NCBI GenBank assembly: GCA_030628155.1
Contig: DAOVRL010000001.1
Span: 2,351 to 66,350 of the forward strand
From: Sedimentisphaerales bacterium
GTDB taxonomy: Bacteria; Planctomycetota; Phycisphaerae; Sedimentisphaerales; Anaerobacaceae
Length of the DNA: 64,000 bases
Direction of reading: 5' to 3'
In this document: positions 1 through 64,000 of the stretch, one piece after another
Layout of the letters: every line of letters starts with the position of its first letter
Numbering within the stretch: position 1 is the first letter of the stretch
The notes under the pieces: model-generated
The model's input: the letters and a program-made list of their open reading frames with translations, nothing else
What the model was told of the DNA's origin: nothing
Databases searched by the model: none
Program-made: the position numbers and the translations under genes

Positions 1-36
1 CTGCCAGATAACACTTGGGAAAGGAAGGAAGATATT

Positions 37-192
37 ATGAAGGTTCGAAGGAAGAAGATTTGGGCGGTTTTGTTGTTGGGTGGGGTTTGCTGTTTGCTCG
101 TGACGAGCGGCGCGAGGGCCAAGGAGAGTAAAGAGCGGGTCAGTCTGGTTGGGGGTGACTTTTCGAGGTGGCGGGGAGATACGGGGCAGTGA
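37..192 (+). other. In-frame upstream segment of the same gene (signal peptide plus first DUF1080 strand), ending at an in-frame TGA at 190-192
   Basis: ATG at 37 is in the same frame as 262..1560. It translates to MKVRRKKIWAVLLLGGVCCLLVTSGARAKESKERVSLVGGDFSRWRGDTGQ*QIVGD. The frame stays open from 193 to 262. Confidence 0.6.
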
Positions 193-261
193 CAGATTGT
201 CGGCGATACGTTTACGAATCCTGCGAATGAGAAGCTGCTGAGCAGTAAGGCGGGCAGCGGC

Positions 262-1560
262 GTGATAGTGAACGGACCGACGGGCAGAACAAGGAACATA
301 GTGAGCAAGGCGGAATTCGGGGATGTGCGGGCACACGTTGAGTTTATGGTGCCGAAGGGCTCGAATTCGGGTGTGTATTTTATGGGTCGGTATGAGATTC
401 AGGTTTTCGATAGCTGGGGGGTGAAGGAGCCGCATCACTCGGACTGCGGCGGTATTTACCAGCGATGGGACAACAAGGGGTTCGAGGGTCACGGGCCACG
501 GGTGAATGCCTCGCGGGCGCCGGGGCAGTGGCAGAGCTTCGATGTTATCTTTCGTGCGCCTCGTTTTGATAAGCAAGGGAGGAAAATTGCCAAGGCGAGG
601 TTTGAGAAGGTCGTTCACAACGGGGTTGTGGTGCACTCGGACGTTGAGCTAACCGGGCCGACGCGGGCCAGCACTTATAACGATGAAAAGGCTGCTGGGC
701 CTTTGATGCTTCAGGGTGACCACGGGCCGGTGGCGTATCGGAATATCCGGCTTGAGCCGGCGGGTCCGAATCCGTTCTTTGCGATGGATACGGCAACGAA
801 GGACGCCAGGCAGAAAAGCGCAAAAGAGCAGGTCGAGATGGTCAAGGAATTGGGATATGCGGGGATAGGACCCCACGCGGGCGGCGGTCTGGCGGAGATG
901 ACTAAAGAGTGCGAAAAGAACGGTCTGACGTTGGTTGCGGCGTATCTCGGTGCAAATATCGGGCCGGGCCAGCAGAAATACGGGCCGGAACTGAAAGAGG
1001 CAATCGAGATATTGAAGGGAAGCAACTCTATGCTCTGGCTGTTTGTGCAGAGCAATAAAGATAAGGTTTCTTCGCCACAGGGCGACCAGCGTGCGGTTGC
1101 GGTGATCGGAGAGATTGCAGATATGGCGGCGAAAAAGGGGGTGCGGGTGGCGCTGTATCCGCATACCGGGTTCTGGGTCGAGCGGGTGGAAGACGCGATC
1201 CGCGTGGCCAAGCAGGTGGACAGGCCGAACGTGGGGGTGACGTTCAATTTGTGCCACTGGCTGAAGGTCGATGACGAGAAGAATGCCGAATCGCTGATAA
1301 AGGCGGCGATGCCTTATCTTTTCGTGGTGACTATCAACGGCGCCGACAGCGGCGGTAAGGACTGGAAGAGCCTGATCCAGACGCTGGATCGCGGGACGTT
1401 CGATATGGGCAAGTTCCTCAAGACGCTTGCAGATTGCGGCTATACCGGCCCAATCGGGTTCCAGGGCTATGGGATCGGCGGCGATGCTTATGATAATCTC
1501 AAGCGGACGATGGCTGCCTGGCGAAAGCTTTCGAAACAGATGACAGCAGGGATGAATTAA
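262..1560 (+). CDS. DUF1080 (3-keto-disaccharide hydrolase-like) domain fused to a xylose-isomerase-like TIM-barrel (sugar phosphate isomerase/epimerase) domain
   Basis: ORF track. The N-terminal half has DUF1080-type motifs (GDVRAHVEFMVPKGSNSGVYFMGRYEIQVFDS ... GPLMLQGDHGPVAYRNIRLEP). The C-terminal half (about residues 170-430) looks like an AP_endonuc_2/xylose-isomerase TIM barrel. The listed GTG start is probably not the original N-terminus (see feature 37..192). Confidence 0.8.
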   Translation: MIVNGPTGRTRNIVSKAEFGDVRAHVEFMVPKGSNSGVYFMGRYEIQVFDSWGVKEPHHSDCGGIYQRWDNKGFEGHGPRVNASRAPGQWQSFDVIFRAPRFDKQGRKIAKARFEKVVHNGVVVHSDVELTGPTRASTYNDEKAAGPLMLQGDHGPVAYRNIRLEPAGPNPFFAMDTATKDARQKSAKEQVEMVKELGYAGIGPHAGGGLAEMTKECEKNGLTLVAAYLGANIGPGQQKYGPELKEAIEILKGSNSMLWLFVQSNKDKVSSPQGDQRAVAVIGEIADMAAKKGVRVALYPHTGFWVERVEDAIRVAKQVDRPNVGVTFNLCHWLKVDDEKNAESLIKAAMPYLFVVTINGADSGGKDWKSLIQTLDRGTFDMGKFLKTLADCGYTGPIGFQGYGIGGDAYDNLKRTMAAWRKLSKQMTAGMN

Positions 1561-1702
1561 CCGCAGAGAACGCCGAGGTCGCAGGGGCAAGATAATAATG
1601 ATGAGAAATGGATGAAGGCCGTTTCGGTTTCGGCCATCCGTAAGCTGCGCTTGAGGCTGCCACCCGGGCGCAGAGAAAAGACAATATTGGAAGGCAAAGA
1701 AG

Positions 1703-1729
1703 TGGATTCCTGCTTTCGCAGGAATGACA
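1703..1729. repeat. REP-like palindromic unit (tggATTCCTGCtttcGCAGGAATgaca)
   Basis: Perfect 8-bp stem (1706-1713 / 1718-1725) with a 4-nt loop. It translates as VIPAKAGIH / SFLRKQES in the spurious antisense ORFs, which is a widely seen REP signature. Confidence 0.6.
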
Positions 1730-1784
1730 ATACGGGCAGCATCGGCGTGTTGCATGGAGTCGGTGTTAAAAAGGAAGCCAAGTA

Positions 1785-2081
1785 GTGGAAACTCTTAAGG
1801 TCCTTCGTGATTATTTTCCGATGGCGGTGTTTACCGGCAAGTGCTTAGTGTTTATCAGCGAGGAGTGGCGGGTCGAGCTAACCGAGCATAAAGACAAGGA
1901 TTTCAGCAAATCGGATGCGGAACCTTCGGTCATACGGGTCAAGATTTCGAAGAAGGCATTGGACGGCGAGTTTATCTCCGGGCACTACGAGGATTTTCAG
2001 CTTGCGTCGTTAGGTGAGCTTGCCGAGCAGATTGAGAAGTACGTGCAGTTAGCAATCGGGAGCAATATTCGGGAGATATAG
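1785..2081 (+). CDS. hypothetical small protein
   Basis: 98-aa ORF in the ORF track with no recognisable motif. GTG start; an ATG alternative lies 12 codons in. Confidence 0.4.
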   Translation: METLKVLRDYFPMAVFTGKCLVFISEEWRVELTEHKDKDFSKSDAEPSVIRVKISKKALDGEFISGHYEDFQLASLGELAEQIEKYVQLAIGSNIREI

Positions 2082-2136
2082 CGGTCGGGCGGGAGCGTGT
2101 AGGCTGTTGGTCGCTGCTGTCTGCTGTTTATGGTAT

Positions 2137-2436
2137 ATGGCTGATTTGTGTATCAGAGAAGTTGATGAGGGTGTGGTGTTTGCGGCGAAGGTGGTGCCGG
2201 GCAGCAGCAGGACGGCTATTTGCGGCGTGCTTGACGGGATGCTGAAGGTCAAGATTTCTGCGGTGCCGGAGAAGGGCAAGGCCAATCAGTGCTTGGTCGG
2301 GTTTCTGGCCAAAGAGCTTGGCGTAAAGAGAAATGCTGTTAGAATAGTCTCGGGCCAAAGCAGGCCCGTCAAAGACGTGCAGGTTTCGGGCGTAACGACC
2401 GAGGCGCTGCTGGAGAAGCTGAATTTGAATGAATAG
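2137..2436 (+). CDS. DUF167 / YggU-family protein
   Basis: Family-typical pattern: KVVPGSSRTAICGVLDGMLKVKISAVPEKGKANQCLVGFLAKELGVKRNAVRIVSGQSRPVKDVQV. I prefer ATG 2137 over the TTG at 2107 listed in the track. Confidence 0.8.
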   Translation: MADLCIREVDEGVVFAAKVVPGSSRTAICGVLDGMLKVKISAVPEKGKANQCLVGFLAKELGVKRNAVRIVSGQSRPVKDVQVSGVTTEALLEKLNLNE

Positions 2437-2530
2437 TATCGCATTTGATAAGTTGCGTGCATAACGGTTTGGAAGGCATGTGGTTTGCGGATCTTCCCTT
2501 TTGGAGGACTGGCAATAATGTGTGCCAAAT

Positions 2531-2570
2531 GAGATTGCCACGGCCCGCCTACGGCGGGCCTCGCAATGAC
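2531..2570. repeat. REP unit, B orientation (GAGATTGCCacGGCCCGCCtacGGCGGGCCTCGCAATGAC)
   Basis: Shares both end boxes (GAGATTGCC ... CCTCGCAATGAC) with the copies at 43924-43957 and 47973-48006. The central hairpin differs in sequence but stays self-complementary. Confidence 0.7.
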
Positions 2571-2595
2571 AGGCGCAGCGATAGGATTTTGGTTA

Positions 2596-4020
2596 ATGAC
2601 GGATAAATCATCTTTGTTTTCATCGGCCGGCGGGGAGGACCCAACTTCGCTTAGGTATATGCTAAAGCTGGCCGCGCCGATGGTGGTGACGACCATATCC
2701 TTTACGATAATGCAGTTCGTGGACAGGTTTATGGTATCGCGTCTCGGCACGGATGCTCTGGCGGCGATTTTGCCGGCGGGGCTTGTCAGCTTTTTGCCGA
2801 GCGGTTTTGCGATAGGGGCGATAGCAAGTCTTAATACTTTCGTAAGTCAGAGCCTGGGCAGAGGGGAAATGAAGGAGTGCTCGAGCTATTTCTGGCAGGT
2901 GGTTTGGATGGGGGCGGCGTATTTCCTGGCCGTAGTGGTGCTTATGTGGCCTATGGCGCCCTGGATATTCAAAATGATGGGGCAGCCGGACAATGTGGCC
3001 AAGTTGGAAGTATTGTATTTCCGTATTATCCTGTATGCTCATGTGCTGGCGGTCATAAACTGGTCGGCCAATCAGTTCTTTATGGGGATACATCGACCGA
3101 TCATTACCATGTGCGCGTCCCTGTGTGGACAAATAGTCAACGTGCTGGCCAACTACGTGTTGATTTTCGGTAAGTTTGGGTTTCCGCGAATGGAGATTGC
3201 GGGGGCAGGGTGGGGGACGTTTATCGGGATAACGGTGGCGGCTGCTATCAACATTGCGGTCTTCTTAAGCAGGAGGATAAACACCGAGTTTAAGTCAAGG
3301 CATACGCTGGGCCTGGACTTCGGCAAAATGTATGACCTGTTGAAGGTCGGGCTTCCGGCTGGATTCGGACTGATGGTGAATGTTGCGTTCTGGGGGATGA
3401 TTTTAGTCGGATTAGTAGGCAGGCAGGGCAAAGAGGTGCTCGCTGCGACCAGCGCGGTTCTTTCGTACGGAGGGCTTTCGGTTATGCCGGTTGTGGGGAT
3501 AGCGACTGCACTGTCGGCGGCGGTGGGCAAGACAATCGGGCAGGGGCGGAAGGACCTTGCGGCCAAACAGACGAGCGTGTGCCTGCGGATCGGAGTGATT
3601 TATATGGGATTGGTCGGGGTATGCTTCTTTGTGTTCAGGAGTGAGTTGATGGCATTCTGGTCCGACGATCCCAAGGTAATGGAGACGGGGGCAAATATTC
3701 TTATCTGTGCGGCTGCGTATCAGGTTTTTTATGCTGCGAGGATTATTTACAGCGGGTCACTGCGGGGGGCGGGCGATACGGTTTGGCTGGCTGTTGTCTC
3801 GGGGGTTGGAGCGGCGTTAATATTGGGACTCGGCGGCTGGCTTGTCGTCAAGCTGTTTCCACAGCTTGGGTATATGGGTCCGTGGATTGCGGCGGCTGTC
3901 AGCATCACGGCGGTGGGAATGGCGAACTACTGGCGGTTTAAGAGCAACCGGTGGATGAAGATAGATTTGTTCAAGCGGCGGACGCTGGGTATTGCGGTTC
4001 AAGATGGGGCGGTGCAGTAG
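2596..4020 (+). CDS. MATE family efflux transporter
   Basis: The ORF track lists 2566..4020. Polytopic protein with a typical MATE N-terminus (LKLAAPMVVTTISFTIMQFVDRFMVSRLG). The track ATG at 2566 lies inside the REP unit, so ATG 2596 is more plausible; the start remains uncertain. Confidence 0.85.
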   Translation: MTDKSSLFSSAGGEDPTSLRYMLKLAAPMVVTTISFTIMQFVDRFMVSRLGTDALAAILPAGLVSFLPSGFAIGAIASLNTFVSQSLGRGEMKECSSYFWQVVWMGAAYFLAVVVLMWPMAPWIFKMMGQPDNVAKLEVLYFRIILYAHVLAVINWSANQFFMGIHRPIITMCASLCGQIVNVLANYVLIFGKFGFPRMEIAGAGWGTFIGITVAAAINIAVFLSRRINTEFKSRHTLGLDFGKMYDLLKVGLPAGFGLMVNVAFWGMILVGLVGRQGKEVLAATSAVLSYGGLSVMPVVGIATALSAAVGKTIGQGRKDLAAKQTSVCLRIGVIYMGLVGVCFFVFRSELMAFWSDDPKVMETGANILICAAAYQVFYAARIIYSGSLRGAGDTVWLAVVSGVGAALILGLGGWLVVKLFPQLGYMGPWIAAAVSITAVGMANYWRFKSNRWMKIDLFKRRTLGIAVQDGAVQ

Positions 4021-4061
4021 GGCGTATTGCGTATCGCGTACTGCGCAGCGCGTATTGTTTG

Positions 4062-4898
4062 TTAGAACAAGTCTGAATTCGAGGGCAGCGCGGGTCCGCC
4101 GGTAACGGGCTTTATGATGATGTTGCGAACGGCCCCGGCGGTTTGCCAGGTTGCTATACCGAGGGGCTGGGAGAGATCGACTTCAGCCCTGATGTCGATG
4201 TGCCGGCCTTTGATGTCAATGTTGACGAGCACTTCATCGTCGAGCCAGGCTTCGATTTTTCCGGGTGTGACGCGGAGGCGGACGTGGTACCATTTACCGG
4301 TCTCAAATGAGATGAGCCGGGTGGTCTCGTTGTTGGCAGCGTCATAGTAGTCGATGTTTGAGAGTCCGCAGAGGTCACCGCCCCAGCCGCCGAGTATCAA
4401 CGAGCAGGGCTTGTCGGCGACGGGAAAGGTGAGGCCGCAGAAGAAGTCGCCGCCTTTGACGCGCATTGCCTCGAGAGTGATTTCGTAGTTCATACGGATG
4501 AGCGGGCCGGCCCAGTTGATGCCGGTCATATCGTTGCCCATTTCCATATAGATTGCGCCGTCTTTGACATAGACCTCGCCCTGTCCGCCGAAATCGGTGA
4601 TTTTCCACTGGCCGAGCGACTTGCCGTCAAAAAGGCTGGTTTCGGTTGTGATTACGTCGGCGGAGACATCGGGCTCGTTTGGCGCAGCCGGGGCCGAGGT
4701 GTTGGGCTCATCAGGGGAAACTGAGGCGTTCGGCTCACTTGACTGAGCCGGGGGCGGAGGGACGAAGCGGCGACATCCGGCGAAGCTGAGGAGGCCGAGA
4801 ACGAGCGTTGCATATAGGACATTGTGCAGGGCGGAAGGCAGCGCGAACAATATCGGTCGAAGCAAAGTAGAATTGGTAATGGTGTCTCTGGCTTTCAT
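4062..4898 (-). CDS. DUF1080 domain protein, probable lipoprotein with a Pro/Ser/Ala-rich linker
   Basis: DUF1080 pattern: FDGKSLGQWKITDFGGQGEVYVKDGAIYMEMG ... WYHVRLRVTPGKIEAWLDDE ... AVRNIIIKPV. ATG at 4898 is preceded by GGAGAAACACG. There is a SFAGC lipobox-like site. The track's TTG at 5006 is probably too far upstream. Confidence 0.8.
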   Translation of the reverse strand: MKARDTITNSTLLRPILFALPSALHNVLYATLVLGLLSFAGCRRFVPPPPAQSSEPNASVSPDEPNTSAPAAPNEPDVSADVITTETSLFDGKSLGQWKITDFGGQGEVYVKDGAIYMEMGNDMTGINWAGPLIRMNYEITLEAMRVKGGDFFCGLTFPVADKPCSLILGGWGGDLCGLSNIDYYDAANNETTRLISFETGKWYHVRLRVTPGKIEAWLDDEVLVNIDIKGRHIDIRAEVDLSQPLGIATWQTAGAVRNIIIKPVTGGPALPSNSDLF

Positions 4899-5069
4899 CG
4901 TGTTTCTCCGGATAAGAATTACGTTGCATAGAATAACCGTATAACTTACATTGTACAGGAGTAATTTGCTTGGGGCGAGAGATTTTTGGCAGGATGTTTT
5001 TTGCAAAAAGAGGAAAGCAAGAGGGCCTGTCTGACGATAAGGTTTTTGGGTGCAAATAGTTAAGAGCCG

Positions 5070-6677
5070 ATGAAAAAAGCGATATTTTTAGCAATTTGTG
5101 TTTTGAGCCTCCGGCCGGCGGTATCGGCGAGGGGGTATGAGCCGTTAGCAAACGAGGGCAGGGACGGTCTGTACGCGAGGTCGGTCGAACAGGTGCTTCG
5201 GCTTCGGGATGAGGAAGTAGATTTGGCGACGGCTGTTTTGATTGTTTCGGAGCACTGGAGCGACCTTGTACACGGGCGAAGGCACCTGGCGACGCTGGAC
5301 GATATGGCCTTGGAGATTCGTGAAAGGCTCAAAAGTAAGAGACTTCGAGCCAACTTTAGAGCGATTCCGGTGATAAACGAGTATCTGTTCGGGGAGCTTG
5401 GCTTTCGGTCGCTTGCGGAAGCGAACGACCCGAATGATCTGTTTTTGCATACGGTGTTAGATAAGAAAAAAGGGTACTGCCTGAGTCTGTCGGTTCTTTA
5501 TCTCTCACTTGCGGAACGGTTAGGGCTGCCTCTTTACGGCGTTGTTGTGCCGGGGCATTTCTTTGTGAGATACGACGACAAGCGGGTGCGGTTCAATATT
5601 GAGACGACGAGCAAGGGCGGAACGGCATCCGATGCGCACTATAAGAGCAAGTTTAAGGTGCCGGAGGGTAACGAGGACAGTATTTATTTGAAGAATCTGA
5701 ACAAGATTCAGACTTTAGGGTGCTTTTTTAATAATTTAGGGAACAGTTACAGCGACGTTGGCAATATGGACTCGGCGCTGCTTGCGCTTCTGCGTGCGGT
5801 TGAGATAAATCCGACTCTGGCCGAATCACGGGCGAACTTGGGAAACGTTTATCTCAAGCAGGGTCAGCTTGCCGATGCGATATACGAATACGAGGCGGGC
5901 TTGAAGATCAACCCAGAGGATCCGAAGACACACAACAACCTGGGCAATGCATACAGCGAACGTGGATGGATGAACTACGCGATTTCCGAGTATCTGCGGT
6001 CGCTGGAGCTGGATCCGAAGTTTATTGATGCTCACAGGAATCTTGCCATAGCTTACGCAAAGCAGGAGCGATTCGGGCAGGCGGTGTCGCAGTTGAGACT
6101 TGCGCTTAGTCTAAAGGCGGACGATGCGGATTGCTACGGGCAGTTGGGTGACGTTTACAGCCAGATGGGCGAGCACGAGAAGGCAATTGTTCCGTATAAG
6201 AAGGCCTTGAAGCTTAATCCGCGTTTGGCGGAGGCCCATTACGGTCTGGGTGTCTGCTACGGTGAGATGGGGCGGGTTGATGATGAGATTCGAGCATATA
6301 AGGGCGTTCTGGCAATCAATCCGGATATGCTAAACGCTTTGGTGAATCTGGGCAATGTGTATTTCGGGCAGGACAAATACGATGCGGCGATCGAGCTGTA
6401 TGAAAGAGCGACCCGGGTGGAGCCGGGGGAGGGAATGATTTTCTATAATCTTGGGGCGGCTTATTCCAATAAGGGCGACTATAAGCAGGCGGTGGGTGCG
6501 TATTCGAAGGCGGTTGAAATTGACGAGAATATTGGCGATGCGCATTATGGGCTTGCCTTTGGGTTCTATCAGTTGAAGAATTACAATCTGGCGTGGAAAC
6601 ATATCAAGATTGCGGAGGAATTGGGGGTGAAGGTGTCCGCCGACCAAATCAAGGCCATCAAGAGGCATTTGCGGTAG
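5070..6677 (+). CDS. transglutaminase-like (SirB1-type) domain plus TPR-repeat protein
   Basis: Signal peptide, then LFLHTVLDKKKGYCLSLSVLYLSLAERLGLPLYGVVVPGHFFVRYDD, then about 9 TPR units (A..NLGNVY...G....A...Y..AL.I.P). Confidence 0.8.
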   Translation: MKKAIFLAICVLSLRPAVSARGYEPLANEGRDGLYARSVEQVLRLRDEEVDLATAVLIVSEHWSDLVHGRRHLATLDDMALEIRERLKSKRLRANFRAIPVINEYLFGELGFRSLAEANDPNDLFLHTVLDKKKGYCLSLSVLYLSLAERLGLPLYGVVVPGHFFVRYDDKRVRFNIETTSKGGTASDAHYKSKFKVPEGNEDSIYLKNLNKIQTLGCFFNNLGNSYSDVGNMDSALLALLRAVEINPTLAESRANLGNVYLKQGQLADAIYEYEAGLKINPEDPKTHNNLGNAYSERGWMNYAISEYLRSLELDPKFIDAHRNLAIAYAKQERFGQAVSQLRLALSLKADDADCYGQLGDVYSQMGEHEKAIVPYKKALKLNPRLAEAHYGLGVCYGEMGRVDDEIRAYKGVLAINPDMLNALVNLGNVYFGQDKYDAAIELYERATRVEPGEGMIFYNLGAAYSNKGDYKQAVGAYSKAVEIDENIGDAHYGLAFGFYQLKNYNLAWKHIKIAEELGVKVSADQIKAIKRHLR

Positions 6678-6880
6678 AAGGACCTACGGCTCAAATACCT
6701 TTGCAAGCCCCTTGAGTCTGACTGCGCTGCGGCATTTCTGATGCGCAATAGCTGATGCAAATAGCGGCGGAATTCTTGCTGTGTGATTGATTTGTGGCGA
6801 GATTGGGGTAGAATCTTATCTGTGGCAGAGCACTAAGTTACTTCTTTGGGTAGTACGTCTTTTTATGGAGGACAGTTGAT

Positions 6881-9085
6881 ATGTTTGGGCAAGTGATCGG
6901 AGTGGGATTGCGCGGGGCAACGGCGAGTCTGCGAGGGAGATATGCGGTACATGCAAGAGCGATGCTGCTTGTGTGGGTGGCGGTTCTGGGCGGCAGTAGT
7001 CTGTGCGCAGGGGCGGCGGTTAAGGCTATTGGGCTGCATGCGGAGAATCAGCATTATTTCTTGTGGCGGGGCAAGGCGACGATATTGATAACTTCAGGGG
7101 AGCATTACGGGGCGGTGCTTAATCGGGCGTTCGATTACGCCAAGTATCTGGCGAAACTCGAATCGCACGGGTTCAATTTGACCAGGACGTTCAGCGGGGC
7201 GTACTGCGAGCCGGTCGGGGCGTTTAGTATTAAGAACAACACTCTCGCGCCGGCAAAGGGCAAGCTGATATGTCCGTGGGCGCGGAGCGGGACGCCGGGC
7301 TATGCCAACGGGGGTAATAAGTTCGACCTTACGAAGTGGGACGGGGATTACTTCAAACGGCTGCGCGGATTCGTAGCGGAGGCGGGCAAGCGCGGGGTCG
7401 TGGTGGAGCTTGTGCTGTTCTGCCCGTTCTATAAAGACGATATGTGGCGGCTGAGCCCGATGAACTCGGCTAACAACATCAACGGCATGGGCAAGATGAA
7501 ACGGACGGAGGTCTATACGCTCAAAGACCCGAAGCTGTTGGCCGTGCAGGATGCGATGGTGCGGAAGATAGTCGAGGAGCTCAAAGACTTCGACAACCTG
7601 TATTATGAGATATGCAACGAGCCATACTTCGGGGGCGTGACATTAGAGTGGCAATATCACATCGCCGAAACTATCGTCAAGGCCGAGAAGAAGCTCAAAA
7701 CGAAGCACTTGATCGCTCAGAATATTGCGAACAAGGGCAAGAAGGTGGACAATCCCAATCCGCACGTGTCGATTCTTAATTTTCACTACGCCAAGCCGCC
7801 GAACACTGTGGCTGAGAACTATGGCTTGAACAGAGTAATCGGCGACGATGAGACGGGTTTTGCGGGAAGTGAGCCGACGGCCTATCGGGTGGAAGGGTGG
7901 GACTTTATTATTGCAGGCGGCGGGGTCTATGACAATCTCGACTATTCGTTTGCGGTCGGGCACGAGGACGGGAGCGCAAGAATCGATGCGCCGGGCGGAG
8001 GTGGAGCGGTGCTGCATAAGCAGTTGGCGATTCTCAAAGATTTTATCAACGGCTTCGACTTTATCAGGATGAAGCCGGAGAATTCGGTTATCAAGGGGGG
8101 TGTGCCCCAGAAGGCTACGGCGAGGGCGCTGGTCGAAAAGGGCAAGCAATACGCGATTTACATTAACGGCGGCAGTGAGGCGAAATTGGTGGTTGAACTG
8201 CCGAAAGGCAGCTACACGGCGCAATGGCTGAATACGAAGACGGGGAAGGTTGACAAGAAGGAGAGATTCGAGCACGCCGGCGGCACCCGGACGATAGGCT
8301 CGCCCAGGTATGCCGATGACATTGCTCTGCGGATTTTGAGCTCGGTGAGGGATAAGGGGCCTTTGCTTTTCATAGGGGATTTTGAGACGGGTGATTTGAA
8401 GGGCTGGCGAGTTTCGGGTAATGCGCCGGGAATTACGGGCAATCCGAAGCGAGCGGGAAAATATGCTATGAAGACGTCGCTGGATCGGCGTAAGGATAAA
8501 GTTGCGTATCGGACGGAGGTGAGCGGTCCGGGCAGTGAGGTCGGGAAGGAGTACTGGTACGGATTCAGCATATTCCTGCCTGATGATTATGTTGTCGATG
8601 ACGTGTGGGAAATAGTAGCGCAATGGCACGGGGTCCCGGATTTCAAGGCCGGGGAAGACTGGCGCAATCCGGTTATGGCGCTTTCTACGGACGGCGGGAG
8701 ATGGGAGCTGATCAATCGGTGGGATGCTAAGTTCAACACGTTCGAGGGCGGGAAGAGAAAATACGGGGGGACAAAGAGGTACGATTTGCGTGCGTATCGC
8801 AGAGGCGTGTGGACGGATTGGGTTGTGCACGTTAGATGGTCGTATGGGCCGGATGGGCTGTTGGAGGTGTGGAAGGACGGGAAGAAGGTTATCGAGCAAA
8901 ATGGGCCGAATGCGTTTAACGATAAGAAAGGGCCCTATTTTAAGATGGGACTTTACAAGGGGTGGAAGGACCCAAAGAGGAGCAGTGATGTGGTGAGCAG
9001 GCGGGTACTGTATCACGATGAATTCCGGATGGCCGGGGCGGACGGACGGTATGAGGACGTTGCGCCAAATGACAAGCCAGGATGA
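6881..9085 (+). CDS. secreted two-domain glycan-degrading enzyme: clan GH-A (GH5/DUF4038-like) TIM barrel plus C-terminal concanavalin-like polysaccharide-lyase-type domain
   Basis: GGAGG RBS lies 7 nt before the ATG. The N-terminal part carries a YYEICNEPYF (NEP acid/base-type) motif. The C-terminal part (about residues 495-734: FETGDLKGW ... WEIVAQWHG ... GPYFKMGLYKGW) resembles heparin-lyase-I/PF14099-like jelly rolls. Confidence 0.75.
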   Translation: MFGQVIGVGLRGATASLRGRYAVHARAMLLVWVAVLGGSSLCAGAAVKAIGLHAENQHYFLWRGKATILITSGEHYGAVLNRAFDYAKYLAKLESHGFNLTRTFSGAYCEPVGAFSIKNNTLAPAKGKLICPWARSGTPGYANGGNKFDLTKWDGDYFKRLRGFVAEAGKRGVVVELVLFCPFYKDDMWRLSPMNSANNINGMGKMKRTEVYTLKDPKLLAVQDAMVRKIVEELKDFDNLYYEICNEPYFGGVTLEWQYHIAETIVKAEKKLKTKHLIAQNIANKGKKVDNPNPHVSILNFHYAKPPNTVAENYGLNRVIGDDETGFAGSEPTAYRVEGWDFIIAGGGVYDNLDYSFAVGHEDGSARIDAPGGGGAVLHKQLAILKDFINGFDFIRMKPENSVIKGGVPQKATARALVEKGKQYAIYINGGSEAKLVVELPKGSYTAQWLNTKTGKVDKKERFEHAGGTRTIGSPRYADDIALRILSSVRDKGPLLFIGDFETGDLKGWRVSGNAPGITGNPKRAGKYAMKTSLDRRKDKVAYRTEVSGPGSEVGKEYWYGFSIFLPDDYVVDDVWEIVAQWHGVPDFKAGEDWRNPVMALSTDGGRWELINRWDAKFNTFEGGKRKYGGTKRYDLRAYRRGVWTDWVVHVRWSYGPDGLLEVWKDGKKVIEQNGPNAFNDKKGPYFKMGLYKGWKDPKRSSDVVSRRVLYHDEFRMAGADGRYEDVAPNDKPG

Positions 9086-9252
9086 TGCACTTTCCGCTGG
9101 GGGGTGCGGGGACGGGCATTTACGTTGATAATCCGGCGCCGGCACTGCTGAAAAAGGGACACGAGGTTAGGGTCCTGTGCAGCGACCATTTCCAACCGGA
9201 AAAGGAATTTGCAGTAGAGGCGGTCCTATTGACCAACGGAGATTGCTGTTGA
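9085..9252 (+). pseudogene. 55-codon remnant resembling the N-terminus of a GT4 (group 1) glycosyltransferase
   Basis: Hand translation: MHFPLGGAGTGIYVDNPAPALLKKGHEVRVLCSDHFQPEKEFAVEAVLLTNGDCC*. The GG.G..V ... GHEV.VL pattern is typical of GT4 N-termini. The ORF is below the track's size cut-off, and its ATG overlaps the stop of the upstream gene (TGATG). Confidence 0.35.
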
Positions 9253-9327
9253 TGTTGGGGTGGTGAGGGTGTATATTGTTGCTGCGTTAGTGCCGTTTCC
9301 AATGAATAAGTCTGACTTAGGGCTTGA

Positions 9328-11775
9328 ATGGGGGTTTTTATTGTGCGGTTAGTTAAGGTGATAATCAGTGCTGCCCTTTTGGGTGCGGTTATCGGCAGTG
9401 TGAATGCGGGACAGGCCGATCTCGACGATCTTGCGGAGTACTACGGGTTCGAGGAGATTGAGATAGTCAAGTTAGACTGGGGGATAATGGGCCTGCGGGT
9501 AGTCGATTTCAACGGGGACGGGCGAAATGATATTGCGGTGGTCAATAACCGAAAGGCCAAGATAGAGCTGCTGATTCAAAAAGAGGCGGTCGGGCCCGGT
9601 GAAACGGAAGTTGCGGTTGACCCGAACGACATCGACGTCAATGCACTGACCCCCCCTACCCGGTTTGCGAGGCAGAGTATCGCGGTTTCGCAGAAGATTT
9701 ACAGTCTTGTGTGCGGGGATTTGAATTCGGATGGGCTGACGGATTTGGCCTTTTATGGTGAGCCGAAGGGTCTCTACGTGATATTGCAAAAGGCGGGCGA
9801 GGGCGAGCCGGACAAGGCAAAATCATTGAGTTGGCGGACGAGAAAAAGAATCAAGATTGACGACGGTCTTGTGGTTTCCCGCGCGCTTGTATGTGCGGAC
9901 TTGAATAATGACGGTGCTGACGATCTGGCCCTGGCCGGTCGCGACAGCATATATATTATCCTTCAAAAAGAAAGCGGGTCTCTGGCCGAGCCGGTGAAAT
10001 ATCCGGTTTCGGCGCAGACGCTGAGCGTTCGTGCCGGGGACCTTAACGGCGACAATATAAATGACCTCATACTCGTTACAAGTGATATTGGCAAGCCGGT
10101 CCACGTGCGATTCGGGCTCGAGACGGGACAGTTGGGGCCTCAAGTGCAATTCTTTATTGAAAGGCCGTTTACGTTCGAGCTTGGCAATCTGGACGGCGAG
10201 GGCGGTGACGAAGTGCTGACTATTGAGGGGACGAGCGGACGACTGGTTTGTTATAAGTTTGCGAGCGAGAAAGGCCAAGAGGCCGACTGGCCGATTCTCT
10301 TTTATCCGCTTACATCGGGCGAGGGCAGTACGAAGCGCGACCTGGTGATTAGTGATTTCGACGGTGACGGGCTGGCGGACGTTGCGATAAGCGATCCCGG
10401 CGCAGCGGAACTTATTCTCTACAGGCAGGCCGAAGGGCTGGGACTGGCCGAGCCTGTGCGGTTTCCGGCGTTTGCCGATATTGTGAGTCTCTCGGCGGCG
10501 GATGTTGATAACGACGGCAAGAGCGAGCTTGGCATACTGAGCGTTAAGGAGAAGGTGATCGGTTTGAGCAGGTTCGAGGACGATAGATTATCGTTCCCGA
10601 AGCCTGTGGATTTGACGGGTGAGCCGCTGGCGATGGAGCTTGCCGACGTTGATGGTGATGAGATCGTTGATTGCATTTATGTATCGAAAGATGCTAACGG
10701 CGTGCGGTCTCTGCGGGTGTTTTATACTGTGGCGTTCTCGCTGGGGGTGGAGATCATCGGGCATAAGACCAGGAAGAAGGCAGCCTCCGACATCACGCTG
10801 GTGGGTGAAGTCGGAGGGGCTTTGGAGCTGAAGAAGCTTACGGCCAATCCGGACGGCCTGAAGGTGATGGACGTTGACCAGGATGGGCTGGAGGACGTTT
10901 TGATATTTGTGAGCTATGAGCTTCCTATATTGGTGCGGCAGGTGGAAAAGGGGAAATTTGAAATAGTGGAGTCTGGCAAGGCACAGGCGGGCCTGATTAA
11001 GAATGCGAATCTGCGATCGATTGGAACTGCGGACGTGGACGGCAAGGCGGGGAAAGAACTGTTGGTAGCGCAGAAGAATTTTGCAAGGAGCCTGGTTTTT
11101 TCGAAGGGCAAGAGCTGGCGCATCCTGGACCAGTATAATGCGAAGGGCAAAGAGAACGTGGTATCGGCGGTTGCCGCTTTTGATATCGGCGTGGAAGACG
11201 TGGGGGGTCGCCCTGCTATCGTGCTGTTAGACGGCCAGAAGGGTCAGCTTCAGATACTGCGGGCGGGGGAGGACAAGACTTACCGGTTTGAGAGGGAGCT
11301 TGAGGTGGGCAAGTGGAGCTCTGCGGCGCATCTAAAGATGGTGTTGGCGGCGCTTACCGGTAGCGAGGCCAAGAGTATTCTGCTATTCGACAGCGAGAAG
11401 TTTGCGCTTTTGACGCCGCCGAGCGGAGGTGAGGGGCCGGAGCATCTGGAGAGGCAGTTTAGCTATGAGACGAAGATAAAGGACGGCAGATACGGGAACC
11501 TCGGCGCCGGAGATATCAACTCCGACGATAGAACGGACCTTATTATGGTCGAATACCGGCGCAATCACTTCGAGATACTGGCGCTCGATTCGGGGCAAAA
11601 GCCGGTCCCGGCGATGCGCTTTAAGATATTCGAGCAGAAGAGTTACAGCCAAATCAGTGCTGCAAGAACCGGCGTTGAGCCGCGAGAGCTCCAAATCGTG
11701 GACGTTACAGCCGACGGCAAAGACGACTTAGTTACCATCATCCACGACCGTATAATCATCTATCCGCAAGATTAG
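9328..11775 (+). CDS. FG-GAP / VCBS repeat protein (integrin-alpha-like beta-propellers), secreted
   Basis: Signal peptide plus at least 11 D.(N/D).DG..D(L/I/V) Ca-binding-type repeats, for example DFNGDGRNDIAV, DLNSDGLTDLA, DFDGDGLADVAI and DVDNDGKSELG. Confidence 0.85.
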   Translation: MGVFIVRLVKVIISAALLGAVIGSVNAGQADLDDLAEYYGFEEIEIVKLDWGIMGLRVVDFNGDGRNDIAVVNNRKAKIELLIQKEAVGPGETEVAVDPNDIDVNALTPPTRFARQSIAVSQKIYSLVCGDLNSDGLTDLAFYGEPKGLYVILQKAGEGEPDKAKSLSWRTRKRIKIDDGLVVSRALVCADLNNDGADDLALAGRDSIYIILQKESGSLAEPVKYPVSAQTLSVRAGDLNGDNINDLILVTSDIGKPVHVRFGLETGQLGPQVQFFIERPFTFELGNLDGEGGDEVLTIEGTSGRLVCYKFASEKGQEADWPILFYPLTSGEGSTKRDLVISDFDGDGLADVAISDPGAAELILYRQAEGLGLAEPVRFPAFADIVSLSAADVDNDGKSELGILSVKEKVIGLSRFEDDRLSFPKPVDLTGEPLAMELADVDGDEIVDCIYVSKDANGVRSLRVFYTVAFSLGVEIIGHKTRKKAASDITLVGEVGGALELKKLTANPDGLKVMDVDQDGLEDVLIFVSYELPILVRQVEKGKFEIVESGKAQAGLIKNANLRSIGTADVDGKAGKELLVAQKNFARSLVFSKGKSWRILDQYNAKGKENVVSAVAAFDIGVEDVGGRPAIVLLDGQKGQLQILRAGEDKTYRFERELEVGKWSSAAHLKMVLAALTGSEAKSILLFDSEKFALLTPPSGGEGPEHLERQFSYETKIKDGRYGNLGAGDINSDDRTDLIMVEYRRNHFEILALDSGQKPVPAMRFKIFEQKSYSQISAARTGVEPRELQIVDVTADGKDDLVTIIHDRIIIYPQD

Positions 11776-12428
11776 TCGAGAAGCTTGACTCCGTTTGCCT
11801 TCGCCCAATCTCGAGCCAGGGACAAAAACCGGTCAACTTCCTTCGTACTCTCGACATCGACCTCGCCGGTTTTGACGTCCAAATCCGTAATTTTCTGTAT
11901 GCCCAGAATGAATCTTTTTTGCAGTCCACTCATATCGCTACCGCCGGGCATATCAATGCTCTTCTCCAACACATAAACCAGATACGGGAGGATAGCTTTG
12001 TCTTCGGCGCCTCGCTCGGCCCGATCGGCCACGAAACGAGCAGCCGAAAAGAGAACAAGCCCATCCTCATGACGAAGCCCTTCCCGTACGACTTCGGGGA
12101 CATCCAATTCAATAAATAACTCGATCGCGCTGAGGGCCGCCCGACTTCTCGAATCATGGGCACTCAACATCCCGTAGGCGCCCTTAAGCGCTTCCTTTGT
12201 CGAAGCCGTCTTTTCACCTTGCATGTGGCTTTCCATAAACCTTTCGAGTCGTTCCTGGAGCTCACTATCATTGCGTACCTTGGCTTCCAGCTCGTCCCAG
12301 TCCACCGGTAATTGGTCTACCGCTTTGAGAGCACGCACCCTCGTCTGCGCCGGTTTCTCAGCCTTTTGGCAGCCGTGCATCAAGAGAATAGCGGCTGCTA
12401 AAAGCAACATTAGAGTAATGCACCTCAT
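11772..12428 (-). CDS. hypothetical lipoprotein
   Basis: MRCITLMLLLAAAILLMHGC is a signal peptide with a lipobox Cys. The rest is helical and acidic with no family motif recognised. Confidence 0.55.
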   Translation of the reverse strand: MRCITLMLLLAAAILLMHGCQKAEKPAQTRVRALKAVDQLPVDWDELEAKVRNDSELQERLERFMESHMQGEKTASTKEALKGAYGMLSAHDSRSRAALSAIELFIELDVPEVVREGLRHEDGLVLFSAARFVADRAERGAEDKAILPYLVYVLEKSIDMPGGSDMSGLQKRFILGIQKITDLDVKTGEVDVESTKEVDRFLSLARDWAKANGVKLLD

Positions 12429-12577
12429 TTGTTTTCTCCTGTTTCAAGAACGAAATCCGTAATCAAAGTCGTCACCATCGAAATCCAAATCCCACGCTGG
12501 CTGGCTTGAAATGAATTCGCGTGCGCGTTGCTCGTACCTCCAGATCGAAGGCAGACTAAGTTTGGCTGTCCACCTGG

Positions 12578-13750
12578 GTGTATGTTACAGGATTTTTTCG
12601 ACGGGCAACCAGAAAAATGGAAGAATTTCAAAGATTTTTGGCCGGTTTTTTAGTGGTTTTGCGTGTTTTTGGGGATTATATTGCGGTTATGGTCAGGCAG
12701 AAGAAAGATGACGACATTTTAGAGCTGCTGCGAGACGAGGGCGCCGAGGCGGCGCGGAAGGCGCAGCGGGGACTGATATTGCAGCCTGGCGCCATTGGCG
12801 ATTCTATATTGACTCTGGCGTTGGCTGCGTTTATGAAGGATGCCCTCAGTCTGGGGGGGATCGATATGTTAGGGCATACCGAGTATATCGGGTTTCTGCC
12901 GGGCAGGAGCTGTATTGACGGGATCAGCTCGATAGATTCGATAGATTTGCACCGCTTGTTCGCGGAGAAAGAGGCGTTCGACCTTGCCGACCGTGACCCT
13001 TTGATAAGTGCTTTTACAGGGTATGCGTGGATCGCGACGTTCTTAGGTGAGCCGAACAGCAACTTCGAGCAGAACTTGATTTACACGGCCAATTGCAGCG
13101 GCAGCTCGGAGGTTATGACATTAGCCATGAAGGCGCCGCGAGATTTCGGGGGGCATCTGGCCGAGTTTTATGCACAGCAGTTCATCGCACAGAGCGGTTT
13201 ATCTTTAGAGCCCGAGCGGGTTCGGCTCGATGATTGTCTGATAAAGGCGACGCGGGCGGATGTGAAAAAGGGGCGGGAGCTGCTGAGAGAGGCGGGACTC
13301 GACCCTAATGGAAAGCCGGTGGTTATTCAGCCGGGCAGCGGTGGTTTGAAGAAGTGCTGGCACTTGGATAATTTCTTGGCTGTGGCCGGGGAGCTTGAAT
13401 CGAGAGGTGTAGAGGTGCTGTTCCTGTTGGGGCCTGCTGAGCTGGATAGATACAGCAAGAGTGTGACTAAGAAAATAAGCAGCTTTTCAACGTACCTTGC
13501 AGAGCTGTCTTTGGTGCAGGTATTGGGCCTTTTGAGCTGTGCCGGCGCGTTCATCGGCAATGACAGCGGGATAACACATTTGGCGGCGGGATTGGGAGTA
13601 AGGACGTTTGCACTGTTTGGTCCGACAAATCCCTCGACGTACCGGCCCATCGGGCCTGCGGTGGCCATTGTTAAGAACAGCCCCCGGAGCTTTGCCAAGA
13701 AGCCGTCGGTCAGGTCGCAGCGGAAGCTCGTTGAGGCCGTTTTGGGGTAA
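12578..13750 (+). CDS. glycosyltransferase family 9 (LPS heptosyltransferase-like)
   Basis: GT9 motifs: LILQPGAIGDSILTLALA ... VVIQPGSGGLKKCW ... GNDSGITHLAAGLGVRTFALFGPTNP. The start is uncertain, with in-frame ATGs at 12617 and 12689. Confidence 0.8.
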   Translation: MYVTGFFRRATRKMEEFQRFLAGFLVVLRVFGDYIAVMVRQKKDDDILELLRDEGAEAARKAQRGLILQPGAIGDSILTLALAAFMKDALSLGGIDMLGHTEYIGFLPGRSCIDGISSIDSIDLHRLFAEKEAFDLADRDPLISAFTGYAWIATFLGEPNSNFEQNLIYTANCSGSSEVMTLAMKAPRDFGGHLAEFYAQQFIAQSGLSLEPERVRLDDCLIKATRADVKKGRELLREAGLDPNGKPVVIQPGSGGLKKCWHLDNFLAVAGELESRGVEVLFLLGPAELDRYSKSVTKKISSFSTYLAELSLVQVLGLLSCAGAFIGNDSGITHLAAGLGVRTFALFGPTNPSTYRPIGPAVAIVKNSPRSFAKKPSVRSQRKLVEAVLG

Positions 13751-13930
13751 CAGGTGGGAGACGGAGATAGAGGGTTGGCGGTGCCGAGCGTAAAGAGGTA
13801 TCGTTGAGTTAGCAGAGGCTTGCAAAATGCTGCGGCGGCGGTGCGTAGCGGGGGTTTGGCGAATCTCAAGCAAGAAAGCGCAGAAATGCGTAAAATACCG
13901 TCAAGAAGGCACTTTTTACTGAAATTGGGC

Positions 13931-13958
13931 TTGACCGTGCTGAGAGGCTTGCTATAAT
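13931..13958 (+). promoter_or_regulatory. sigma-70-like promoter candidate upstream of lpxD
   Basis: TTGACC (13931-13936), a 16-nt spacer, then TATAAT (13953-13958), 70 nt upstream of the lpxD ATG. Confidence 0.5.
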
Positions 13959-14027
13959 TGTTTGTTTAGGGTAGTGTGGGTCGGCGAAGAGTATTTGATG
14001 TAAAAAGTTTTTGATAAAGGCGTTAAT

Positions 14028-15089
14028 ATGCAGGGAAAAAGTTTAGGTGAATTGGCTGAGTACGTGGGTGGACGTGTTTGCGGTAACGCGGATGTTCTGA
14101 TCAGGTCCGCCTCGACACTTGGGCGGGCGGAGGCAGGTGACATTAGCTTCCTGACGAACCGTAAATACGACAAGCAGTTGCGGACAACCAAGGCAAGCGC
14201 GGTGATTGTGGGCAAGGAAACACCAAGCGCCTCAGTTCCACTTTTGATAGCCGAGGATCCTTACTATGCTTTTATGCAGATTATGGTACTGCTGCACGGG
14301 CACCGGAAACACAAGAAGGTTGGCATAAGCTCGCGTTCTTCAATTTCGGACAGCGCGAAAGTCGGTGCGGAGTGTCATATTTATGACTTTGCCACAATAG
14401 CGGACGATGCAAGGATAGGAGACGGTTGTATAGTTTATCCCGGCGCGTACGTCGGCCAGGGTGTTCAGTTGGGCAATGACAGCATAATATATCCGAACGT
14501 GACGATTTACGACGGGTGCAAGATAGGAAATCGCGTAATCATCAATGCGAATTCGACAATCGGAGAGGACGGTTTCGGGTATGCGACCCACAAAGGGCTA
14601 CATCATAAGATACCACAGATTGGCACGGTGATAATAGAAGACGACGTGGAGATCGGCGCTTGCTGCGGGATCGAGCGAGGCACGCTGGGGGACACGGTAA
14701 TAGGTCAAGGCAGTAAGTTAGGCGATTTGATTGCGATAGGTCACGGCACAAAAATCGGGGCGCACAGTCTGCTTGTTGCTCAGGTAGGAGTGGCCGGCTC
14801 GACGACGCTCGGTCACCATTGTATCATCGGTGGTCAGGTCGGTATAGTCGGGCACATCAACATCGGCAACAACGTGACTATTGCGGCAAAGGCCGGTGTA
14901 ATCAACAATATTCCGGACGGAAAGGTAGTTTTGGGCGCCCCTGCTATCGAGGCCAACCAGGGCAGGCGAGCTTACGGTATGATCCAATACCTGCCTGAGA
15001 TGCGTCAAAGTATTCGGGACCTTGAGAATCGGATTGAGGCGTTTGGCTCACCGGCGGCGCCTGATATCGAGGCAGCGGCTGAGCAGTAG
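14028..15089 (+). CDS. lpxD: UDP-3-O-acylglucosamine N-acyltransferase
   Basis: Characteristic N-terminus (LGELAEYVGGRVCGNADVLIRSASTLGRAEAGDISFLTNRKY) followed by a long hexapeptide-repeat left-handed beta-helix. Confidence 0.95.
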   Translation: MQGKSLGELAEYVGGRVCGNADVLIRSASTLGRAEAGDISFLTNRKYDKQLRTTKASAVIVGKETPSASVPLLIAEDPYYAFMQIMVLLHGHRKHKKVGISSRSSISDSAKVGAECHIYDFATIADDARIGDGCIVYPGAYVGQGVQLGNDSIIYPNVTIYDGCKIGNRVIINANSTIGEDGFGYATHKGLHHKIPQIGTVIIEDDVEIGACCGIERGTLGDTVIGQGSKLGDLIAIGHGTKIGAHSLLVAQVGVAGSTTLGHHCIIGGQVGIVGHINIGNNVTIAAKAGVINNIPDGKVVLGAPAIEANQGRRAYGMIQYLPEMRQSIRDLENRIEAFGSPAAPDIEAAAEQ

Positions 15090-15091
15090 TT

Positions 15092-15928
15092 ATGAGTGAT
15101 TCAGATGTTCTTGGGTTAATCGCTGGTGCGGGCAGGCTGCCTTTTCTTGTAGCAGCGGGGGCTAAAGAGGCGGGACTAAGGGTAATCTGTGTGGGGTTAG
15201 GAGACAGCGCCGAGGCCGGTCTTGCCGATGAGGTGGATGTTTTCAGCAGAGCAGGGGTTGCGCGGCCCGGGGCGTGGATACGTAAGCTCAGGAGGCACGG
15301 GGTAACCAAGACGATTATGGTGGGGCGCGTTGCGAAGAGGCAGCTTTTCGCGTCCTTTCGTATCTTTCGATATCTGCCAGACTGGCGTGCTTTCCGGGTT
15401 TATTACTGGCGTCTTCGCGGCAAGAGCAGGGTTTCGTATTCGTTTCTGAGCGCGTTGGCGGACGAGCTGGCGAGCGGCGGAATAGTATTGGAGAATTCGA
15501 CTATGTATTGCAAAGAGCACCTTGCAACGACCGGGGTAATGACGGCGACTGATCCGCGTGCATCGACGCAGAGGGACGTTGACTTCGGATGGGACCTGGT
15601 TAAGAAGCTCGCCGATTTGGGCATAGGCCAGGCGATTGCGGTGAAGGAAAGAGAAGTGATCGCGGTGGAGGCGATAGAGGGGACGGCGGCGATGATTGAG
15701 CGAGCGGGCCGACTTTGCAAATCGCGAAGCTGGACTTTAGTGAAGGCGTCGAAGCCAAACCAGGATATGCGATTGGATGTACCGTGCGTGGGACCCGAGA
15801 CGATAAGGAGTTTGGCCGAGCACAGAGGCAAGTGCCTGGTTGTGGAGGCGGGCAAAACGATAATTATCGACAAACCCGAGACGATAAGACTTGCCAATCA
15901 ATTAGGTGTAGCGATTCTTGGGCGTTGA
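15092..15928 (+). CDS. lpxI: UDP-2,3-diacylglucosamine pyrophosphatase LpxI (DUF1009)
   Basis: LGLIAGAGRLPF ... GQAIAVKEREVIAVEAIEGTAAMIERAG ... LVKASKPNQDMRLDVPCVGPETI. It starts 2 nt after the lpxD stop. Confidence 0.85.
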   Translation: MSDSDVLGLIAGAGRLPFLVAAGAKEAGLRVICVGLGDSAEAGLADEVDVFSRAGVARPGAWIRKLRRHGVTKTIMVGRVAKRQLFASFRIFRYLPDWRAFRVYYWRLRGKSRVSYSFLSALADELASGGIVLENSTMYCKEHLATTGVMTATDPRASTQRDVDFGWDLVKKLADLGIGQAIAVKEREVIAVEAIEGTAAMIERAGRLCKSRSWTLVKASKPNQDMRLDVPCVGPETIRSLAEHRGKCLVVEAGKTIIIDKPETIRLANQLGVAILGR

Positions 15929-15948
15929 GAGAGTATAAGCCTCCTCAG

Positions 15949-17349
15949 ATGCCGATGACAGAGCGAAAGTGTATGGTTACATTTCCATTCGAGCTTTTGA
16001 TTGAACGCGTTCCATCAGAAAAACAGACGGAATCTTTGCTGTGCAAGGGGCATTTGCGAGTGATTCCGGGCAGGAGAGAGGTATATGACGCCCTATGGAA
16101 CGACAGGAGCGTGGTTGTGAAGGTGTTCTCACGCAAGATTAGCGCAAGGCGTCACCTTAGAAGAGAATGGGATGGTTTGCGTCTGCTTCAGAGCCGGGGT
16201 GTGAACACGCCGGACCCTTTGTTTTATGGACAAACGCAAGATGGGCGATGGGCGGTAGTAGTGGAGAAAATAGCTGGCTCATCAACGGTTTGGGATCTGT
16301 TTCACAAGACACAGGATCCGGTTAAGAAGGTGGGCTTGTTGATTCCGGTCTGTAAGGAGCTGGCGAAGCAACACGGCAAGGGGGTTTTGCAGAAAGATTT
16401 GCATTTGGGCAATTTTCTGCTGGACGGCGAGAGGATACTTGTGCTTGATCCTGGTCAAATGCGGTTCTTTGCGCAGCCGGTAACAAGGAAAAGAGGCATT
16501 TCGCAATTGGCGCTGCTGGTTCGCTGTCTGCCGGCCGACGACAGAGAGTCGATTTCGAAGGTCTGTGGGGAGTATTTTGAAGCCCGCGGCTGGCGTTTTA
16601 GGAAGTCAGATGAGACATTATTGCGAAAACAGATGACGATGCATGGAAAAAGAGGGACCAGGAGGGGTTTGAAAAAGTGCCTGCGAACAAGTAAGAGAAA
16701 CCTCCGAGTTAAGACCGATAGATACCTTGCTGTGTTTGAGAGAAGTTTTTGCCTCGGCGCCGAGCCGCTTGGTTTTATAGAACAAATAGATGCATTGATG
16801 GATGGTGGCGAGGTCCTTAAAGACGGCAATACCTGCTACGTATGCCGATTGACGTGGAACGGCAAGGACGTGGTGGTCAAGCGCTACAATCACAAGGGCG
16901 TTGTTCACTCGGTGCGTCATACGATCAAGAGGTCACGCGCCAGGCAGGGCTGGCTGCACGCTCAGCGGCTTGGGATGCTCCACATAGCTACACCGAGACC
17001 ATTGGCTTATATTGAGCAGCTCAAAGGATTGATTGTATGGAAATCTTATCTGGTAACTGAGCACGTCGAAGGGCAAAAGCTCGATTGTTTTCTGCGGGAT
17101 GAGAACATCAGCCAGGAGCAACGTTCAGATACGACCCGGCGGGTTATGGAACTGCTCGAGAAGCTGGGGAAATATCGCATCACTCACGGCGACTTGAAGC
17201 ATTCAAATCTCCTGATCACAGAGGACGGTCCCGTATTGATAGACCTCGACGCGATGGTAGTACATAAGATAGGCTGGATATCTGCCTGGAAGGGACGGAC
17301 GTACGTGAGCCGTTTCAAAGAAAGCCTTGAGGCCTCTCCTGTGTATTAG
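15949..17349 (+). CDS. tandem lipopolysaccharide kinase (Kdo/WaaP family) domains in one polypeptide
   Basis: The second domain has HGDLKHSNLLITEDGPVLIDLDAM. The first has a degenerate LQKDLHLGNFLLDGERILVLDPGQM. The track ORF begins at 15715 but overlaps lpxI out of frame; the first ATG after the lpxI stop is 15949. Confidence 0.75.
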   Translation: MPMTERKCMVTFPFELLIERVPSEKQTESLLCKGHLRVIPGRREVYDALWNDRSVVVKVFSRKISARRHLRREWDGLRLLQSRGVNTPDPLFYGQTQDGRWAVVVEKIAGSSTVWDLFHKTQDPVKKVGLLIPVCKELAKQHGKGVLQKDLHLGNFLLDGERILVLDPGQMRFFAQPVTRKRGISQLALLVRCLPADDRESISKVCGEYFEARGWRFRKSDETLLRKQMTMHGKRGTRRGLKKCLRTSKRNLRVKTDRYLAVFERSFCLGAEPLGFIEQIDALMDGGEVLKDGNTCYVCRLTWNGKDVVVKRYNHKGVVHSVRHTIKRSRARQGWLHAQRLGMLHIATPRPLAYIEQLKGLIVWKSYLVTEHVEGQKLDCFLRDENISQEQRSDTTRRVMELLEKLGKYRITHGDLKHSNLLITEDGPVLIDLDAMVVHKIGWISAWKGRTYVSRFKESLEASPVY

Positions 17350-17357
17350 CATTCTCA

Positions 17358-18152
17358 TCAGAGAATCTCAGAACAATCAGCAGGACCCCCTTCCCATATT
17401 TCCTTGCGGCATTTCCGGGCCAGAACCACCACGGTGTCCGCCCGTCGCAGCAAAGCAGCTATCCTGCTCAAAGGCGACACGGCTTTTTTCAGCAAAGATG
17501 ACCTCCTGAGGCGGTTGCGGTGGTCGGGATTGTAATTGTCGCCATAAACAAAATACTGTAGTGAACCTAAAATCCCTTTTGATGTTCTCTCATAGAACAC
17601 CTGCTGGACGGTAAGTCCTCCTTTTTCCAGCAGGTTTGTGACTGTTTTAGGAGTGTAAATGTAGAGGTGGCGTGGGCAGTCAAGATGATACCATTTCTCT
17701 TTGAACAGCCTGGCATTGAAGCTGCCAAAATTGGGCGTTTGTATTACACAGCAACCGTCGGGTTTTAGCAGATCCGAGAACTTCGCCAAAACTCTGGAAG
17801 GATTGTTTACATGCTCGAGGTAGGACCAAGCGGTTATTAGGTCAAAATAGCTATTTGGGAAAGGGGATTCGAAAACCGAGCCCGTAGATATGTCGAGGCC
17901 ATAGTCCTGGCTCGCAGTTTTCGCCGCGAGGCTCGAAACGTCTATCCCGTAAACTTCACAACCCGTCAAGAGCCTCATATCATTGAGAAAAGCCCCGCTC
18001 CCGCACCCGACATCCAACAATCGGCAGGCTGGTGATAGTCTCTTGTAGATAAGGCCAAGAACAGGTGCACCTCTTACCTTCCTCCTGAGTCGGCGCAAAT
18101 TCACTTTTTTGGGCCGCGGCTTTACATGATGTAATTGCTGATGAGATCGCAA
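17358..18152 (-). CDS. class I SAM-dependent methyltransferase
   Basis: SAM motif I (LLDVGCGSGAFL) and a post-I acidic residue. It overlaps the end of the upstream GT4 gene by 31 nt. Confidence 0.8.
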   Translation of the reverse strand: MRSHQQLHHVKPRPKKVNLRRLRRKVRGAPVLGLIYKRLSPACRLLDVGCGSGAFLNDMRLLTGCEVYGIDVSSLAAKTASQDYGLDISTGSVFESPFPNSYFDLITAWSYLEHVNNPSRVLAKFSDLLKPDGCCVIQTPNFGSFNARLFKEKWYHLDCPRHLYIYTPKTVTNLLEKGGLTVQQVFYERTSKGILGSLQYFVYGDNYNPDHRNRLRRSSLLKKAVSPLSRIAALLRRADTVVVLARKCRKEIWEGGPADCSEIL

Positions 18153-19105
18153 AGGCTTTTTCCTATGACAGCAACGTCAAAGTCCTTAACCATTGCCATT
18201 GCGGCCGAACCCATAGTCCGCCTCAAATCGGGCTTCTCTATCAACGTGCTTATACTGTCAATCCACTGCGACTTGTCTGTTGCGAGCAAACCGACGATGT
18301 TATCTTTAACGTACTCGGTGTTTACGCCGACCGGCGAGGCGATAACGGGCAGGCCGGCGGAGGCATACTGGAGGATCTTGAAGCCGCATTTGCCTCTTGT
18401 GAAGCGGTTGTCCGGCAAGGGCGCAAGGCCAATATCACTCGTGGCCAAATCAGTGCCCTGCGTCTGCTCGGACCAGAGGCGCTTTTCGACGGGCAAGCTC
18501 TGCAGGTCAAAAAAGTCATCGCATATTATTCTCAAGATGACGTTGTCGAAACGGGAGCCAATTTCTTCGAGAGCCGGTTTGATTTCAGCAAGGTACTTGA
18601 GCGTGCTTTGGCTGCCGATCCACACGAGCCGGATCTTTCCGTCGCTGTCGGGTTTGTATGGGAGTTTGTAGGCTTTTGTGTCTAAGCCTGTTGGCAGGAC
18701 TTCGACTGTTGTACTCAATCTGCGTGCGAGCTCAGCAAGGTAAGGGTTGCCGGCGATGACCAGGTCGGCCAGCTTGACGGTCAGGCGAAATCGAACGGAA
18801 TTGGAGAAGCTGTAACTCTGTGGTGCTCTGGGCTTGTACATCACGGCATCGTCAAAATCGTATATGATTTTGGCGGCGTGTCGGCGGAACACCGGGGCCT
18901 CGATGAGATTTAGCCTCCTTTTGTGCAGGAAGACGGCGTCAAAATCGGCGGCACGCATAAAGAGCTTTCGACGTGCTAAAAAGCCGGATGGCAACTTTGC
19001 TACTTCACAATCTATACCGTTCGCCCGCAGAGTATCAATATGAACTGCTATGCGCTGCCTGAAACTGGCCCGATCCGGATTGTTGCTGATGACGAGGAGC
19101 TTCAT
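18122..19105 (-). CDS. glycosyltransferase family 4 (group 1)
   Basis: MKLLVISNNPD start. The C-terminal part has the E-x7-E-type region GLAPLPDNRFTRGKCGFKILQYASAGLPVIASPVGVNTEYV. The track start at 19153 would overlap the upstream gene by 38 nt, so ATG 19105 is preferred. Confidence 0.85.
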   Translation of the reverse strand: MKLLVISNNPDRASFRQRIAVHIDTLRANGIDCEVAKLPSGFLARRKLFMRAADFDAVFLHKRRLNLIEAPVFRRHAAKIIYDFDDAVMYKPRAPQSYSFSNSVRFRLTVKLADLVIAGNPYLAELARRLSTTVEVLPTGLDTKAYKLPYKPDSDGKIRLVWIGSQSTLKYLAEIKPALEEIGSRFDNVILRIICDDFFDLQSLPVEKRLWSEQTQGTDLATSDIGLAPLPDNRFTRGKCGFKILQYASAGLPVIASPVGVNTEYVKDNIVGLLATDKSQWIDSISTLIEKPDLRRTMGSAAMAMVKDFDVAVIGKSLCDLISNYIM

Positions 19106-19115
19106 TTGGCGGACC

Positions 19116-20183
19116 TTATTGTTTGCCTTGGAGAATTTCAGCCCAAGGAGCATTGTACGTTCCTGTTTCGATTAGATCGAGCATATATTGGGCTATCTTT
19201 TCACAATTAAAATCGGTATGCGCTTTTTGCATTCCGGCGATTGCGATTTTCTCCCGTTCCCGGTCATGCTTTAGATACCATTGGGCCAGCTCAAAGAACT
19301 CATCAGTGGTCTCAAAATACTTCACGTGCAGACCATCTTCAAAAAGCAAATCCGAATCAGGCACTTTTTTTGCCAACACAAATGTCCCGCAAGATACATA
19401 ATTGATAAATCTATCGGAATGGTAGAGTCTCACATTATTTGCTATGTTTATGCTCAAGCCGATTTTCGCCTCGCTGATTGCCCAGAAGGTTTCGATGCCC
19501 TCCACCCTCGGATTGCCGAAACATCCATACATCTTAGCGTTGGGCATTTTCGAAAGTCTGTGCAATAACTCGTATCTATCGACATCCGTGCCGGCACCAA
19601 GAGCAAGCCGGCGGTGCTCAGCCTTGCCCGTGAAGATAATGTCCGTCTTCCATTCTTCTTCTACATTGTATCTATGTTGTATGTCCGGGTCGCAGGCGTT
19701 GGGTATAAAGGCGCAGCGTGGAACGCCGGCATCCTTGTAGGTTTTGAGGAACTCTCCGGCGCTGGTGGTCGCAACGAGGTCGGTCTCCTTTGCTATCGCC
19801 AAACGGGCGGGATTTCTTTCGGGGAACGGGTCCTCATCTCTGCCCACAATAATCGCATTTGGCGCTGCGGTGCGTATAGTCCGGACGGTCTCGGCAGTGA
19901 TATATTTCATGCTGAGAAGGAGGACAATATGGGGATGGTAAGGTTTAATCTGCTCGGCGAGGATATTGTCTGCTCTTTTTCTCACAAAACGAGGTGCGAA
20001 CCGCCTGAAATGCTTGCCGGAGAAGGGATTGAATTGCGTCATTATGTTTCTGTAGCCGAAACGCTGAACATCATGCCCGAGCCGGAGCAGGCCCTTGATC
20101 CACATGCGGGCCTGAGCGCGAACAGAGCGAGGGAATTCGTCCTTAAAATCAGCTATCGCAAAAATCCGTTTCGCTCTTGCCAT
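19116..20183 (-). CDS. CgeB-like / Glyco_trans_1_2-type glycosyltransferase
   Basis: The C-terminal block GLSINIANNVRLYHSDRFINYVSCGTFVLAKKVPDSDLLFEDGLHVKYFETTDEFFELAQWYLKHDREREKIAIAG resembles PF13524-type domains. Confidence 0.65.
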   Translation of the reverse strand: MARAKRIFAIADFKDEFPRSVRAQARMWIKGLLRLGHDVQRFGYRNIMTQFNPFSGKHFRRFAPRFVRKRADNILAEQIKPYHPHIVLLLSMKYITAETVRTIRTAAPNAIIVGRDEDPFPERNPARLAIAKETDLVATTSAGEFLKTYKDAGVPRCAFIPNACDPDIQHRYNVEEEWKTDIIFTGKAEHRRLALGAGTDVDRYELLHRLSKMPNAKMYGCFGNPRVEGIETFWAISEAKIGLSINIANNVRLYHSDRFINYVSCGTFVLAKKVPDSDLLFEDGLHVKYFETTDEFFELAQWYLKHDREREKIAIAGMQKAHTDFNCEKIAQYMLDLIETGTYNAPWAEILQGKQ

Positions 20184-20237
20184 AATCCCTGAATCGACCT
20201 TATCAATATTTTGCTCATGTCTGAAAAAACACTGCTG

Positions 20238-21347
20238 CTAACCTGCATTTAAGAGTCCGGACCGGACCAGTAATTCGGTCACGCTCTTTTTTAATGTGAT
20301 TTCTTTTGTGACGAACTCATAACCAGCCCGACTGATTTCCGTCCACCGTCGCTCGTCCCGAAGATAGCTTAGTATCACCCCTGCCATCTCGCGAGGCTGA
20401 GCCTGTACAAAATGTACGCCGGCCTTAAAAGGCTCGGTGGACTGGGTGCCCACGGAAACAACCATGGCCCCGCAACTCATAGATATCAAGAACCTCTCTA
20501 TGGCAAAGTCCCATGGAACGCGAGGCAAGTCGATCGATATCTTGGTCCGGTTCAGCAACTCTGTTCTTTGGGCTCCATAACAGTCGTCGTCCGCTATCTT
20601 GAGTTTAACTCCTTGAGCCGAAAGTTCGGCGCGAAGATCGGTCAGCAGCATTTCCCGCGTTTTGCTGTTTAGTCTGCCGAGAAAAAGGACATCGATGTCC
20701 CGCTCAAGGCCGCGATATGCACCGAGGTTGCGATGATAGCCAAAGGGAATAAATTGTGCATCATAGCCCATCTCCACAATAAATCTGTGCTTAGCCTCAG
20801 TCGTCGTAAACAAATAGTCAATACAGCCATCCCTCATACATTTTTGTAGCCGATAACCCCGTACCATGACACGTACCCATTCCCGGGTATTACAGCCGAT
20901 GTAATCAGTATTGCCCTCTCGGGCGATTTCTTTTCGAAGCCTCCTGATACAATTCCATCTGCCAAGGCGAAGAACGTCTCTTCCAAAAGGAAAATGCTTG
21001 TGCACGATTTGCCCCCAACCCCCTGGCAGAAGTCGACGCCAATCCAGTTTCGCAAGCCTATCTCCGATTAACCTTGCTCTTGCCGATAATCCTGGCGGTG
21101 GCAAAGGATCAACCAACCACAAAATTGTCACCACTCTTTGTATCTGAGATTTATCCAGCCTTTCAAGCAGCTCAAGTCCGATCGAATCGGATGGCAGGAT
21201 AATAGCATCCAGATCATCGTCTCGTTGTTCCTTTTGTGTCCATGCGTCAAAGCCAAGCTCAAGGAGAACATCCCTTATCATTACACCCATTTTCAGTGGA
21301 CCTGTAACAACAAGTATCCTGACCTTCTTTGAGCCTTCGCCATTCAT
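20238..21347 (-). CDS. putative glycosyltransferase (second CgeB-like C-terminal domain)
   Basis: ISIDLPRVPWDFAIERFLISMSCGAMVVSVGTQSTEPFKAGVHFVQAQPREMAGVILSYLRDERRWTEISRAGYEF has the same architecture as the neighbouring gene. Confidence 0.55.
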   Translation of the reverse strand: MNGEGSKKVRILVVTGPLKMGVMIRDVLLELGFDAWTQKEQRDDDLDAIILPSDSIGLELLERLDKSQIQRVVTILWLVDPLPPPGLSARARLIGDRLAKLDWRRLLPGGWGQIVHKHFPFGRDVLRLGRWNCIRRLRKEIAREGNTDYIGCNTREWVRVMVRGYRLQKCMRDGCIDYLFTTTEAKHRFIVEMGYDAQFIPFGYHRNLGAYRGLERDIDVLFLGRLNSKTREMLLTDLRAELSAQGVKLKIADDDCYGAQRTELLNRTKISIDLPRVPWDFAIERFLISMSCGAMVVSVGTQSTEPFKAGVHFVQAQPREMAGVILSYLRDERRWTEISRAGYEFVTKEITLKKSVTELLVRSGLLNAG

Positions 21348-21351
21348 ATTT

Positions 21352-22029
21352 TTACCCGTATTCCCGCTCGTAAACGTGCCTCCTAACTGAGTGTGTTCTG
21401 ATAATGTCGTCTCTTACTTGGAAAGTCCAACCGGGCTGAATGCCCAGAATAAAGCGTTCTAATGCTTCCAAAGCAGGGTAGTCGTTCTGGCCGGTGAAAC
21501 AACGCGCATCGTCAATAAGTATAGCGTGGTCGGCGGCCTTTCTATGACTCAATATACATTCCAATTCCTGGATTATGGGTGTTTCAAGATCAGCTTTTGC
21601 AGTTGAACCGCCTGACCAATGAGCGTCAAGCCAGAATAGACAGGGCTCGCTGATGTTCATCAAGACTTCCGGCAGGACTTCGCCACTTTCGCCTTGAATA
21701 ATGTGAATATTGGGATACCCGGCAAACCTTCTCTGAGCGTTCCGACAATGGGTTTCATCAAGTTCAATAGAGTAAATCTCCCTTATGTGAGGCATAACCG
21801 CATAAACCATCTTCCCTTTATAGGTGCCGGTCTCAATGAATATCTCGGGCAAAAACTTCTCAATATATTCTATGACGACCCGCTGCTTGCCTAAGTTAGG
21901 CATGGGTAGTTGTGAGCCGCCTTTTTCCCACCGCCGCAACTTTTTCTTAAGCTGTCTTTTTCTTTGGAATCTACCGAGAATTCCAAGCGGAGTTGAACGC
22001 TCTATAAAATATTTCAAAGGTTCCTTCAT
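21352..22029 (-). CDS. putative class I SAM-dependent methyltransferase
   Basis: FIETGTYKGKMVYAV ... IYSIELDE ... NIHIIQGESGEVLPEVL ... LFWLDAHW fits a Rossmann methyltransferase layout of the kind seen in O-antigen clusters. Confidence 0.55.
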   Translation of the reverse strand: MKEPLKYFIERSTPLGILGRFQRKRQLKKKLRRWEKGGSQLPMPNLGKQRVVIEYIEKFLPEIFIETGTYKGKMVYAVMPHIREIYSIELDETHCRNAQRRFAGYPNIHIIQGESGEVLPEVLMNISEPCLFWLDAHWSGGSTAKADLETPIIQELECILSHRKAADHAILIDDARCFTGQNDYPALEALERFILGIQPGWTFQVRDDIIRTHSVRRHVYEREYG

Positions 22030-22034
22030 TATCC

Positions 22035-22211
22035 CTACTCTGGAAACTTTGTTATAACGTTCGCCTGTTCTTCTCCAAAGGGCTCCACCCTACACAGGAT
22101 GCGTGTTTGAAACAGTTCTACTGGGAAGTGTTTATAAAGGCTCTGAAGGTAGGCGGCAACCTCCAAAGCGGCCTTTTTAGCGGATAGAACGTTGCTTATC
22201 AGTTCTTGCAT
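22035..22211 (-). pseudogene. 58-aa fragment paralogous to the N-terminus of the 24335..25264 protein
   Basis: MQELISNVLSAKKAALEVAAYLQSLYKHFPVELFQTRILCRVEPFGEEQANVITKFPE aligns without gaps to MNKMISNIVFTKNRPLQLHAYLESLYRSFPSELIQTYLIYKVELFDAEYEQLCRKFSN, with 24 identities in 58 by hand count. Confidence 0.45.
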
Positions 22212-22231
22212 GGTATACTCACGACTTGGGA

Positions 22232-23110
22232 CTAAACAATATCTCCATAGATTTTCCTTCGGTGTTTCCGATGTAATTTTGTAATGCAATAATAATTAAA
22301 GCGTTCTATCATTTTTTTTCTGATGGTGTTGTCCTCAACTTTAATTGCATCCAGTAGCTTGGCAAGCCAATCATCAATAAGCTGTTTTGTTAGTAAATAT
22401 GGTGTCCACTTCACAAAACTAGCGGCCTCAAATATTAGTATTTCGGAACTGCGATTATTATGAAACTTTGCGTTCTCAAAATCCAAAACAAAAGCGTCTG
22501 GATTTGAGCCCTTGTCACCGAGCATAACAGCGTGCAAATTAATCTCTATATTATTACACTTTGCATTGTAAAGGTCAACGAAGACAGGAATGGTACGGCT
22601 AAGTATCTCGGCACATTTTTGTTCGTCGCCTCTATTCAATTTCAACAGCTCATCAACTGAGATATAACCACTCAAATCCTCAAGAATTACTACGGTCATC
22701 TTTGTCAGCCGAAAAGAATCATATATACTACTATAACCGTAAACTTTCGGGACGTTTAATCCTCGACTGGCGGCAATAATTAAGTTCGCCGCCTCACTAA
22801 ATCCAAGTGTACAGGTTTTCATTAGAAGATATTTCAATCTGTGCTTAAAACGAAACACAGGACACACTTTCACAACAAAAGAGTCTTCGTTGAATTGTGA
22901 GGGTTTGACTCGAAAAACGACTCGGTCGCCTTTTGCCCCTTTAAGGAGTTGAAAATTATCCGGCAGAGATGATTCTTTAGATTTGTTCATCACAGACAGA
23001 ACAGATTGAGCCACAGGAAGCAGATTTTCGTTTCTGAGCAAAAAGGTAGCCGCCTTAGAATGACGGTATCTGAATTTCAGCACATCTTTCAATAGTCTCG
23101 ATTTATTCAA
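22232..23110 (-). CDS. hypothetical protein, possibly a protein-kinase-like fold (LPS kinase-like)
   Basis: VVKVCPVFRFKHRLKYLL ... VVILEDLSG ... NLHAVMLGDKGSNPDAFVLDFENAKF loosely matches the Kdo/WaaP kinase layout. The gene is very AT-rich and has a TTG start. Confidence 0.5.
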   Translation of the reverse strand: MNKSRLLKDVLKFRYRHSKAATFLLRNENLLPVAQSVLSVMNKSKESSLPDNFQLLKGAKGDRVVFRVKPSQFNEDSFVVKVCPVFRFKHRLKYLLMKTCTLGFSEAANLIIAASRGLNVPKVYGYSSIYDSFRLTKMTVVILEDLSGYISVDELLKLNRGDEQKCAEILSRTIPVFVDLYNAKCNNIEINLHAVMLGDKGSNPDAFVLDFENAKFHNNRSSEILIFEAASFVKWTPYLLTKQLIDDWLAKLLDAIKVEDNTIRKKMIERFNYYCITKLHRKHRRKIYGDIV

Positions 23111-23298
23111 GGCAGGCCTGTAATCCTATCATAATTCCGTATTTGCGAAATATCCACCACGAGTAGCAGAATATCATAACCCAAATGAACAAAATCCTTT
23201 GGCCAAGTTGGGCATTTAATCCACGAATATGTTTGAACTCTCATATACAATGTCGCTACCTGTAAAAGGAGTGGCTTTGGTTTTTTGCATAGCCGCAG

Positions 23299-24405
23299 CT
23301 ACTGAGAAACTATGGGTTTTACACTAACGCTTATTTCTCTCGACAAGGGCCCCGGCATTTTCCAGTTAGGCTTTGGATCGTTTTTTTTACTGAGCAGAGA
23401 GAACTTTAGTAAATCAAAATAAAGACGAATATCAAAAGGGTAATAACAAATGGCACGTTTAATAAAAACTATCGCAGCGGTTCTATTGAGTGATTGAGCA
23501 ACAGCTTTGGCTGCCCTTCGATACTTATGACTAATCGATCTCTTTGCAACTATAGAAGGAACGAATTTGTCACCCCCTAACCGATAATAGAATCTTTCAA
23601 ATGACAAAATGCCGTTACACTGATCATCCACGGAAAGATCTTTCGATATACTTCCAGGTATTTCTCTTCGAAAAACATGTGCATCTGAAACAAATAAAAA
23701 TGGGGTCTTTACGGAAAGCCTCATAAAAGCATCGTTGTCTTCTCCTGTTCGCAAAGCCTCATCAAAGAAAAAACCTTGCAGGACATCTTTTCTGAATAGA
23801 GTAGCTGAAGGCATAATGCATGGTCCTGCTCTAAAGAAAGACTTTGTTAGCCATCCAGACTTATAACGTTCATCTCTTGCAAACGGCTTTGTTTTCCCAT
23901 CGTCAGACATTAACATGACACGAGCATAAGCAGCACCAAATTCGATTTGTCCCTGCAGACGGTCCATCATGACCTCTAAATAATTAGCTGGCCACAGATC
24001 GTCATGGTCTAAAAAAGCAATATATTGGCCCCCTGCTTTCACCAATCCAAAATTGCGTGCGCTGCAATGTCCCCCATTATCCTTGTAGAAGTATTTTACC
24101 CTGGAATCTGATATCTGCTCAACAAGCGAGCGGGTGTTGTCAGTAGAGCCATCATCAACAACTATGGCTTCAAAGTCCGTACGGCTTTGGCGCAAAACAC
24201 TTTCAATCGCCTCTTTAACCAGGTTACTGCGATTATAGGTAGGAATTATCACACTGACTCTTGGCACAGAAATTCCTGCAAAACACAACAGCGTTAATAT
24301 TGCGCTATTCAGCCACCCTTGACATATTATCTTACTAAGGATTCTTTGCAAGTCTGAAGAATTCTGATCCCGAGTGGGTTGACGTCGGCTTGTCTTGATA
24401 AACAA
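23299..24405 (-). CDS. glycosyltransferase family 2
   Basis: VSVIIPTYNRSNLVKEAIESVLRQSRTDFEAIVVDDGSTDNT plus the DHDD region (AFLDHDDLW). The N-terminal extent is uncertain: it overlaps the upstream gene by 71 nt, and in-frame GTGs lie just before VSVIIP. Confidence 0.85.
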   Translation of the reverse strand: MFIKTSRRQPTRDQNSSDLQRILSKIICQGWLNSAILTLLCFAGISVPRVSVIIPTYNRSNLVKEAIESVLRQSRTDFEAIVVDDGSTDNTRSLVEQISDSRVKYFYKDNGGHCSARNFGLVKAGGQYIAFLDHDDLWPANYLEVMMDRLQGQIEFGAAYARVMLMSDDGKTKPFARDERYKSGWLTKSFFRAGPCIMPSATLFRKDVLQGFFFDEALRTGEDNDAFMRLSVKTPFLFVSDAHVFRREIPGSISKDLSVDDQCNGILSFERFYYRLGGDKFVPSIVAKRSISHKYRRAAKAVAQSLNRTAAIVFIKRAICYYPFDIRLYFDLLKFSLLSKKNDPKPNWKMPGPLSREISVSVKPIVSQ

Positions 24406-25264
24406 AGTCGATATCGAGCCGGTAGCCTTTTTTGTACTTTTCGTTTAACACTTCAACCGTATGCTCAGTAGTGCCTTCGGCAATATTGCTTGTTGAGGTA
24501 TTGACCATATTTACCTGTACCGCGCTGGCACATAGCCTTTGGAAATAGAGGAAGCGGGGTAGTCGGTCTTTGTGGTTTTGACACCAGCGGCAGTTCCAGG
24601 ATTCGAGGGTGTTAGGGCTGAAGAAATAGCCGAAGGACTTGAGGGTCGTTCGCGTTGAGGCCACTTTTCCCAGGGCCTTCATTAAAACAGAACGCGGAGA
24701 GAACAGCTTTTTGGCCAACGGGTTACTGTTCATAGTGCCGTTGATTATCTTCTTGACGAGCGCGGTTGTATAAATCGTAGCGCAAAGCTCAAACGGATAT
24801 CGCGAATCAGGCGTCTGCCCGTCCTTCCAGCTCAAGCGGTGGACCTTCTGCCCGGCGATACTCAGGTCGGTTATGACATCGCCACCGGCCTTTAGAAACT
24901 CAAGGCCGAACCTCATTGCAAATCCGAAGATGTCTTCGCTGTGTTCGTCGAACGTCTTATCTATCACGTCAATATCCACGGAGTCAAAAAATACAACATC
25001 GTCGATGCCAAACAAGATGTATTTTGTTTCGACCAGGCCCAGAACCCGGAGGAAGTCACTATGGAAATCCGTCTCTCTTATTACTATGCAATTGGAGAAC
25101 TTTCGGCAGAGCTGCTCATATTCGGCGTCAAAGAGCTCAACTTTATAAATGAGGTACGTTTGAATAAGCTCAGAGGGGAAGGACCTGTACAGGCTCTCGA
25201 GATATGCGTGCAACTGCAAAGGGCGATTTTTGGTGAACACGATGTTGCTTATCATCTTATTCAT
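24335..25264 (-). CDS. hypothetical protein of the polysaccharide cluster (possible GT-A-like transferase)
   Basis: 309-aa ORF. The N-terminus IVFTKNRPLQLHAYLESL resembles uncharacterised O-antigen-cluster proteins. No catalytic motif was recognised with confidence. Confidence 0.5.
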   Translation of the reverse strand: MNKMISNIVFTKNRPLQLHAYLESLYRSFPSELIQTYLIYKVELFDAEYEQLCRKFSNCIVIRETDFHSDFLRVLGLVETKYILFGIDDVVFFDSVDIDVIDKTFDEHSEDIFGFAMRFGLEFLKAGGDVITDLSIAGQKVHRLSWKDGQTPDSRYPFELCATIYTTALVKKIINGTMNSNPLAKKLFSPRSVLMKALGKVASTRTTLKSFGYFFSPNTLESWNCRWCQNHKDRLPRFLYFQRLCASAVQVNMVNTSTSNIAEGTTEHTVEVLNEKYKKGYRLDIDFVYQDKPTSTHSGSEFFRLAKNP

Positions 25265-25333
25265 ATCTGAAAGGCATCCGTGGTAGGGCTTATGCTTTTT
25301 CTGGGCCGCGCCCCAATAGTATGTGAGCCGTGC

Positions 25334-25492
25334 TTAGAAGATGGTGTAGAGCCAGGGAGAGAGCGCGGAGCCTTCGGCAAAGACTATGAGTGCTCCAAGC
25401 ACCAACAAGGAGACAATTATCGGTATCAGCCACCACTTCTTGCGGACCTTCAGGAACTGCCAGAATTCCAATATTATTGACAATTTGCTCAC
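25334..25492 (-). CDS. DUF5989 / SxtK-like small membrane protein (52 aa), absent from the ORF track
   Basis: Hand translation base by base: GTG-SKLSIILEFWQFLKVRKKWWLIPIIVSLLVLGALIVFAEGSALSPWLYTIF-TAA. The EFW.FLK.RKK.WL.PII ... GSAL.P.(I/L)YT(I/L)F pattern is the DUF5989 signature as I remember it. Confidence 0.8.
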   Translation of the reverse strand: MSKLSIILEFWQFLKVRKKWWLIPIIVSLLVLGALIVFAEGSALSPWLYTIF

Positions 25493-25564
25493 TGTTATTT
25501 CCAAAAACTTTCTGTACGCTCTTGAGGCAAGTATATATCAGGCACCTGGCGGGGTCAAGGCCCA

Positions 25565-25984
25565 TCAGAATTGTTTGGTATAATCGGGCTTCTGAGAATC
25601 GTCGGTGGGCCTGGGGAGCCAGTAAGTTTCGGATGAATTGCTGTCGAATTTGATATTGAGCAAGTCTTTGCGCAGCAGGCGGAGCAGCAGGGCCGTGGGT
25701 GTCAAGACGAGAAAGAATAGGATGATCAGGATCAATCGGGTCATAAACCAGCCCATTATGATCGCTAACGTCATCCAGCATTTATGAATGGGCTTGAGCA
25801 CGACCGGTGCGAGCAGACCCAAAAGGACAAACAAGGCCGAGGCCGCGAAGAAATACCAGTAGAAATCTTTTTGGCGCCATAGAAGAAACGCCCCGATGAG
25901 CGCTAATGGGACGGCCATCGCCCATGCGAACTTCCTTAGCTCGCGGACGCTGCTTTTGATATTTCTGATTTCTTCGATTATCAT
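25565..25984 (-). CDS. SxtJ-family membrane protein
   Basis: ELRKFAWAMAVPLALIGAFLLW, a second TM segment, then KPIHKCWMTLAIIMGWFMTRLILIILFFLVLTP..LLLRLLRKDLLNIKFD..SETYW. It sits directly downstream of the carbamoyltransferase. Confidence 0.8.
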   Translation of the reverse strand: MIIEEIRNIKSSVRELRKFAWAMAVPLALIGAFLLWRQKDFYWYFFAASALFVLLGLLAPVVLKPIHKCWMTLAIIMGWFMTRLILIILFFLVLTPTALLLRLLRKDLLNIKFDSNSSETYWLPRPTDDSQKPDYTKQF

Positions 25985-25993
25985 CGGGCCTTG

Positions 25994-27811
25994 TTAGTCC
26001 AAATCGAATTGGCTGCGCCAATCGATGTCATGTTCCAGGGGCTTCTGGTCATTCTTATCGAGGAGAAAGCTGCCCATAATCAGGTAATCCATATTTGTTC
26101 TCATAAAGCATTTGTAGGCGTCGTCGGGTGTGCAAACGATAGGCTCGCCGCGGACGTTAAACGACGTGTTTATAATCACAGGGCAGCCGTACTTCTCGTC
26201 AAACTTCGACAACATTTTGTGATACAGAGGGTTCGTTTGGCGATTTACAGTCTGGACACGGGCGGAGTAATCGACGTGGGTAACCGCGGGAATATCGGAA
26301 CGGACGACGTGAAGCTTGTCCAGGCCAAAGAGTTTCTGCTCCTGGTCGCTCATCTGCCGGCGGATTCGGCTCTTCACCGGCGCCACGAGCAGCATATAGG
26401 GGCTTTCGGTCTCGATCTCGAAGAATTCGGAGGCCTTTTCCTGCAATACGGACGGCGCAAACGGGCGGAAGCTCTCCCTGAATTTTATCTTGAGGTTCAT
26501 CAGCTCCTGCATTTCGGGCGAGCGTGCATCGCCGATAATAGAGCGTGACCCTAAGGCCCTGGGTCCAAATTCCATCGGCCCCTCGAACCAGCCGACAACT
26601 TTCTGCTCTGCGATCAGGTCGGCAATTTTTTCGGGAATTTCCTCCGCGCTCAGCCTGGTATAGGGTATGTCACTGCTTTTGAGGTAATCGAGAATATCAT
26701 TATCCTTGAAGTCCGGTCCGAGGTATGAGCCTCGCTGGAAGTCTGTTTCGTTGTCGGCGAGTCTCTTATTTTCAAGATACTGATACCATGTGAATAATGC
26801 AGCCCCGAGCGCCCCGCCGGCATCGCCCGCGGCGGGCTGAATCCAGATATTCTCGAAAGGTCCCTCGCGCAGGATTCTGCCGTTGCCGACGCAATTCAAG
26901 GCGACGCCGCCGGCAAGGCAGAGGTTTTTCAGGCCGGTAACTTTGTGAATGTGCCGGGTCATACACAGCATGACTTCTTCGGTTACATCCTGCACGGAGC
27001 GGGCCAGGTCCATATCGCGCTGTCTCAGCAGGGATTCGCGCTTTCGGGGAGGACCACCGAAGAGTTTATGGAACTTTCTGTTGGTCATAGTAAGACCGGC
27101 GCAATAATCGAAGTATTTCATATTGAGTTTGAATGAGCCGTCTTCCTTAACGTCTATCAGCTCATTCAGAATCAGGTCCTTGTATTTGGGCCGGCCGTAA
27201 GGGGCCAATCCCATGACCTTGTATTCGCCGAAATTGACCCTGAATCCTGTGTAATATGTAAAGGCCGAGTAGAGCAGGCCGAGGGAGTGCGGAAAGTGAA
27301 TCTCGGCGAGAATAGCGATATTGTTGTCTTTACCGGTTCCGTAGCTGGCGGTGGTCCACTCGCCGACACCGTCTATCGTTAGAAAAGCGGCCTGTTCAAA
27401 CGGCGAGGGGAAGAAGGCCGAGGCGGCGTGCGATTCGTGATGCTCCGGAAATATGATCCGGCCGGTAAAGCCAAGCTCTTTGGAAATCAGATCTTTCATC
27501 CAGAGTTTCTGCTTTATCCAGAGGGGGATGGCCTTTATGAACGACCTGATTCCGAGCGGGGCAAAGGCAAGATACGTCTCGAGGATACGCTCGAATTTGA
27601 TGAACGGCTTGTCGTAGAAAGCAACGTAGTCCAAATCGCCGGCCTGCAAGCCGGCGCTTCGCAGACAATAATTGACGGCGTTTTTGGGGAAGGAGAAATC
27701 GTGCTTTTTTCGCGTGAACCGCTCTTCCTGGGCGGCGCTGAGTATATTGCCGTCCCGGACCAAACAGGCAGCACTATCGTGATAAAATGCAGAAATACCC
27801 AATATATCCAT
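25994..27811 (-). CDS. carbamoyltransferase (NodU/CmcH/SxtI family)
   Basis: MDILGISAFYHDSAACLVRDGNILSAAQEERFTRKKHDFSFP plus the C-terminal TSFN(V/E)RGEPIVCTP block. Confidence 0.95.
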   Translation of the reverse strand: MDILGISAFYHDSAACLVRDGNILSAAQEERFTRKKHDFSFPKNAVNYCLRSAGLQAGDLDYVAFYDKPFIKFERILETYLAFAPLGIRSFIKAIPLWIKQKLWMKDLISKELGFTGRIIFPEHHESHAASAFFPSPFEQAAFLTIDGVGEWTTASYGTGKDNNIAILAEIHFPHSLGLLYSAFTYYTGFRVNFGEYKVMGLAPYGRPKYKDLILNELIDVKEDGSFKLNMKYFDYCAGLTMTNRKFHKLFGGPPRKRESLLRQRDMDLARSVQDVTEEVMLCMTRHIHKVTGLKNLCLAGGVALNCVGNGRILREGPFENIWIQPAAGDAGGALGAALFTWYQYLENKRLADNETDFQRGSYLGPDFKDNDILDYLKSSDIPYTRLSAEEIPEKIADLIAEQKVVGWFEGPMEFGPRALGSRSIIGDARSPEMQELMNLKIKFRESFRPFAPSVLQEKASEFFEIETESPYMLLVAPVKSRIRRQMSDQEQKLFGLDKLHVVRSDIPAVTHVDYSARVQTVNRQTNPLYHKMLSKFDEKYGCPVIINTSFNVRGEPIVCTPDDAYKCFMRTNMDYLIMGSFLLDKNDQKPLEHDIDWRSQFDLD

Positions 27812-27950
27812 ATACGGCTTTCCGACCGAAACAGACCTTCGGAGTTTGGGCGCACTGATGAGGCCACCCGGCTAAAGTATATGCGATGCCATATCGCGCA
27901 TCAAGCCAAAGTTGAATGGGATATCCTACACTATTTCATAAATAGCGCGA

Positions 27951-28781
27951 CTATGAAAAGAATTGATTTTGGTCGAGCGAATCATCGGCGAGGACGCTTT
28001 GGATTGCGGGAGAGGACATTGCTTTTCGCACATATCGACGATATTTTTTTACGGTTCTTGTTCGCAGGGCAAACTCCTGCGGGTTGACCACCTGAGTTGC
28101 GTGGGCGAGATGTATGACATATCGGTGCATCACAGAGGACGGCAGCTCGACCGTTTTGCAGCCGCGGTCAACCAGGTCGAAGTACAGCTTTTTTCCGCTG
28201 CCGAGGCCTTTTTCCTCCTCCGTAAGGAATGACAGATTTTCTTTGAGCAGGGTCTGCGTTCGGTAAAGACAGCATATCGTGCGGTTATAGTAGCGGTACT
28301 TGCCGGTTGGGTCCGGCTCTCGAAGAAGCTTTCGCTTGAATGTTCGCAGGTCGGTTGCCTTTTTGAGAAGGATGCGCCATTTTGCCTGCAGCTCGATTTT
28401 GCCTGAGCCGACACAGGCGATGTCTTCCTTTTGGCCGAAGTAGCCGACCAGGTCTGTCAGCCAGTTGTCCCGATGGACAAAAACGTCCGAGTGCATTGAG
28501 ACGAAGAATTCGGTGCTGCAGCTCCGCAAGCCCAGCTCCAAAGCTGCACTGTGGGAACGGCTGCCGCTCAGATCGTTTTTTGTCCGGCGCTCCAGCAGGC
28601 GAATCCATTTGAGGGATTTGAGGTATTCCAGAGACTCGTCCCGTGAATTGTTATCGACGACGATGACCTCGTAGGGGTAATTTGTGAACCTGCGGATGCA
28701 GCGCAGACAAAGGCGGGTGAGGTCCAGTGTTCTGTAATTGGCTATACATATAGTCGCTTTGCCTTTGACGAGGTCTGACAT
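27951..28781 (-). CDS. glycosyltransferase family 2
   Basis: ATICIANYRTLDLTRLCLRCIRRFTNYPYEVIVVDNNSRDESLEYL. ATG 28781 (MSDLVKGK) avoids overlap with the rfbB stop at 28802. Confidence 0.85.
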   Translation of the reverse strand: MSDLVKGKATICIANYRTLDLTRLCLRCIRRFTNYPYEVIVVDNNSRDESLEYLKSLKWIRLLERRTKNDLSGSRSHSAALELGLRSCSTEFFVSMHSDVFVHRDNWLTDLVGYFGQKEDIACVGSGKIELQAKWRILLKKATDLRTFKRKLLREPDPTGKYRYYNRTICCLYRTQTLLKENLSFLTEEEKGLGSGKKLYFDLVDRGCKTVELPSSVMHRYVIHLAHATQVVNPQEFALRTRTVKKYRRYVRKAMSSPAIQSVLADDSLDQNQFFS

Positions 28782-28801
28782 TGACGAGGCTTTTCCTTTC
28801 G

Positions 28802-29815
28802 TTAACGGTCTTTGTACATCTGCTCGTAGTACTTCTGGTAGTCGCCGGAGACGACGCTGCCGAGCCAATCCTGGTTATTGATGTACCAATCTATCGTTCT
28901 ATTGATACCTTCCTCGAAGCTCAGCGACGGCTGCCAGGCGAGGTCAGTAATTATCTTGTCGGCGTCAATAGCGTATCGCCTGTCGTGTCCGGGCCTGTCT
29001 TTGACGTGCTTTATCAATGATTTTGGCTTGTCCAGTCGCTTTAGTATCAGGTCGATGACGTCCAGATTTGCCTTTTCGCTGCAGCCTCCGATGTTGTAGA
29101 TTTCACCGGGCGGCGCTTTTTGGAGAACCCGCCATACAGCAGTGCAGTGGTCATAGACGTAGAGCCAATCCCGCACGTAGAGGCCGTCGCCATAGACAGG
29201 CAGCTCCTTGTCGTTGAGGGCGTTGTTAATCATCAGGGGGATCAATTTCTCAGGGAACTGATACGGGCCGTAGTTGTTGGAGCACCTGGTGATGTTGTAT
29301 TTGACGCCCCAAGTATGGCCGAAGGCCTCGACCAGATGGTCGGCGGCGGCCTTGCTCGCTGAATAGGGCGAATTCGGGCTCAGCGGCGTTTGTTCGGTGA
29401 ATTTCCCTTCGGGACCCAGCTCGCCATAAACTTCATCCGTGGAGACCTGGATGAAGCGCTCGAGGTCCTTGTCGCGAGCGGCCTCGAGCAGGGTCAGCGT
29501 GCCGGTCACATTGGTCTCTATGAATATCTTCGCCCCTGTAATAGAGCGATCCACGTGGCTTTCGGCAGCGAAATTGATGATCGTATCTATGCGGTGCTCG
29601 TCGATGATTTGTTCAACGAGCCGCCCATCGCAGATATCGCCCTTGATGAATTTGTGATTGGAGTGGTCGAGGAAGCCGGCGAGGTTCTCAAGGTTGCCGG
29701 CGTAAGTTAGCTTGTCGAGATTGGCAATAAAGACCTCGGGATGCTCGGCAAGCACCATTCGCACGAAGTTGCTTCCGATGAATCCTGCGCCGCCTGTGAC
29801 GAGTATTCTACTCAT
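28802..29815 (-). CDS. rfbB: dTDP-glucose 4,6-dehydratase
   Basis: MSRILVTGGAGFIGSNFV ... YSASKAAADHLV ... the full RmlB pattern. Confidence 0.95.
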   Translation of the reverse strand: MSRILVTGGAGFIGSNFVRMVLAEHPEVFIANLDKLTYAGNLENLAGFLDHSNHKFIKGDICDGRLVEQIIDEHRIDTIINFAAESHVDRSITGAKIFIETNVTGTLTLLEAARDKDLERFIQVSTDEVYGELGPEGKFTEQTPLSPNSPYSASKAAADHLVEAFGHTWGVKYNITRCSNNYGPYQFPEKLIPLMINNALNDKELPVYGDGLYVRDWLYVYDHCTAVWRVLQKAPPGEIYNIGGCSEKANLDVIDLILKRLDKPKSLIKHVKDRPGHDRRYAIDADKIITDLAWQPSLSFEEGINRTIDWYINNQDWLGSVVSGDYQKYYEQMYKDR

Positions 29816-30654
29816 AAAAGCCTCAGAAAATGTTCCAATGGGACTTGCCAGGGCTCGATGGGCTCGTCAAGCAGGGTCTTTATCTTGCTGCAATCAAACC
29901 TGCTGTTTAACGGCCTCCGGGCCGGGCTTCCAAAATCACTGGTTTTGCAAGGCAACAGGCTAACATCCATAGAGAGCTTGTCAAACATAAACTTCGCCAT
30001 TTCATATCGGCTGACGAAGCCTTCGCTTGCGAAGTGAAACAGGCCCCGCGGCTTTTTTCGCAAGAGCAAGCAGAGGGCTTTGGCGACCTCGGTTGTGGCG
30101 GTCGGTGAGCCTATCTGGTCGTCAACGACCTTCATGGGTTGGCCGGATTTTGCACGCCGGGTGAGCTTTGTTGGAAAGTTGGTGCCGACAGAGCCGTAGG
30201 TCCACTCGACACGGACGATGCAGTGGGCACAATCGGTCTCGGCCAGGAGCCGCTCGCCCGCCAGTTTCGTTTTGCCGTATTCATTTATCGGGTTGGGAGC
30301 ATCGGTCTCAACGTAAGGGCCATCCGAGCGGCCGTCGAATACGAAGTCGGTACTGATGTGCAGGATCCATTTATCGGCCTGCTTTGCAAAGTCACCGAGC
30401 CGCCCTACCGCTGCCGCGTTGACCTGGTAAGCAAGCTCAGCTTCGCCCTCGGCGCCATCTACATCGGTGTAGGCGGCGCAATTGACAATTATCTCAGCAG
30501 AGTCAACGGCTTGTTTTAATTGTTCGGGATTGGTTATGTCGAACTCCGGCAGGTCAAATACGCCGACAGCCAAACCCTGCTGCTCGCACATTTTCGCCAA
30601 GTCCGTGCCGAGCATTCCCCTGCCGCCGAGAATTGCTATTGTTTCTTTGGTCAT
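29812..30654 (-). CDS. rfbD: dTDP-4-dehydrorhamnose reductase
   Basis: ILGGRGMLG ... INCAAYTDVDGAE ... YGKTKLAGE ... the RmlD pattern. It has 4-nt overlaps with both neighbours. Confidence 0.9.
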   Translation of the reverse strand: MTKETIAILGGRGMLGTDLAKMCEQQGLAVGVFDLPEFDITNPEQLKQAVDSAEIIVNCAAYTDVDGAEGEAELAYQVNAAAVGRLGDFAKQADKWILHISTDFVFDGRSDGPYVETDAPNPINEYGKTKLAGERLLAETDCAHCIVRVEWTYGSVGTNFPTKLTRRAKSGQPMKVVDDQIGSPTATTEVAKALCLLLRKKPRGLFHFASEGFVSRYEMAKFMFDKLSMDVSLLPCKTSDFGSPARRPLNSRFDCSKIKTLLDEPIEPWQVPLEHFLRLL

Positions 30655-31376
30655 TGCGGAGGCTCATTTGCAACGAGCTCATTAGCCCGATTGAGCGATT
30701 CGAACGTTCCAGCATCGGACCACCAGCCTTCGAGAACGTCATAAGCCAATTCGCCTCTGGCAATATAAGCTTCGTTGACGTGGGTAATTTCGAGCTCGCC
30801 GCGGGCTGATGGTCTGAGGGTGCGTATGATCTCGAAGACGGCGGCATCGTAGAAATATATGCCCGTCACGGCGTAATCCGACTTTGGCTCTTCGGGTTTT
30901 TCCTCGATACCGATGACTTTGCCGCCGGCAAGCTCCGCGACGCCGAATCGCCGAGGGTCGGGCACCTGCTTTAGGAGGACTCTGGCGCCCTGTTCTTGGG
31001 CGATGAACTTGTCGGCATAGCTCTTGAGGCCGGCCTGAAAGATATTGTCGCCAAGGATGACCGCCACCGGATGGGCCGCTGCGAAGTTCTCTGCCAGGGC
31101 CAGGGCCTGGGCGATGCCGCCGGCCTCGTCCTGGACTTTGTACGTGAACCGGCAGCCGAACCCTTTCCCTGAACCTAACAGGCTGACGACGTCGCCCATG
31201 TGCTCGACACCGGTAACGATGAGGACCTCCTCAATTCCGGCCGAAATAAGCTTTTCAATGGGGTAATAGATCATCGGCTTTTGCCCGATGGGCAACAGAT
31301 GCTTGTTTGTGACCTTGGTCAGCGGTAAAAGTCGCGAGCCCGTCCCGCCGGCAAGGACAACGCCTCGTAAATCCAT
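30651..31376 (-). CDS. rfbA: glucose-1-phosphate thymidylyltransferase (short form)
   Basis: GVVLAGGTGSRLLPLTKVTNKHLLPIGQKPMIYYPIEKL ... GDNIF ... EKPEEPKSDYAVTGIYFYD. Confidence 0.85.
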   Translation of the reverse strand: MDLRGVVLAGGTGSRLLPLTKVTNKHLLPIGQKPMIYYPIEKLISAGIEEVLIVTGVEHMGDVVSLLGSGKGFGCRFTYKVQDEAGGIAQALALAENFAAAHPVAVILGDNIFQAGLKSYADKFIAQEQGARVLLKQVPDPRRFGVAELAGGKVIGIEEKPEEPKSDYAVTGIYFYDAAVFEIIRTLRPSARGELEITHVNEAYIARGELAYDVLEGWWSDAGTFESLNRANELVANEPPQ

Positions 31377-31410
31377 AATCTTCTCCTTGCGAGCTTATTA
31401 GAATTGACGA

Positions 31411-31439
31411 ATTGTAAAGCCTGCCGGTGCCGCTGTCAA
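31411..31439 (-). promoter_or_regulatory. sigma-70-like promoter candidate for the rfbA-led polysaccharide operon
   Basis: On the minus strand: TTGACA (31439..31434), a 17-nt spacer, then TACAAT (31416..31411). An AAGGAGAAG RBS precedes the rfbA ATG at 31376. Confidence 0.55.
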
Positions 31440-31539
31440 CCTCAGATTGTGGGATATTACCCTACAGGGCGGGATGTCCGGCTTGGGCCGGTAGCGGTAA
31501 CGGGGCAAGGCAGTCGGTGAAAGTCTCACACTGCCACCT

Positions 31540-32319
31540 TTAGGTAATCGCCTTTGTTGCTCCGGTTGTGAAGCCGCCATCTACGAGGATTATCTGGCCG
31601 GTAATGTAGACCGAAGCGTCGGATGCGAGGAAGACGACCGCGCCGTCGAGGTCGTTCGGCTTACCCGGCCGGTTGAGGGGGATGCGGCCTGTGATGTAAT
31701 TCACCCATTCCTTGTTCTCATAAAGGACCGCATTCTGGGCGGTTTTGAACCAGCCCGGGGCAAGGACGTTAGCCGTTATTCCATATTTGCCCCATTCGGC
31801 GGCCAGGCTTCGGGTCATTTGGAGGACGCCGCCGCGACTGGCCGTATAGGGAGCGATTCCCTCCATGCCAAAGACGCACGTGCAGGAGCCGACGTTGATT
31901 ATTCTGCCGTACCCGCGTTTTATCATCTCCTTGCCGACGGCCTTAGCGCAGAAGAAACTGCCCTTGAGATTGGTGTTTAGCACGGTGTCCCAGTCCTGCC
32001 AGGAGAATTCGGTGACGGGGTTTCGGATGTTCAGGCCCGCGTTGTTAACGAGGATGTCGATTTTGCCGTATTCGGCCATGGCCGTTTGAACCATGCTCTC
32101 AATGTCGCTTTGCGAGAGCACGTCTAATTGAACGGGCAGGGCCTTTCTGCCCAAGGCCTCAATTTCTTCCTTAAACTCAGTCAGGCTCGATAGTTTCCGG
32201 CTTGTGATCACCAGATCCGCGCCGGCCCCGGCAAGTGCCCTACCGAAATACTGCCCCAGCCCCCTGCTCGTCCCCGTCACTATCGCTACTTTCCCGGTAA
32301 GATCAAATAAGTCCTGCAT
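31540..32319 (-). CDS. SDR family oxidoreductase (KduD/gluconate-5-dehydrogenase-like)
   Basis: MQDLFDLTGKVAIVTGTSRGLG ... NNAG ... YTASRGGVLQMTRSLA. ATG 32319 lies just downstream of the upstream gene's stop at 32336. Confidence 0.85.
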   Translation of the reverse strand: MQDLFDLTGKVAIVTGTSRGLGQYFGRALAGAGADLVITSRKLSSLTEFKEEIEALGRKALPVQLDVLSQSDIESMVQTAMAEYGKIDILVNNAGLNIRNPVTEFSWQDWDTVLNTNLKGSFFCAKAVGKEMIKRGYGRIINVGSCTCVFGMEGIAPYTASRGGVLQMTRSLAAEWGKYGITANVLAPGWFKTAQNAVLYENKEWVNYITGRIPLNRPGKPNDLDGAVVFLASDASVYITGQIILVDGGFTTGATKAIT

Positions 32320-32335
32320 CTTGACCAACCTCAAC

Positions 32336-33367
32336 TTATGGCTCCAACACGATTTTGAGCAAATTCTCCTCGGCCTTGAGCAGGCGGTCGAAGGCACGAG
32401 GTCCCTGGCTTAACGGCAGAACCTCGCTGATTAACGGCTCGACGTCAATTTTGCCCGAAGCGACAAGGTCTATACAGTCGCCGAATTCGCCGCTGCTGGC
32501 GTAAGAACCGGTGAAGGTCAGCTCCCTTGCGACCAATTCCTGGGGATTGAACTCGGCCCGCGACTCCAAATTCCCAACGGCGACCACATACCCGCCTGTC
32601 TTTGTGATCGAGATTGCCTCCTGAAAAGTCCCGGCAAAACCGACTGCCTCAAACGTTACATTCGCTCCCCTACCGTCCGTTTCCTTGAGAATCGCCTCTT
32701 TCAGGTCTGTCTTGGCGGGATTCACGACTTTGTCGGCCCCGAGCTTTTTTGCCACGCCCAGGCGAAATTCGTTGGTATCGCACGCAATGACCTTGGCAGG
32801 ACCTCGAAGCCTGACGGCCTGGAGAATGAAAAGTCCTATTGTCCCGGCCCCTATGACCGCGACCGTATCGTCGGGCGTTATGGGGGCCCTGCTCGCAGCG
32901 TGCACACCTATCGAGACCGGCTCGAGAAGGGCCGCCTGGACAAATGACACATTGTCCGGGATATTCGAGACAATCCACCACGGCACCGCGACATATTCGG
33001 CGAAAGCACCGTGCCTCTTGAAATCGCCCGTGGAAACACCAAGCACCTGCCGTTTTTCACAGCGATTGAATCGCCCTTCTCGGCACGGTGGGCACTGATT
33101 GCAATAAACCGTCGAATCGAAGCAAACCCTGTCGCCCTGCTCGAAATCTTTGACATTTCTCCCGAGCCCCTCAACGATCCCCGCAGCTTCGTGGCCCATA
33201 ATCAGAGGCGGAATTCTCCTGCCCGTCTCGCCCGTCGAGCCATGGACGTCCGAGCCGCAAATCCCGCAGGCCTTGACGCCAACGAGCACCTCGTCGTCGC
33301 CCACGGCAGGGTCGGGGAAATCCGAATATTCAAAACTGTGTGGTCCGGTATAGATTAGCGCCTTCAA
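32336..33367 (-). CDS. zinc-dependent alcohol/polyol dehydrogenase (sorbitol/threonine dehydrogenase-like MDR)
   Basis: GICGSDVHG, GHEAAG, a structural-Zn Cys cluster (CNQCPPCREGRFNRC) and VIGAGTIG. Confidence 0.9.
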   Translation of the reverse strand: MKALIYTGPHSFEYSDFPDPAVGDDEVLVGVKACGICGSDVHGSTGETGRRIPPLIMGHEAAGIVEGLGRNVKDFEQGDRVCFDSTVYCNQCPPCREGRFNRCEKRQVLGVSTGDFKRHGAFAEYVAVPWWIVSNIPDNVSFVQAALLEPVSIGVHAASRAPITPDDTVAVIGAGTIGLFILQAVRLRGPAKVIACDTNEFRLGVAKKLGADKVVNPAKTDLKEAILKETDGRGANVTFEAVGFAGTFQEAISITKTGGYVVAVGNLESRAEFNPQELVARELTFTGSYASSGEFGDCIDLVASGKIDVEPLISEVLPLSQGPRAFDRLLKAEENLLKIVLEP

Positions 33368-33637
33368 TCAAGTATCTCCATTAAACAGTGCGAATCGGCC
33401 TGATTATATTGCAGCATCCGCGGCCTGTCCACCTCTTTCGTCAGCAGCATACTGTGTTTCATTGGCCTCCGCGCCCACGGAAAGTAGGGAAAACTCATTG
33501 GATTCGGGCACAAATTTCAGGTATTATCACAGTTTCGTTGCTCGGGCAGAGTTGCCCGGCAGAGGTGATTCCGGATAACCTCGTAAATGCGTACAGCCTG
33601 ACTGTGAGAACGTTAAACAGAAGAAGGGGCAAACAAA

Positions 33638-36600
33638 ATGGAACGCTCAAGATCGAAAAAGACTCTGATATTGTCGCTGCTGCTGTGCGTATGCCTGTCG
33701 TGGCCGGCTGCGGGCCAAACCAAGCTGCTCTGGCAGATTGGCAAGATAGACAACAATACCGCTGAGTTCGCGATTGGTCCCGACATGAGCAACCAGTACT
33801 CTGTGAGGTTTCCTCACGGTGCACTGTTCGTGGCTGACCAGTCCGACCCGAAGCAGGACTGGCCGTACATCCAGCCTGGACCGGCCGACGTCTGGGCCGG
33901 CAGCAAGAGTCACACGTTCAGAATTCTCTTCGGTCTCAAGAAGCCGCCAAATACGGGCAAATGCAGGCTCGTTCTCGACTTCGTGGATACCCACAGCTCC
34001 AAACCACCAACGCTGGCGATCAAAATCAACGACGCGTCCTTCGATCGCCAATTGCCCCGAGGTGCCGGCGACACGTCGGCGTTTGGGCAACCTGAGAAGG
34101 GCCGCGAACACACTGAGACCGTCGATTTCCCGGCAAACACCCTCAAGACGGGCACTAACGAGATCAGCATCACCTCGGCAGAGGGCAGTTGGATTCTGTA
34201 TGACTACGTGGCCCTGAAGGTGCCGAGTGGTGTTGAAAAAGGGCCGTTGGATACTGTGAACAAGCTTCTCGGTGTCGATACCCAGCCGTATCTTGTGGAG
34301 CATACCGACGGCAAGCTCTATCAGCCGGTGCTCGCCTCTGTCCTGCACATCGGCGGGCCGGCTGAGGCCTCGGTCGCCGTCAACGGCGCCGAACGCCTCG
34401 AGCACTCGCTCAAGTCAGGCTTCAAGGTCATCGAAGGGCTCGCCCCGGCGGTCAAGAGCGCCACTTCCGTAAACGTGGATGTCAAAGTCGCCGGCAAATC
34501 ACTTGGCAAACGGACCCTGACAATAAATCCGATTCGAAAGTGGGAGGTGTACCTGCTGCACCATTCGCACGTGGACATCGGTTATACGCACGTGCAGACG
34601 GATGTTGTGCGCATGCACTGGGAGTATTTCGAGCAGGTGATCGAGCTTGCGCGCAAGACGGCGGACTATCCGGCCGGGGCACAGTTCAAGTGGAACGTAG
34701 AGGTGCTCTGGGCGGTGGACAGTTACCTCAAGCAGGCCTCCGAAGAAAAGCGGAAAGAATTCATCGAAGCGGTCAAGAAGGGGTGGATCGCCCTGGATGC
34801 CCTGTACGGCAACGAGCTTACGGCCCTGTGCCGGCCGGAGGAGCTAATCCGGCTGGTCGGATATGCACAGAAGCTGAGGCAGCAGTACGGCGTGAAGATC
34901 GATTCGGCCATGATTACCGATGTGCCCGGCTATACGTGGGGTATAGTGCCGGTGCTGGCGCAGAGCGGGGTGAAGTACTTCTCGGTCGGGCCCAATCGCG
35001 GGCACAGGATAGGGTACACGCTGTCGGAATGGGGCGACAAGCCCTTCTACTGGGAGGGGCCTTCCGGAAAGGAGAATATCCTCTGCTGGGTGGCGGGTGA
35101 GGGATATTCGCTCTTCCACAGCGGGCGTCTCGACGGCGGCAGACTCCTCAAATACCTCAAACGCCTGGAGGAATCGAAGTATCCGTACGATATGCTTCAG
35201 GTTCGCTACTCAATTGGCGGCGACAACGGCCCGCCTGACCCGGGGCTGAGCGACTTCGTTAAGAAATGGAACGAGAAATACGCCTACCCGAAGCTGATTG
35301 TCTCGACGGCCAGCGAGATGTGCCGGGAGTTCGAGCGCCGATACGGCGGCAAGATTCCCAAGGCCCGCGGCGACTTTACGCCCTACTGGGAGGACGGGGC
35401 AGGGTCGTCTGCGCGCGAAACGGCGCTGAACCGCGCCGCCGCCGAGCGGCTCGTACAGGCTGAGGCCTTATATGCAATGCTCAATCCAACCGGTTACCTG
35501 GCTGATGAGTTCTACGAGGCCTGGCGCAACGTCATTCTCTACGATGAGCATACGTGGGGGGCGCACTGCAGTATAAGTCAGCCGGACAGTGATTTCACCA
35601 AGGCGCAGTGGAAAATCAAGCAGGCCTTTGCCCTCGACGCCGATGCACAGTCCCGCAACCTGCTCGACGACTCACTGGCCAAGCACCGGAGTTCGGCGAA
35701 GAAAGTAAAGGCCGTGGATGTGTTCAATACGTGCTCGTGGCCCCGCACCGACCTTGTCGTCATCCCCAAACACTGGCAACCCGCCGGCGTCATCGTGTTC
35801 AGTGCTAAAGGCGGAGCCGTTCCCACTGGGCGTCTATCCACCGGCGAAATTGCTTTTATCGCGCGAGACATCCCGCCGTTTGCCGGCAAACGCTTCACTC
35901 TGAAAACACCTGGTCTACTCGGTATGAGGGTGCCAGGACCGACCAAAGCGACCCCTCCGACGGTTTTCAACTCGCGCCTGACTGTTACGCTTGATGAGAA
36001 GACCGGTTCGATCATCAGCCTCAAACACAGAGACGTGTCTGTCGATCTCGCCGCAGGCGGAAAAGGGATCGGGCTTAACGACTACTTCTATGTAGCCGGT
36101 AGGGACCCGAAGGAGCTCCAGCGTGACGGTCCGGTCACAATTACTGTAAAAGAGTCCAGCCTGCTCGTAGCTTCGCTGCTTGTAACTTCTGATGCACCGG
36201 GCTGCCACAAGCTTACTCGTGAGATCCGCCTGATCGGTGGGCTGGAGCGTGTGGATATCATCGACACCATCGACAAGAAGAAGATATACAAGCAGGAGGC
36301 GGTGCATCTGGCGTTTGCCTTTAATGTGCCGAATGGCGTGATGCGGATGGATGTTCCGTGGGGTGTGGTTCGGCCGGAGGCGGACCAATTAGCCGGGGCG
36401 TGCAAGAATTACTTCACCGTGCAGCGATGGGTGGATGTGTCCAACGAGAATTTCGGCGTGACGTTGGCGACGGTGGACGCCCCGCTGATTGAAGTCGGCG
36501 CTATTACAAACGACCCGCGGGGAGGCGTCGGCTGGATCAAGAAGCTCGAGCCGACGACGACGCTCTATTCATACGTGATGAACAATTACTGGGAGACGAA

Positions 36601-37000
36601 CTACAAGGCGGGGCAGGAGGGTCCGACGGTGTTCCGGTACTCGCTTCGGCCTCACGGGAAATTCGATTCGGCGGCGGCTGCACGATTCGGGGTCGAGCGG
36701 AGTCAGCCGTTAATCGTTGTGCCGGTCGACGAAGGGGCCGAGTTGCAGGTCCCGGTTCTTAGCGTCGAGCCGGCCGAGGTGATTGTTACGGCGTTTAAGC
36801 CGAGCGAGGACGGCAAGGCGCGGATAGTTCGGCTCTTCAATGCTTCAGAGAAGAATTGCAGGGCGAAAATTATGTGGGGCGAGGCGCCAGAGTCGGTCTG
36901 GCTGAGCAATCTTGCCGAGCAGCCCGTTTCGCAGGTCAAAGGGCCGGTCGAATTGGCTGGACACGAGTTCGTTACGCTGAGAGTGCCGTTACGCAGATAG
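33638..37000 (+). CDS. GH38 alpha-mannosidase with an N-terminal accessory domain of about 280 aa
   Basis: Signal peptide. The GH38 core starts at VYLLHHSHVDIGYTH. The N-terminal domain (LLWQIGKIDNNTAEFAIGP ... ISITSAEGSWILYDYVAL) resembles lyase-family-4-type accessory or CBM-like modules. Confidence 0.9.
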   Translation: MERSRSKKTLILSLLLCVCLSWPAAGQTKLLWQIGKIDNNTAEFAIGPDMSNQYSVRFPHGALFVADQSDPKQDWPYIQPGPADVWAGSKSHTFRILFGLKKPPNTGKCRLVLDFVDTHSSKPPTLAIKINDASFDRQLPRGAGDTSAFGQPEKGREHTETVDFPANTLKTGTNEISITSAEGSWILYDYVALKVPSGVEKGPLDTVNKLLGVDTQPYLVEHTDGKLYQPVLASVLHIGGPAEASVAVNGAERLEHSLKSGFKVIEGLAPAVKSATSVNVDVKVAGKSLGKRTLTINPIRKWEVYLLHHSHVDIGYTHVQTDVVRMHWEYFEQVIELARKTADYPAGAQFKWNVEVLWAVDSYLKQASEEKRKEFIEAVKKGWIALDALYGNELTALCRPEELIRLVGYAQKLRQQYGVKIDSAMITDVPGYTWGIVPVLAQSGVKYFSVGPNRGHRIGYTLSEWGDKPFYWEGPSGKENILCWVAGEGYSLFHSGRLDGGRLLKYLKRLEESKYPYDMLQVRYSIGGDNGPPDPGLSDFVKKWNEKYAYPKLIVSTASEMCREFERRYGGKIPKARGDFTPYWEDGAGSSARETALNRAAAERLVQAEALYAMLNPTGYLADEFYEAWRNVILYDEHTWGAHCSISQPDSDFTKAQWKIKQAFALDADAQSRNLLDDSLAKHRSSAKKVKAVDVFNTCSWPRTDLVVIPKHWQPAGVIVFSAKGGAVPTGRLSTGEIAFIARDIPPFAGKRFTLKTPGLLGMRVPGPTKATPPTVFNSRLTVTLDEKTGSIISLKHRDVSVDLAAGGKGIGLNDYFYVAGRDPKELQRDGPVTITVKESSLLVASLLVTSDAPGCHKLTREIRLIGGLERVDIIDTIDKKKIYKQEAVHLAFAFNVPNGVMRMDVPWGVVRPEADQLAGACKNYFTVQRWVDVSNENFGVTLATVDAPLIEVGAITNDPRGGVGWIKKLEPTTTLYSYVMNNYWETNYKAGQEGPTVFRYSLRPHGKFDSAAAARFGVERSQPLIVVPVDEGAELQVPVLSVEPAEVIVTAFKPSEDGKARIVRLFNASEKNCRAKIMWGEAPESVWLSNLAEQPVSQVKGPVELAGHEFVTLRVPLRR

Positions 37001-37009
37001 GAGAGCGAA

Positions 37010-38227
37010 ATGACATCACGCGAGCGAATCCTGGCGGCATTGGAGCACCGCGAGGGCGACCGAGTTCCGATCGATTTTTCCGGGCATCGGTCGTCGGGTA
37101 TAGCGGCGATTGCGTATGCGAAGCTGCGAGAGTATCTGGGGCTTGCCGCAAGGCCGATTCGCGTTTACGACGTTATACAGCAATTGGCGATTGTCGATGA
37201 GGACGTCCTTGAGAGATTCGCCGTGGACACCATTGAGCTGGGCCGAGGCTTTGCACTCGATGACGAATCCTGGTCGCCGTGGGTTTTGCCGGATGCGACG
37301 GCCTGTTTTGTGCCCGCCTGGACACGAATCGAGAGGGACGAAGGGCGGTGGGTGATTCGGTCGCCGAGTGGCAGAGTGCTGGCCCAGATGCCGGAGGGGA
37401 CATTATATTTCGAGCAGACGTATTATCCTTTTCTCGAAGGACAGGACAATCCGGAGGCAATTCGCGATGCGCTCGAAGAGTCCATGTGGACGTCGGTCGC
37501 GGCTCCGCCCGGGCCGATTGACGACGAGGCGCTTTCCGAAGGGGCCAAGCAGTTACGCAGGAAAACGGAGCGGGCGATAATAGGCTTATTCGGAGGCAAC
37601 CTCTTTGAGATGGGGCAGTTCCTTTATCGCAACGACCAATTCATGATGTTGCTGGCCTCTGAGCCGCGGCGGGCGCACCGTTTTCTCGATGCGCTCGTCG
37701 AGATCCATTTGGCCAACTTGGAGCGGTTCTTAGGGGCAGTCGGCGAATACATCGATATCATTCTCTTCGGTGACGATCTTGGGATGCAGACGGGCCCTAT
37801 GATTTCGCCGGCGATGTACCGAGAGTTCTTTAAGCCGCGGCACAAGCTGCTCTGGAACCGGGCAAAAGAGCTGGCCGATGCGAAGGTGATGCTCCATTGC
37901 TGTGGAGGAGTTCGCGAGCTGCTCGACGATTTGATCGAGGCCGGCCTTGACGCTATCAACCCTGTGCAGATTAGCTGCACCGGGATGGATGCCGCTGAGC
38001 TAAAGGCCCAGTTCGGCTCGCGTCTGACCTTCTGGGGCGGCGGATGTGACACGAGGGATCTGCTGGCGAACGGCACCCCGCAGCAGGTCGCCGAGCACGT
38101 CAGAGAGCAGGTCAAGATACTTGGTCCCGGCGGAGGATTCGTCTTTCAGCAGGTGCACAATATCCTGGCAAACGTGCCGCCGGAGAATATCGTCGCGATG
38201 TTCGACGCGGTGAACGATGCTTCTTAG
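37010..38227 (+). CDS. uroporphyrinogen decarboxylase (URO-D/MtaA-like) family protein
   Basis: MTSRERILAALEHREGDRVPIDF ... HCCGGVRELLDDLIEAGLDAINPVQ ... typical of non-HemE URO-D family members. Confidence 0.8.
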   Translation: MTSRERILAALEHREGDRVPIDFSGHRSSGIAAIAYAKLREYLGLAARPIRVYDVIQQLAIVDEDVLERFAVDTIELGRGFALDDESWSPWVLPDATACFVPAWTRIERDEGRWVIRSPSGRVLAQMPEGTLYFEQTYYPFLEGQDNPEAIRDALEESMWTSVAAPPGPIDDEALSEGAKQLRRKTERAIIGLFGGNLFEMGQFLYRNDQFMMLLASEPRRAHRFLDALVEIHLANLERFLGAVGEYIDIILFGDDLGMQTGPMISPAMYREFFKPRHKLLWNRAKELADAKVMLHCCGGVRELLDDLIEAGLDAINPVQISCTGMDAAELKAQFGSRLTFWGGGCDTRDLLANGTPQQVAEHVREQVKILGPGGGFVFQQVHNILANVPPENIVAMFDAVNDAS

Positions 38228-38245
38228 GCCGTAGCGAAGAATTAC

Positions 38246-40051
38246 ATGAGCTTGATAGACTTCTGTATAGTCGTCTTTTACTTCTGCGTTGTTATTGGCC
38301 TGGGTTTCTGGTATCGCAAGCGCGCATCCAAGAACCTCGGGGCTTACTTTCTGGGGGGCAAGCGGATTCACTGGCTGGGCCTGGCAATGTCCGGCTCGGT
38401 GTCCAATTTCGATATTACCGGGACGATGTGGATCATTTCGATCCTGTACGTCCTCGGGTTCAAGTCGATGTGGCATCACTGGATGTGGGGGTTTTTGATG
38501 GGCGCCTTTTTCTTAGGGTATATGGGCAAATGGGTTCGGCGCTCCAACGTGATGACGGCGGCCGAGTGGATGAAAACGCGCTTTGGCAGCGGCGCCGGGG
38601 GGAACCTGGCCCGGACCGCCTACGCGCTTATGGCGGTGCTTACTCTGGCCAGCTTTGTGGGCTACGCCTTTCAGGGGATCGGCAAGTTTGCCTCGGTATA
38701 TATTCCGTTAGAGTTGCTTGCCGAGCATACGTCTATCGGCTGGCTCCAGCAAATGCTCACAACGCACGAAGCCGACGTACTGGCCCTGACGATAATCAGC
38801 GCTACGACGCTCTACGTCATTCTCGGCGGACTTTACAGCGTGGTTGTAACCGATGTCATCCAGACGGTGATACTGACGCTGGCCGGCATTTTTATTGCCT
38901 ATATCGCCTGGTCGAAGCTGACGCCGGAATTCCTGGCTCAGTTGCCCGAAGGCTGGGCTTCATTAAGCGTACCGTGGCGGATAGAGGAATTTGCCGGGAC
39001 GAAGGATGCCGGCTTTGAGCTATTCGGCGCCCTTGTGATTGTCTGGGTCGTCAAGGGGCTGCTGCTCAACGCCGGCGGGCCGGCGCAGATGTACGACTTC
39101 CAGCGATTTTTAGCGGCTCGTGACGCCCGCGACGCAGCGAAGGTCGGCGCCGCCTGGAGCGTGTTTTTGATAGTCCGCTGGGCGATGGTGGTCGGGATCG
39201 CCCTGCTGGCCCTCACCGGAGCTGCCGGCGTCACGGACAGGGAGAAGGTGATGCCGATTGTGCTGGCCGATTTCCTGCCGGTCGGAATCAAGGGCATTGT
39301 GATAGCCGGGCTGTTAGCGGCGTTTATGTCAACGTTCAGCTCGACGGTCAACAGCGGGGCATCCTTCATAGTCCGCGATATCTGGCAGCCTTACTTTCGT
39401 CCAAAGGCTTCCGACAAAGAATCCGTGCGGTTCAGCTATCTGGCCACGCTTCTGTTGGTTATCATCGGCGTGGCAATTGGTTTTAAGGCCAAATCCATTG
39501 CCGAGATATGGAACTGGATGATGATGGAGCTGGGCGCAGGCGTGGTGATGCCGAATGTCCTTCGATGGTACTGGTGGCGGATGAACGGCTGGGGCTACTC
39601 GCTCGGCATATTTGTGGGAATCGGCCTGGCTTTAGCAGGCTTATTCGTTGGCGGCGTGCCGTCTTTCGTTACGTTTCCCGTGATCTGCGCCGCTTCACTG
39701 GCGGCAAGCATAATTGGCTCGCTGGCCACCCGCCCGGTGAGCCAGGATGTCTCAATTTCGTTTTACCGGTCTGTTCGGCCGTTCGGCCTGTGGGGCCCGG
39801 TTCGCAAACAAGCCGAATTGTCGGCGCAAGAGCCGGCATCAAAGTCTGAGAACGTGTCGCTGACAATTCTTAACGTTGTTCTTGCTATGGTTGCGATTTG
39901 CGGGCTGTACTTGTTCCCGATGTACCTGGTCGGGCATTGGTACGGCAAATCAATGATGTCGCTCGCCGTGGCGCTTGGGGCCATCGCGGTGCTTAGGTTT
40001 ACATGGTATCCGAATCTGCCCGCTAAGCGGTCGTCCGAGGAGAAGCAGTAG
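38246..40051 (+). CDS. sodium:solute symporter (SSS) family transporter
   Basis: About 13-14 TM segments with an N-terminal FGLGFWYRKRASKNLGAYFLGGKRIHWL pattern. Confidence 0.85.
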   Translation: MSLIDFCIVVFYFCVVIGLGFWYRKRASKNLGAYFLGGKRIHWLGLAMSGSVSNFDITGTMWIISILYVLGFKSMWHHWMWGFLMGAFFLGYMGKWVRRSNVMTAAEWMKTRFGSGAGGNLARTAYALMAVLTLASFVGYAFQGIGKFASVYIPLELLAEHTSIGWLQQMLTTHEADVLALTIISATTLYVILGGLYSVVVTDVIQTVILTLAGIFIAYIAWSKLTPEFLAQLPEGWASLSVPWRIEEFAGTKDAGFELFGALVIVWVVKGLLLNAGGPAQMYDFQRFLAARDARDAAKVGAAWSVFLIVRWAMVVGIALLALTGAAGVTDREKVMPIVLADFLPVGIKGIVIAGLLAAFMSTFSSTVNSGASFIVRDIWQPYFRPKASDKESVRFSYLATLLLVIIGVAIGFKAKSIAEIWNWMMMELGAGVVMPNVLRWYWWRMNGWGYSLGIFVGIGLALAGLFVGGVPSFVTFPVICAASLAASIIGSLATRPVSQDVSISFYRSVRPFGLWGPVRKQAELSAQEPASKSENVSLTILNVVLAMVAICGLYLFPMYLVGHWYGKSMMSLAVALGAIAVLRFTWYPNLPAKRSSEEKQ

Positions 40052-40217
40052 TTGGAAAACAAAGAACAGCCCGGCTGAAATTGACCGAGACTGTGCCATC
40101 TACAAAAGAATTGAGAAAGTTCGAAATTGCCGCGTCCCAACACGTCTGTAATTGTAAGGTGTGCCGCAAAAGCCAGGAATAAGTTGAAAATTAGGGACGG
40201 ATTTGAAGGAGTACGAA

Positions 40218-41456
40218 ATGGGCAAGGCCAAACCTGTGGTGGTATTGGCGTTTCTGTCAGTGGTGTTGGCGTCATCAGCGATTGTGGCCGGCCAGGAGGC
40301 TGAATGGCCCTGCTGGCGGGGACCAAACCGGGACGGCAAGTCTCCGGATACGAATCTGCTCAAGCGATGGCCCCAAGGCGGACCGGAGCTGCTTTGGCAG
40401 GTCAATGGACTGGGTGGCGGCTTTTCCACTGTTGCCGTAACCGGAGGCGCCGTGTACATCACCGGCGACGTCGGCGACAAGCTGATCCTGTTTGCCTTTG
40501 ATATGAACGGCAAGCCGAAATGGAAGGTGCCGGTCGATAAGGCATGGACGACGAGTCATGCGGGGTCGCGCTCGACACCTACGATCGACAGCGGGCGGCT
40601 GTACCTCTTGTCCGGTAACGGTGTGCTCGTGTGTATGGACCCGAAGAGCGGCGAGCTCAACTGGTCGAAGAATATGAGAGATTTCGGCGGCAGGTCGGGC
40701 GGATGGGGCTACGCCGAGTCGGTCCTGATTTACAACGACTTGGCTATAGTCAAGCCCGGCGGCGAGAGCTGTATCGTCGCGCTCAACAAGGCAAGCGGGG
40801 AGATTGTCTGGAAAAGCACGGGTTTCAACGCCGGGCCGGAATACAGCTCCTGTTACCCGTTTGATTATGCAAATACGTCCGTCATTACGACAGGGACGCG
40901 ATCAGGCATCGTGGGCATCTCGGCGAAGACAGGCGAATTTCTCTGGTTGAACAATTGGAGCGCCCGCAATACGGCAAACTGCCCCGATCCTCAGTATGCC
41001 GATGGGTATGTGTTCTGGGCCAACGGCTACGGCAAAGGCGGTATATGTTTGAAACTGACCGCCCCAGACGGCAAGGTCGCTGCTGAGGAGGCCTGGACAA
41101 CGAAGGGCATGGATTGCCACCACGGCGGCTACATCATTCACGAAGGATATATCTACGGCAACAATGGCGGCGGTTGGTCGTGCCTGGAGCTCAAGAGCGG
41201 CAAGGTTATGTGGAAAGAGAAAGCCGTGGGCAAGGGTTCGCTGTGCTTCGCCGACGGGATGCTCTATCTCTTCGGAGAAAGCGGCGGCAAAGCCGCTCTG
41301 GCGACGTGCTCGGCCGAAGGTATGGAGGTTAGAGGCAATGTCACCGTCGAGGGCAGCGGCCCAAGCTGGGCGCATCCGGTCGTAATAGGCGGCAGGCTCT
41401 ACCTGAGATACGCAGACAACCTCTACTGCTTCAGCGTAAACGCCGGCCAAATATAG
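40218..41456 (+). CDS. PQQ-like beta-propeller repeat protein (BamB-like fold), secreted
   Basis: GGAG at 40208-40211 precedes ATG 40218. EWPCWRGPNRDGKS ... repeated G.(V/L)Y..(S/G).(D/N)G.L.C(L/M)D...G...W motifs. Confidence 0.8.
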   Translation: MGKAKPVVVLAFLSVVLASSAIVAGQEAEWPCWRGPNRDGKSPDTNLLKRWPQGGPELLWQVNGLGGGFSTVAVTGGAVYITGDVGDKLILFAFDMNGKPKWKVPVDKAWTTSHAGSRSTPTIDSGRLYLLSGNGVLVCMDPKSGELNWSKNMRDFGGRSGGWGYAESVLIYNDLAIVKPGGESCIVALNKASGEIVWKSTGFNAGPEYSSCYPFDYANTSVITTGTRSGIVGISAKTGEFLWLNNWSARNTANCPDPQYADGYVFWANGYGKGGICLKLTAPDGKVAAEEAWTTKGMDCHHGGYIIHEGYIYGNNGGGWSCLELKSGKVMWKEKAVGKGSLCFADGMLYLFGESGGKAALATCSAEGMEVRGNVTVEGSGPSWAHPVVIGGRLYLRYADNLYCFSVNAGQI

Positions 41457-41572
41457 CCGCCGACCGGCCACAAGAACAAGCTCAAGCGCATCTCGAGCCC
41501 ACATCGTCCATTCCACGAACGTAAAGTAGCCGTGAGAGGCGTTGTGGGAGATTCTGTGGGCTGGTTCAGGTG

Positions 41573-41619
41573 AAAAAAAAGGGCTGCAAGCGCCGATTGA
41601 ATCGGAACTCACAGCCCTT
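41573..41619 (-). terminator. rho-independent terminator candidate for the PEP-CTERM gene
   Basis: Minus-strand RNA: AAGGGCUG-[25-nt loop containing its own CCGAUUcAAUCGG hairpin]-CAGCCCUU followed by UUUUUU. It lies 24 nt after the stop codon. Confidence 0.6.
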
Positions 41620-41642
41620 AGATTTCGGCTTAGTCACCGCCG

Positions 41643-42512
41643 TCAAAACGCTCTTCGTCTTCGCAGCCAGCCAACCAGGCCCGCGCCAATGCTGCCTAAC
41701 AAAATAGCACCGGGTGCAGGGATAACCGTGAAGCCGTTTTCTAGCTGTACGGGTATACCGTCCAAGGTGAAGTCGTCCAGGTAGGACGTCTTGTCTTCTG
41801 TTACGCCGCCGCCGCCAGTCCGCATGAGGACCATTTTTATGGTCGCGTTGCTAAAGTCATACGTGTTGCCCCAGGTGGTGGTGATGGGAGCCAGGTTCTG
41901 AAACTCGCTCCACATTATGGCGTTCGACTGCGTCGCGATGTCATGGCCGCCCAAGTAGTTGCCGGAGCCATCCCACGCGAAGAACTGATATGGGTAGCGG
42001 GTCGAACTGTCCAGATTAACCCAGGTGTCGCCTGGGATCGCCTTTGCGCCGTCTCCGGGCTGATCCCAAAGTACGTTGTGCGGCATGACGTTGAACAGAA
42101 CGTCATAGCCATAGTCAGTGCCACCGATTACCATGTTGGGATACGACGTATCAAGGCACATGGTAAAATTGACCCCATGGAAACTGTAAGGTCCGCGATC
42201 GACAACAACCGTGTTTCCGTGGCCATCGTCACCCCAGATAGGGGACTTGGGGCTTTTTGTCCAATAATCCCAGCTGGCAAAGTCCTTGACCTTGGGATCA
42301 CCCAGGTTCGTGACCTTCACGCCCGCGTAGTGGATAGCATCTTTCGGGTAGTACAACTCCAGGGAGGAATTGCCGACCTTGGCCTCCGTAGTAACCCACT
42401 GTATCGTGCCCAGGTTGTAGGTGTACTCCGTTACTGTCGGAAGAGCCTGGGCCGTCTCTGGCACCGCCAAAATCATTGTCATTACTAAACAAATTGTAAT
42501 TAACTTCTTCAT
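41643..42512 (-). CDS. PEP-CTERM sorting-domain protein
   Basis: N-terminal signal peptide. C-terminal VIPAPGAILLGSIGAGLVGWLRRRRAF gives P-A-P plus a TM segment plus an Arg cluster. Confidence 0.85.
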   Translation of the reverse strand: MKKLITICLVMTMILAVPETAQALPTVTEYTYNLGTIQWVTTEAKVGNSSLELYYPKDAIHYAGVKVTNLGDPKVKDFASWDYWTKSPKSPIWGDDGHGNTVVVDRGPYSFHGVNFTMCLDTSYPNMVIGGTDYGYDVLFNVMPHNVLWDQPGDGAKAIPGDTWVNLDSSTRYPYQFFAWDGSGNYLGGHDIATQSNAIMWSEFQNLAPITTTWGNTYDFSNATIKMVLMRTGGGGVTEDKTSYLDDFTLDGIPVQLENGFTVIPAPGAILLGSIGAGLVGWLRRRRAF

Positions 42513-43087
42513 AATCTTGTTACCTCCACTTTATCAGTTTTGATCTACTTTGTTGTTCATAAGCATTCAGGACAGGAGCGCCCTGCCCTCGTTTGTAGTT
42601 TTCACTTTTCACTTTTTAGAGCATCTTTTCATCTCCTTTCACAACAAGATGTGTTTGATTATCTAAGACCTTTATCGTGCCGGCCTCCTAACTAACCTCC
42701 TTTCCTTTTACGCTTCAGCTAAGTTGATATTGTAAAAAACGGTTTATCTTGGGGTGGAAGCTTGAGAGGCAACTTACATAAGCTTACTCACCTTCGTCCT
42801 TTGCCAACACAAGAATTGATTTCCTTCTCATTTTCCTTCTCCTCTGAAAATAGCTGTTCGTATTTCAAGCACCGCATACGCACAGGCGCTGGCTGCTGTC
42901 AATAACAAACGGATCGGCTCCTCCTGTAACTGCTTGTGAGCCTTAAAACCACTACTATTGTGCAATTTGCCTGAGATTTTGTCTATCGTGGTAAGTACTG
43001 GTTTTTGTAATTTTTTTCACAAGACACCAGGGTTTTTGGCCTAAAAAGCAGGTTTTTGAGGAGGGAGAAAAAAATAAAAAATTTTCC

Positions 43088-43116
43088 TTGACTATATGGT
43101 CAAACAACCATATAGC
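43088..43116 (+). promoter_or_regulatory. lexA promoter candidate with an embedded perfect palindrome (operator candidate)
   Basis: TTGACT (43088-43093), a 17-nt spacer, then TATAGC (43111-43116). CTATATGG-tcaaacaa-CCATATAG (43092-43115) spans the spacer and both hexamers. Confidence 0.5.
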
Positions 43117-43165
43117 ATAATAAGGCTGTTTGGGTACTGATTGTGAAGCCATCGGGGTATTGATT

Positions 43166-43786
43166 ATGAAGGCATTAACTAAGAGGCAGCACGAAGTGCT
43201 TATATATGTAGAGGGCCGTCTGCGGGACAATAATCCGCCGAGCCAGCGGGAGATCGCCGAGCACTTCGGGCTGGCCCAGAACGCCGCTTATCAATTGGTG
43301 AGGTACCTCAAGAACAAAGGCTACCTTACAGATTCAGGCGGGCATCGCCGGCTCAGGCTCTCTAAGGAATACATCGGGAGCAAAGAACCAGGCGAGGGCA
43401 TCCCCGTTGTCGGTCGCGTAGCAGCGGGTGAGCCGATATTGGCCCAGGAGAATATCGAAGGATATGTGAACCTAAAAAAGCTGTTCGGCCGGTCCGAGGA
43501 TGCGTTTCTGCTGAAAGTCGTTGGCGATAGTATGGTCGATGAAGGTATTATGGACGGCGACCTTGTGCTGGTCAAACCCAGCTCGACAATTGATAACGGG
43601 CGAATCGGCGTGGTGCTGCTGGATGACGAGGCAACGGTTAAAAGGGTGTATATCCAAGCCAATCGAATAGCGCTTAAATCCGCCAACCGCGCCGCCGGGT
43701 ATAAGACCCGATACATAAAACGGGCCGAAAGAGACGTTCGTATAATCGGTAAGGTGATAGGCTGTTTAAGGACGGATATACATTAG
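43166..43786 (+). CDS. lexA: LexA repressor
   Basis: MKALTKRQHEVLIYV winged-helix N-terminus. Cleavage-site region VVGRVAAGEPILAQENIEGY. Ser/Lys dyad context GDSMVDEGIMDGDLVLV ... TVKRV. Confidence 0.95.
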   Translation: MKALTKRQHEVLIYVEGRLRDNNPPSQREIAEHFGLAQNAAYQLVRYLKNKGYLTDSGGHRRLRLSKEYIGSKEPGEGIPVVGRVAAGEPILAQENIEGYVNLKKLFGRSEDAFLLKVVGDSMVDEGIMDGDLVLVKPSSTIDNGRIGVVLLDDEATVKRVYIQANRIALKSANRAAGYKTRYIKRAERDVRIIGKVIGCLRTDIH

Positions 43787-44008
43787 TAGTGGTCTGTTGC
43801 AGTTTAATTGATGGCTGTCATTGCGAAGGAGCGAAGCGACTGCGGCAATCTCAAGCCTCAGTGCGCAAAAACCGGCTATTTTCTTGGGAGCGCAGCGAAG
43901 CAGTCTCTCTTATTCGAAGGCAGGAGATTGCCACGGCCTTTCAGGCCTCGCAATGACAATAGAATACGCAGTACGTCATTGCGAGGAGCGAAGCGATGAA
44001 GCAATCTC
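43787..44008. repeat. composite REP/MITE-like cluster (leader box TAGTGGTCTGT plus three REP units: forward, reverse, forward)
   Basis: Units: GTCATTGCGAAGGAGCGAAGCGACTGCGGCAATCTC (43817-43852); GAGATTGCCACGGCCTTTCAGGCCTCGCAATGAC (43924-43957); GTCATTGCGAGGAGCGAAGCGATGAAGCAATCTC (43975-44008). Confidence 0.75.
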
Positions 44009-44120
44009 GACTTTTTCAATAGGCCCTTGTGCGGGAACGACAAATTGTATTACATTGTTACTGAGCTAACACTTACGGTGGTAGCGGATTCAGAAGCAGT
44101 TACTCTGAATAGGGATAAAA

Positions 44121-44972
44121 ATGGATGGTCGAATTTACATAGGGATAGCGGGCTGGTCGTATGCGGACTGGAACGGGATTGTCTATACACAATCGGGGGT
44201 CGATAAGCTCGAATATGTCAGCGGCTTTGTCGATGTAATCGAGATTAACAGCACGTTCTATCGCCCCCCCGCCGAGCGAAACAGCGTATCCTGGCTGAAG
44301 AGGACCTCGGCCAATCCGCAGTTTTTCTTTACCGCCAAACTGCACCGTGAAATTACCCACGAAGGCAAAATCGACCCGGCAACCGTCAAGCAGTTCCATA
44401 CGGGCTTTAAGCCTTTGCTCGACGAAGGCAAATTGAGACAACTGCTGGTGCAGTTCAGGTACGACTTTGCCGATTCGCAGCAGAGCCGGCGGCATCTATC
44501 CGAGATAGTGAAGAATTTTTCCGAAACGTTCAGCTTAGTGGTGGAGGTCAGGCATAAATCCTGGCAGATGCCGGGTGCGCTGAATTTCCTCCAGGGGCTC
44601 GGCGTTGCCGTCTGCAATCTCGATTATCCGACCACGTGGAACTCATTCGACATGCAGCTTTGCACGGTAGGCACAAACGGTTATTTCAGGATGCACGGAA
44701 GAAACAGAGAAAAGTGGTTCAGCAAGGCCGGCAGGGATGAAACTTACGATTACTATTACGAGGACAGTGAGCTTGCTCAGATAAAAAAACGGCTCGATAA
44801 ACTGGCCAAGGCCTTCGAATCGCTCACCGTTATCGCCAACAATCACTACCGGGGCGCCGAGCTTGCCAATGCACTTGAGCTAAAGGCGCTGGTTACGGGG
44901 CAAAAACAGCCCGTCCCCGAGGGTCTTTTAAGGAGTTATCCGGACCTGGCAAGGATTGCCTTAAATGTATAA
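44121..44972 (+). CDS. DUF72 (YecE/UPF0759) family protein
   Basis: IYIGIAGWSYADWNGIVY ... IEINSTFYRPP ... VQFRYDF ... the family-typical pattern. Confidence 0.9.
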   Translation: MDGRIYIGIAGWSYADWNGIVYTQSGVDKLEYVSGFVDVIEINSTFYRPPAERNSVSWLKRTSANPQFFFTAKLHREITHEGKIDPATVKQFHTGFKPLLDEGKLRQLLVQFRYDFADSQQSRRHLSEIVKNFSETFSLVVEVRHKSWQMPGALNFLQGLGVAVCNLDYPTTWNSFDMQLCTVGTNGYFRMHGRNREKWFSKAGRDETYDYYYEDSELAQIKKRLDKLAKAFESLTVIANNHYRGAELANALELKALVTGQKQPVPEGLLRSYPDLARIALNV

Positions 44973-45010
44973 TCGTTCATTAGATTGTCGTTCGTCAGGG
45001 TGGAGAAGGT

Positions 45011-47890
45011 ATGCGCATAGCCGCACTTGCCTGCAGGAGTTACTACAGCCTTTTGAGAGGGCCGGTCTCGGTGCAGCGGCTCGTCCAAAGGGCCAAGGAG
45101 TACGGCTACGGCGCCATTGCCCTAACGGACGTCAATTCGATGTATGGGGCGGCGGATTTTTGCAAATCAGCCAAACAGGCAGATATAAAGGCGGTCCTCG
45201 GCGTAGAGATTCTGACCGATACCCAAAGGGCCGTGCTGCTTGCCGAGAGCAGGGCTGGGTATGAAAATCTTTGCAGAATAACTACGGCAAGAAACCTCGA
45301 TACCAACTTCTGCCTGATTGAGCAGCTAAAGAGGCACAACAAAGGTCTTATCTGTATTTGCTCCCAACAAAGGCTGCTAAAGCTCCTGCAAGAGATATTT
45401 CACAGGGATTATCTATTTGCCGGCTGTAAAGGGCCGGCACCGGCTAAGTGGGCAAGGGCGAATAAGATAGCAGCTATCGCCTGCGAAGATTTCAACTACC
45501 TGGATGACAGCGATATAGTTACAGCCAGGCTTTTGGCAAGGATAAGGCGGTTAAGCGTGGCCGGGCCGGGGCCGCCGGATTGCTGCGGATTCAATAAGCT
45601 CATACCAGAAACGCAATTCAGGCGAAGGTTTCCGGGCTGCCCTGAAGCGCTCCGTAATGCCGAACAGATAGCTCAGCGCTGCAACTTCCAATTACTAAAC
45701 GGACGGTATTTCTTACCTAAAGTCAAGCTTACCAAAGGCAGAGCCGCCGACGCCGAGCTGGCCAGACTTTGCCACATTGGCCTTGCGAAGAAATATAATC
45801 CCGTGGACAAGGAAATTGTTAAGCGGCTCGAACGCGAGCTGGCAGTCATACGAAAGAACAAGTTCAGTGATTACTTTCTGGTGGTCCACAGGATAGTCAG
45901 CTTTGCAAAGCAAAACGGCATTGCCGTAGAAGTGCGCGGCTCGGCGGCGGGGTCGCTCGCGGCACATTTATTAGGCTTTACGAGGGTATGCCCTATTGCG
46001 AACAATCTATACTTCGAGCGTTTTATGAACCCCGGCAGAAAAGACTGTCCCGATATTGATATTGACTTTTGCTGGAGAAGGCGGGACGAGGTGATAAAGT
46101 TCTGCTACGAACACTGGGGATATGAAAACGTCGCAATGATTTCAAATATCAACAGATACCGCCGTCGCAGCGCCATTCGAGACGTGGGAAGGTTCCTCGA
46201 CCTGGAGCCAAACCAGATAAACGAGCTTGTCAACACGCGAAAACCAAATCCCGATTCTGCCGTCTATAAGTTAGCTGAGAGGATAATGGACGTGCCCAGG
46301 CACTTAGGCGTCCACTGCGGCGGCATCGTTATCACTCCCAAGCCGGTCAGATGTATCGCACCTCTCGAGCGGGCAAACAAAGGCGTGATTATAACTCAAT
46401 ACGATAAAACGGCCGCCGAGGCCGTGGGGCTGGTTAAGATCGACCTCTTGGGTAACAGGGCGCTTTCAACAGTAAACGAGGCGGTGCATATTATCAGCAA
46501 GCCCGCTAAGAGTATGGACATCGACGCCATAGACCCAAACGATGAAAAAACAGCGAAGCTGCTAATCGCCGGTGACAGCCTCGGCGTATTTCAATGTGAA
46601 TCGCCGGGGATGAGACAACTTTTGCGCGGGCTTAAGGTCAAGAGCAAGAAAGATGCCGCAATCGCCCTGTCGCTAATCAGGCCCGGCCCCGCTTCAGGTG
46701 GGATGAAGGCCGAATTCATCGAGCGGCACGTCAATGGAAAGCCGTTCCGGTATCTGCACCCGAAAATGAAGGATGTCCTCGGTGACACTTACGGCGTTAT
46801 GCTGTATCAGGAGGATGTGATGCGGATAGCCGTTGAGATCGCCGGCTACAGCCTGGCCGAGGCCAACCAGTTCAGGACGGAGGTGTCGAAGAAGGTTTCC
46901 GCCGTGCGTCTGCAGGCCCAGTATGTCGATTTCGTATATTCCAAGGCCGAGCAGGAAGGGATCGACCGCCAGAGTGCCGAGGCTATCTGGGAGCAGATAC
47001 TGAAATTCGCCGCCTATTCGTACTGCAAGGCCCACGCGACGGTATATGCCAATATCGCGTGGCAGACGGCCTTTCTGAAGGCGCACTATCCGCAGCAGTT
47101 TTATACCTCGCTGTTTAACAATCACCACGGGATGTATCCGCTGAGGGTCTATGTGTGGGAGGCCATAAGGCACGGCATAAGGATACTGCCGCCCCACGTC
47201 AATCGCAGCCAAATTGAGTGGTCACCGCAGGGCAGAGCCATTCGCGCGGGTTTGAATATCATCAAGGGCCTAAGTTACAGCGTAACGGACGCAATTGTTC
47301 GCCAAAGAAAGATTAGGCCTTTCGCCGACATAGACGACCTGCGCACGCGGGTAAAGTTCAATCGGCCGCAGTTGCAAAACCTTATTCACGTCGGCGCCTG
47401 TGACGGCTTAGGCAAAACCCGGCCTGCGATGCTGATGCAGTTACATTATGCGCCTTTGGACCCGAATCAACTGCTGCTCTTTGATCTCTACAATAATCCA
47501 TCACGAAAACGACTGCCCGAATACGACCGGATAGCGAAATTGAAAGCCGAGGTTGACGTTACCGGAATTCCATTTAGCCTCCATCCGGCGCTGTTGCTGC
47601 AGATAAAGCACACGCCAACGGCCAGCCTGAGCAGATTCATCAACAGGGAAGTTACCGTAGCCGGCTTTGTGGCCACCGCACGACGGGCCAGGACCAGCAA
47701 CGGCCGGGTAATGGGCTTTGTAACATTAGAGGATTCCACCGGCCTGGCAGAGATAACCTTCTTTCCCGATAAGATAAACCTGTATCAAAACATCTGTTCG
47801 GCCGGGGGGGCGATCTGGATAAAAGGCAAAGTTACCGAGCATCTATCATCGATTACTTTAGAAGGCAGGGATTGCGGCAGAGTGGCGTAG
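45011..47890 (+). CDS. dnaE2: DNA polymerase III alpha-subunit family protein, short DnaE2/ImuC-like
   Basis: GGAGAAGGT precedes the ATG. PHP-like N-terminus, Pol III alpha core (PRHLGVHCGGIVITP, LLGNRALS, YCKAHA) and a C-terminal OB fold (VTVAGFVATARRARTSNGRVMGFVTLEDSTG). At 959 aa it is shorter than replicative DnaE. It lies downstream of lexA. Confidence 0.75.
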   Translation: MRIAALACRSYYSLLRGPVSVQRLVQRAKEYGYGAIALTDVNSMYGAADFCKSAKQADIKAVLGVEILTDTQRAVLLAESRAGYENLCRITTARNLDTNFCLIEQLKRHNKGLICICSQQRLLKLLQEIFHRDYLFAGCKGPAPAKWARANKIAAIACEDFNYLDDSDIVTARLLARIRRLSVAGPGPPDCCGFNKLIPETQFRRRFPGCPEALRNAEQIAQRCNFQLLNGRYFLPKVKLTKGRAADAELARLCHIGLAKKYNPVDKEIVKRLERELAVIRKNKFSDYFLVVHRIVSFAKQNGIAVEVRGSAAGSLAAHLLGFTRVCPIANNLYFERFMNPGRKDCPDIDIDFCWRRRDEVIKFCYEHWGYENVAMISNINRYRRRSAIRDVGRFLDLEPNQINELVNTRKPNPDSAVYKLAERIMDVPRHLGVHCGGIVITPKPVRCIAPLERANKGVIITQYDKTAAEAVGLVKIDLLGNRALSTVNEAVHIISKPAKSMDIDAIDPNDEKTAKLLIAGDSLGVFQCESPGMRQLLRGLKVKSKKDAAIALSLIRPGPASGGMKAEFIERHVNGKPFRYLHPKMKDVLGDTYGVMLYQEDVMRIAVEIAGYSLAEANQFRTEVSKKVSAVRLQAQYVDFVYSKAEQEGIDRQSAEAIWEQILKFAAYSYCKAHATVYANIAWQTAFLKAHYPQQFYTSLFNNHHGMYPLRVYVWEAIRHGIRILPPHVNRSQIEWSPQGRAIRAGLNIIKGLSYSVTDAIVRQRKIRPFADIDDLRTRVKFNRPQLQNLIHVGACDGLGKTRPAMLMQLHYAPLDPNQLLLFDLYNNPSRKRLPEYDRIAKLKAEVDVTGIPFSLHPALLLQIKHTPTASLSRFINREVTVAGFVATARRARTSNGRVMGFVTLEDSTGLAEITFFPDKINLYQNICSAGGAIWIKGKVTEHLSSITLEGRDCGRVA

Positions 47891-48006
47891 TGGTCTGTCA
47901 AGATCGAATTAGTACCTGTCATTGCGAGGAGGCCGAAGGCCGACACGGCAATCTCAATCCGCTCGAAGACCGGAGATTGCCACGGCCTTTCAGGCCTCGC
48001 AATGAC
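47888..48006. repeat. REP/MITE-like element (leader box TAGTGGTCTGT plus a forward/reverse REP pair forming a long hairpin)
   Basis: GTCATTGCGAGG (47918-47929) pairs with CCTCGCAATGAC (47995-48006). GGCAATCTC (47947-47955) pairs with GAGATTGCC (47973-47981). The leader box contains the dnaE2 stop codon. Confidence 0.8.
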
Positions 48007-48052
48007 GACTCCTCAAATCCTATGCGACAAAGCAGCAGGTAGGGCAAGGAAC

Positions 48053-48901
48053 CTATCTGGCGATTTCTTTGCGCAGCCATTCGATGCTTTGCTCGATCTT
48101 TCCAGGCGCCGCTTCACATTCTATTGACAGCCAACCATCCCAGTCGATTTCCTTGAGCAGCTCGATACAGCCCGCGATGTTCTCGGCGTTGACGCCTTCC
48201 CCGATACCGACGACCGAGCAGGCGATGCCGGTCATCCCGCCGCGGACGGCCTCGGCAAGCTCTTCGCTGACGTCCTTGATGTGGCAGTGCGAGACCTTGT
48301 CGCGAAACCGCTTTAGAAACTTGACCGGGTCCTGCCCCGCGATAAAGACATTGCCCGTGTCCATGTTCATCTTCAAATACGGCGAGTCATAGAAGCCGAG
48401 AATCTGCTCCATACTATCCGGATCGGTTGTGTAGGGTCCGTGCGGCTCGACATTGATAATGATGTCATATTCCTGGGCCCAATCGAGCACGACGCGGTAG
48501 TACTGCTTCATAAGGACCATCACCTCGTCGTCGGTGTAGCCTTCGGGCTTGCGTCCGCCGTCTGTCGTGTCCACGCAGGGGCAACCGAGGCCCTTGGCGA
48601 ACTGGATGGTCCGAACCGTGTAGCCGATCCCGCGGTGCTGACCCTCGGGGCAGGACATTGGATAGGCAGCGTCGAGCTGGGAGGCCTTCAGACCCATTGA
48701 GTCCAGGTAGCTCTTGAGCTTGAGCGGGTCGGAATGAAGGGGGATATGAGGATTATAGCCCAAGGCCTGGACGAAGTAGTCCCCGTCGATGGTGCCGAAC
48801 TCGACGTACTCCATATCGTGGTCCTTGGCAACCTGGCAGGGAACGTCATAAGAGACGTCGAAGTGGCGCCAATTGTCAACGTGCATGCTTAGCTTTATCA
48901 T
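48053..48901 (-). CDS. xylose-isomerase-like TIM-barrel protein (sugar phosphate isomerase/epimerase family)
   Basis: AAAGGAG RBS. VEFGTIDG ... IINVEPHG ... NMDTGNVFIAGQD ... HCHIKD ... SIECE is a metal-ligand pattern typical of AP_endonuc_2. Confidence 0.85.
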   Translation of the reverse strand: MIKLSMHVDNWRHFDVSYDVPCQVAKDHDMEYVEFGTIDGDYFVQALGYNPHIPLHSDPLKLKSYLDSMGLKASQLDAAYPMSCPEGQHRGIGYTVRTIQFAKGLGCPCVDTTDGGRKPEGYTDDEVMVLMKQYYRVVLDWAQEYDIIINVEPHGPYTTDPDSMEQILGFYDSPYLKMNMDTGNVFIAGQDPVKFLKRFRDKVSHCHIKDVSEELAEAVRGGMTGIACSVVGIGEGVNAENIAGCIELLKEIDWDGWLSIECEAAPGKIEQSIEWLRKEIAR

Positions 48902-48917
48902 AATTTAACTCCTTTTC

Positions 48918-49114
48918 TCTGGTTGTTTATGAGTTCTGCAAAATTGCAGGTTAGGCCTATATTGTTGAAGAAAATCTTTTTTATGATTTTCTTCAATAAT
49001 CACCTAACCACTTATGGCATAATATATTGCTGATAAAAAGAAAAAATCAAAAAACGATTTTTTCTTTTCTAAGTAGGCCTAACCTGCAATTTTGCAGAAG
49101 CCTTCTGGTTGTTT
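48918..49114. mobile_element. MITE-like AT-rich structured element with 25-bp perfect terminal inverted repeats and 11-bp flanking direct repeats
   Basis: TIRs: TTCTGCAAAATTGCAGGTTAGGCCT (48934-48958) and AGGCCTAACCTGCAATTTTGCAGAA (49075-49099). Direct repeats TCTGGTTGTTT at 48918-48928 and 49104-49114. Two internal perfect or near-perfect hairpins. Confidence 0.55.
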
Positions 49115-49154
49115 GCAAGTAACATATTCATTGCTTTGTCTCAAGGGCCGGCGC

Positions 49155-49631
49155 TTAGCCCGGTTCGGTGATCTCAGCTTTTTTGATCCTGTGTGTATCG
49201 TGACAATCGGTGCAGACAGGCGGGGGCTTCGCTGCGGCAGCTTTCAGGCCGGAGATGTCGTGCCTTTTGTGACACTTCAGGCACATTGCATCGACCCGGC
49301 CGCGCTCAAAAGTAACATCGGGCGGGGTTGCGCCGATATCTTCATCGTTCGCGTGCCCGGCGCTGACGCCGTGGCAGCCAACACACGTGATTCTTGCCTT
49401 GAGATGCGCCTTACTCAATTCTTCTTTGACAAACGTGATATGACAGACGTAGCAGGCGGCGTTGGCGCCGAGGGGATTGGTTTCGTCAAATTGCGCAGCG
49501 GCCTCGGCTTCGGCGCCGATGCTGTTATCAGGGGGCGGACAACACGAGCACATACAGGCCAGGGTTGCCAATCCGGCGGTAACGATGACAAGCAGAGCCA
49601 GCCTTATACTCTTTCCCAGTTCCTGAGCCAT
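49155..49631 (-). CDS. tetraheme c-type cytochrome, membrane-anchored or lipoprotein
   Basis: Four CxxCH motifs (CYVCH, CVGCH, CLKCH, CTDCH) and an N-terminal hydrophobic anchor with a Cys cluster. ATG 49631 overlaps the upstream AKR gene by 28 nt. Confidence 0.8.
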   Translation of the reverse strand: MAQELGKSIRLALLVIVTAGLATLACMCSCCPPPDNSIGAEAEAAAQFDETNPLGANAACYVCHITFVKEELSKAHLKARITCVGCHGVSAGHANDEDIGATPPDVTFERGRVDAMCLKCHKRHDISGLKAAAAKPPPVCTDCHDTHRIKKAEITEPG

Positions 49632-50683
49632 TGATACTCCGGGGTAAGGTTGGCGTGGTAGTTCTCGGTGCACGTGCGGATGGCGTCTTTGTCTTTGGAA
49701 GTCAGCGGCTTGTCGCGCTCATACGAGCCCTTCACGTTTTCTTCGAGCTGGGCGGTGGTATTGACGCCCGGGATGACGGCCGAGATGCGAGGCTCGGCAA
49801 GCATTTTTTTGACCAGAACGTGGGCATTCTTGTCCACCTTGCCCTTTATCTCACGGGGTTTTATGCCGAAGGTGGTCCCCGCGCCGAACGGCTTTAGGCC
49901 GATCACGCCCACGTCCTTTTCTCTGGCCAGCTTGAGCAGACTGTCACCGCCGAGCTCCTCGGTAAGAAAAAGGTACGGGAAGATGATCACCGAGAACCGG
50001 GGGTACTCGTTGAGGATGCGGCGGAAGAGCTTTGGGTTGTGGGCCGAGATGCCGAGATAGCGAATCTTGCCCTGCCGATGCACCTTGTCGAAGGCCTCAA
50101 CCACCATATCGAGGATTCTGTGGCTGACCATAAGCATAGTGGGAATGGCCGTCTGGCCCTCGCCCCAGGTCGCACCGACCGGTCGCCAGATGTCGAGCAT
50201 GTCCGTCTTGTAGTGTTTGAGTCGCCCGTCGATTTCGCTCAGGAAACGCTTCTTCGAGAGTTCCTTTTCATATTCTTCGGTGAGCTTCTGGGGCCAGGAT
50301 GCAAACCCGATGTACCAGTTCTTGCGTTTGCCGCGGAGGGCCTGGCCGTATTGCTCGCACTCGGCGACGATGTTGGTATCGAGATAATTTATGCCGAGCT
50401 CGGCGGCACGTTCGAGCACCTCCACGCGGTTCTCCAGGCCGAGCGAGCCGTGGCCGCCCAGACTGACTTCGGAGATCATCAGTTTTGTCTTGCCCAGCCG
50501 GCGATAGCCCATTTTAGCGTTGTAGTTGAGTATCTTCGACGTATCGGCCTTCGATTTCTTTGCCGACTTGCCGGTTTTCGGTGCGGCACGTACCTGTCCG
50601 GCCAACGTGCCGGCGATTGTCCCTGCTGCCGCAAGAGACGTCTTGCGAATGAATTTCCGCCTGGAGAGCTTGTCCGTATTCAT
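49604..50683 (-). CDS. aldo/keto reductase with a twin-arginine (Tat) signal peptide
   Basis: MNTDKLSRRKFIRKTSLAAAGTIAGTLAGQVRA, then the AKR N-terminus MGYRRLGKTKLMISEVSLGG ... INYLDTN. The track start at 50824 is upstream of the Tat motif, so ATG 50683 is preferred. Confidence 0.85.
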   Translation of the reverse strand: MNTDKLSRRKFIRKTSLAAAGTIAGTLAGQVRAAPKTGKSAKKSKADTSKILNYNAKMGYRRLGKTKLMISEVSLGGHGSLGLENRVEVLERAAELGINYLDTNIVAECEQYGQALRGKRKNWYIGFASWPQKLTEEYEKELSKKRFLSEIDGRLKHYKTDMLDIWRPVGATWGEGQTAIPTMLMVSHRILDMVVEAFDKVHRQGKIRYLGISAHNPKLFRRILNEYPRFSVIIFPYLFLTEELGGDSLLKLAREKDVGVIGLKPFGAGTTFGIKPREIKGKVDKNAHVLVKKMLAEPRISAVIPGVNTTAQLEENVKGSYERDKPLTSKDKDAIRTCTENYHANLTPEYQWLRNWERV

Positions 50684-50903
50684 AGGCTTTTCCTTTTCAA
50701 ACTGCCTCGCACGGTTAAAATAGCCTTCGGCCCAATCGTACTGCTGAGCGAATCGGCCTTTATTATAGCCGGTTGCGCCTGTAAATTCTACGAAAAGATT
50801 TGACACTATTGTTACGCGCGCCAATAATCGACTCAGGATGTATCTAAACCGCCGGTAACGATAAGGCGTTTTGAAAGAACGCCCTTTCTAACGGAGGCCA
50901 ACT

Positions 50904-51608
50904 ATGCAAGCGAGTCTGCTTATATCGGTCTTTGCAGCCGCCTTAGCTGCCGGGGGACTTTCATCTGTCGCCCAGGCCGGGCAGGATTTTTCGCCGAAAC
51001 CGCAGGAGCAGCAACTACCTGACGCTATGCACTCGGCGATGAAGGAGCTGCCGAGCATTACGGTCGGGCTACGCGACGCCGATTTGATTGGAAGTGATAA
51101 TCGCGCTCTGCAGGCGGCGGTTGACTACATCGCCGGCTTGGGAGGCGGCATCGTGGAAATCGCTCAGGGGCAATACACGATGTATGATTCGCTGCATCTG
51201 CGCTCGAATGTCACTGTCCGGGGCGCCAAAGGCAAAACGATACTGCGCAAGGCGGACGGAGCCCTATCGCCCCTGGCCCTTGACGGCGATTTCGGTGAGC
51301 AGCAGATAACGGTGGCAAATCCGGCCGGCTTTGCGGTTGGCTATGGCGTGGCGATTTGGGACGACCGTGCCGCGGGATTTCATACTACGGTTGCGCGCAT
51401 CACCGGACGCAATGGCAATACCTTTGCGATCGATAAACCTCTGATGGCCGACTGTATGCTAAATAATAAGGCTAAGGCGGCTACGGTTTTTCCTGTTGTC
51501 AGCAGCTATAACATCAAGGGGACAAGGATTGAGAATCTCACTATCGACGGCAATACAATAGAGGCGAAAACACCCGTTGACGACCGGCGCGTACGGAAAA
51601 CAAAATAG
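50904..51608 (+). CDS. right-handed parallel beta-helix (pectate-lyase-fold) protein, apparently C-terminally truncated
   Basis: Signal peptide. ALQAAVDYIAGLGGGIVEIAQGQYTMYDSLHLRSNVTVRGAKGKTIL ... IENLTIDGN, then an abrupt unrelated tail and stop. Confidence 0.65.
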   Translation: MQASLLISVFAAALAAGGLSSVAQAGQDFSPKPQEQQLPDAMHSAMKELPSITVGLRDADLIGSDNRALQAAVDYIAGLGGGIVEIAQGQYTMYDSLHLRSNVTVRGAKGKTILRKADGALSPLALDGDFGEQQITVANPAGFAVGYGVAIWDDRAAGFHTTVARITGRNGNTFAIDKPLMADCMLNNKAKAATVFPVVSSYNIKGTRIENLTIDGNTIEAKTPVDDRRVRKTK

Positions 51609-51656
51609 AGTACGGCTTTTTCTCACGAAGGAACAAGATTGAACAAGGAGAAGAAA

Positions 51657-52985
51657 ATGAATTCAGTTAATCGTCGAGATTTTTTGAAGGGCTCGATCGG
51701 TGTTGCCGCCACAGTCGCCGTTCTGCCTCAAAGGCCAAGCTTCGCGGCAAATGAGAAAGTCATCGTTGGTGTGATGGGACTTGGCGGCCGAGGGACATAT
51801 CTGGCGACAAGCTTCGCGCGAAGGGCCGATACGGACGTCGCGTATCTTTGCGATGCGGACAGCAGACGCTTTGCCCGGGCAAAAAAGGCGACCGAGGCAG
51901 TCCAGACGAGAAAACCGAAGTTGGTGCAGGATTTTCGACGGATTCTCGATGATAAGGACGTGGATGTGCTCATCAATGCGACACCCGACCACTGGCACGC
52001 CCTTGGGGCCATTATGGCCTGTCAGGCAGGCAAAGACGTCTATGTGGAAAAGCCTCTCGCCCATAATATCTTCGAAGGCAGGAAAATGGTCGAGGCGGCG
52101 CGAAAGTACAAGAGGGTCGTTCAGGTGGGAATGCAAAGCCGCAGTGCACCTTATATGGCCAACGCCGTCGAATATGTGCGATCCGGCAAGCTCGGCGAGG
52201 TTCACCTTGTCCGGGTCTTTAATATGATGAAGCATTCGGCGATGAACAAAGGGCCCGAGCAGCCTGTGCCGGACGGCTTTGACTACGATATGTGGTGCGG
52301 CCCGGCCCCCAAGCTCCCGTATAATCCGAGCCGGCGCTGGTTGAACTTTTGGGAGTATAGCTGCGGACCCATCGCCGGTGACGCAGTTCACCAGTTGGAC
52401 CTGGCGCGATATTTGACCGGCGACAAACCTTATCCGGATACCGTCTGTCACGCAGGCGGCATCAATGCCCTGCCCGACGGCAGGAACACCCCGGACACCC
52501 AGTTGGCAGTGTATGAGTACGGCAAATTCACGCTCCAGTTTGAAGCGACCCTCTGGACGCCTTATATTAAGAAAATACCTCAGACTATCCGCAATTCCGA
52601 TGCCTTTCCAGACTGGCCGTTCAGCAGCACCAGGATCGAAGTATTCGGCACCGAGGGCTTTATGTACCTCGGCAGACACGGCGGCGGTTGGCAGGCCTAC
52701 GACGCAGGCGGAAAGATCGTTCATTCGCAATTCGGCCGCCAGGGCGATAAGGAGCATCAGGATAATTTCATCGACTGTATTCGCACGCGCAAGAGGCCCA
52801 ACGCGGATGTCGAGCAGGGCCACTACTCCGTGTTGCTGTCTCACCTGGCCAATATATCGTACAGGGTCGGTAATCAAAAGCTTACGTTCGACCCAAGAAC
52901 CGAATCCTTCGTCGATGCCCCCGAGGCCGACAGGTATCTAAAGCGCCCGTACAGACAGCCGTGGGTAGTACCGGACAAAGTATAG
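51657..52985 (+). CDS. Gfo/Idh/MocA family oxidoreductase with a Tat signal peptide
   Basis: GGAG RBS precedes ATG 51657. MNSVNRRDFLKGSIGVAATVAV, then a Rossmann motif (VGVMGLGGRG) and the EKP motif (DVYVEKPLAHN). Confidence 0.9.
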   Translation: MNSVNRRDFLKGSIGVAATVAVLPQRPSFAANEKVIVGVMGLGGRGTYLATSFARRADTDVAYLCDADSRRFARAKKATEAVQTRKPKLVQDFRRILDDKDVDVLINATPDHWHALGAIMACQAGKDVYVEKPLAHNIFEGRKMVEAARKYKRVVQVGMQSRSAPYMANAVEYVRSGKLGEVHLVRVFNMMKHSAMNKGPEQPVPDGFDYDMWCGPAPKLPYNPSRRWLNFWEYSCGPIAGDAVHQLDLARYLTGDKPYPDTVCHAGGINALPDGRNTPDTQLAVYEYGKFTLQFEATLWTPYIKKIPQTIRNSDAFPDWPFSSTRIEVFGTEGFMYLGRHGGGWQAYDAGGKIVHSQFGRQGDKEHQDNFIDCIRTRKRPNADVEQGHYSVLLSHLANISYRVGNQKLTFDPRTESFVDAPEADRYLKRPYRQPWVVPDKV

Positions 52986-53046
52986 GGACCGGTGAAGCCA
53001 AACGCAAACGGCCGGAAGTGCTGCCGAAGACAGGCAATCGATCAGA

Positions 53047-54168
53047 TTAGTCTGCGGTGTCGGGCAACGTGACGTTCTTGCCGCCGGGGCCGGGCTCGAA
53101 GATATGCACTTTTTCCGGGTCGATCCGTATTTTCGCGCCGTCGCCGGGCTTGACGTCAATGTGTGGATCGATACTGACGATGAATCTGTCCCCGGCGCCG
53201 GTCCTTAGGTGAACGTCCGTTCTGTTTCCCAACGGCTCAACTACGCTGACGACCGCTGAAATTGAGCCGCCAGACTGCTTCGAGGGCAGACTGAGTGAAA
53301 GGTTCTCCGGTCTTATTCCCAGGACCATTTCTCTGTTACGATAAGCCGCCGTCAGCGTTTTCAAGCGCCGGCCGAGCGTGATGGTGTCATTGCCGATCAC
53401 AAAGGAAACTGCATCGTTTTGAAAGTCCAGGCGGCCGGTAAAAAAGTTCATAGCCGGTGTGCCGAGAAAACCGGCTACAAATCTGTTGATTGGCCGTTCA
53501 TATACGCCCAGAGGTTCGCCTGTCTGCTGAGCTGCGCCGTCAACCATAACGCAGATTTGGTCTCCCAGGGTCATAGCTTCGGCCTGGTCGTGCGTAACAT
53601 AAATGCACGCGGTTTGGAGCCTGTGGTGCAGGGCCTTGATCTCGGCCCGCGTGCTTATGCGCAGCGCGGCATCGAGATTGCTCAAAGGCTCGTCGAAGAG
53701 AAATACTTTTGGGCTGCGTACAATCGCCCTGCCGAGCGCGACGCGCTGTCGCTGGCCGCCGGAAAGCGCCTGCGGTTTTCGCGCCAGGAGCTGCTCGATG
53801 GCGAGCAGGCCGGCGACCCGCCCGATGCGTTTGTTTATCTCCGCCGCCGACAGCCTTCTCATTGTGAGCGCAAATGCCAGATTCTGATAGACGGTCATAT
53901 GCGGGTACAGGGCGTAGTTCTGGAAGACCATAGCCACATCTCGCCGTCTCGCGGGCAGATCGTTGACCAGTGTATCCCCGATGTATATGTTTCCGGCGGT
54001 AGGTCTTTCCAGGCCTGCGATTACTCTTAGAGTTGTGGTTTTGCCGCAGCCGCTTGGGCCGACAATGACCATAAACTCGTGGTCGGCAACATCCAGGCTC
54101 AAACGTGAGACCGCAGTTACGCCGCCGTCAAAAACTTTGGTAACATCTTCCAACAAAACGCGAGCCAC
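53047..54168 (-). CDS. ABC transporter ATP-binding protein, MalK/UgpC/MsmX type with a C-terminal TOBE-like domain
   Basis: Walker A GPSGCGKTT, Q-loop, signature LSGGQRQRVALGRA, Walker B FLFDEPLSNLD, and a regulatory C-terminal beta-domain. GTG start 21 nt downstream of the P1 stop. Confidence 0.9.
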   Translation of the reverse strand: MARVLLEDVTKVFDGGVTAVSRLSLDVADHEFMVIVGPSGCGKTTTLRVIAGLERPTAGNIYIGDTLVNDLPARRRDVAMVFQNYALYPHMTVYQNLAFALTMRRLSAAEINKRIGRVAGLLAIEQLLARKPQALSGGQRQRVALGRAIVRSPKVFLFDEPLSNLDAALRISTRAEIKALHHRLQTACIYVTHDQAEAMTLGDQICVMVDGAAQQTGEPLGVYERPINRFVAGFLGTPAMNFFTGRLDFQNDAVSFVIGNDTITLGRRLKTLTAAYRNREMVLGIRPENLSLSLPSKQSGGSISAVVSVVEPLGNRTDVHLRTGAGDRFIVSIDPHIDVKPGDGAKIRIDPEKVHIFEPGPGGKNVTLPDTAD

Positions 54169-54189
54169 GATTGCTATCCCAAAGAAAGA

Positions 54190-55971
54190 TCAGAAAATAT
54201 TTCGTCTCATTCGGCATTTCGCGCGCCAGGCAAAAAGCAGGCCCAGGAACATATAGCCGAGCATACAAACCAACATCCAAAGCATTGATTCCCAAAAAGG
54301 CAAAGAACCGGGTCCAATCCAATAATAAGTACCTAATCGTCCCCTTTTGGTGGTAGCATCCATTATAGAGACGGCGTGGACGAAGGGATTGACATCCATA
54401 AACACTTGAAAGAAATCATGCCAGTCGCGGGTTATCGCCGCAACCAGAGCTATCAGCAGAGGCAGTAATGCCCAGACAGTCGCCGCCAGGGCAAAATTCA
54501 TTATTACCGCCGTCGTGGTGCGCTTGAAGCGGCTGCTAAAATATAGCCCCGTGCCCGAAAGAAACACCACTATCCACGCGACCAGAATACCCATCTGAAC
54601 CGACGCAATCGGATGAATAATACCGGCGAGGGTAAAGACAATGATATGGCCAAACAGAAGACACCAAATGGGCAGACAACGGCGCAAAATGCCTGCGAAC
54701 TTGCCGAATAGTATCTGCCAATCGCTCAAGGTGGTCGTCAGCAGCAAATGCCAGGAGCGTGCCTCCTTTTCCGAAGTGATGCACGTGGCGGGAAGGATAA
54801 CCGTAAAGAGCATTCCAAGGGCGATAAAAATGACGACGTAGACGATGTGGGTTTCATCGTCGTTCAACATACGCTCGTCGGCACATAAGGCGTAGGTTAC
54901 GAGCAGGATAATCAGGCCGACGGCAATAGTAATCAGAACGGCGATTTTGCGTCGTCCTAACACGGAGGACCTTAGCTCTTTCCAGAGAACAGGAGGTCCT
55001 TTAACTCGCCTGGGCGCAGGGGCAAAATCCCGGCGCTCGGATGAGGAGGGGAGGGCTTCTTTATCAGTGCGGCGTTTCCGGGCCGATACGCCCAACTGCC
55101 CGGTCGCCTGACGCAGCGCAACCCTGCGGACCAAAAGCACCGAAAGAAACAGCAGCAAGCCCGATGCGCCCAACATCACACCACAGTGAACAGGCCAGTA
55201 GAACGCGAATCTGCCCATCATCGCACGTGGCTCCATCATCAGCATCGTGTTAAAGAAAAAAGTAAAATACGGATTCGGAAAAGTCAAAATGCTAAAGAAA
55301 GTACCCTGAGACATCACCCGATGCAACATGTAGGCGGCCAGGAACGGCAGCAAGAGGAAAATCGCCCCGAGCGTCAATGTAGTCAAAATAATGACAACGT
55401 AGGCCCTTCGGCTAAATATGGAAAAGAACAAGCTGAGCAGCCCGACAAAGACTACGGCAGTAACAGTTATACAGAGACTCGATATGACGTAAATCCAAGG
55501 CACACCGCCGAAGACTCGAACGATGGCCAGGAGCGGCAGGCTTATAGCCAGCAGGAGCAGCAATTGCAGCAGCTTGCTGAAGAGTTTTCCTGTGACGATC
55601 TGAAAGCTGTTGATCGGCGTGGTCATCAGCAGGCCGAGCGTGCGGTTGTAAATCTCATCACTGATTGAAGTGCTGAGCATTATCACGCCGACAATCTGGA
55701 TGGCAATGAACTGAAACCACACGATATATGCGGTTATCCCTTTTCCGGCCTCGGCCATTCGAGAGATTTGATATAGTCCGGTGCCTCCACGTGGTACATA
55801 CACGAGCCACGTCAGTACCAGAAAGATGGTCAACAGGGCCAGGTAGGTAAATCGAAGGACGTAGTTTCTGCGCCGCCGGCTGGAGACGCGAAGCTCCTTC
55901 TCGAAGATGGGCCCCGTCAGCCAGGAAAGGCTCAAGAATCGCCGGGCGAAATTTAACAAAGCGGTAGTCAT
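54190..55971 (-). CDS. internally duplicated ABC-2 (NosY/GldF-like) permease, paralog P1
   Basis: 593 aa. Both halves carry the amphipathic P(I/V)(F/L).KELR start and the E..E...(T/W)...L(L/M).T(T/P) ... GK motif. Confidence 0.8.
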   Translation of the reverse strand: MTTALLNFARRFLSLSWLTGPIFEKELRVSSRRRRNYVLRFTYLALLTIFLVLTWLVYVPRGGTGLYQISRMAEAGKGITAYIVWFQFIAIQIVGVIMLSTSISDEIYNRTLGLLMTTPINSFQIVTGKLFSKLLQLLLLLAISLPLLAIVRVFGGVPWIYVISSLCITVTAVVFVGLLSLFFSIFSRRAYVVIILTTLTLGAIFLLLPFLAAYMLHRVMSQGTFFSILTFPNPYFTFFFNTMLMMEPRAMMGRFAFYWPVHCGVMLGASGLLLFLSVLLVRRVALRQATGQLGVSARKRRTDKEALPSSSERRDFAPAPRRVKGPPVLWKELRSSVLGRRKIAVLITIAVGLIILLVTYALCADERMLNDDETHIVYVVIFIALGMLFTVILPATCITSEKEARSWHLLLTTTLSDWQILFGKFAGILRRCLPIWCLLFGHIIVFTLAGIIHPIASVQMGILVAWIVVFLSGTGLYFSSRFKRTTTAVIMNFALAATVWALLPLLIALVAAITRDWHDFFQVFMDVNPFVHAVSIMDATTKRGRLGTYYWIGPGSLPFWESMLWMLVCMLGYMFLGLLFAWRAKCRMRRNIF

Positions 55972-56103
55972 AAAGGATGCCTCGGTCCGATTATTCGAGG
56001 AGATTATAAGACGAATCCCATCAAATAATATATGCCCAGCTTCAATTTGCGGGCCTTGTGATATTTTTTCACCATTTTGCGCAAGATTTCAGTTGCACGC
56101 AAA

Positions 56104-57897
56104 CTAAAAGACATTGCGCCTAAATCGGCATTTCGCGCGCCAGGCGAAAAGCAGGCCAAGGAACATATAGCCGAGCATACAAAAGAGCATCCAAATCGTT
56201 GCCTCCGAGACATCCCTGGCGCCGACTTCAAGCCAATCGTAGCGTCTCAATCCCCCATTGCGTGCGGTGGCAGCAATAATGACGACGGCGTGGACAAACG
56301 GATTCGTGTCCCAATAAAGCTCGCAGAACGCATGGAAATCGCGAAAATCGCGGACGATTGTCCCAATCAGAGTAATTACGAAGGGCAGTAGTGCCCAGAT
56401 CAGCGCGGCCACGCCGAAGTTCATCATAACGGCTGTCGTAGTACGCTTGAAGCGAACGCTGAAATAAAGACCGGTGCCCGAAAGAAACACCACTATCCAG
56501 GCGACCAGGATGCCCATCTGAATGGTGGCCAGCGGGTGAATAACACCTGCGAGGGTGAACAGCATGATATGGCCGAACAGAAGGGCCCAAACAGGCAGAC
56601 AACGACGCAAAACGCCTGCAAACTTCCCAAAGAGGATCTGCCGGTCGCTCAAAGTGGTCGCCAGCAGCAATGGCCAGGAACGCGATTCCTTCTCCGAAGT
56701 GATGCACGTGGCCGGAAGAATAATAGTAAACAAGATTCCCAGCGCCAAAAAGATCACAGTGTACAAGATGTGTACCCATTCGTCATCCAGCGCATTTTCG
56801 TCGGCACAAAAGCCATAGGTTACGAACAGAAAGATCAGTCCGATGGCAATGGTGATCAGAACGGCAATTTTGCGCCGTCCGAAGACGGGCGATCTCAACT
56901 CTTTCCAGAGAACAGCAGGCCCTTTAACCCGTCTGGGCGGAGGCGCAAAATCCCGGTGCTCGGATGCGGTGGAGACGGCCTTGGTGTTGGAGCGCCGTCG
57001 CCGTCCGCGCGAGGATGTGCCCAACTCTCCGATGGCCTGGCGCAGCGCCACCCTGCGCACCATAAGGACGGAAAGAAGCAGCAGCAAGGCCGAGGCGACC
57101 AGCATGATAACGCAGTGCACAGCCCAGGACAAAGCAGGCCAACCGCCCATACGAGGCGACATCATCCTGTCGGTATCGAAGGCCAGCAGAACATAGGGAT
57201 TAGCATACGAAACAGCTGAGAAGAATTGGCTTTCGGAGACAACAGAATGAAGGAACATAGCGGCAAGAATGGGCAGGAGGGCAAAGAGTGTGCCGAGGGT
57301 AAGGATAGTCAAGATAATAACTACGTATGCCCTTCGGTTGAATATGGAGAAAAACATGCTCACTGAGCCGACAAAAAGGACCGTGGTAAGGGTTACACAA
57401 AGGCCGGAGACGATGTAACCCCACGGCACACCGCCGAAGACACGAACGATGGCCAATATCGGCAGACTTATCGCCAGCAGTAGAATCAACTGCAGCAGCT
57501 TGCTGAAGAGCTTGCCTATAACAATCTGAAAGCTGTTGATCGGCGTGGTCATCAGCAGGCCGAGCGTGCAGCTATAAATCTCATCGCTGATGGACGTGCT
57601 GAGCATTATCCCGGCGACAAACTGGATGGCAATGAACTGGAACCAAATGATATATGCGATTATGCCTTTGCCGGCCTCGGCCATTCGAGAGATTTGATAT
57701 AGTCCGGTCCCGCCACGTGGTACATACGCCAGCCACGTCAGTACCAGAAAGATGGTCAACAGGGCAAGGTAGGTAAATCGAAGGACGTAGTTTCTTCGCC
57801 GCCGGCTCGAGACGCGAAGCTCCTTCTCGAAGATCGGACCCGTCAGCCAGGAAAGGCTCAAGAGCTTAAGCACGAAGTTGTAGAGACTGACGACCAT
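56104..57897 (-). CDS. internally duplicated ABC-2 permease, paralog P2
   Basis: 597 aa, collinear with P1 and identical at roughly three quarters of positions by eye. Confidence 0.8.
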   Translation of the reverse strand: MVVSLYNFVLKLLSLSWLTGPIFEKELRVSSRRRRNYVLRFTYLALLTIFLVLTWLAYVPRGGTGLYQISRMAEAGKGIIAYIIWFQFIAIQFVAGIMLSTSISDEIYSCTLGLLMTTPINSFQIVIGKLFSKLLQLILLLAISLPILAIVRVFGGVPWGYIVSGLCVTLTTVLFVGSVSMFFSIFNRRAYVVIILTILTLGTLFALLPILAAMFLHSVVSESQFFSAVSYANPYVLLAFDTDRMMSPRMGGWPALSWAVHCVIMLVASALLLLLSVLMVRRVALRQAIGELGTSSRGRRRRSNTKAVSTASEHRDFAPPPRRVKGPAVLWKELRSPVFGRRKIAVLITIAIGLIFLFVTYGFCADENALDDEWVHILYTVIFLALGILFTIILPATCITSEKESRSWPLLLATTLSDRQILFGKFAGVLRRCLPVWALLFGHIMLFTLAGVIHPLATIQMGILVAWIVVFLSGTGLYFSVRFKRTTTAVMMNFGVAALIWALLPFVITLIGTIVRDFRDFHAFCELYWDTNPFVHAVVIIAATARNGGLRRYDWLEVGARDVSEATIWMLFCMLGYMFLGLLFAWRAKCRFRRNVF

Positions 57898-57915
57898 ATT
57901 TATCCGACATAATAA

Positions 57916-59592
57916 TCAAAAAATACTGCGCCTCAAGCGGCATCTCGCACGCTGCGCGGCCAGGAGACCGACGCCAAGGCAAACACACGTGGGAATCAGC
58001 GTGACAGCTATCGGGATCAGCCACGTCAAAACCGCACCGCGGCCTGCCTGACGGTAGAACGGTGCAAGGAAGATGCTATACAACAGAGTGGTAAATACCC
58101 TGCGGCCAAACAACTCAACACCAATGTATATGCCTACAGTCGAAGCCACCGCAGCATTAGTGCTCTTCAAACGAACGCCGAAATACAAACCAAGACCAAT
58201 CACAAAAACGACGGTCCCTGCCAGACCGATCACATAAATGATTATGTAAAGCACTGGAAAGAAAGCCATACCTGCAAATAGCATGATGCCAAGATAAAGC
58301 ACAACCTGCAATAGAATCAGCAGCAGTAGTAACGGCACGTTTCTGCGGAATGCCGCGATGGCTTTGCCTCGCACTATTTCCGTATCGTCCAACGGCGTTG
58401 CCAGCAGTATCGGCCAGGTCCCGGCCTCCTTCTCGGCCGTGATACTCGCCGCCGAGAGGACCGCCAGACGAACAAAAACAATCAACGAAAAGCCCATCAT
58501 AAGGTAGTAGTACAGACTGCTGCCGACGGGGCCTCGGCCCCTTCTAAAACCAAATAAGGCAAATACCGAAGGAACAAAACCCAGTAAAACCACACCTGTC
58601 AGCACGGCGTACAAAATGAAGCTCGCCTTTCTGCGCCCGAAGAAGGGTTTGCGCATTTCTTTCCAGACAATAGGCGCCCCCTCGACGCGCTTTATGGGGA
58701 AGTAGGTATCCGGTTTTGCGGTCCCGCTGAAGGCGCGGCTCAGAGCGATCTTGCGGAAGCGCCAGACCGCCAGAGACACCACACCGACCGTTGCCGAGAG
58801 CATAATCGCACAGTGCACAGGCCACGATGAAATGACTCCCGCAGTCTTACCGAGCGAAAGCACCGCATGCAGCGCCCCGAATGGATTGAGCACGTACAGT
58901 ATTACCTCGGCAAACGTGCTGCCGAATAGGCCCCACGCCGAAAGCAGACCGATCAAACCGGAACAAGCACCGAACACAAGCAGGTATCCGGTCATGATTG
59001 TCAGGACAACGGTGTATGCGTGGCGGGCAGTCATCGACAAGAGCAGGCTGAGCGCACCTGCAAAAACCGCAGCAGTCAAGGTTATACACAGCCCGGAGAC
59101 AACGTGACCCCAGGGCACGCCTCCAAAGACGCGGATAATCGCCAGCAGCGGCAAGCTGATCGCCAGCAGTAACGTCACCTGCAGCAGCCCGCTCAATAGC
59201 TTGCCCATCACAATTTGCAGACTATTGATGGGCGTGGTCATCAGCACGCTGAGTGTACGCTGACGGATTTCGCCGCCGATGGAGGTACTGAGCAGAACGA
59301 TTGCCATCAACTGAGCGGCGACAAACTGAAACCAGATTATCGCCGTGATGACACGCCTGCCCGCCTCGCCCATCCGCGACGCCCGAAATGACGCCGAGCC
59401 CGGACCGCCCAATCTAACCGTAATAAGCCATACGTACAAGATGAACAGGCACAGCAACGCGATGTACGCCGAACGCAGGGCGTAGCTCCTGCGCCGCCGG
59501 CTGGCAACACGCAGCTCTTTGTCGAATATCGGCCCCGTCAGCCACCAAAGGCCCCCAAGCACCGAAACGCCGTCTGCTAAAGCAGTATTCAT
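57916..59592 (-). CDS. internally duplicated ABC-2 permease, paralog P3
   Basis: The track ORF starts at GTG 59607. ATG 59592 gives MNTALADG, parallel to the P5 start MNTALTSF. Confidence 0.8.
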   Translation of the reverse strand: MNTALADGVSVLGGLWWLTGPIFDKELRVASRRRRSYALRSAYIALLCLFILYVWLITVRLGGPGSASFRASRMGEAGRRVITAIIWFQFVAAQLMAIVLLSTSIGGEIRQRTLSVLMTTPINSLQIVMGKLLSGLLQVTLLLAISLPLLAIIRVFGGVPWGHVVSGLCITLTAAVFAGALSLLLSMTARHAYTVVLTIMTGYLLVFGACSGLIGLLSAWGLFGSTFAEVILYVLNPFGALHAVLSLGKTAGVISSWPVHCAIMLSATVGVVSLAVWRFRKIALSRAFSGTAKPDTYFPIKRVEGAPIVWKEMRKPFFGRRKASFILYAVLTGVVLLGFVPSVFALFGFRRGRGPVGSSLYYYLMMGFSLIVFVRLAVLSAASITAEKEAGTWPILLATPLDDTEIVRGKAIAAFRRNVPLLLLLILLQVVLYLGIMLFAGMAFFPVLYIIIYVIGLAGTVVFVIGLGLYFGVRLKSTNAAVASTVGIYIGVELFGRRVFTTLLYSIFLAPFYRQAGRGAVLTWLIPIAVTLIPTCVCLGVGLLAAQRARCRLRRSIF

Positions 59593-59610
59593 AATCAGGT
59601 TATGCACATA

Positions 59611-61281
59611 TCAAAAGATATTACGCCGAACGCGGCACTTAGCGCGCCAGGCAAACAACAGGCCCACTCCCGTTTGAACGCAGACGGGAATAAGGAAGGC
59701 AAGCAGGCCTGCGCCGGGCCCGGGACCTCCGAGCACGAAAAACACGCCTGAGAAAGAACGCAGCGCGCCACAGCAAAGAAATGGAAATCCCATACAGACA
59801 CCGAGCGTCACGGCCACCGCCGCACTGGTCCTTTTCATGCGAGCGCTGCAGTACAGACCAAGGCCACTGACGAAGATGGCCGAACCCGCCAGCGTGGCCA
59901 GGTAACCGATTACATAGAAGTCCGGAAGCTCTGGTCCTGATTCGCTGAATGCGGTGGTCAAATAGAAAGCGAGCAGCAATAGAATAATGAAGAACAGCAT
60001 CGGCAGGTTTCTGCGGAATGCCGCGATACCTTTGCCTCGCACTATCTCCCAATCGTCTAACGGCGTTGCCAGGAGTATGGGCCAGGTCCGCGACTCCTTT
60101 TCACGAGTGATGCTCGCTGCCGAGAGGACCGCCATACGTACTATTAGGAGCACCATCAGTATGTTCGCAAGCATCAACGTCAAGACGGTGCCGAATCCAA
60201 GATCAAATGCACACGAGACAATCGCGGCCACAACTATGACGCCCAGCGCGATGTAAGCGACAATGTTTGCCGTGTTGTCTTGAAAGAAGGGCTTGCGCAT
60301 CTCTTTCCAGACAACGGGTGATCCCTCGAGGCGTTTTATTTGGCCGTCTTGGCGAGTGGGCGCCTTACTTTTTTTCCGAGCGGACCGTTTCTCGGCGCCG
60401 CCAAAGGCCGCCGTCAACGCGATCCCGCGCACACGCCCGATGGCCAGGCACAGCACGCCGACGCTCGCAGAGAGCATAATCGCACAGTGCAGCGGCCAGG
60501 AAGAGAAAACTCCCACGTTTCTCGGAATCGAGAGCATTACGTAACTGCGGATAAGCATAGCCCCCAAGGGATTGACCAGGAAGTCTATCGCCTGGGCAAA
60601 CCTGCTGCTAAATACACCTTGTCTCGACAGCAATCCGACCAGGCCCGGAACAACAGCGAAGGCCATCACATATCCAATCACGATTACCAGAACAACATTG
60701 TAAGCATGGCGGAAAGTCATCGACAAAAGCAGGCTAAGTGAGCCTAAAAAAACGGCGGCGGTCAACGTTATACACAGGCTCGAAACAACATAATCCCACG
60801 GTACGCCTCCAAAGACGCGGATAATCGCCAGCAGGGGCAGGCTGATTCCCAATAGCAGGGTCGTCTGGAGCAGCTTGCTCAGGAGCTTGCCCATAACGAT
60901 TTGCAGGCTGTTGATGGGCGTGGTCATCAGCACACCGAGTGTGCGCTGCCGAATTTCCTCGCCGATGGATGTGCTGAGCATAACAACTGCTATCAACTGA
61001 GCGGCGACAAACTGAAACCATATTATCGTGGTGATGACATGCTTACCGACTTCGGGCATGCGCGAGGCCTGAAAAGCAGGCGAACCGGAACCGGGAAATG
61101 CGACGCTAATAAGCCACACGTATATAATGAAGAGACCCAGCAGTACGATGTACGCGGAACGCAAGGCGTAGTTTCGGCGTCTGCGGCTGGAGACTCGCAG
61201 CTCTTTTTCGAAGATTGGTCCGGTCAGCCAGGAGAGGCCCGGAAGCAATGAAAGAACATTTGTCAAAGCACCACTCATCAT
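59611..61281 (-). CDS. internally duplicated ABC-2 permease, paralog P4
   Basis: The track ORF starts at TTG 61293, with ATGs at 61281 and 61278. Closest to P3. Confidence 0.8.
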   Translation of the reverse strand: MMSGALTNVLSLLPGLSWLTGPIFEKELRVSSRRRRNYALRSAYIVLLGLFIIYVWLISVAFPGSGSPAFQASRMPEVGKHVITTIIWFQFVAAQLIAVVMLSTSIGEEIRQRTLGVLMTTPINSLQIVMGKLLSKLLQTTLLLGISLPLLAIIRVFGGVPWDYVVSSLCITLTAAVFLGSLSLLLSMTFRHAYNVVLVIVIGYVMAFAVVPGLVGLLSRQGVFSSRFAQAIDFLVNPLGAMLIRSYVMLSIPRNVGVFSSWPLHCAIMLSASVGVLCLAIGRVRGIALTAAFGGAEKRSARKKSKAPTRQDGQIKRLEGSPVVWKEMRKPFFQDNTANIVAYIALGVIVVAAIVSCAFDLGFGTVLTLMLANILMVLLIVRMAVLSAASITREKESRTWPILLATPLDDWEIVRGKGIAAFRRNLPMLFFIILLLLAFYLTTAFSESGPELPDFYVIGYLATLAGSAIFVSGLGLYCSARMKRTSAAVAVTLGVCMGFPFLCCGALRSFSGVFFVLGGPGPGAGLLAFLIPVCVQTGVGLLFAWRAKCRVRRNIF

Positions 61282-61296
61282 CAGTTCAAGCAAACA

Positions 61297-63123
61297 TCAG
61301 AAGATATTACGCCGAAAGCGACACTTCGCCCGCCAGGCAAAAAGAAATCCGAAGAAGACGTAGACCAGCATACTGATTGCCAGGACAGCGGTTGTGGACC
61401 CGATATCGAGGTTTCCGTCCAACCAGTTGTATCTGAGGCTGCCCAGGTCCGCCCGCGCGTTATACCTGCCGCTGGCCCCGCTTATAATAACCCCGGCCTG
61501 CACCGCAGGATTAGCGAACACGCAAGACTGGGCAATGTACTTGTTGCGACTGACCGCTCCTATCAGTCCGAGCACCGATGGGACAATCACCCAAAGCACA
61601 AAGGCCAGGCCAAACGCAGTCACCACCGCCGAGGTCGTCCGCCTAAAACGCGAGCTGAAATACAGACCGGAACACGTCAGGAACACCACCAGCCAAATAA
61701 CAAGCATAGACAGATGCACCATCGCAATTACGTGGATATATCCCACGAGAACAAACACTACAACGTGTCCGGCCAACAGGAGCCAGACCGGCAGGCATCG
61801 GCGAAATACGGCAACCGCCTTTCCACTAAGTATCCGCCAGTCGTCCATGGACGTCGCCAGCAAAATAGGCCAGGCCCGAGACTCCTTCTCCACTGTGATA
61901 CTGCTCGCAGAAAGAACTATGTGAAATATCATAGCGATCGATACGAACACCACAGTGTAAGAGATATGAGTGAAATTCTCATCGAGGTACCCTTCGTGTG
62001 CCCAGACGGCATAAGTCGCCAGCAGAGCAACAATAGTCACCACAAGCCCAATGAGGCTGTTCCTTCCTTCGACACCCCGAATCAGCGGAGCCCTCAGATC
62101 TTTCCACAGGACCGGTGAGCCCCTTACGCGCCTGACCACGCCGACGGCATCTTCGCTTTGTGCAGGCTCCAAGGACGACTTCCCTCCTCTTCGGCGGCGT
62201 TTGCGCTTTGAAGTATGCTCGAGCTGTCCGACCACCTGCCGCAGCGCCACCTTTCGCACGATACCCGCGCACAGGGCCATCAACAACACCGACAAACCTA
62301 ACATAAATGCACAATGCAGCGGCCAATAGAACCAAGCCACGCCGGCCGGTAAGCCCGGAGACATCAATCCCGCAGTGTTGCGAGAAATCGCGTAAAAAGG
62401 GCTGAAATGTGACAGAACATGCCAGAAAACCGGATAAGAACCCATTTGAGGGCCCCGTCCGAAGATCATCGGCGCCATCAGCACACCGCCGATTATTGTC
62501 GGGAGCAAGCCAAATAAAAAGCCAACGGTGACAGTCGTTTTGATGATGACGACATACGCCCGGCGGTTGTTTATCGAGAAGAATAAACTCAGCGTCCCGG
62601 TGAAGATTGCAGCCGTCAGCGTTATACAAAGGCTCGACAGAACGTAACCCCACGCCACCCCCCCGAAGACGCGGACAATCGCCAGCAGCGGCAGGCTGAT
62701 GGCCAGCAGCAATATCAACTGGAGCAGCTTGCTGCAGACCTTTCCCATGACTATCTGAAAGCCGTTGATCGGGGTCGTCATAAGCAGGCCGAGCGTGCGG
62801 TTGTAGATTTCGTCGCTGATGGACGTACTGAGCATAACAATGGCGATCAACTGCGTCGCGGCGAACTGAAATCCGACTATTGTGCTGATGATGATCTTGC
62901 CGGCCACGGCCATTCGGGACTTCTGAAATGTCGTGGACACTTGAGGCTCGACCACGCTGAGCCAGACAATGACAACAAAGACAGTCAAGAGAATCACGTA
63001 CATAAACCTCAGGAGGTAGTTCCGCTTTCTACGGGCCGAGACGCGGAGCTCCTTGCCAAAGAGTGGGCCGGTCAGCCGGGCGGGGTTGAACAATTTCCAG
63101 AAGCTGGTCAATGCCGTATTCAT
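61297..63123 (-). CDS. internally duplicated ABC-2 permease, paralog P5
   Basis: 608 aa with the same two-half architecture and the longest Arg-rich inter-half linker (KRKRRRRGGK). Confidence 0.8.
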   Translation of the reverse strand: MNTALTSFWKLFNPARLTGPLFGKELRVSARRKRNYLLRFMYVILLTVFVVIVWLSVVEPQVSTTFQKSRMAVAGKIIISTIVGFQFAATQLIAIVMLSTSISDEIYNRTLGLLMTTPINGFQIVMGKVCSKLLQLILLLAISLPLLAIVRVFGGVAWGYVLSSLCITLTAAIFTGTLSLFFSINNRRAYVVIIKTTVTVGFLFGLLPTIIGGVLMAPMIFGRGPQMGSYPVFWHVLSHFSPFYAISRNTAGLMSPGLPAGVAWFYWPLHCAFMLGLSVLLMALCAGIVRKVALRQVVGQLEHTSKRKRRRRGGKSSLEPAQSEDAVGVVRRVRGSPVLWKDLRAPLIRGVEGRNSLIGLVVTIVALLATYAVWAHEGYLDENFTHISYTVVFVSIAMIFHIVLSASSITVEKESRAWPILLATSMDDWRILSGKAVAVFRRCLPVWLLLAGHVVVFVLVGYIHVIAMVHLSMLVIWLVVFLTCSGLYFSSRFRRTTSAVVTAFGLAFVLWVIVPSVLGLIGAVSRNKYIAQSCVFANPAVQAGVIISGASGRYNARADLGSLRYNWLDGNLDIGSTTAVLAISMLVYVFFGFLFAWRAKCRFRRNIF

Positions 63124-63178
63124 AAGCGTTTGTCTTGCCGGGCATTATCGTCGGGGCAGAGTGACTTACCGGCCGCAC

Positions 63179-64000
63179 TTAATGAACTATACCCTTGGTC
63201 AACTGCAGGAACGCATCATCAAGTTTGAGCTGTTCGGGCTGGAGGAAAGTAACATCCAGGCCGCCGTTAACAAGCGTCCGGGCGATAATACCGTCGCCTT
63301 CCTGGTCGTCGCCGAAGGTCACGGAGATGTAGTCGTCGATGACCTGAACCTGGCGTATCTGGGGCAGTGCGGAGAGCAGCTCGACGGCTTTATCCTGATT
63401 ATTGGCCACCTGTACGCGGACCTTGCTTTCAATTCCAAGGCGCGGGCGAATTTCTTCCAAGGTCCCGCTAAAGACCATGCGCCCGTGCTCGATAATGCCG
63501 ACGTGGTCGCAGATTTCCTCGAGCTCGCTGAGGATATGGCTGGAGATCATTATGGTCTTTCCCATGCGCTTGAGCTCGCGGAGCAGCTCCCTGATTTCGA
63601 TCCTCGCACGTGGGTCGAGGCCGCTGGCCGGCTCATCCAGGATCAGCACCTTGGGATCGTGGATGAGCACCCGTGCCAAGCCGAGCCGTTGCTGCATACC
63701 GCGTGAGAGGCTGTCAACTGTGGCGCTTCGCTTGGACTGCAGGTCGGTCAGCTCGAGGACGCCGTCCACGATGGACTTGCGTTTTTTGCGTTCTATTGCA
63801 AAGGCGGCCGCGAAGAACTCAAGGTACTCAAAGACCTTGAGGTCGTCGTAAACGCCCATAAAATCGGGCATATAGCCGACCAGTTTGCGGACCTTTTTGC
63901 CCTTCTTTCTGACATCCAGGCCGTCGATGAAGGCAGTCCCGTGCGTGGGCTCCAGGAGCGTGACGAGAATGCGCATAGTGGTGGTTTTGCCGGCCCCGTT
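63179..64000 (-). CDS. ABC transporter ATP-binding protein (ABC-2 / CcmA-NatA type with a DUF4162-like C-terminal domain), 5' end beyond the window
   Basis: Walker A NGAGKTTT sits at the window edge. Signature LSRGMQQRLGLAR and Walker B LILDEPASGLDP. The listed M at 63976 is internal. Confidence 0.9.
   Translation of the reverse strand, partial: NGAGKTTTMRILVTLLEPTHGTAFIDGLDVRKKGKKVRKLVGYMPDFMGVYDDLKVFEYLEFFAAAFAIERKKRKSIVDGVLELTDLQSKRSATVDSLSRGMQQRLGLARVLIHDPKVLILDEPASGLDPRARIEIRELLRELKRMGKTIMISSHILSELEEICDHVGIIEHGRMVFSGTLEEIRPRLGIESKVRVQVANNQDKAVELLSALPQIRQVQVIDDYISVTFGDDQEGDGIIARTLVNGGLDVTFLQPEQLKLDDAFLQLTKGIVH

Follow-up and report, generated by a model that had tools for sequence, protein, structure and literature searches.

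In the canonical lexA-regulated imuA-imuB-dnaE2 cassette of, for example, Agrobacterium, Burkholderia and M. tuberculosis, the polymerase is of the DnaE2A type and clamp binding is attributed to ImuB. The DnaE2B polymerases have been described in PolY-DnaE2B-RecA and iPolY-DnaE2B-RecA modules and as partnerless DnaE2B (Timinskas, Kazlauskas, Timinskas, Venclovas, NAR 2026, PMC12926913). Their usual association is with PolY (active or inactivated, with a RecA-NT motif) or with ImuB-C; because the same paper allows for 'a few DnaE2Bs' without an identified partner, this association is typical of the group and does not define it. DUF72 genes were reported to be partially enriched beside polB2 operons, which are often LexA-linked and damage-inducible (Venclovas lab 2025, PMC11791011). 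The DUF72 protein TM1631 (PDB 1VPQ) was predicted on purely computational grounds to be a DNA-lesion endonuclease (Konc et al. 2013, PMC3828134).

The locus described here lies in a window of 64,000 nucleotides, the whole stretch of DNA that was analysed, from a Sedimentisphaerales bacterium (GCA_030628155.1 DAOVRL010000001.1:2351-66350). Three plus-strand ORFs and the features around them are as follows.

43088..43116, plus strand: candidate promoter, TTGACT (-35, 43088-43093), 17 nt, TATAGC (-10, 43111-43116), read by eye
43094..43113, no strand assigned: candidate LexA operator, perfect 20-bp palindrome ATATGGTCAAACAACCATAT (ATATGGT-N6-ACCATAT), from conservation and matrix score
43166..43786, plus strand: lexA, 206 aa (TIGR00498, 168 bits, cutoff 111; LexA_DNA_bind PF01726; Peptidase_S24 PF00717)
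43787..44120, no strand assigned: spacer of REP/MITE-like hairpin repeats, ~335 bp, from genome-wide repeat copies and strong folding
44121..44972, plus strand: DUF72 TIM-barrel protein, 283 aa (PF01904, 157 bits, cutoff 25)
45011..47890, plus strand: DnaE2B-like accessory Pol III alpha paralog, 959 aa (PHP, DNA_pol3_alpha, finger, HHH_6 and OB domains)
47468..47482, plus strand: internal beta-clamp-binding motif Q820-L-L-L-F824 (QxxLF), from the ortholog alignment

Coordinates and domain matches agree with the layout given in a preliminary description of this DNA, i.e., lexA followed on the same strand by DUF72 and, after a gap of 38 nt, by a 959-aa ORF of the Pol III alpha family. Among orthologous loci of Sedimentisphaerales and Phycisphaerae genomes, the full lexA-DUF72-pol order was present in 46 of 55 informative loci, and the polymerase gene was directly preceded by DUF72 in 53 of 59; intergenic gaps within the cassette are usually 0-40 bp. 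With these counts the recurrence of the three genes together is far above chance, and their adjacency is not accidental. It had been considered at the outset that the DUF72-dnaE2 adjacency might be unique to one genome; the adjacency proved to be conserved in the clade, and other gene orders occur elsewhere.

In most orthologous loci, lexA and DUF72 are separated by 0-18 bp. The ~335-bp spacer carries a repeat core, CATTGCGAGGAGCGAAGCGA, found in about 36-51 genomic copies, and its predicted folding is strong; it is a secondary insertion into the operon. A terminator scan of this spacer found none on the plus strand. The repeat insertion could attenuate read-through from lexA to DUF72 in the Sedimentisphaerales genome.

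The lexA product has an N-terminal winged-helix DNA-binding domain and a C-terminal S24 self-cleaving peptidase, and its Ala-Gly cleavage site (A87-G88) and catalytic Ser/Lys dyad (S122/K159) were read directly from the translation. A second LexA, 33% identical to it, is encoded elsewhere in the genome (C6:21887-22555), so the lexA of the cassette can be a paralog dedicated to the cassette. The candidate operator was the sole strong site in the genome (31.3 bits vs. 19.6 for the next best), and 43 of 49 orthologous loci have a matching palindrome ahead of lexA. Four loci have no adjacent lexA; in each of them the palindrome lies directly upstream of DUF72 or of the polymerase gene (the matrix was built without these four sites), and one stray site, a weak one, was detected elsewhere in the 885 kb searched. 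Position and conservation suggest that the LexA of the cassette pairs with this palindrome, and the location at the promoter is consistent with a predicted operator for self-regulation. The TTGACT/TATAGC pair was not listed by a consensus promoter scan, because its rule demands T at position 6; an additional CATAAT is present nearby at 43116-43121. The candidate position of the promoter draws its support from the conserved operator that overlaps it. Taken at the level of sequence, the operon is probably switched on by DNA damage.

The polymerase scored 674 bits on the DnaE1 model (cutoff 1002) and 608 bits on the error-prone DnaE2 model NF004225 (cutoff 939), on which canonical DnaE2A proteins reach 1374-1515 bits. 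It stops after the OB fold at 959 aa vs. 1150-1320 aa for DnaE1 proteins. On contig C244 the same genome encodes a second polymerase, a DnaE1 of 1152 aa whose PHP motif is intact, and a long DnaE1 is also retained in sister-clade Lentisphaerota genomes. We rejected the assignment to replicative DnaE1 on the sub-cutoff score, the missing tau-binding C-terminal domain, the separate DnaE1, the position outside the DnaE1 clade and the lack of the gene in 23 of 24 same-family genomes, DnaE1 being the essential copy that every genome has; the idea that the ORF might encode the sole essential replicative DnaE fell with the gene on contig C244. Assignment to canonical DnaE2A/ImuC was likewise rejected on the NF004225 score, the lack of ImuA, ImuB and ImuB-C in the genome and the separate clade. 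When the polymerase was placed phylogenetically among the DnaE clades, as had been proposed, DnaE1 and DnaE2A stood apart from the group that holds its clade (support 99-100). Six of seven author-labelled DnaE2B references, which entered the tree as N-terminal sequences, fell on its side with a moderate support of 88; the S. coelicolor DnaE2B fragment was outside this grouping. In the full-length tree the enclosing group had support of 95-98. The contexts of its relatives match the published DnaE2B ones (lexA-PolY-pol, ImuB-C...PolY-pol, or no partner). With an imuA- and imuB-less genome and six labelled references on the same side, the polymerase fits among the "DnaE2B"-type, ImuA/ImuB-independent polymerases (PMC12926913). 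Of the earlier label, a dnaE2-like polymerase module without imuA/imuB, the second part stands; the polymerase itself is not a canonical DnaE2 and is better described as DnaE2B-type.

The PHP motif of DnaE1 reads HLHxHS..SLLDG and TDHGN, whereas the cassette clade has AALACRS..SLLRG and TDVNS, with the H, H, D and H positions changed to A, A/R, R and V. The A-L-A-C-R-S reading at PHP motif I in the preliminary description was right, and judging from these ligands the proofreading site is dead. The palm catalytic residues D348/D350 (PDIDID) and D478 (KIDLLG) are conserved, and this combination of replaced PHP ligands with retained PDIDID and KIDLLG is the general DnaE2 pattern. In an alignment with E. 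coli Pol III alpha (PDB 5FKU), QxxLF coincides with the internal clamp-binding motif of that enzyme, and Q820, L823, F824 and D825 are invariant across 26 orthologs. The Q is retained in PolY-less clades and has mostly disappeared from PolY-linked DnaE2B and from DnaE2A, with the exception of the Desulfosarcina polymerase, which retains it despite having iPolY. Clamp-motif retention and PolY absence are apparently linked by a correlation among related sequences, with exceptions.

The DUF72 family profile matches TM1631 (E=5e-48), and the AlphaFold2 model of the cassette protein (pLDDT 92.4) gave TM values of 0.79-0.85 to 1VPQ. In the alignment and model, the invariant residues are polar or charged and lie where TIM barrels classically have their active site, at the C-terminal end of each of the eight strands. 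Beyond DUF72 structures, the best fold matches were sugar 3-epimerases, GH84 enzymes and MbnB at TM of about 0.5. Neither endonuclease IV nor UVDE was among the top 50 matches of the model, and hhalign of the DUF72 profile against a PF01261 (AP_endonuc_2-family) protein gave a probability of 0.14%. Sugar 3-epimerases and endonuclease IV/UVDE share the xylose-isomerase-like barrel superfamily. Since the fold search singled out no endonucleases, a nuclease function is something we infer, and the idea is weak. The structure-based prediction for a Thermotoga DUF72 protein that the preliminary description mentioned is the one published by Konc et al. (2013; PMC3828134).

The DUF72 tree separated 26 generic copies, none of them polymerase-adjacent, from a clade of 34 copies, 33 of them linked to a polymerase or PolY. 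The cassette DUF72 lies inside the linked clade, which is distinct from the generic copies that the same genomes also carry and whose branching mirrors the polymerase tree. By this tree it is a distinct subfamily, found almost exclusively next to translesion polymerases, and it appears to have co-evolved with the cassette-type polymerases; its invariant residues look enzyme-like. The survey of DUF72 adjacency in other genomes, recommended earlier, found it conserved across the clade and recurring in other families and another phylum. The arrangements in which DUF72 adjoins related polymerases number at least four and span both orientations and two phyla. They are lexA-DUF72-pol; PolY-pol-DUF72 in co-directional or convergent form; lexA-DUF72-iPolY-pol, carried by a plasmid of Desulfosarcina ovata; and a PolY gene convergent with DUF72.

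This persistence bears on whether DUF72 is a passenger, i.e., a metabolic TIM-barrel gene of unrelated function that entered a mobile SOS cassette in a single capture and was inherited along with it, with no functional tie. The cassette is mobile-like in that its flanks differ between loci, a relative is on a plasmid, its distribution is patchy (a polymerase ortholog in 1 of 24 same-family genomes, the other 23 without) and its G+C is below that of the surroundings; the fold search also prefers sugar epimerase-like barrels over nucleases. However, the linkage has survived all these gene orders, orientations and phyla, the linked DUF72s form their own clade apart from generic copies, the gene is retained in those 53 of 59 loci despite the loss of PolY, and an independent report ties DUF72 to polB2 damage operons (PMC11791011). 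We consider the passenger explanation very improbable.

Searches of the host genome assembly, which is 92% complete, gave no IMS domain and no DUF6504/ImuB-C; tblastn with real ImuA, ImuB and PolY proteins gave no match, and the sole match of the ImuA model was RecA itself. The earlier statement that the window contains no ImuA or ImuB ORF can be extended to the whole assembly, in which these searches recovered no imuA/imuB set elsewhere. The absence of PolY from the Sedimentisphaerales genome alone is not proof, because the assembly is 92% complete. At orthologous loci a Y-family gene was found in 0 of 64, and the IMS domain was absent from four of five module-carrying genomes, three of them closed chromosomes. 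The locus lacks a PolY or iPolY, the customary partner in the DnaE2B group; the cassette has no ImuB-C either, and the locus is a minimal DUF72-polymerase variant without a PolY gene. DUF72 might then be a structural accessory subunit that replaces the PolY/ImuB scaffold, e.g., by bridging the polymerase to RecA or the clamp: the clade lacks PolY, iPolY, ImuB and ImuB-C, its nearest relatives have one of them, and DUF72 and the polymerase co-evolved as interacting subunits would. This seems quite unlikely to us. DUF72 is found together with PolY or iPolY in related cassettes and is therefore an added component rather than a substitute, its invariant polar or charged residues occupy a TIM-barrel active-site position, and the polymerase has its own clamp motif.

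The explanation that we regard as likely is a self-contained, LexA-autoregulated lexA-DUF72-dnaE2B operon, in which DnaE2B performs non-proofread synthesis and DUF72 processes damaged DNA. In undamaged cells, the LexA paralog of the cassette would sit on ATATGGT-N6-ACCATAT over the promoter and repress the three genes; upon DNA damage, active RecA would lead to LexA self-cleavage at A87-G88 and the operon would be turned on. We infer this scheme from the conserved anatomy. The DnaE2B-type polymerase, which kept its active site and lost PHP proofreading and the tau-binding tail, would reach stalled or gapped primer ends by direct beta clamp binding through QxxLF, without the Y-family scaffold of its relatives, and would perform non-proofread translesion or gap-filling synthesis. 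Its family and motifs come from the trees and alignments, and this activity is predicted from them. DUF72, whose gene is linked to the polymerase gene across loci, would act on damaged DNA itself, most likely as a phosphodiesterase that processes lesions or ends, nicking or cleaning the substrate so that the polymerase receives a usable 3'-OH.

The polymerase may instead be a moderately faithful second enzyme, filling gaps after DUF72-initiated excision repair or serving replication restart, so that the cassette repairs and is not mutagenic. Its palm catalytic residues are intact, its internal clamp motif is DnaE1-like, it has no Y-family partner, its NCBIfam scores slightly favour DnaE1 over the error-prone model (674 vs. 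608 bits), and a polymerase paired with a putative lesion-processing enzyme is reminiscent of repair by nicking and resynthesis. We judge this unlikely in view of the lost PHP proofreading ligands and the nesting among DnaE2B polymerases with relatives in lexA-PolY operons. Fidelity is not deducible from sequence, and the two explanations overlap, the mutagenic outcome being their sole difference. The SOS-type reading of the preliminary description, a LexA-linked polymerase without imuA/imuB, is supported by the conserved order and the operator, and of the contrary findings it had named, a sole DnaE, an imuA/imuB set elsewhere in the assembly and a DUF72 adjacency unique to one genome did not turn up. 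For the uncharacterised DUF72 family, the operon offers a hypothesis that can be put to the test, a role in dealing with damaged DNA.

Like the DnaE2A cassette, the present one encodes an accessory polymerase of the C family, predicted to be damage-regulated, whose PHP site is inactive and which lacks a tau-binding domain, and the cassette appears to move between genomic contexts. It differs in having no ImuA/ImuB, in failing NF004225 (608 vs. 939 bits) and in forming a separate clade, and its polymerase has the clamp-motif Q that DnaE2A proteins lack. The cassette DUF72 is clearly homologous to TM1631 (profile and model matches above), and TM1631 residues N44, Y47/Y48, K72, H79, Q114 and R145, proposed as DNA/phosphate contacts (PMC3828134), align with the invariant N43, F46/Y47, K73, H80, Q111 and R144. 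The cassette DUF72 differs in its membership of the polymerase-linked subfamily, which is distinct from generic DUF72 copies, and its fold search did not recover endonuclease IV or UVDE. PolB2 mutasome operons, often LexA-linked, are likewise enriched in neighbouring DUF72 genes; their translesion polymerase is a B-family enzyme with iRadA and PPB2 partners, whereas the present one is a C-family enzyme, and about 90% of cassette loci include DUF72 in the operon vs. a partial enrichment at PolB2 operons.

The Desulfosarcina ovata plasmid Do28_1 (NZ_AP021877.1) carries lexA-DUF72-iPolY(gbDinB2-like)-dnaE2, likewise with LexA first, DUF72 next and a polymerase of the same broad group, and its DUF72 falls in the same polymerase-linked clade. 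Unlike in the present cassette, its DUF72 and polymerase genes are separated by an inactivated Y-family gene (catalytic motif INVADFAVAVE vs. DVDAFFASVE in active enzymes), and the polymerases of the two cassettes share only 34% identity and belong to different subclades. With the DnaE2B modules the cassette shares an accessory Pol III alpha paralog of about 960-1020 aa, an imuA/imuB-free genome, a substituted PHP site, a position outside DnaE1/DnaE2A in trees and relatives in lexA-PolY-pol operons. DUF72 and LexA are not mentioned in the main text of PMC12926913 or in portions of its supplements. The cassette is set apart from those modules by the absence of PolY, iPolY and ImuB-C at the locus and in the 92%-complete genome, from most PolY-linked DnaE2B by a full QxxLF including the Q, and from DnaE2B modules again by DUF72 as a conserved member of the operon.

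The preliminary description had proposed an SOS-type module of lexA, a DUF72 gene and a dnaE2-like polymerase gene without imuA or imuB, with DUF72 as a partner in the response to damage. The same three plus-strand ORFs were recovered at the positions that it gave:

43166-43786, plus strand: lexA; product above the cutoff of the LexA equivalog model, with both LexA domains
44121-44972, plus strand: DUF72 gene; PF01904, 157 bits
45011-47890, plus strand: 959-aa Pol III alpha paralog; PHP, Pol III alpha, finger, HhH and OB domains

In the LexA translation, A87-G88 is the Ala-Gly site of cleavage, and S122 and K159 form the Ser/Lys dyad. The DUF72 and polymerase genes are separated by 38 nt.

To estimate the conservation of this cassette, we collected orthologous loci by an alignment-guided scan in which each species was represented by one genome. 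Of the resulting 80 loci, 64 encode a polymerase ortholog (55-94% identity). Gene orders were counted by homology search of six-frame translations, independently of ORF calling. The lexA-DUF72-polymerase order was found in 46 of 55 fully informative loci, and DUF72 was directly upstream of the polymerase gene in 53 of 59 informative loci, so that this adjacency is not peculiar to the source genome. The polymerase gene was accompanied by lexA without DUF72 in four loci and by neither gene in two. No Y-family gene was detected in any of the 64 loci, flanks up to 8 kb included. The usual gaps (0-18 bp for lexA-DUF72, 15-39 bp for DUF72-polymerase) correspond to operon spacing. In the window the lexA-DUF72 gap is 335 bp (43787-44120) and is an insertion of REP/MITE-like hairpin repeats; the repeat core CATTGCGAGGAGCGAAGCGA occurs in ∼36-51 copies in the source genome. 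No plus-strand terminator was found in this 335-bp spacer, and the same-genus genome has a shorter gap of 178 bp in the same place.

The genes on either side of the cassette vary among genomes, the polymerase ortholog was found among 24 same-family genomes only in the same-genus genome, and G+C over the cassette is 0.48-0.52 vs. 0.54-0.57 on both sides. By these three features the cassette appears to behave as a mobile unit. The product of a minus-strand gene directly upstream (41643-42512) is a secreted protein of 289 aa that matches no Pfam family and carries a PEP-CTERM-like C-terminal sorting tail, PAPGAILLGSIGAGLVGWLRRRR. Just downstream of the polymerase gene lies a convergent xylose-isomerase-like TIM-barrel gene (PF01261; 48053-48901, minus strand), of a family that includes endonuclease IV. 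Since only one other locus (L042) has an ORF (282 aa) in this position, the gene is probably unrelated to the cassette. Elsewhere in the window, G+C falls to 0.40 at 22001-24000 (window average ∼0.54), which could point to DNA of foreign origin or to a region of RNA genes.

A perfect palindrome, ATATGGTCAAACAACCATAT, is located upstream of lexA at 43094-43113. It starts right after TTGACT and overlaps TATAGC, 17 nt downstream of TTGACT. CATAAT was also considered as the -10 element and rejected, as its 22-nt distance from TTGACT is a poorer fit; neither hexamer was picked up by a promoter consensus scan. In most orthologous loci the motif ATATGGT-N6-ACCATAT precedes lexA by 25-50 bp. A 25-bit weight matrix was built from 29 palindrome sites of these loci and run over 885 kb of them: a site was found upstream of lexA in 43 of 49 lexA-containing loci, with only one stray site, a weak one. 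Where lexA is not adjacent, the site was directly upstream of DUF72 or the polymerase gene (4/4 loci); these four sites had no part in building the matrix and thus provide an independent check. The source genome has one strong site (31.3 bits). Its next-best hits (≤19.6 bits) are either intragenic or in surroundings that have no connection with DNA repair, and therefore give no evidence for a wider regulon.

A second LexA of the source genome (contig C6, 21887-22555, minus strand; 222 aa, HTH and S24 domains) is 33% identical to the window LexA, and no copy of the cassette palindrome was found upstream of its gene. This second copy may serve as the general SOS LexA and would then have an operator other than the palindrome; the simplest reading of the window LexA is a paralog dedicated to the cassette. 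A 336-aa protein resembling phage CI repressor, with two XRE-type HTH repeats and an S24 peptidase domain, is encoded on contig C243 (1311-2321, minus strand). ATATGGT-N6-ACCATAT is a candidate LexA operator for a Planctomycetota lineage. It matches no LexA box known to us, and our search of the literature on LexA-binding motifs of Planctomycetes turned up no similar motif.

We examined the source genome (a 4.34-Mb draft in 271 contigs, 92% complete) for the missing partners and for a replicase. By its close homologs from named taxa, this genome belongs to Phycisphaerae/Sedimentisphaerales of the phylum Planctomycetota. Neither a Y-family (IMS) domain nor a DUF6504/ImuB-C domain was detected in it, and tblastn with ImuA, ImuB, active PolY (Y-family polymerase) and inactive PolY proteins from annotated cassettes gave no match. 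The tblastn search replaced the NCBIfam ImuA model NF033429, a weak test that scores under its own cutoff even in the Caulobacter control and whose sole match in the source genome is RecA itself. The lack of imuA and imuB reported for the window thus extends to the whole 92%-complete genome. Among five other genomes carrying the module, four lack an IMS domain (three of these are closed chromosomes) and the fifth has one remote DinB-like gene. A second full-length dnaE is present on contig C244 and encodes a separate DnaE1 (replicative Pol III alpha) of 1152 aa with an intact PHP motif, which rules out the cassette polymerase as the sole replicative polymerase. Lentisphaerota genomes also retain a long DnaE1, and so the short Pol III alpha paralog is accessory in every genome checked.

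The loss of the PHP histidines, read as A-L-A-C-R-S in the preliminary description, was confirmed in alignment with Taq DnaE and the C244 DnaE1: these two have H-L-H-x-H...LLDG...TDHGN, and the window polymerase has A-L-A-C-R...LLRG...TDVNS. The palm aspartates are kept in PDIDID (D348/D350) and KIDLLG (D478). The protein stops after the OB fold and has no tau-binding C-terminal domain. Between HhH and OB is NQLLLFD, which aligns with the internal motif by which E. coli Pol III alpha binds the clamp (PDB 5FKU) and shows no variation at Q820, L823, F824 or D825 across 26 orthologs; from this motif we infer that the window polymerase binds the clamp directly. The two clades without PolY, Sedimentisphaerales and Lentisphaerota, keep the DnaE1-like form Q-x-x-L-[F/L], and the Q is gone in most PolY-linked relatives and DnaE2A proteins (the canonical ImuA/ImuB type). 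This link between retention of the Q and absence of PolY is a correlation among related sequences, with exceptions.

The window polymerase scored 608 bits on the NCBIfam error-prone model (cutoff 939) and 674 bits on the DnaE1 model (cutoff 1002), and its nearest relatives all fall below both cutoffs. On the error-prone model, canonical DnaE2 encoded by annotated imuA-imuB-dnaE2 cassettes of plasmids scored 1374-1515 bits. When 1.84 billion cluster representatives were searched exhaustively, the window clade collapsed to one representative; no other match exceeded 47% identity, and most were 1000-1100 aa in length. Two trees were built, a FastTree of 195 rows and, under a mixture model, an IQ-TREE of 36 rows. 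In both, DnaE1 (including the C244 copy) and DnaE2A formed separate clades (support 100), and the window clade with its Lentisphaerota sister clade (support 99) fell inside a large accessory-polymerase group. A third tree included N-terminal sequences of references labeled by the authors in the supplement to Timinskas et al. (2026; PMC12926913), who have published the ImuA/ImuB-independent DnaE2B as a class. Six of seven DnaE2B references were on the window's side (support 88), and the Mtb and Arthrobacter DnaE2A references grouped with proteobacterial DnaE2A. The S. coelicolor DnaE2B fragment, which ends before the palm motif and sits on a long branch near DnaE2A, was uninformative. A Streptomyces plasmid "dnaE" (L129), a long-branch outlier with no PolY neighbor, was dropped as a DnaE2B reference. 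The proposed dnaE2-like placement therefore holds in that the polymerase is outside DnaE1 and goes with DnaE2B references, but it is not a canonical DnaE2A.

The gene contexts of the relatives (lexA-PolY-polymerase, ImuB-C...PolY-polymerase, PolY-polymerase in Acidobacteriota, or no partner at all) fit the description of DnaE2B (PMC12926913). The closest outgroups of the window clade are PolY-linked, and the lack of a PolY gene in this clade thus looks derived. In two Acidobacteriota loci (L114:1628-6447 and L117:6691-11168), a Y-family polymerase with an intact catalytic motif (DVDAFFASVEQ) is encoded directly upstream of a DnaE2B-like polymerase of ∼1060-1080 aa; in L114 an XRE-like HTH gene is divergent from the pair. 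Two loci of the sister clade, L122 and L097, where Lentisphaerota sequences cluster, have a ∼960-990-aa polymerase paralog near ligA (NAD-dependent DNA ligase), directly downstream in L097 and with a single gene between them in L122. A DUF72 gene is also present in L122, 4.7 kb upstream.

The DUF72 family is large and occurs in both bacteria and archaea. It has three crystal structures and includes E. coli YecE; we know of no function for it. Coordinate comparison placed DUF72 within ∼2 kb of a second polymerase paralog in nine genomes of three GTDB families, in co-directional and convergent arrangements, and DUF72 was convergent with a PolY gene in two further genomes. Other Phycisphaerae families have a related polymerase in PolY-polymerase-DUF72 arrays. 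The DUF72 tree has two clades, separated with support 99. One is generic, and its 26 copies have no polymerase, PolY or lexA gene in their flanks. In the other, the linked clade, 33 of 34 copies are polymerase- or PolY-linked, and the internal branching mirrors the polymerase tree. Several related genomes have one copy of each kind; the generic copy of the source genome (C199:27876-28526, 230 bits on PF01904) is 28% identical to the cassette copy. DUF72 thus recurs beside related polymerases, and the polymerase-linked DUF72 is a clade of its own that has co-evolved with the polymerase in several gene orders and two phyla. In the loci L165 (G047:C225) and L163 (G119:C341), a DUF72 gene of the linked clade is convergent with a Y-family gene, and the stretch examined contains no Pol III alpha paralog. 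This arrangement suggests that the linked subfamily follows translesion polymerases generally, not DnaE2B only.

The cassette DUF72 profile matched TM1631, a Thermotoga DUF72 protein (PDB 1VPQ), with E=5e-48, and its AlphaFold2 model had a pLDDT of 92.4. The invariant polar residues (E41, N43, K73, H80, Q111, E142, R144, D168, R190, H192, N240 and H242) lie at the C-terminal ends of the eight strands and include counterparts of TM1631 residues proposed to contact DNA (Konc et al.; PMC3828134). The fold search returned DUF72 structures first, followed by sugar 3-epimerases, GH84 enzymes and MbnB; neither endonuclease IV nor UVDE was among the top 50 matches, and hhalign of DUF72 against the window's PF01261 (AP_endonuc_2-family) protein was negative. 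Because of these negative comparisons, we keep the nuclease idea only as one suggested by gene context and published structural arguments, not by our own fold test.

DUF72 is the operon partner of a damage-type polymerase in ∼90% of loci. Together with its separate clade and co-evolution, this is strong genomic-context evidence for a DNA-damage role of DUF72. We tentatively suggest, as a proposal that is rather doubtful, that the cassette encodes an SOS-controlled two-enzyme "nick-and-resynthesise" pathway that needs no Y-family polymerase. DUF72 would be a new class of DNA-lesion or blocked-end phosphodiesterase that makes or cleans a 3'-OH at damage, and the clamp-binding, non-proofreading DnaE2B would extend straight from this end. 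If true, a function would be assigned to the whole DUF72 family, including YecE, and a C-family translesion polymerase would be able to do without a Y-family or ImuB scaffold. Support is good for how the cassette is regulated and has evolved, as read from its anatomy; what DUF72 and the polymerase do biochemically we infer. Taken as a whole, the earlier description is borne out and its interpretation supported, with refinements; in particular, the polymerase is not a canonical DnaE2.

Among known systems, plasmid Do28_1 of Desulfosarcina ovata has a four-gene form with an extra PolY gene between DUF72 and the polymerase gene (lexA-DUF72-PolY-polymerase). The Do28_1 PolY has lost both catalytic aspartates (INVADFAVAVE vs. 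DVDAFFASVE in active enzymes). The accessible parts of the text and supplements of PMC12926913 mention neither DUF72 nor LexA, and a 2019 Y-family paper does not mention DUF72. The only link between DUF72 and a translesion polymerase that we found in the literature is a remark on polB2 neighborhoods (PMC11791011). New here are the three-gene form without PolY in genomes lacking a Y-family polymerase, the retained clamp motif of the polymerase, and the clade-wide operator. To our knowledge, all characterized DnaE2 systems depend on an ImuB or PolY scaffold. The cassette, with its repressor, DUF72 and polymerase, is the smallest DnaE2-type system that we found, and it occurs in genomes without any Y-family polymerase; it is thus a natural system in which to ask whether a polymerase of the DnaE2 type can get to the replication clamp alone.

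Follow-up and report, generated by a model that had tools for sequence, protein, structure and literature searches.

Introduction

In the Rv1217c-Rv1218c transporter of M. tuberculosis, Rv1217c is a fused TMD-TMD protein whose partner, Rv1218c, forms a homodimer (PDB 8k1p, 8k1m and 8k1n; PMC11406275). Its TMD-NBD contacts involve connecting helices that precede TM1 and TM7 and coupling helices between TM2-3 and TM8-9 (PMC11406275), and it is known as a drug (rifampicin) efflux system. NosFY(D), which acts in N2O-reductase maturation (PDB 7o0y and 7znq), is a type V ABC module serving a periplasmic partner rather than a classical solute, and its permease NosY, of family PF12679 like those studied here, has one 6-TM domain and forms homodimers. 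The cargo of GldA-GldF-GldG, from Bacteroidota gliding, is not known (PMC9127263). Sharing of one ATPase by several alternative membrane modules has been described for the MsmX/MsiK multitask ATPases and for group II ECF systems (PMC7658222). The Wzm/Wzt, KpsMT and TarGH glycan exporters have the type V fold, with single-domain TMDs of family PF01061 and ATPases of other subfamilies. Literature searches found no Bat (aerotolerance) operon with an ABC-2 exporter array, and to our knowledge none has been described.

Here we analysed an array of five ABC-2 permease genes in a Sedimentisphaerales genome. Like Rv1217c, each permease carries both TMDs in one polypeptide of ~550 aa and has the type V fold, with connecting and coupling helices at corresponding places, and a separate gene encodes the ATPase, which would likewise form a homodimer. 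Rv1217c differs in that sequence similarity is undetectable, and Rv1217c-Rv1218c has a single permease gene, no array and no MoxR/VWA/X737 partners.

Results

The window, the whole 64,000-nucleotide stretch of DNA that was analysed, contains seven genes in its ORF list between 53047 and its end, every one on the minus strand. The features are as follows.

53047..54168, minus strand: MalK/UgpC/MsmX-type (CUT1) ABC ATPase with an OB_MalK and TOBE_2 tail, 373 aa (Pfam, NCBIfam)
54190..55971, minus strand: P1, fused ABC-2 (type V) permease, class E, 593 aa, 6+6 TM (PF12679 and PF12698)
55972..56103, minus strand: AT-rich spacer between P2 and P1, 132 nt (sequence, RNA-fold and signal scans)
56104..57897, minus strand: P2, fused ABC-2 permease, class E, paralogue of P1, 597 aa (Pfam, BLASTP, tree)
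57916..59607, minus strand: P3, fused ABC-2 permease, class A (short class), 563 aa (Pfam, BLASTP, tree)
59611..61293, minus strand: P4, fused ABC-2 permease, class A, paralogue of P3, 560 aa (Pfam, BLASTP, tree)
61297..63123, minus strand: P5, fused ABC-2 permease, class D, 608 aa (Pfam, BLASTP, tree)
63179..64000, minus strand: NBD1, DrrA/GldA-type ABC-2 ATPase, running past the window end (Pfam, NCBIfam)

The database gene calls give 558 aa for P3 and 551 aa for P4. From the MalK-like gene to NBD1 the intergenic gaps are 21, 132, 18, 3, 3 and 55 nt, which agrees with the minus-strand order and the spacing (3-55 nt with one gap of 132 nt) in the original prediction, and the peptide motifs quoted there were all found in P1. 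The MalK-like gene, 21 nt behind P1, is the last of the window's transcription unit. In the 132-nt spacer, RNA structure was not significant (z=-1.39) and terminator or promoter signals were not above chance.

All five permeases scored above the gathering score of PF12679 (ABC2_membrane_2; 35-61 bits against 27.2), P4 highest at 61 bits, with two matched stretches in each protein. BLASTP identities were 72% for P1/P2, 56% for P3/P4, 50% for P1/P5 and 38-43% for the other pairs (E-values from 1e-88 to 0), a degree of paralogy far beyond chance. The N- and C-halves of P1 aligned over 244 aa at 28% identity (E=1.7e-12), and hhalign matched the N-half profile to the C-half profile with 96% probability (E=3.7e-9). 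When the halves were scanned separately, nine of ten matched PF12679 at E<=5.5e-4 and four of ten were above the cutoff. The claim that P1-P5 are paralogous, internally duplicated NosY/GldF-type permeases was thus confirmed. The database names of these permeases come from the Nos system; we rejected the JGI label 'multi-copper enzyme maturation' as annotation transfer. No nosZ, nosD or nosL context exists at the array.

The hydropathy profile of P1 had 12 peaks, consistent with 6+6 TM helices. An AF2 model of P1 (pLDDT 76, pTM 0.74) was of moderate quality, with docking regions below pLDDT 50 (residues 17-24 and 112-116). When this model was used in Foldseek, the top full-length match was Rv1217c (8k1p_A) and the top match per half was NosY (7o0y_D, TM about 0.6), while ABCA, KpsM, PmtCD and ABCG ranked lower. 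Together with the duplication, these results bear out the view that each permease supplies a full TMD pair.

In an alignment of 47 permeases, conservation was 83-87% at residues 21-40 and 68-90% at residues 101-190 (77-90% up to residue 180) but only 15-40% in loops, figures that are inflated by shared ancestry because all loci compared belong to one bacterial class (Phycisphaerae). Among the window's five permeases it was 67% in the N-core, 43% in the C-core and 79% in the C-terminal tail. The putative cytoplasmic docking surface, nearly alike in all paralogues, includes a connecting helix, GPIFEKELRVSSRRRRNY, a coupling-helix region, SDEIY..TLGLLMTTPINSFQIV.GK, weaker counterparts of both in the C half, and the cationic C-terminal tail AWRAKCRFRRNIF. 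Paralogues differ in their C-terminal TMD and in loops that face outward. This pattern of near-invariant docking elements with a variable C half and outer loops is consistent with exchangeable membrane modules served by a common motor.

On balance, we lean towards a model in which P1-P5 would be alternative modules of one type V exporter driven by NBD1, within an envelope machine to which the MalK-like protein is accessory. Each permease would be one polypeptide with both TMDs (6+6 helices), like Rv1217c, the paralogues would present nearly one cytoplasmic docking surface to the shared NBD1, and an NBD1 homodimer would power each of them as alternatives. Because the C-terminal TMD and outward-facing loops vary, each module may handle its own cargo or periplasmic partner. 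The hypothesis of a shared energiser with interchangeable permeases thus fits two findings: conservation among the paralogues peaks in the NBD-docking elements, and each locus with a visible upstream side has one ABC-2-type ATPase.

A survey of synteny and copy number found the operon with its array in at least 16 Sedimentisphaerales/Phycisphaerae lineages, with 2-6 permeases per locus; five is therefore not a set number. In an NJ tree, 52 permeases resolved into roughly five old classes, with losses and duplications particular to individual lineages. The class order is D,A,A,E,E in the window, A,C,D,B,E in locus L003 and A,D,C,B,E,E in L016, and class E always ends the array (P1 in the window). 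L002, another assembly from the same population, has six permeases, the extra one being a copy of P2 at 98.7% identity, and the 132-nt spacer was duplicated along with it, so that the spacing is again 132 nt. All permease copies are under purifying selection, with dN/dS values of 0.17-0.32 across the paralogues (P2 versus P1, 0.25; P3 versus P4, 0.28; P5 versus P1, 0.17).

Selection on every copy, together with the short gaps and co-transcription, would also suit a fixed hetero-oligomer in which the five permeases and the ATPase are subunits rather than alternatives. We consider this very unlikely, as copy number and class content vary by lineage, the extra copy in L002 is very recent and a complete TMD pair already lies within each protein. 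The L002 duplication, a truncated permease of 374 aa in the L104 array and the cluster of L099, which is likely degraded, could instead be taken to mean that the permeases are recent, redundant duplicates, or genes in decay, functionally undifferentiated. That reading is hardly credible given old classes common to several lineages, identities of 38-72% under the selection reported above, and variation that is patterned, sparing the docking elements.

The motor candidate, NBD1, matched ABC_tran (81 bits) and, weakly, DrrA1-3_C in Pfam, and in NCBIfam it scored 208 bits with TIGR01188 (drrA) and 205 bits with TIGR03522 (GldA), both under cutoff. At full length, as seen in L005, it has 308 aa, and it is the sole ABC-2-type ATPase gene in each locus whose upstream side is visible. 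Identity to the MalK-like ATPase is 29% and confined to the ABC core, in keeping with the prediction that the two flanking ATPases are unrelated in type (DrrA/GldA-like and UgpC).

The idea that the two ATPases bracket the system was not upheld. The array proved to make up the distal portion of an operon that has at least 13 genes and starts outside the window, as seen in L005, in the order VWA/GATase1-like, MoxR (AAA_3), DUF58, BatA_N+VWA, a 737-aa membrane protein (X737), NBD1 and permeases. This upstream operon is kept in L005, L007, L012-14 and L097-L106. X737 has a signal peptide, a TM hairpin mid-protein and a C-terminal beta-sandwich region, and its family gives weak recurrent matches to DUF4350 (44 of 52 members) and the GldG domain PF09822 (27 of 52). 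The upstream genes resemble Bat/MoxR-DUF58-VWA operons in having MoxR, DUF58 and BatA_N+VWA in canonical order, although the BatB model scored only 17.7 against 350 on the array operon. The likeness to GldAFG comprises the GldA-like NBD1, weakly GldF-like permease halves and the matches of X737, but scores of the array operon fall far short of the equivalog cutoffs, GldF has one domain and occurs in one copy, the topology of X737 is not that of GldG, and we saw neither gliding nor T9SS genes. Because the array forms the tail of this conserved MoxR/DUF58/BatA-VWA/X737/ATPase operon, the whole would be a cell-envelope export or extraction machine and not a nutrient transporter.

The MalK-like product matched ABC_tran (112 bits), TOBE_2 (50 bits) and OB_MalK (44 bits) and passed the NCBIfam UgpC subfamily model (436.4 against a cutoff of 432), and no type I permease was found in the window or in any array-bearing locus. 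It is thus importer-type with no type I partner nearby, as predicted, a situation shared by about 68 of 78 loci with generic MalK-like genes and by MsmX (PMC7658222). Its assignment as a second NBD of the array fared less well: the gene is a frequent neighbour, present behind the array in 11 of 16 lineages, but it is dispensable, being missing from five with intact arrays (L007, L008, L097, L098 and L102), and its sequence keeps canonical CUT1 features.

Several observations would suit a true second component of the array, either an alternative motor for some of the permeases or a regulatory or ligand-sensing NBD acting through the OB/TOBE tail. Where present, the gene lies 1-21 nt behind the last permease or overlaps it at the stop and start codons, and the array-linked copies form one clade in an NJ tree, a linkage tighter than that of a casual neighbour. 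Blind look-ups begun from two MalK orthologues both led to arrays, and in the window, L099, L100 and L104 the gene stays beside the array while the glycan cluster described below lies elsewhere. The missing type I permease and the enrichment of substitutions in the helical subdomain (7 of 20 lost generic-conserved sites, residues 100-121) point the same way. If this were so, an importer-type NBD would have come to serve type V exporter TMDs, for which we know of no precedent.

We nevertheless judge such a role unlikely. L098 lacks the gene but otherwise closely matches the MalK-bearing L101; of the 165 sites conserved in generic CUT1 ATPases, the array-linked proteins retain 126, most changes being conservative; and a near relative in L018 (63% identity) follows a BPD_transp_1 permease. 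The putative docking motifs of the permeases are identical in arrays with and without the gene, and permease class does not follow its presence. Because of its absence from five lineages, its CUT1 features and these unchanged motifs, the MalK-like ATPase is probably not a second motor that the array requires; since it retains canonical sugar-importer features, it is probably an accessory or optional tail gene. In the favoured model it would be co-transcribed with the array and most likely act as a stand-alone CUT1 'multitask' energiser of type I sugar importers encoded elsewhere.

Genes for rmlA(C)DB, glycosyltransferases and methyltransferases lie directly downstream of the array, on the same strand, in eight loci (L003, L016, L017, L097, L098, L101, L103 and L106). 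The window has orthologues at 17358-33367 (63-86% identity, same order and strand), and this 16-kb glycan cluster encodes no polytopic membrane protein and therefore no exporter of its own. These observations, and KpsM among the Foldseek matches of P1, raise the possibility that the array exports the neighbouring rhamnose-containing glycan in the manner of Wzm/Wzt or KpsMT, with one module per lipid-linked glycan. We think this doubtful, as the array's invariant partner within the operon is MoxR/VWA/X737, a module that Wzm/Wzt, KpsMT and TarGH do not have, and array and glycan genes are apart in the window, L099, L100 and L104. Moreover, the permeases belong to PF12679 and not to the Wzm/TagG family, NBD1 is DrrA/GldA-like rather than Wzt-like, and adjacency within a single class may be mere inherited gene order. 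The glycan-exporter reading is about cargo and can stand alongside the shared-motor model.

Discussion

The original prediction held that the layout matches no characterised system. Our searches likewise found no characterised equivalent of the array or its operon, but the TMD-TMD fusion itself, which had been seen as a departure from the single-domain norm, has a precedent in the solved Rv1217c-Rv1218c. The window's MalK-like gene is a member of the MsmX/UgpC/MalK family; MsmX/MsiK and group II ECF systems, however, are importers with TMD genes scattered round the genome, whereas the sharing proposed here would involve type V exporter TMDs in tandem beside their ATPase. As to the cargo, our best guess is envelope material that is hydrophobic or linked to lipid, possibly the glycans of the recurrently neighbouring rhamnose/glycosyltransferase cluster. 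Collectively, the array and its operon represent a conserved, uncharacterised cell-envelope system in many Phycisphaerae (Planctomycetota).

Gene layout of the array operon

The original prediction placed two ATPase genes around five tandem ABC-2 permease genes (P1 to P5, the array), all on the minus strand, and the ORF list agreed with this layout.

Table. Genes of the array in the window
53047-54168, minus: MalK/UgpC-type (MalK-like) ATPase, 373 aa
54190-55971, minus: P1 permease, class E, 593 aa
56104-57897, minus: P2 permease, class E, 597 aa
57916-59607, minus: P3 permease, class A, 563 aa
59611-61293, minus: P4 permease, class A, 560 aa
61297-63123, minus: P5 permease, class D, 608 aa
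63179 to beyond the window, minus: NBD1, the second ATPase, DrrA/GldA-like, 308 aa at full length (in L005)

The intergenic gaps from the MalK-like gene to NBD1 were, in coordinate order, 21, 132, 18, 3, 3 and 55 nt. Promoter and terminator scans of 52500-64000 stayed at chance level, the 132-nt P2/P1 spacer had no significant fold, and Rfam and tRNA scans of the whole window gave no matches. The AT skew was strongly positive over the array (0.20-0.31; window 54001-62000), probably reflecting T-rich codon usage of hydrophobic membrane proteins encoded on the minus strand. The GC skew was strongly positive (0.15-0.31) in window 1-16000.

In L005, which extends past the window end, we found a closely packed, same-strand series of genes running into NBD1 and the array.

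Table. Genes upstream of NBD1 in L005, in order
First, same strand as the array: protein with VWA and GATase1-like domains, >753 aa
Second, same strand: MoxR AAA+ protein (AAA_3, 212 bits)
Third, same strand: DUF58 protein (DUF58, 97 bits)
Fourth, same strand: BatA_N and VWA protein, 655 aa (BatA 42 bits, VWA_2 66 bits)
Fifth, same strand: X737, 737 aa, without a Pfam family

X737 was followed by NBD1 (308 aa), P5 to P1 and then the MalK-like ATPase. Thus the two ATPases hold the positions expected of them, but they are not the limits of the unit, since the operon is longer.

The MoxR AAA_3 protein, the DUF58 protein and the BatA_N/VWA membrane protein lie in one operon, so that the upstream half matches a Bat-type MoxR-DUF58-VWA operon. 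The BatB model scored 17.7 against a cutoff of 350, and no TPR/BatC, BatD or SH3/BatE gene was seen in the operon. X737 combines a signal peptide and a TM hairpin in the middle of the protein with an alpha/beta domain and beta-rich regions; its 553 relatives were all annotated as hypothetical, every taxon-labelled one coming from Planctomycetota. Weak, sub-threshold matches of family members were to DUF4350 (44 of 52), the GldG domain ABC_transp_aux (PF09822; 27 of 52) and DUF2194 (24 of 52), with X737 itself matching GldG-type PF09822 at E=0.12, below threshold. A PDB fold search with the X737 model returned generic beta-sandwich matches only (TM ~0.1) and gave no assignment, and NCBIfam held no family for X737, the VWA/GATase1 protein or the DUF58 protein.

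The permeases are fused, internally duplicated ABC-2 proteins

P1 to P5 all scored above the gathering threshold of PF12679 ABC2_membrane_2 (35.4-61 bits for the whole proteins; threshold 27.2 bits), each with two matched stretches. When the halves were scanned separately, 9 of the 10 matched PF12679 at E<=5.5e-4 and 4 passed the cutoff; the only match of the P1 N half in the half-by-half Pfam scan was the sister family PF12730. The two halves of P1 were 28% identical over 244 aa (E=1.7e-12), and the N-half and C-half profiles aligned with an hhalign probability of 96%. On this sequence evidence the internal duplication is real, giving two homologous, non-identical TMDs in each polypeptide. 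Pairwise identities were 72% for P1/P2, 56% for P3/P4, 50% for P1/P5 and 38-43% for the other pairs.

Hydropathy analysis gave 11-12 TM peaks per permease, and the AF2 model of P1 was an all-helical 6+6 bundle (pLDDT 76, pTM 0.74), with six TM helices per domain and the type V exporter fold. Neither P1 nor the family profile detected any PDB chain by sequence, and the fold search alone was informative: Foldseek returned Rv1217c as the best full-length match and, for each half, NosY chains (TM 0.52-0.65 on the target), followed at lower rank by ABCA4/7, KpsM, PmtCD and ABCG. Collectively, Pfam, half-against-half comparison, hydropathy and fold bore out the view of P1 to P5 as paralogous, internally duplicated ABC-2 permeases of the fused type V (Rv1217c) kind, with both TMDs in one polypeptide.

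A conserved putative docking surface and a variable number of modules

We computed conservation across 47 non-redundant permeases. Residues 21-40 (GPIFEKELRVSSRRRRNY, directly before TM1) were 83-87% conserved and residues 101-190, which include SDEIYNRTLGLLMTTPINSFQIVTGK after TM2, were 68-90% conserved (77-90% up to residue 180), with only 15-43% in the outward loops 211-260 and 501-560. Among P1 to P5, identity was 67% in the N-core, 43% in the C-core and 24-36% in the loops. In type V exporters the TMDs contact the NBDs through two elements, a connecting helix that precedes TM1/TM7 and a coupling helix that lies between TM2-3/TM8-9 (PMC11406275), and by their position the two best-conserved elements would be these helices. 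If the modules use one ATPase but differ in cargo or partner, they would be expected to share a docking surface and to vary in their outer and C-terminal parts.

The last 16 residues (AWRAKCRFRRNIF) were 79% identical among P1 to P5. This cationic tail, (F)AWRAKCR(F/M)RRNIF, ended all paralogues in all loci (for example at window 54193-54240), with an identity among P1 to P5 far above that of the flanking sequence, and could serve for sorting or as a contact site in the cytoplasm.

P1 had more than 2188 relatives at 90% clustering, nearly all unnamed or labelled Phycisphaerae/Sedimentisphaerales; at 50% identity there were 816 clusters with E<=1e-30, of which the top 150 almost all had the fused length. 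Searching genome contigs with P1 yielded 11 loci only, the remaining loci coming from contig look-ups, and gene order was examined in about 20. Wherever the upstream side was visible, the order was (MoxR-DUF58-)BatA/VWA, X737, one NBD1 and the permeases. MoxR-DUF58-BatA was kept in L007, L012 and L014; L100 had DUF58-BatA, and L099 had MoxR and DUF58 with a 90-aa BatA fragment only. The number of permeases ranged from two to six.

Table. Permeases per array
2: L099, possibly degraded
3: L008, L100, L104
4: L007, L097, L098, L101, L102, L106
5: the window, L003, L006
6: L002, L016; at least 6 in L010

About five old classes were resolved when 52 permeases were placed in an NJ tree.

Table. Permease classes
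A: short, 554-573 aa; P3 and P4 in the window
B and C: not present in the window
D: mostly 604-621 aa, with two shorter ORFs; P5 in the window
E: mostly 581-602 aa, always last in the array; P1 and P2 in the window

The class order was D,A,A,E,E in the window, A,C,D,B,E in L003 and A,D,C,B,E,E in L016. Since five-permease arrays differ in class content, five was reached by different routes, and read from these comparisons the evolution of the array is one of birth and death of permease copies. The predicted five permeases thus hold for the window and not as a fixed number, and a fixed five-subunit complex was rejected in view of the variable copy number. All paralogues were under purifying selection (dN/dS 0.17-0.32), and pseudogenisation of the array copies was rejected on this ground.

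L002, a second assembly of the same population or sample, has six permeases against five in the window. It carries two P2 copies, each followed by a 132-nt spacer (L002 6149-9868), that are 98.7% identical with a dS of 0.023. Either the two copies come from a tandem duplication of very recent date, or the assembly of the window has collapsed a repeat, so the true permease number here may be six.

Several further observations concerned individual loci. Between the window and its close relative L006, P2 to P4 differed by a dS of 0.16-0.22 (90-92% amino acid identity), P1 by 0.43 (81%) and P5 by 0.78 (73%), with the neighbouring NBD1 nearly identical; this mosaic divergence suggests recombination or allele replacement at the array ends. 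On the 2.9-Mb scaffold L009, a solitary class E fused permease (10199-11980), with no NBD1, X737 or other permease within 10 kb, was followed by AP_endonuc_2 and DUF72 neighbours, as in the window; it may have arisen from misassembly or represent an orphan module. Signs of decay were seen in L104 (8537-10000), where the third permease is shortened to 374 aa and followed by a 340-nt gap, and in L099 (5748-9983), where BatA and X737 are reduced to fragments of 90 and 421 aa and one permease has 458 aa.

The MalK-like ATPase

The MalK-like product passed the NCBIfam UgpC subfamily model NF008653 (436.4; cutoff 432) and carried the OB_MalK (44 bits) and TOBE_2 (50 bits) tail of the CUT1 MalK/UgpC/MsmX ATPases; its ABC core alone was 29% identical to that of NBD1. 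As predicted, no MalF/G-type partner was near: jackhmmer found no BPD_transp_1 ORF in the window, nor in any array-bearing locus, and the pairing of MalF/G-type permease and binding protein was not seen in either.

The gene lay directly 3' of the last permease, with gaps of 1-21 nt or a stop/start overlap, in 11 lineages (window/L006, L003, L016, L017, L099, L100, L101, L103, L104 and L106, with L011 one gene apart). It was missing from five lineages with intact arrays (L007, L008, L097, L098 and L102). Apart from this gene, L007 and L102 share the gene order of the window, and L098 closely resembles the MalK-bearing L101. L098 and L101 share four permeases (563/560, 610, 587 and 592/597 aa) followed by rmlACDB, and a three-gene block of MalK-like, Zn-ADH and SDR genes, in which the MalK stop codon overlaps the ADH start, is found in L101 only; these three genes may come and go together.

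The array-linked MalK copies formed one clade in an NJ tree, and when the contigs of two orthologues of 65% identity were looked up blind, each proved to carry an array. These copies kept 126 of the 165 sites conserved in generic MalK-like proteins; the changes at the lost sites were mostly conservative, and 7 of 20 fell in the helical subdomain. The docking motifs of the last permease did not differ between arrays with and without the MalK-like gene, and no permease class tracking its presence was found in the NJ tree. A metagenome scan with the MalK-like protein returned one array-linked relative (L017), one relative (L018) that is 63% identical and follows a BPD_transp_1 type I permease and 78 further matches, which were generic MalK relatives of about 50% identity without an ABC-2 neighbour. 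When flanks of up to 6 kb on each side were examined, a type I permease stood beside about 10 of these 78 genes and none beside about 68, indicating that stand-alone CUT1 ATPases are common. Stand-alone multitask ATPases have been described for the MsmX type (PMC7658222).

In our reading the MalK-like gene is co-transcribed with the array and dispensable for it, and its product most likely powers type I importers whose genes lie elsewhere. That it acts directly with the array appears unlikely, and the most striking idea, that an importer ATPase drives exporter permeases, does not emerge as the likeliest explanation. We know of no precedent for cross-class pairing of an importer-type NBD with exporter TMDs.

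Glycan genes and other neighbours

A block of (ADH-SDR-)rmlA(C)DB, glycosyltransferase and methyltransferase genes was found on the same strand downstream of the array, directly after the MalK-like gene in L003, L016, L017, L101, L103 and L106 and, in L097 and L098, immediately behind the last permease. The window holds an orthologous block, in the same order and on the same strand (63-86% identity).

17358-33367, minus: Zn-ADH, SDR, rmlA, rmlD, rmlB, carbamoyltransferase, GT2/GT4-type glycosyltransferases and unknowns

About 19.7 kb (33368-53046), carrying GH38, SSS transporter, LexA, DnaE, AKR and GFO_IDH oxidoreductase genes, separate this cluster from the array. No polytopic membrane protein is encoded in the 16-kb window cluster. 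A lipid-linked glycan as cargo of the array is a lead, not evidence. Inside the cluster, window 22001-24000 had a GC content of 0.40 against ~0.53-0.57 around it, a dip that covers a GT2 gene (23299-24405) and two ORFs without a Pfam family and is typical of laterally exchanged, serotype-specific glycan genes.

Window 50904-51608 (plus strand) is a beta-helix gene for a secreted protein of 234 aa. Its counterparts at the same position have 447 aa in L102 (NosD/Beta_helix annotation) and 464 aa in L007, the latter sharing an N-terminal motif with the window ORF, so the window gene, just before the GFO_IDH gene, appears C-terminally truncated. This NosD-like gene lies on the opposite strand to the array and is not conserved in other loci. 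No nosZ, nosD or nosL was found in the operon, and for want of nos context a NosDFY(L) N2O-reductase maturation system was ruled out.

Discussion

By family the array permeases are closest to NosY/GldF, and by architecture the array is closest to the type V exporter Rv1217c-Rv1218c of M. tuberculosis, in which a single polypeptide carrying both TMDs partners a homodimer of Rv1218c (PMC11406275); a fused ABC-2 permease is thus not new in itself. By parts list the closest system is GldAFG, whose equivalog cutoffs were not reached (GldF, TIGR03518: 18-28 bits against 288.5; GldA, TIGR03522: 205.5 against 402.6) and whose own role is not known (PMC9127263). The literature searched held no description of an ABC-2 array combined with MoxR/BatA/GldG-like genes, nor of a Phycisphaerae link to multi-copper maturation.

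We propose that one fused 12-TM protein and a homodimer of NBD1 would together form each module, which would act as an exporter or extractor of the type V ABC kind; its cargo and transport direction we infer. The tandem genes would supply 2-6 alternative membrane modules for the single NBD1 motor, and the modules, X737 and the MoxR/DUF58/VWA proteins may jointly make up an envelope machine. Genetic adjacency, with one NBD1 gene per cluster, and the conserved docking motifs are the basis for pairing permeases with NBD1, and we lean slightly towards this reading as a whole. A bolder version, an undescribed envelope machine joining a Bat-like MoxR/VWA module, a GldG/DUF4350-like protein and an exporter with 2-6 swappable cassettes to a MalK/UgpC ATPase recruited as a second, ligand-sensing motor or regulator, strikes us as quite improbable.

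Members of the Sedimentisphaerales/Phycisphaerae are abundant polysaccharide degraders of anoxic sediments, and their envelope biology is poorly known. The array system is conserved, uncharacterised and widespread in these lineages (more than 2188 relatives at 90% clustering), and the idea of a shared motor is plausible. If one ATPase serves several fused type V modules, the shared-energiser principle of MsmX/MsiK and ECF importers would extend to ABC-2 exporters, and the constant N half and variable C half of the array would offer a natural system for TMD specificity. To our knowledge, it is not yet understood what Bat-type operons do, and the linkage of an exporter to a MoxR-DUF58-VWA-BatA module suggests a role for such operons in envelope assembly or export.
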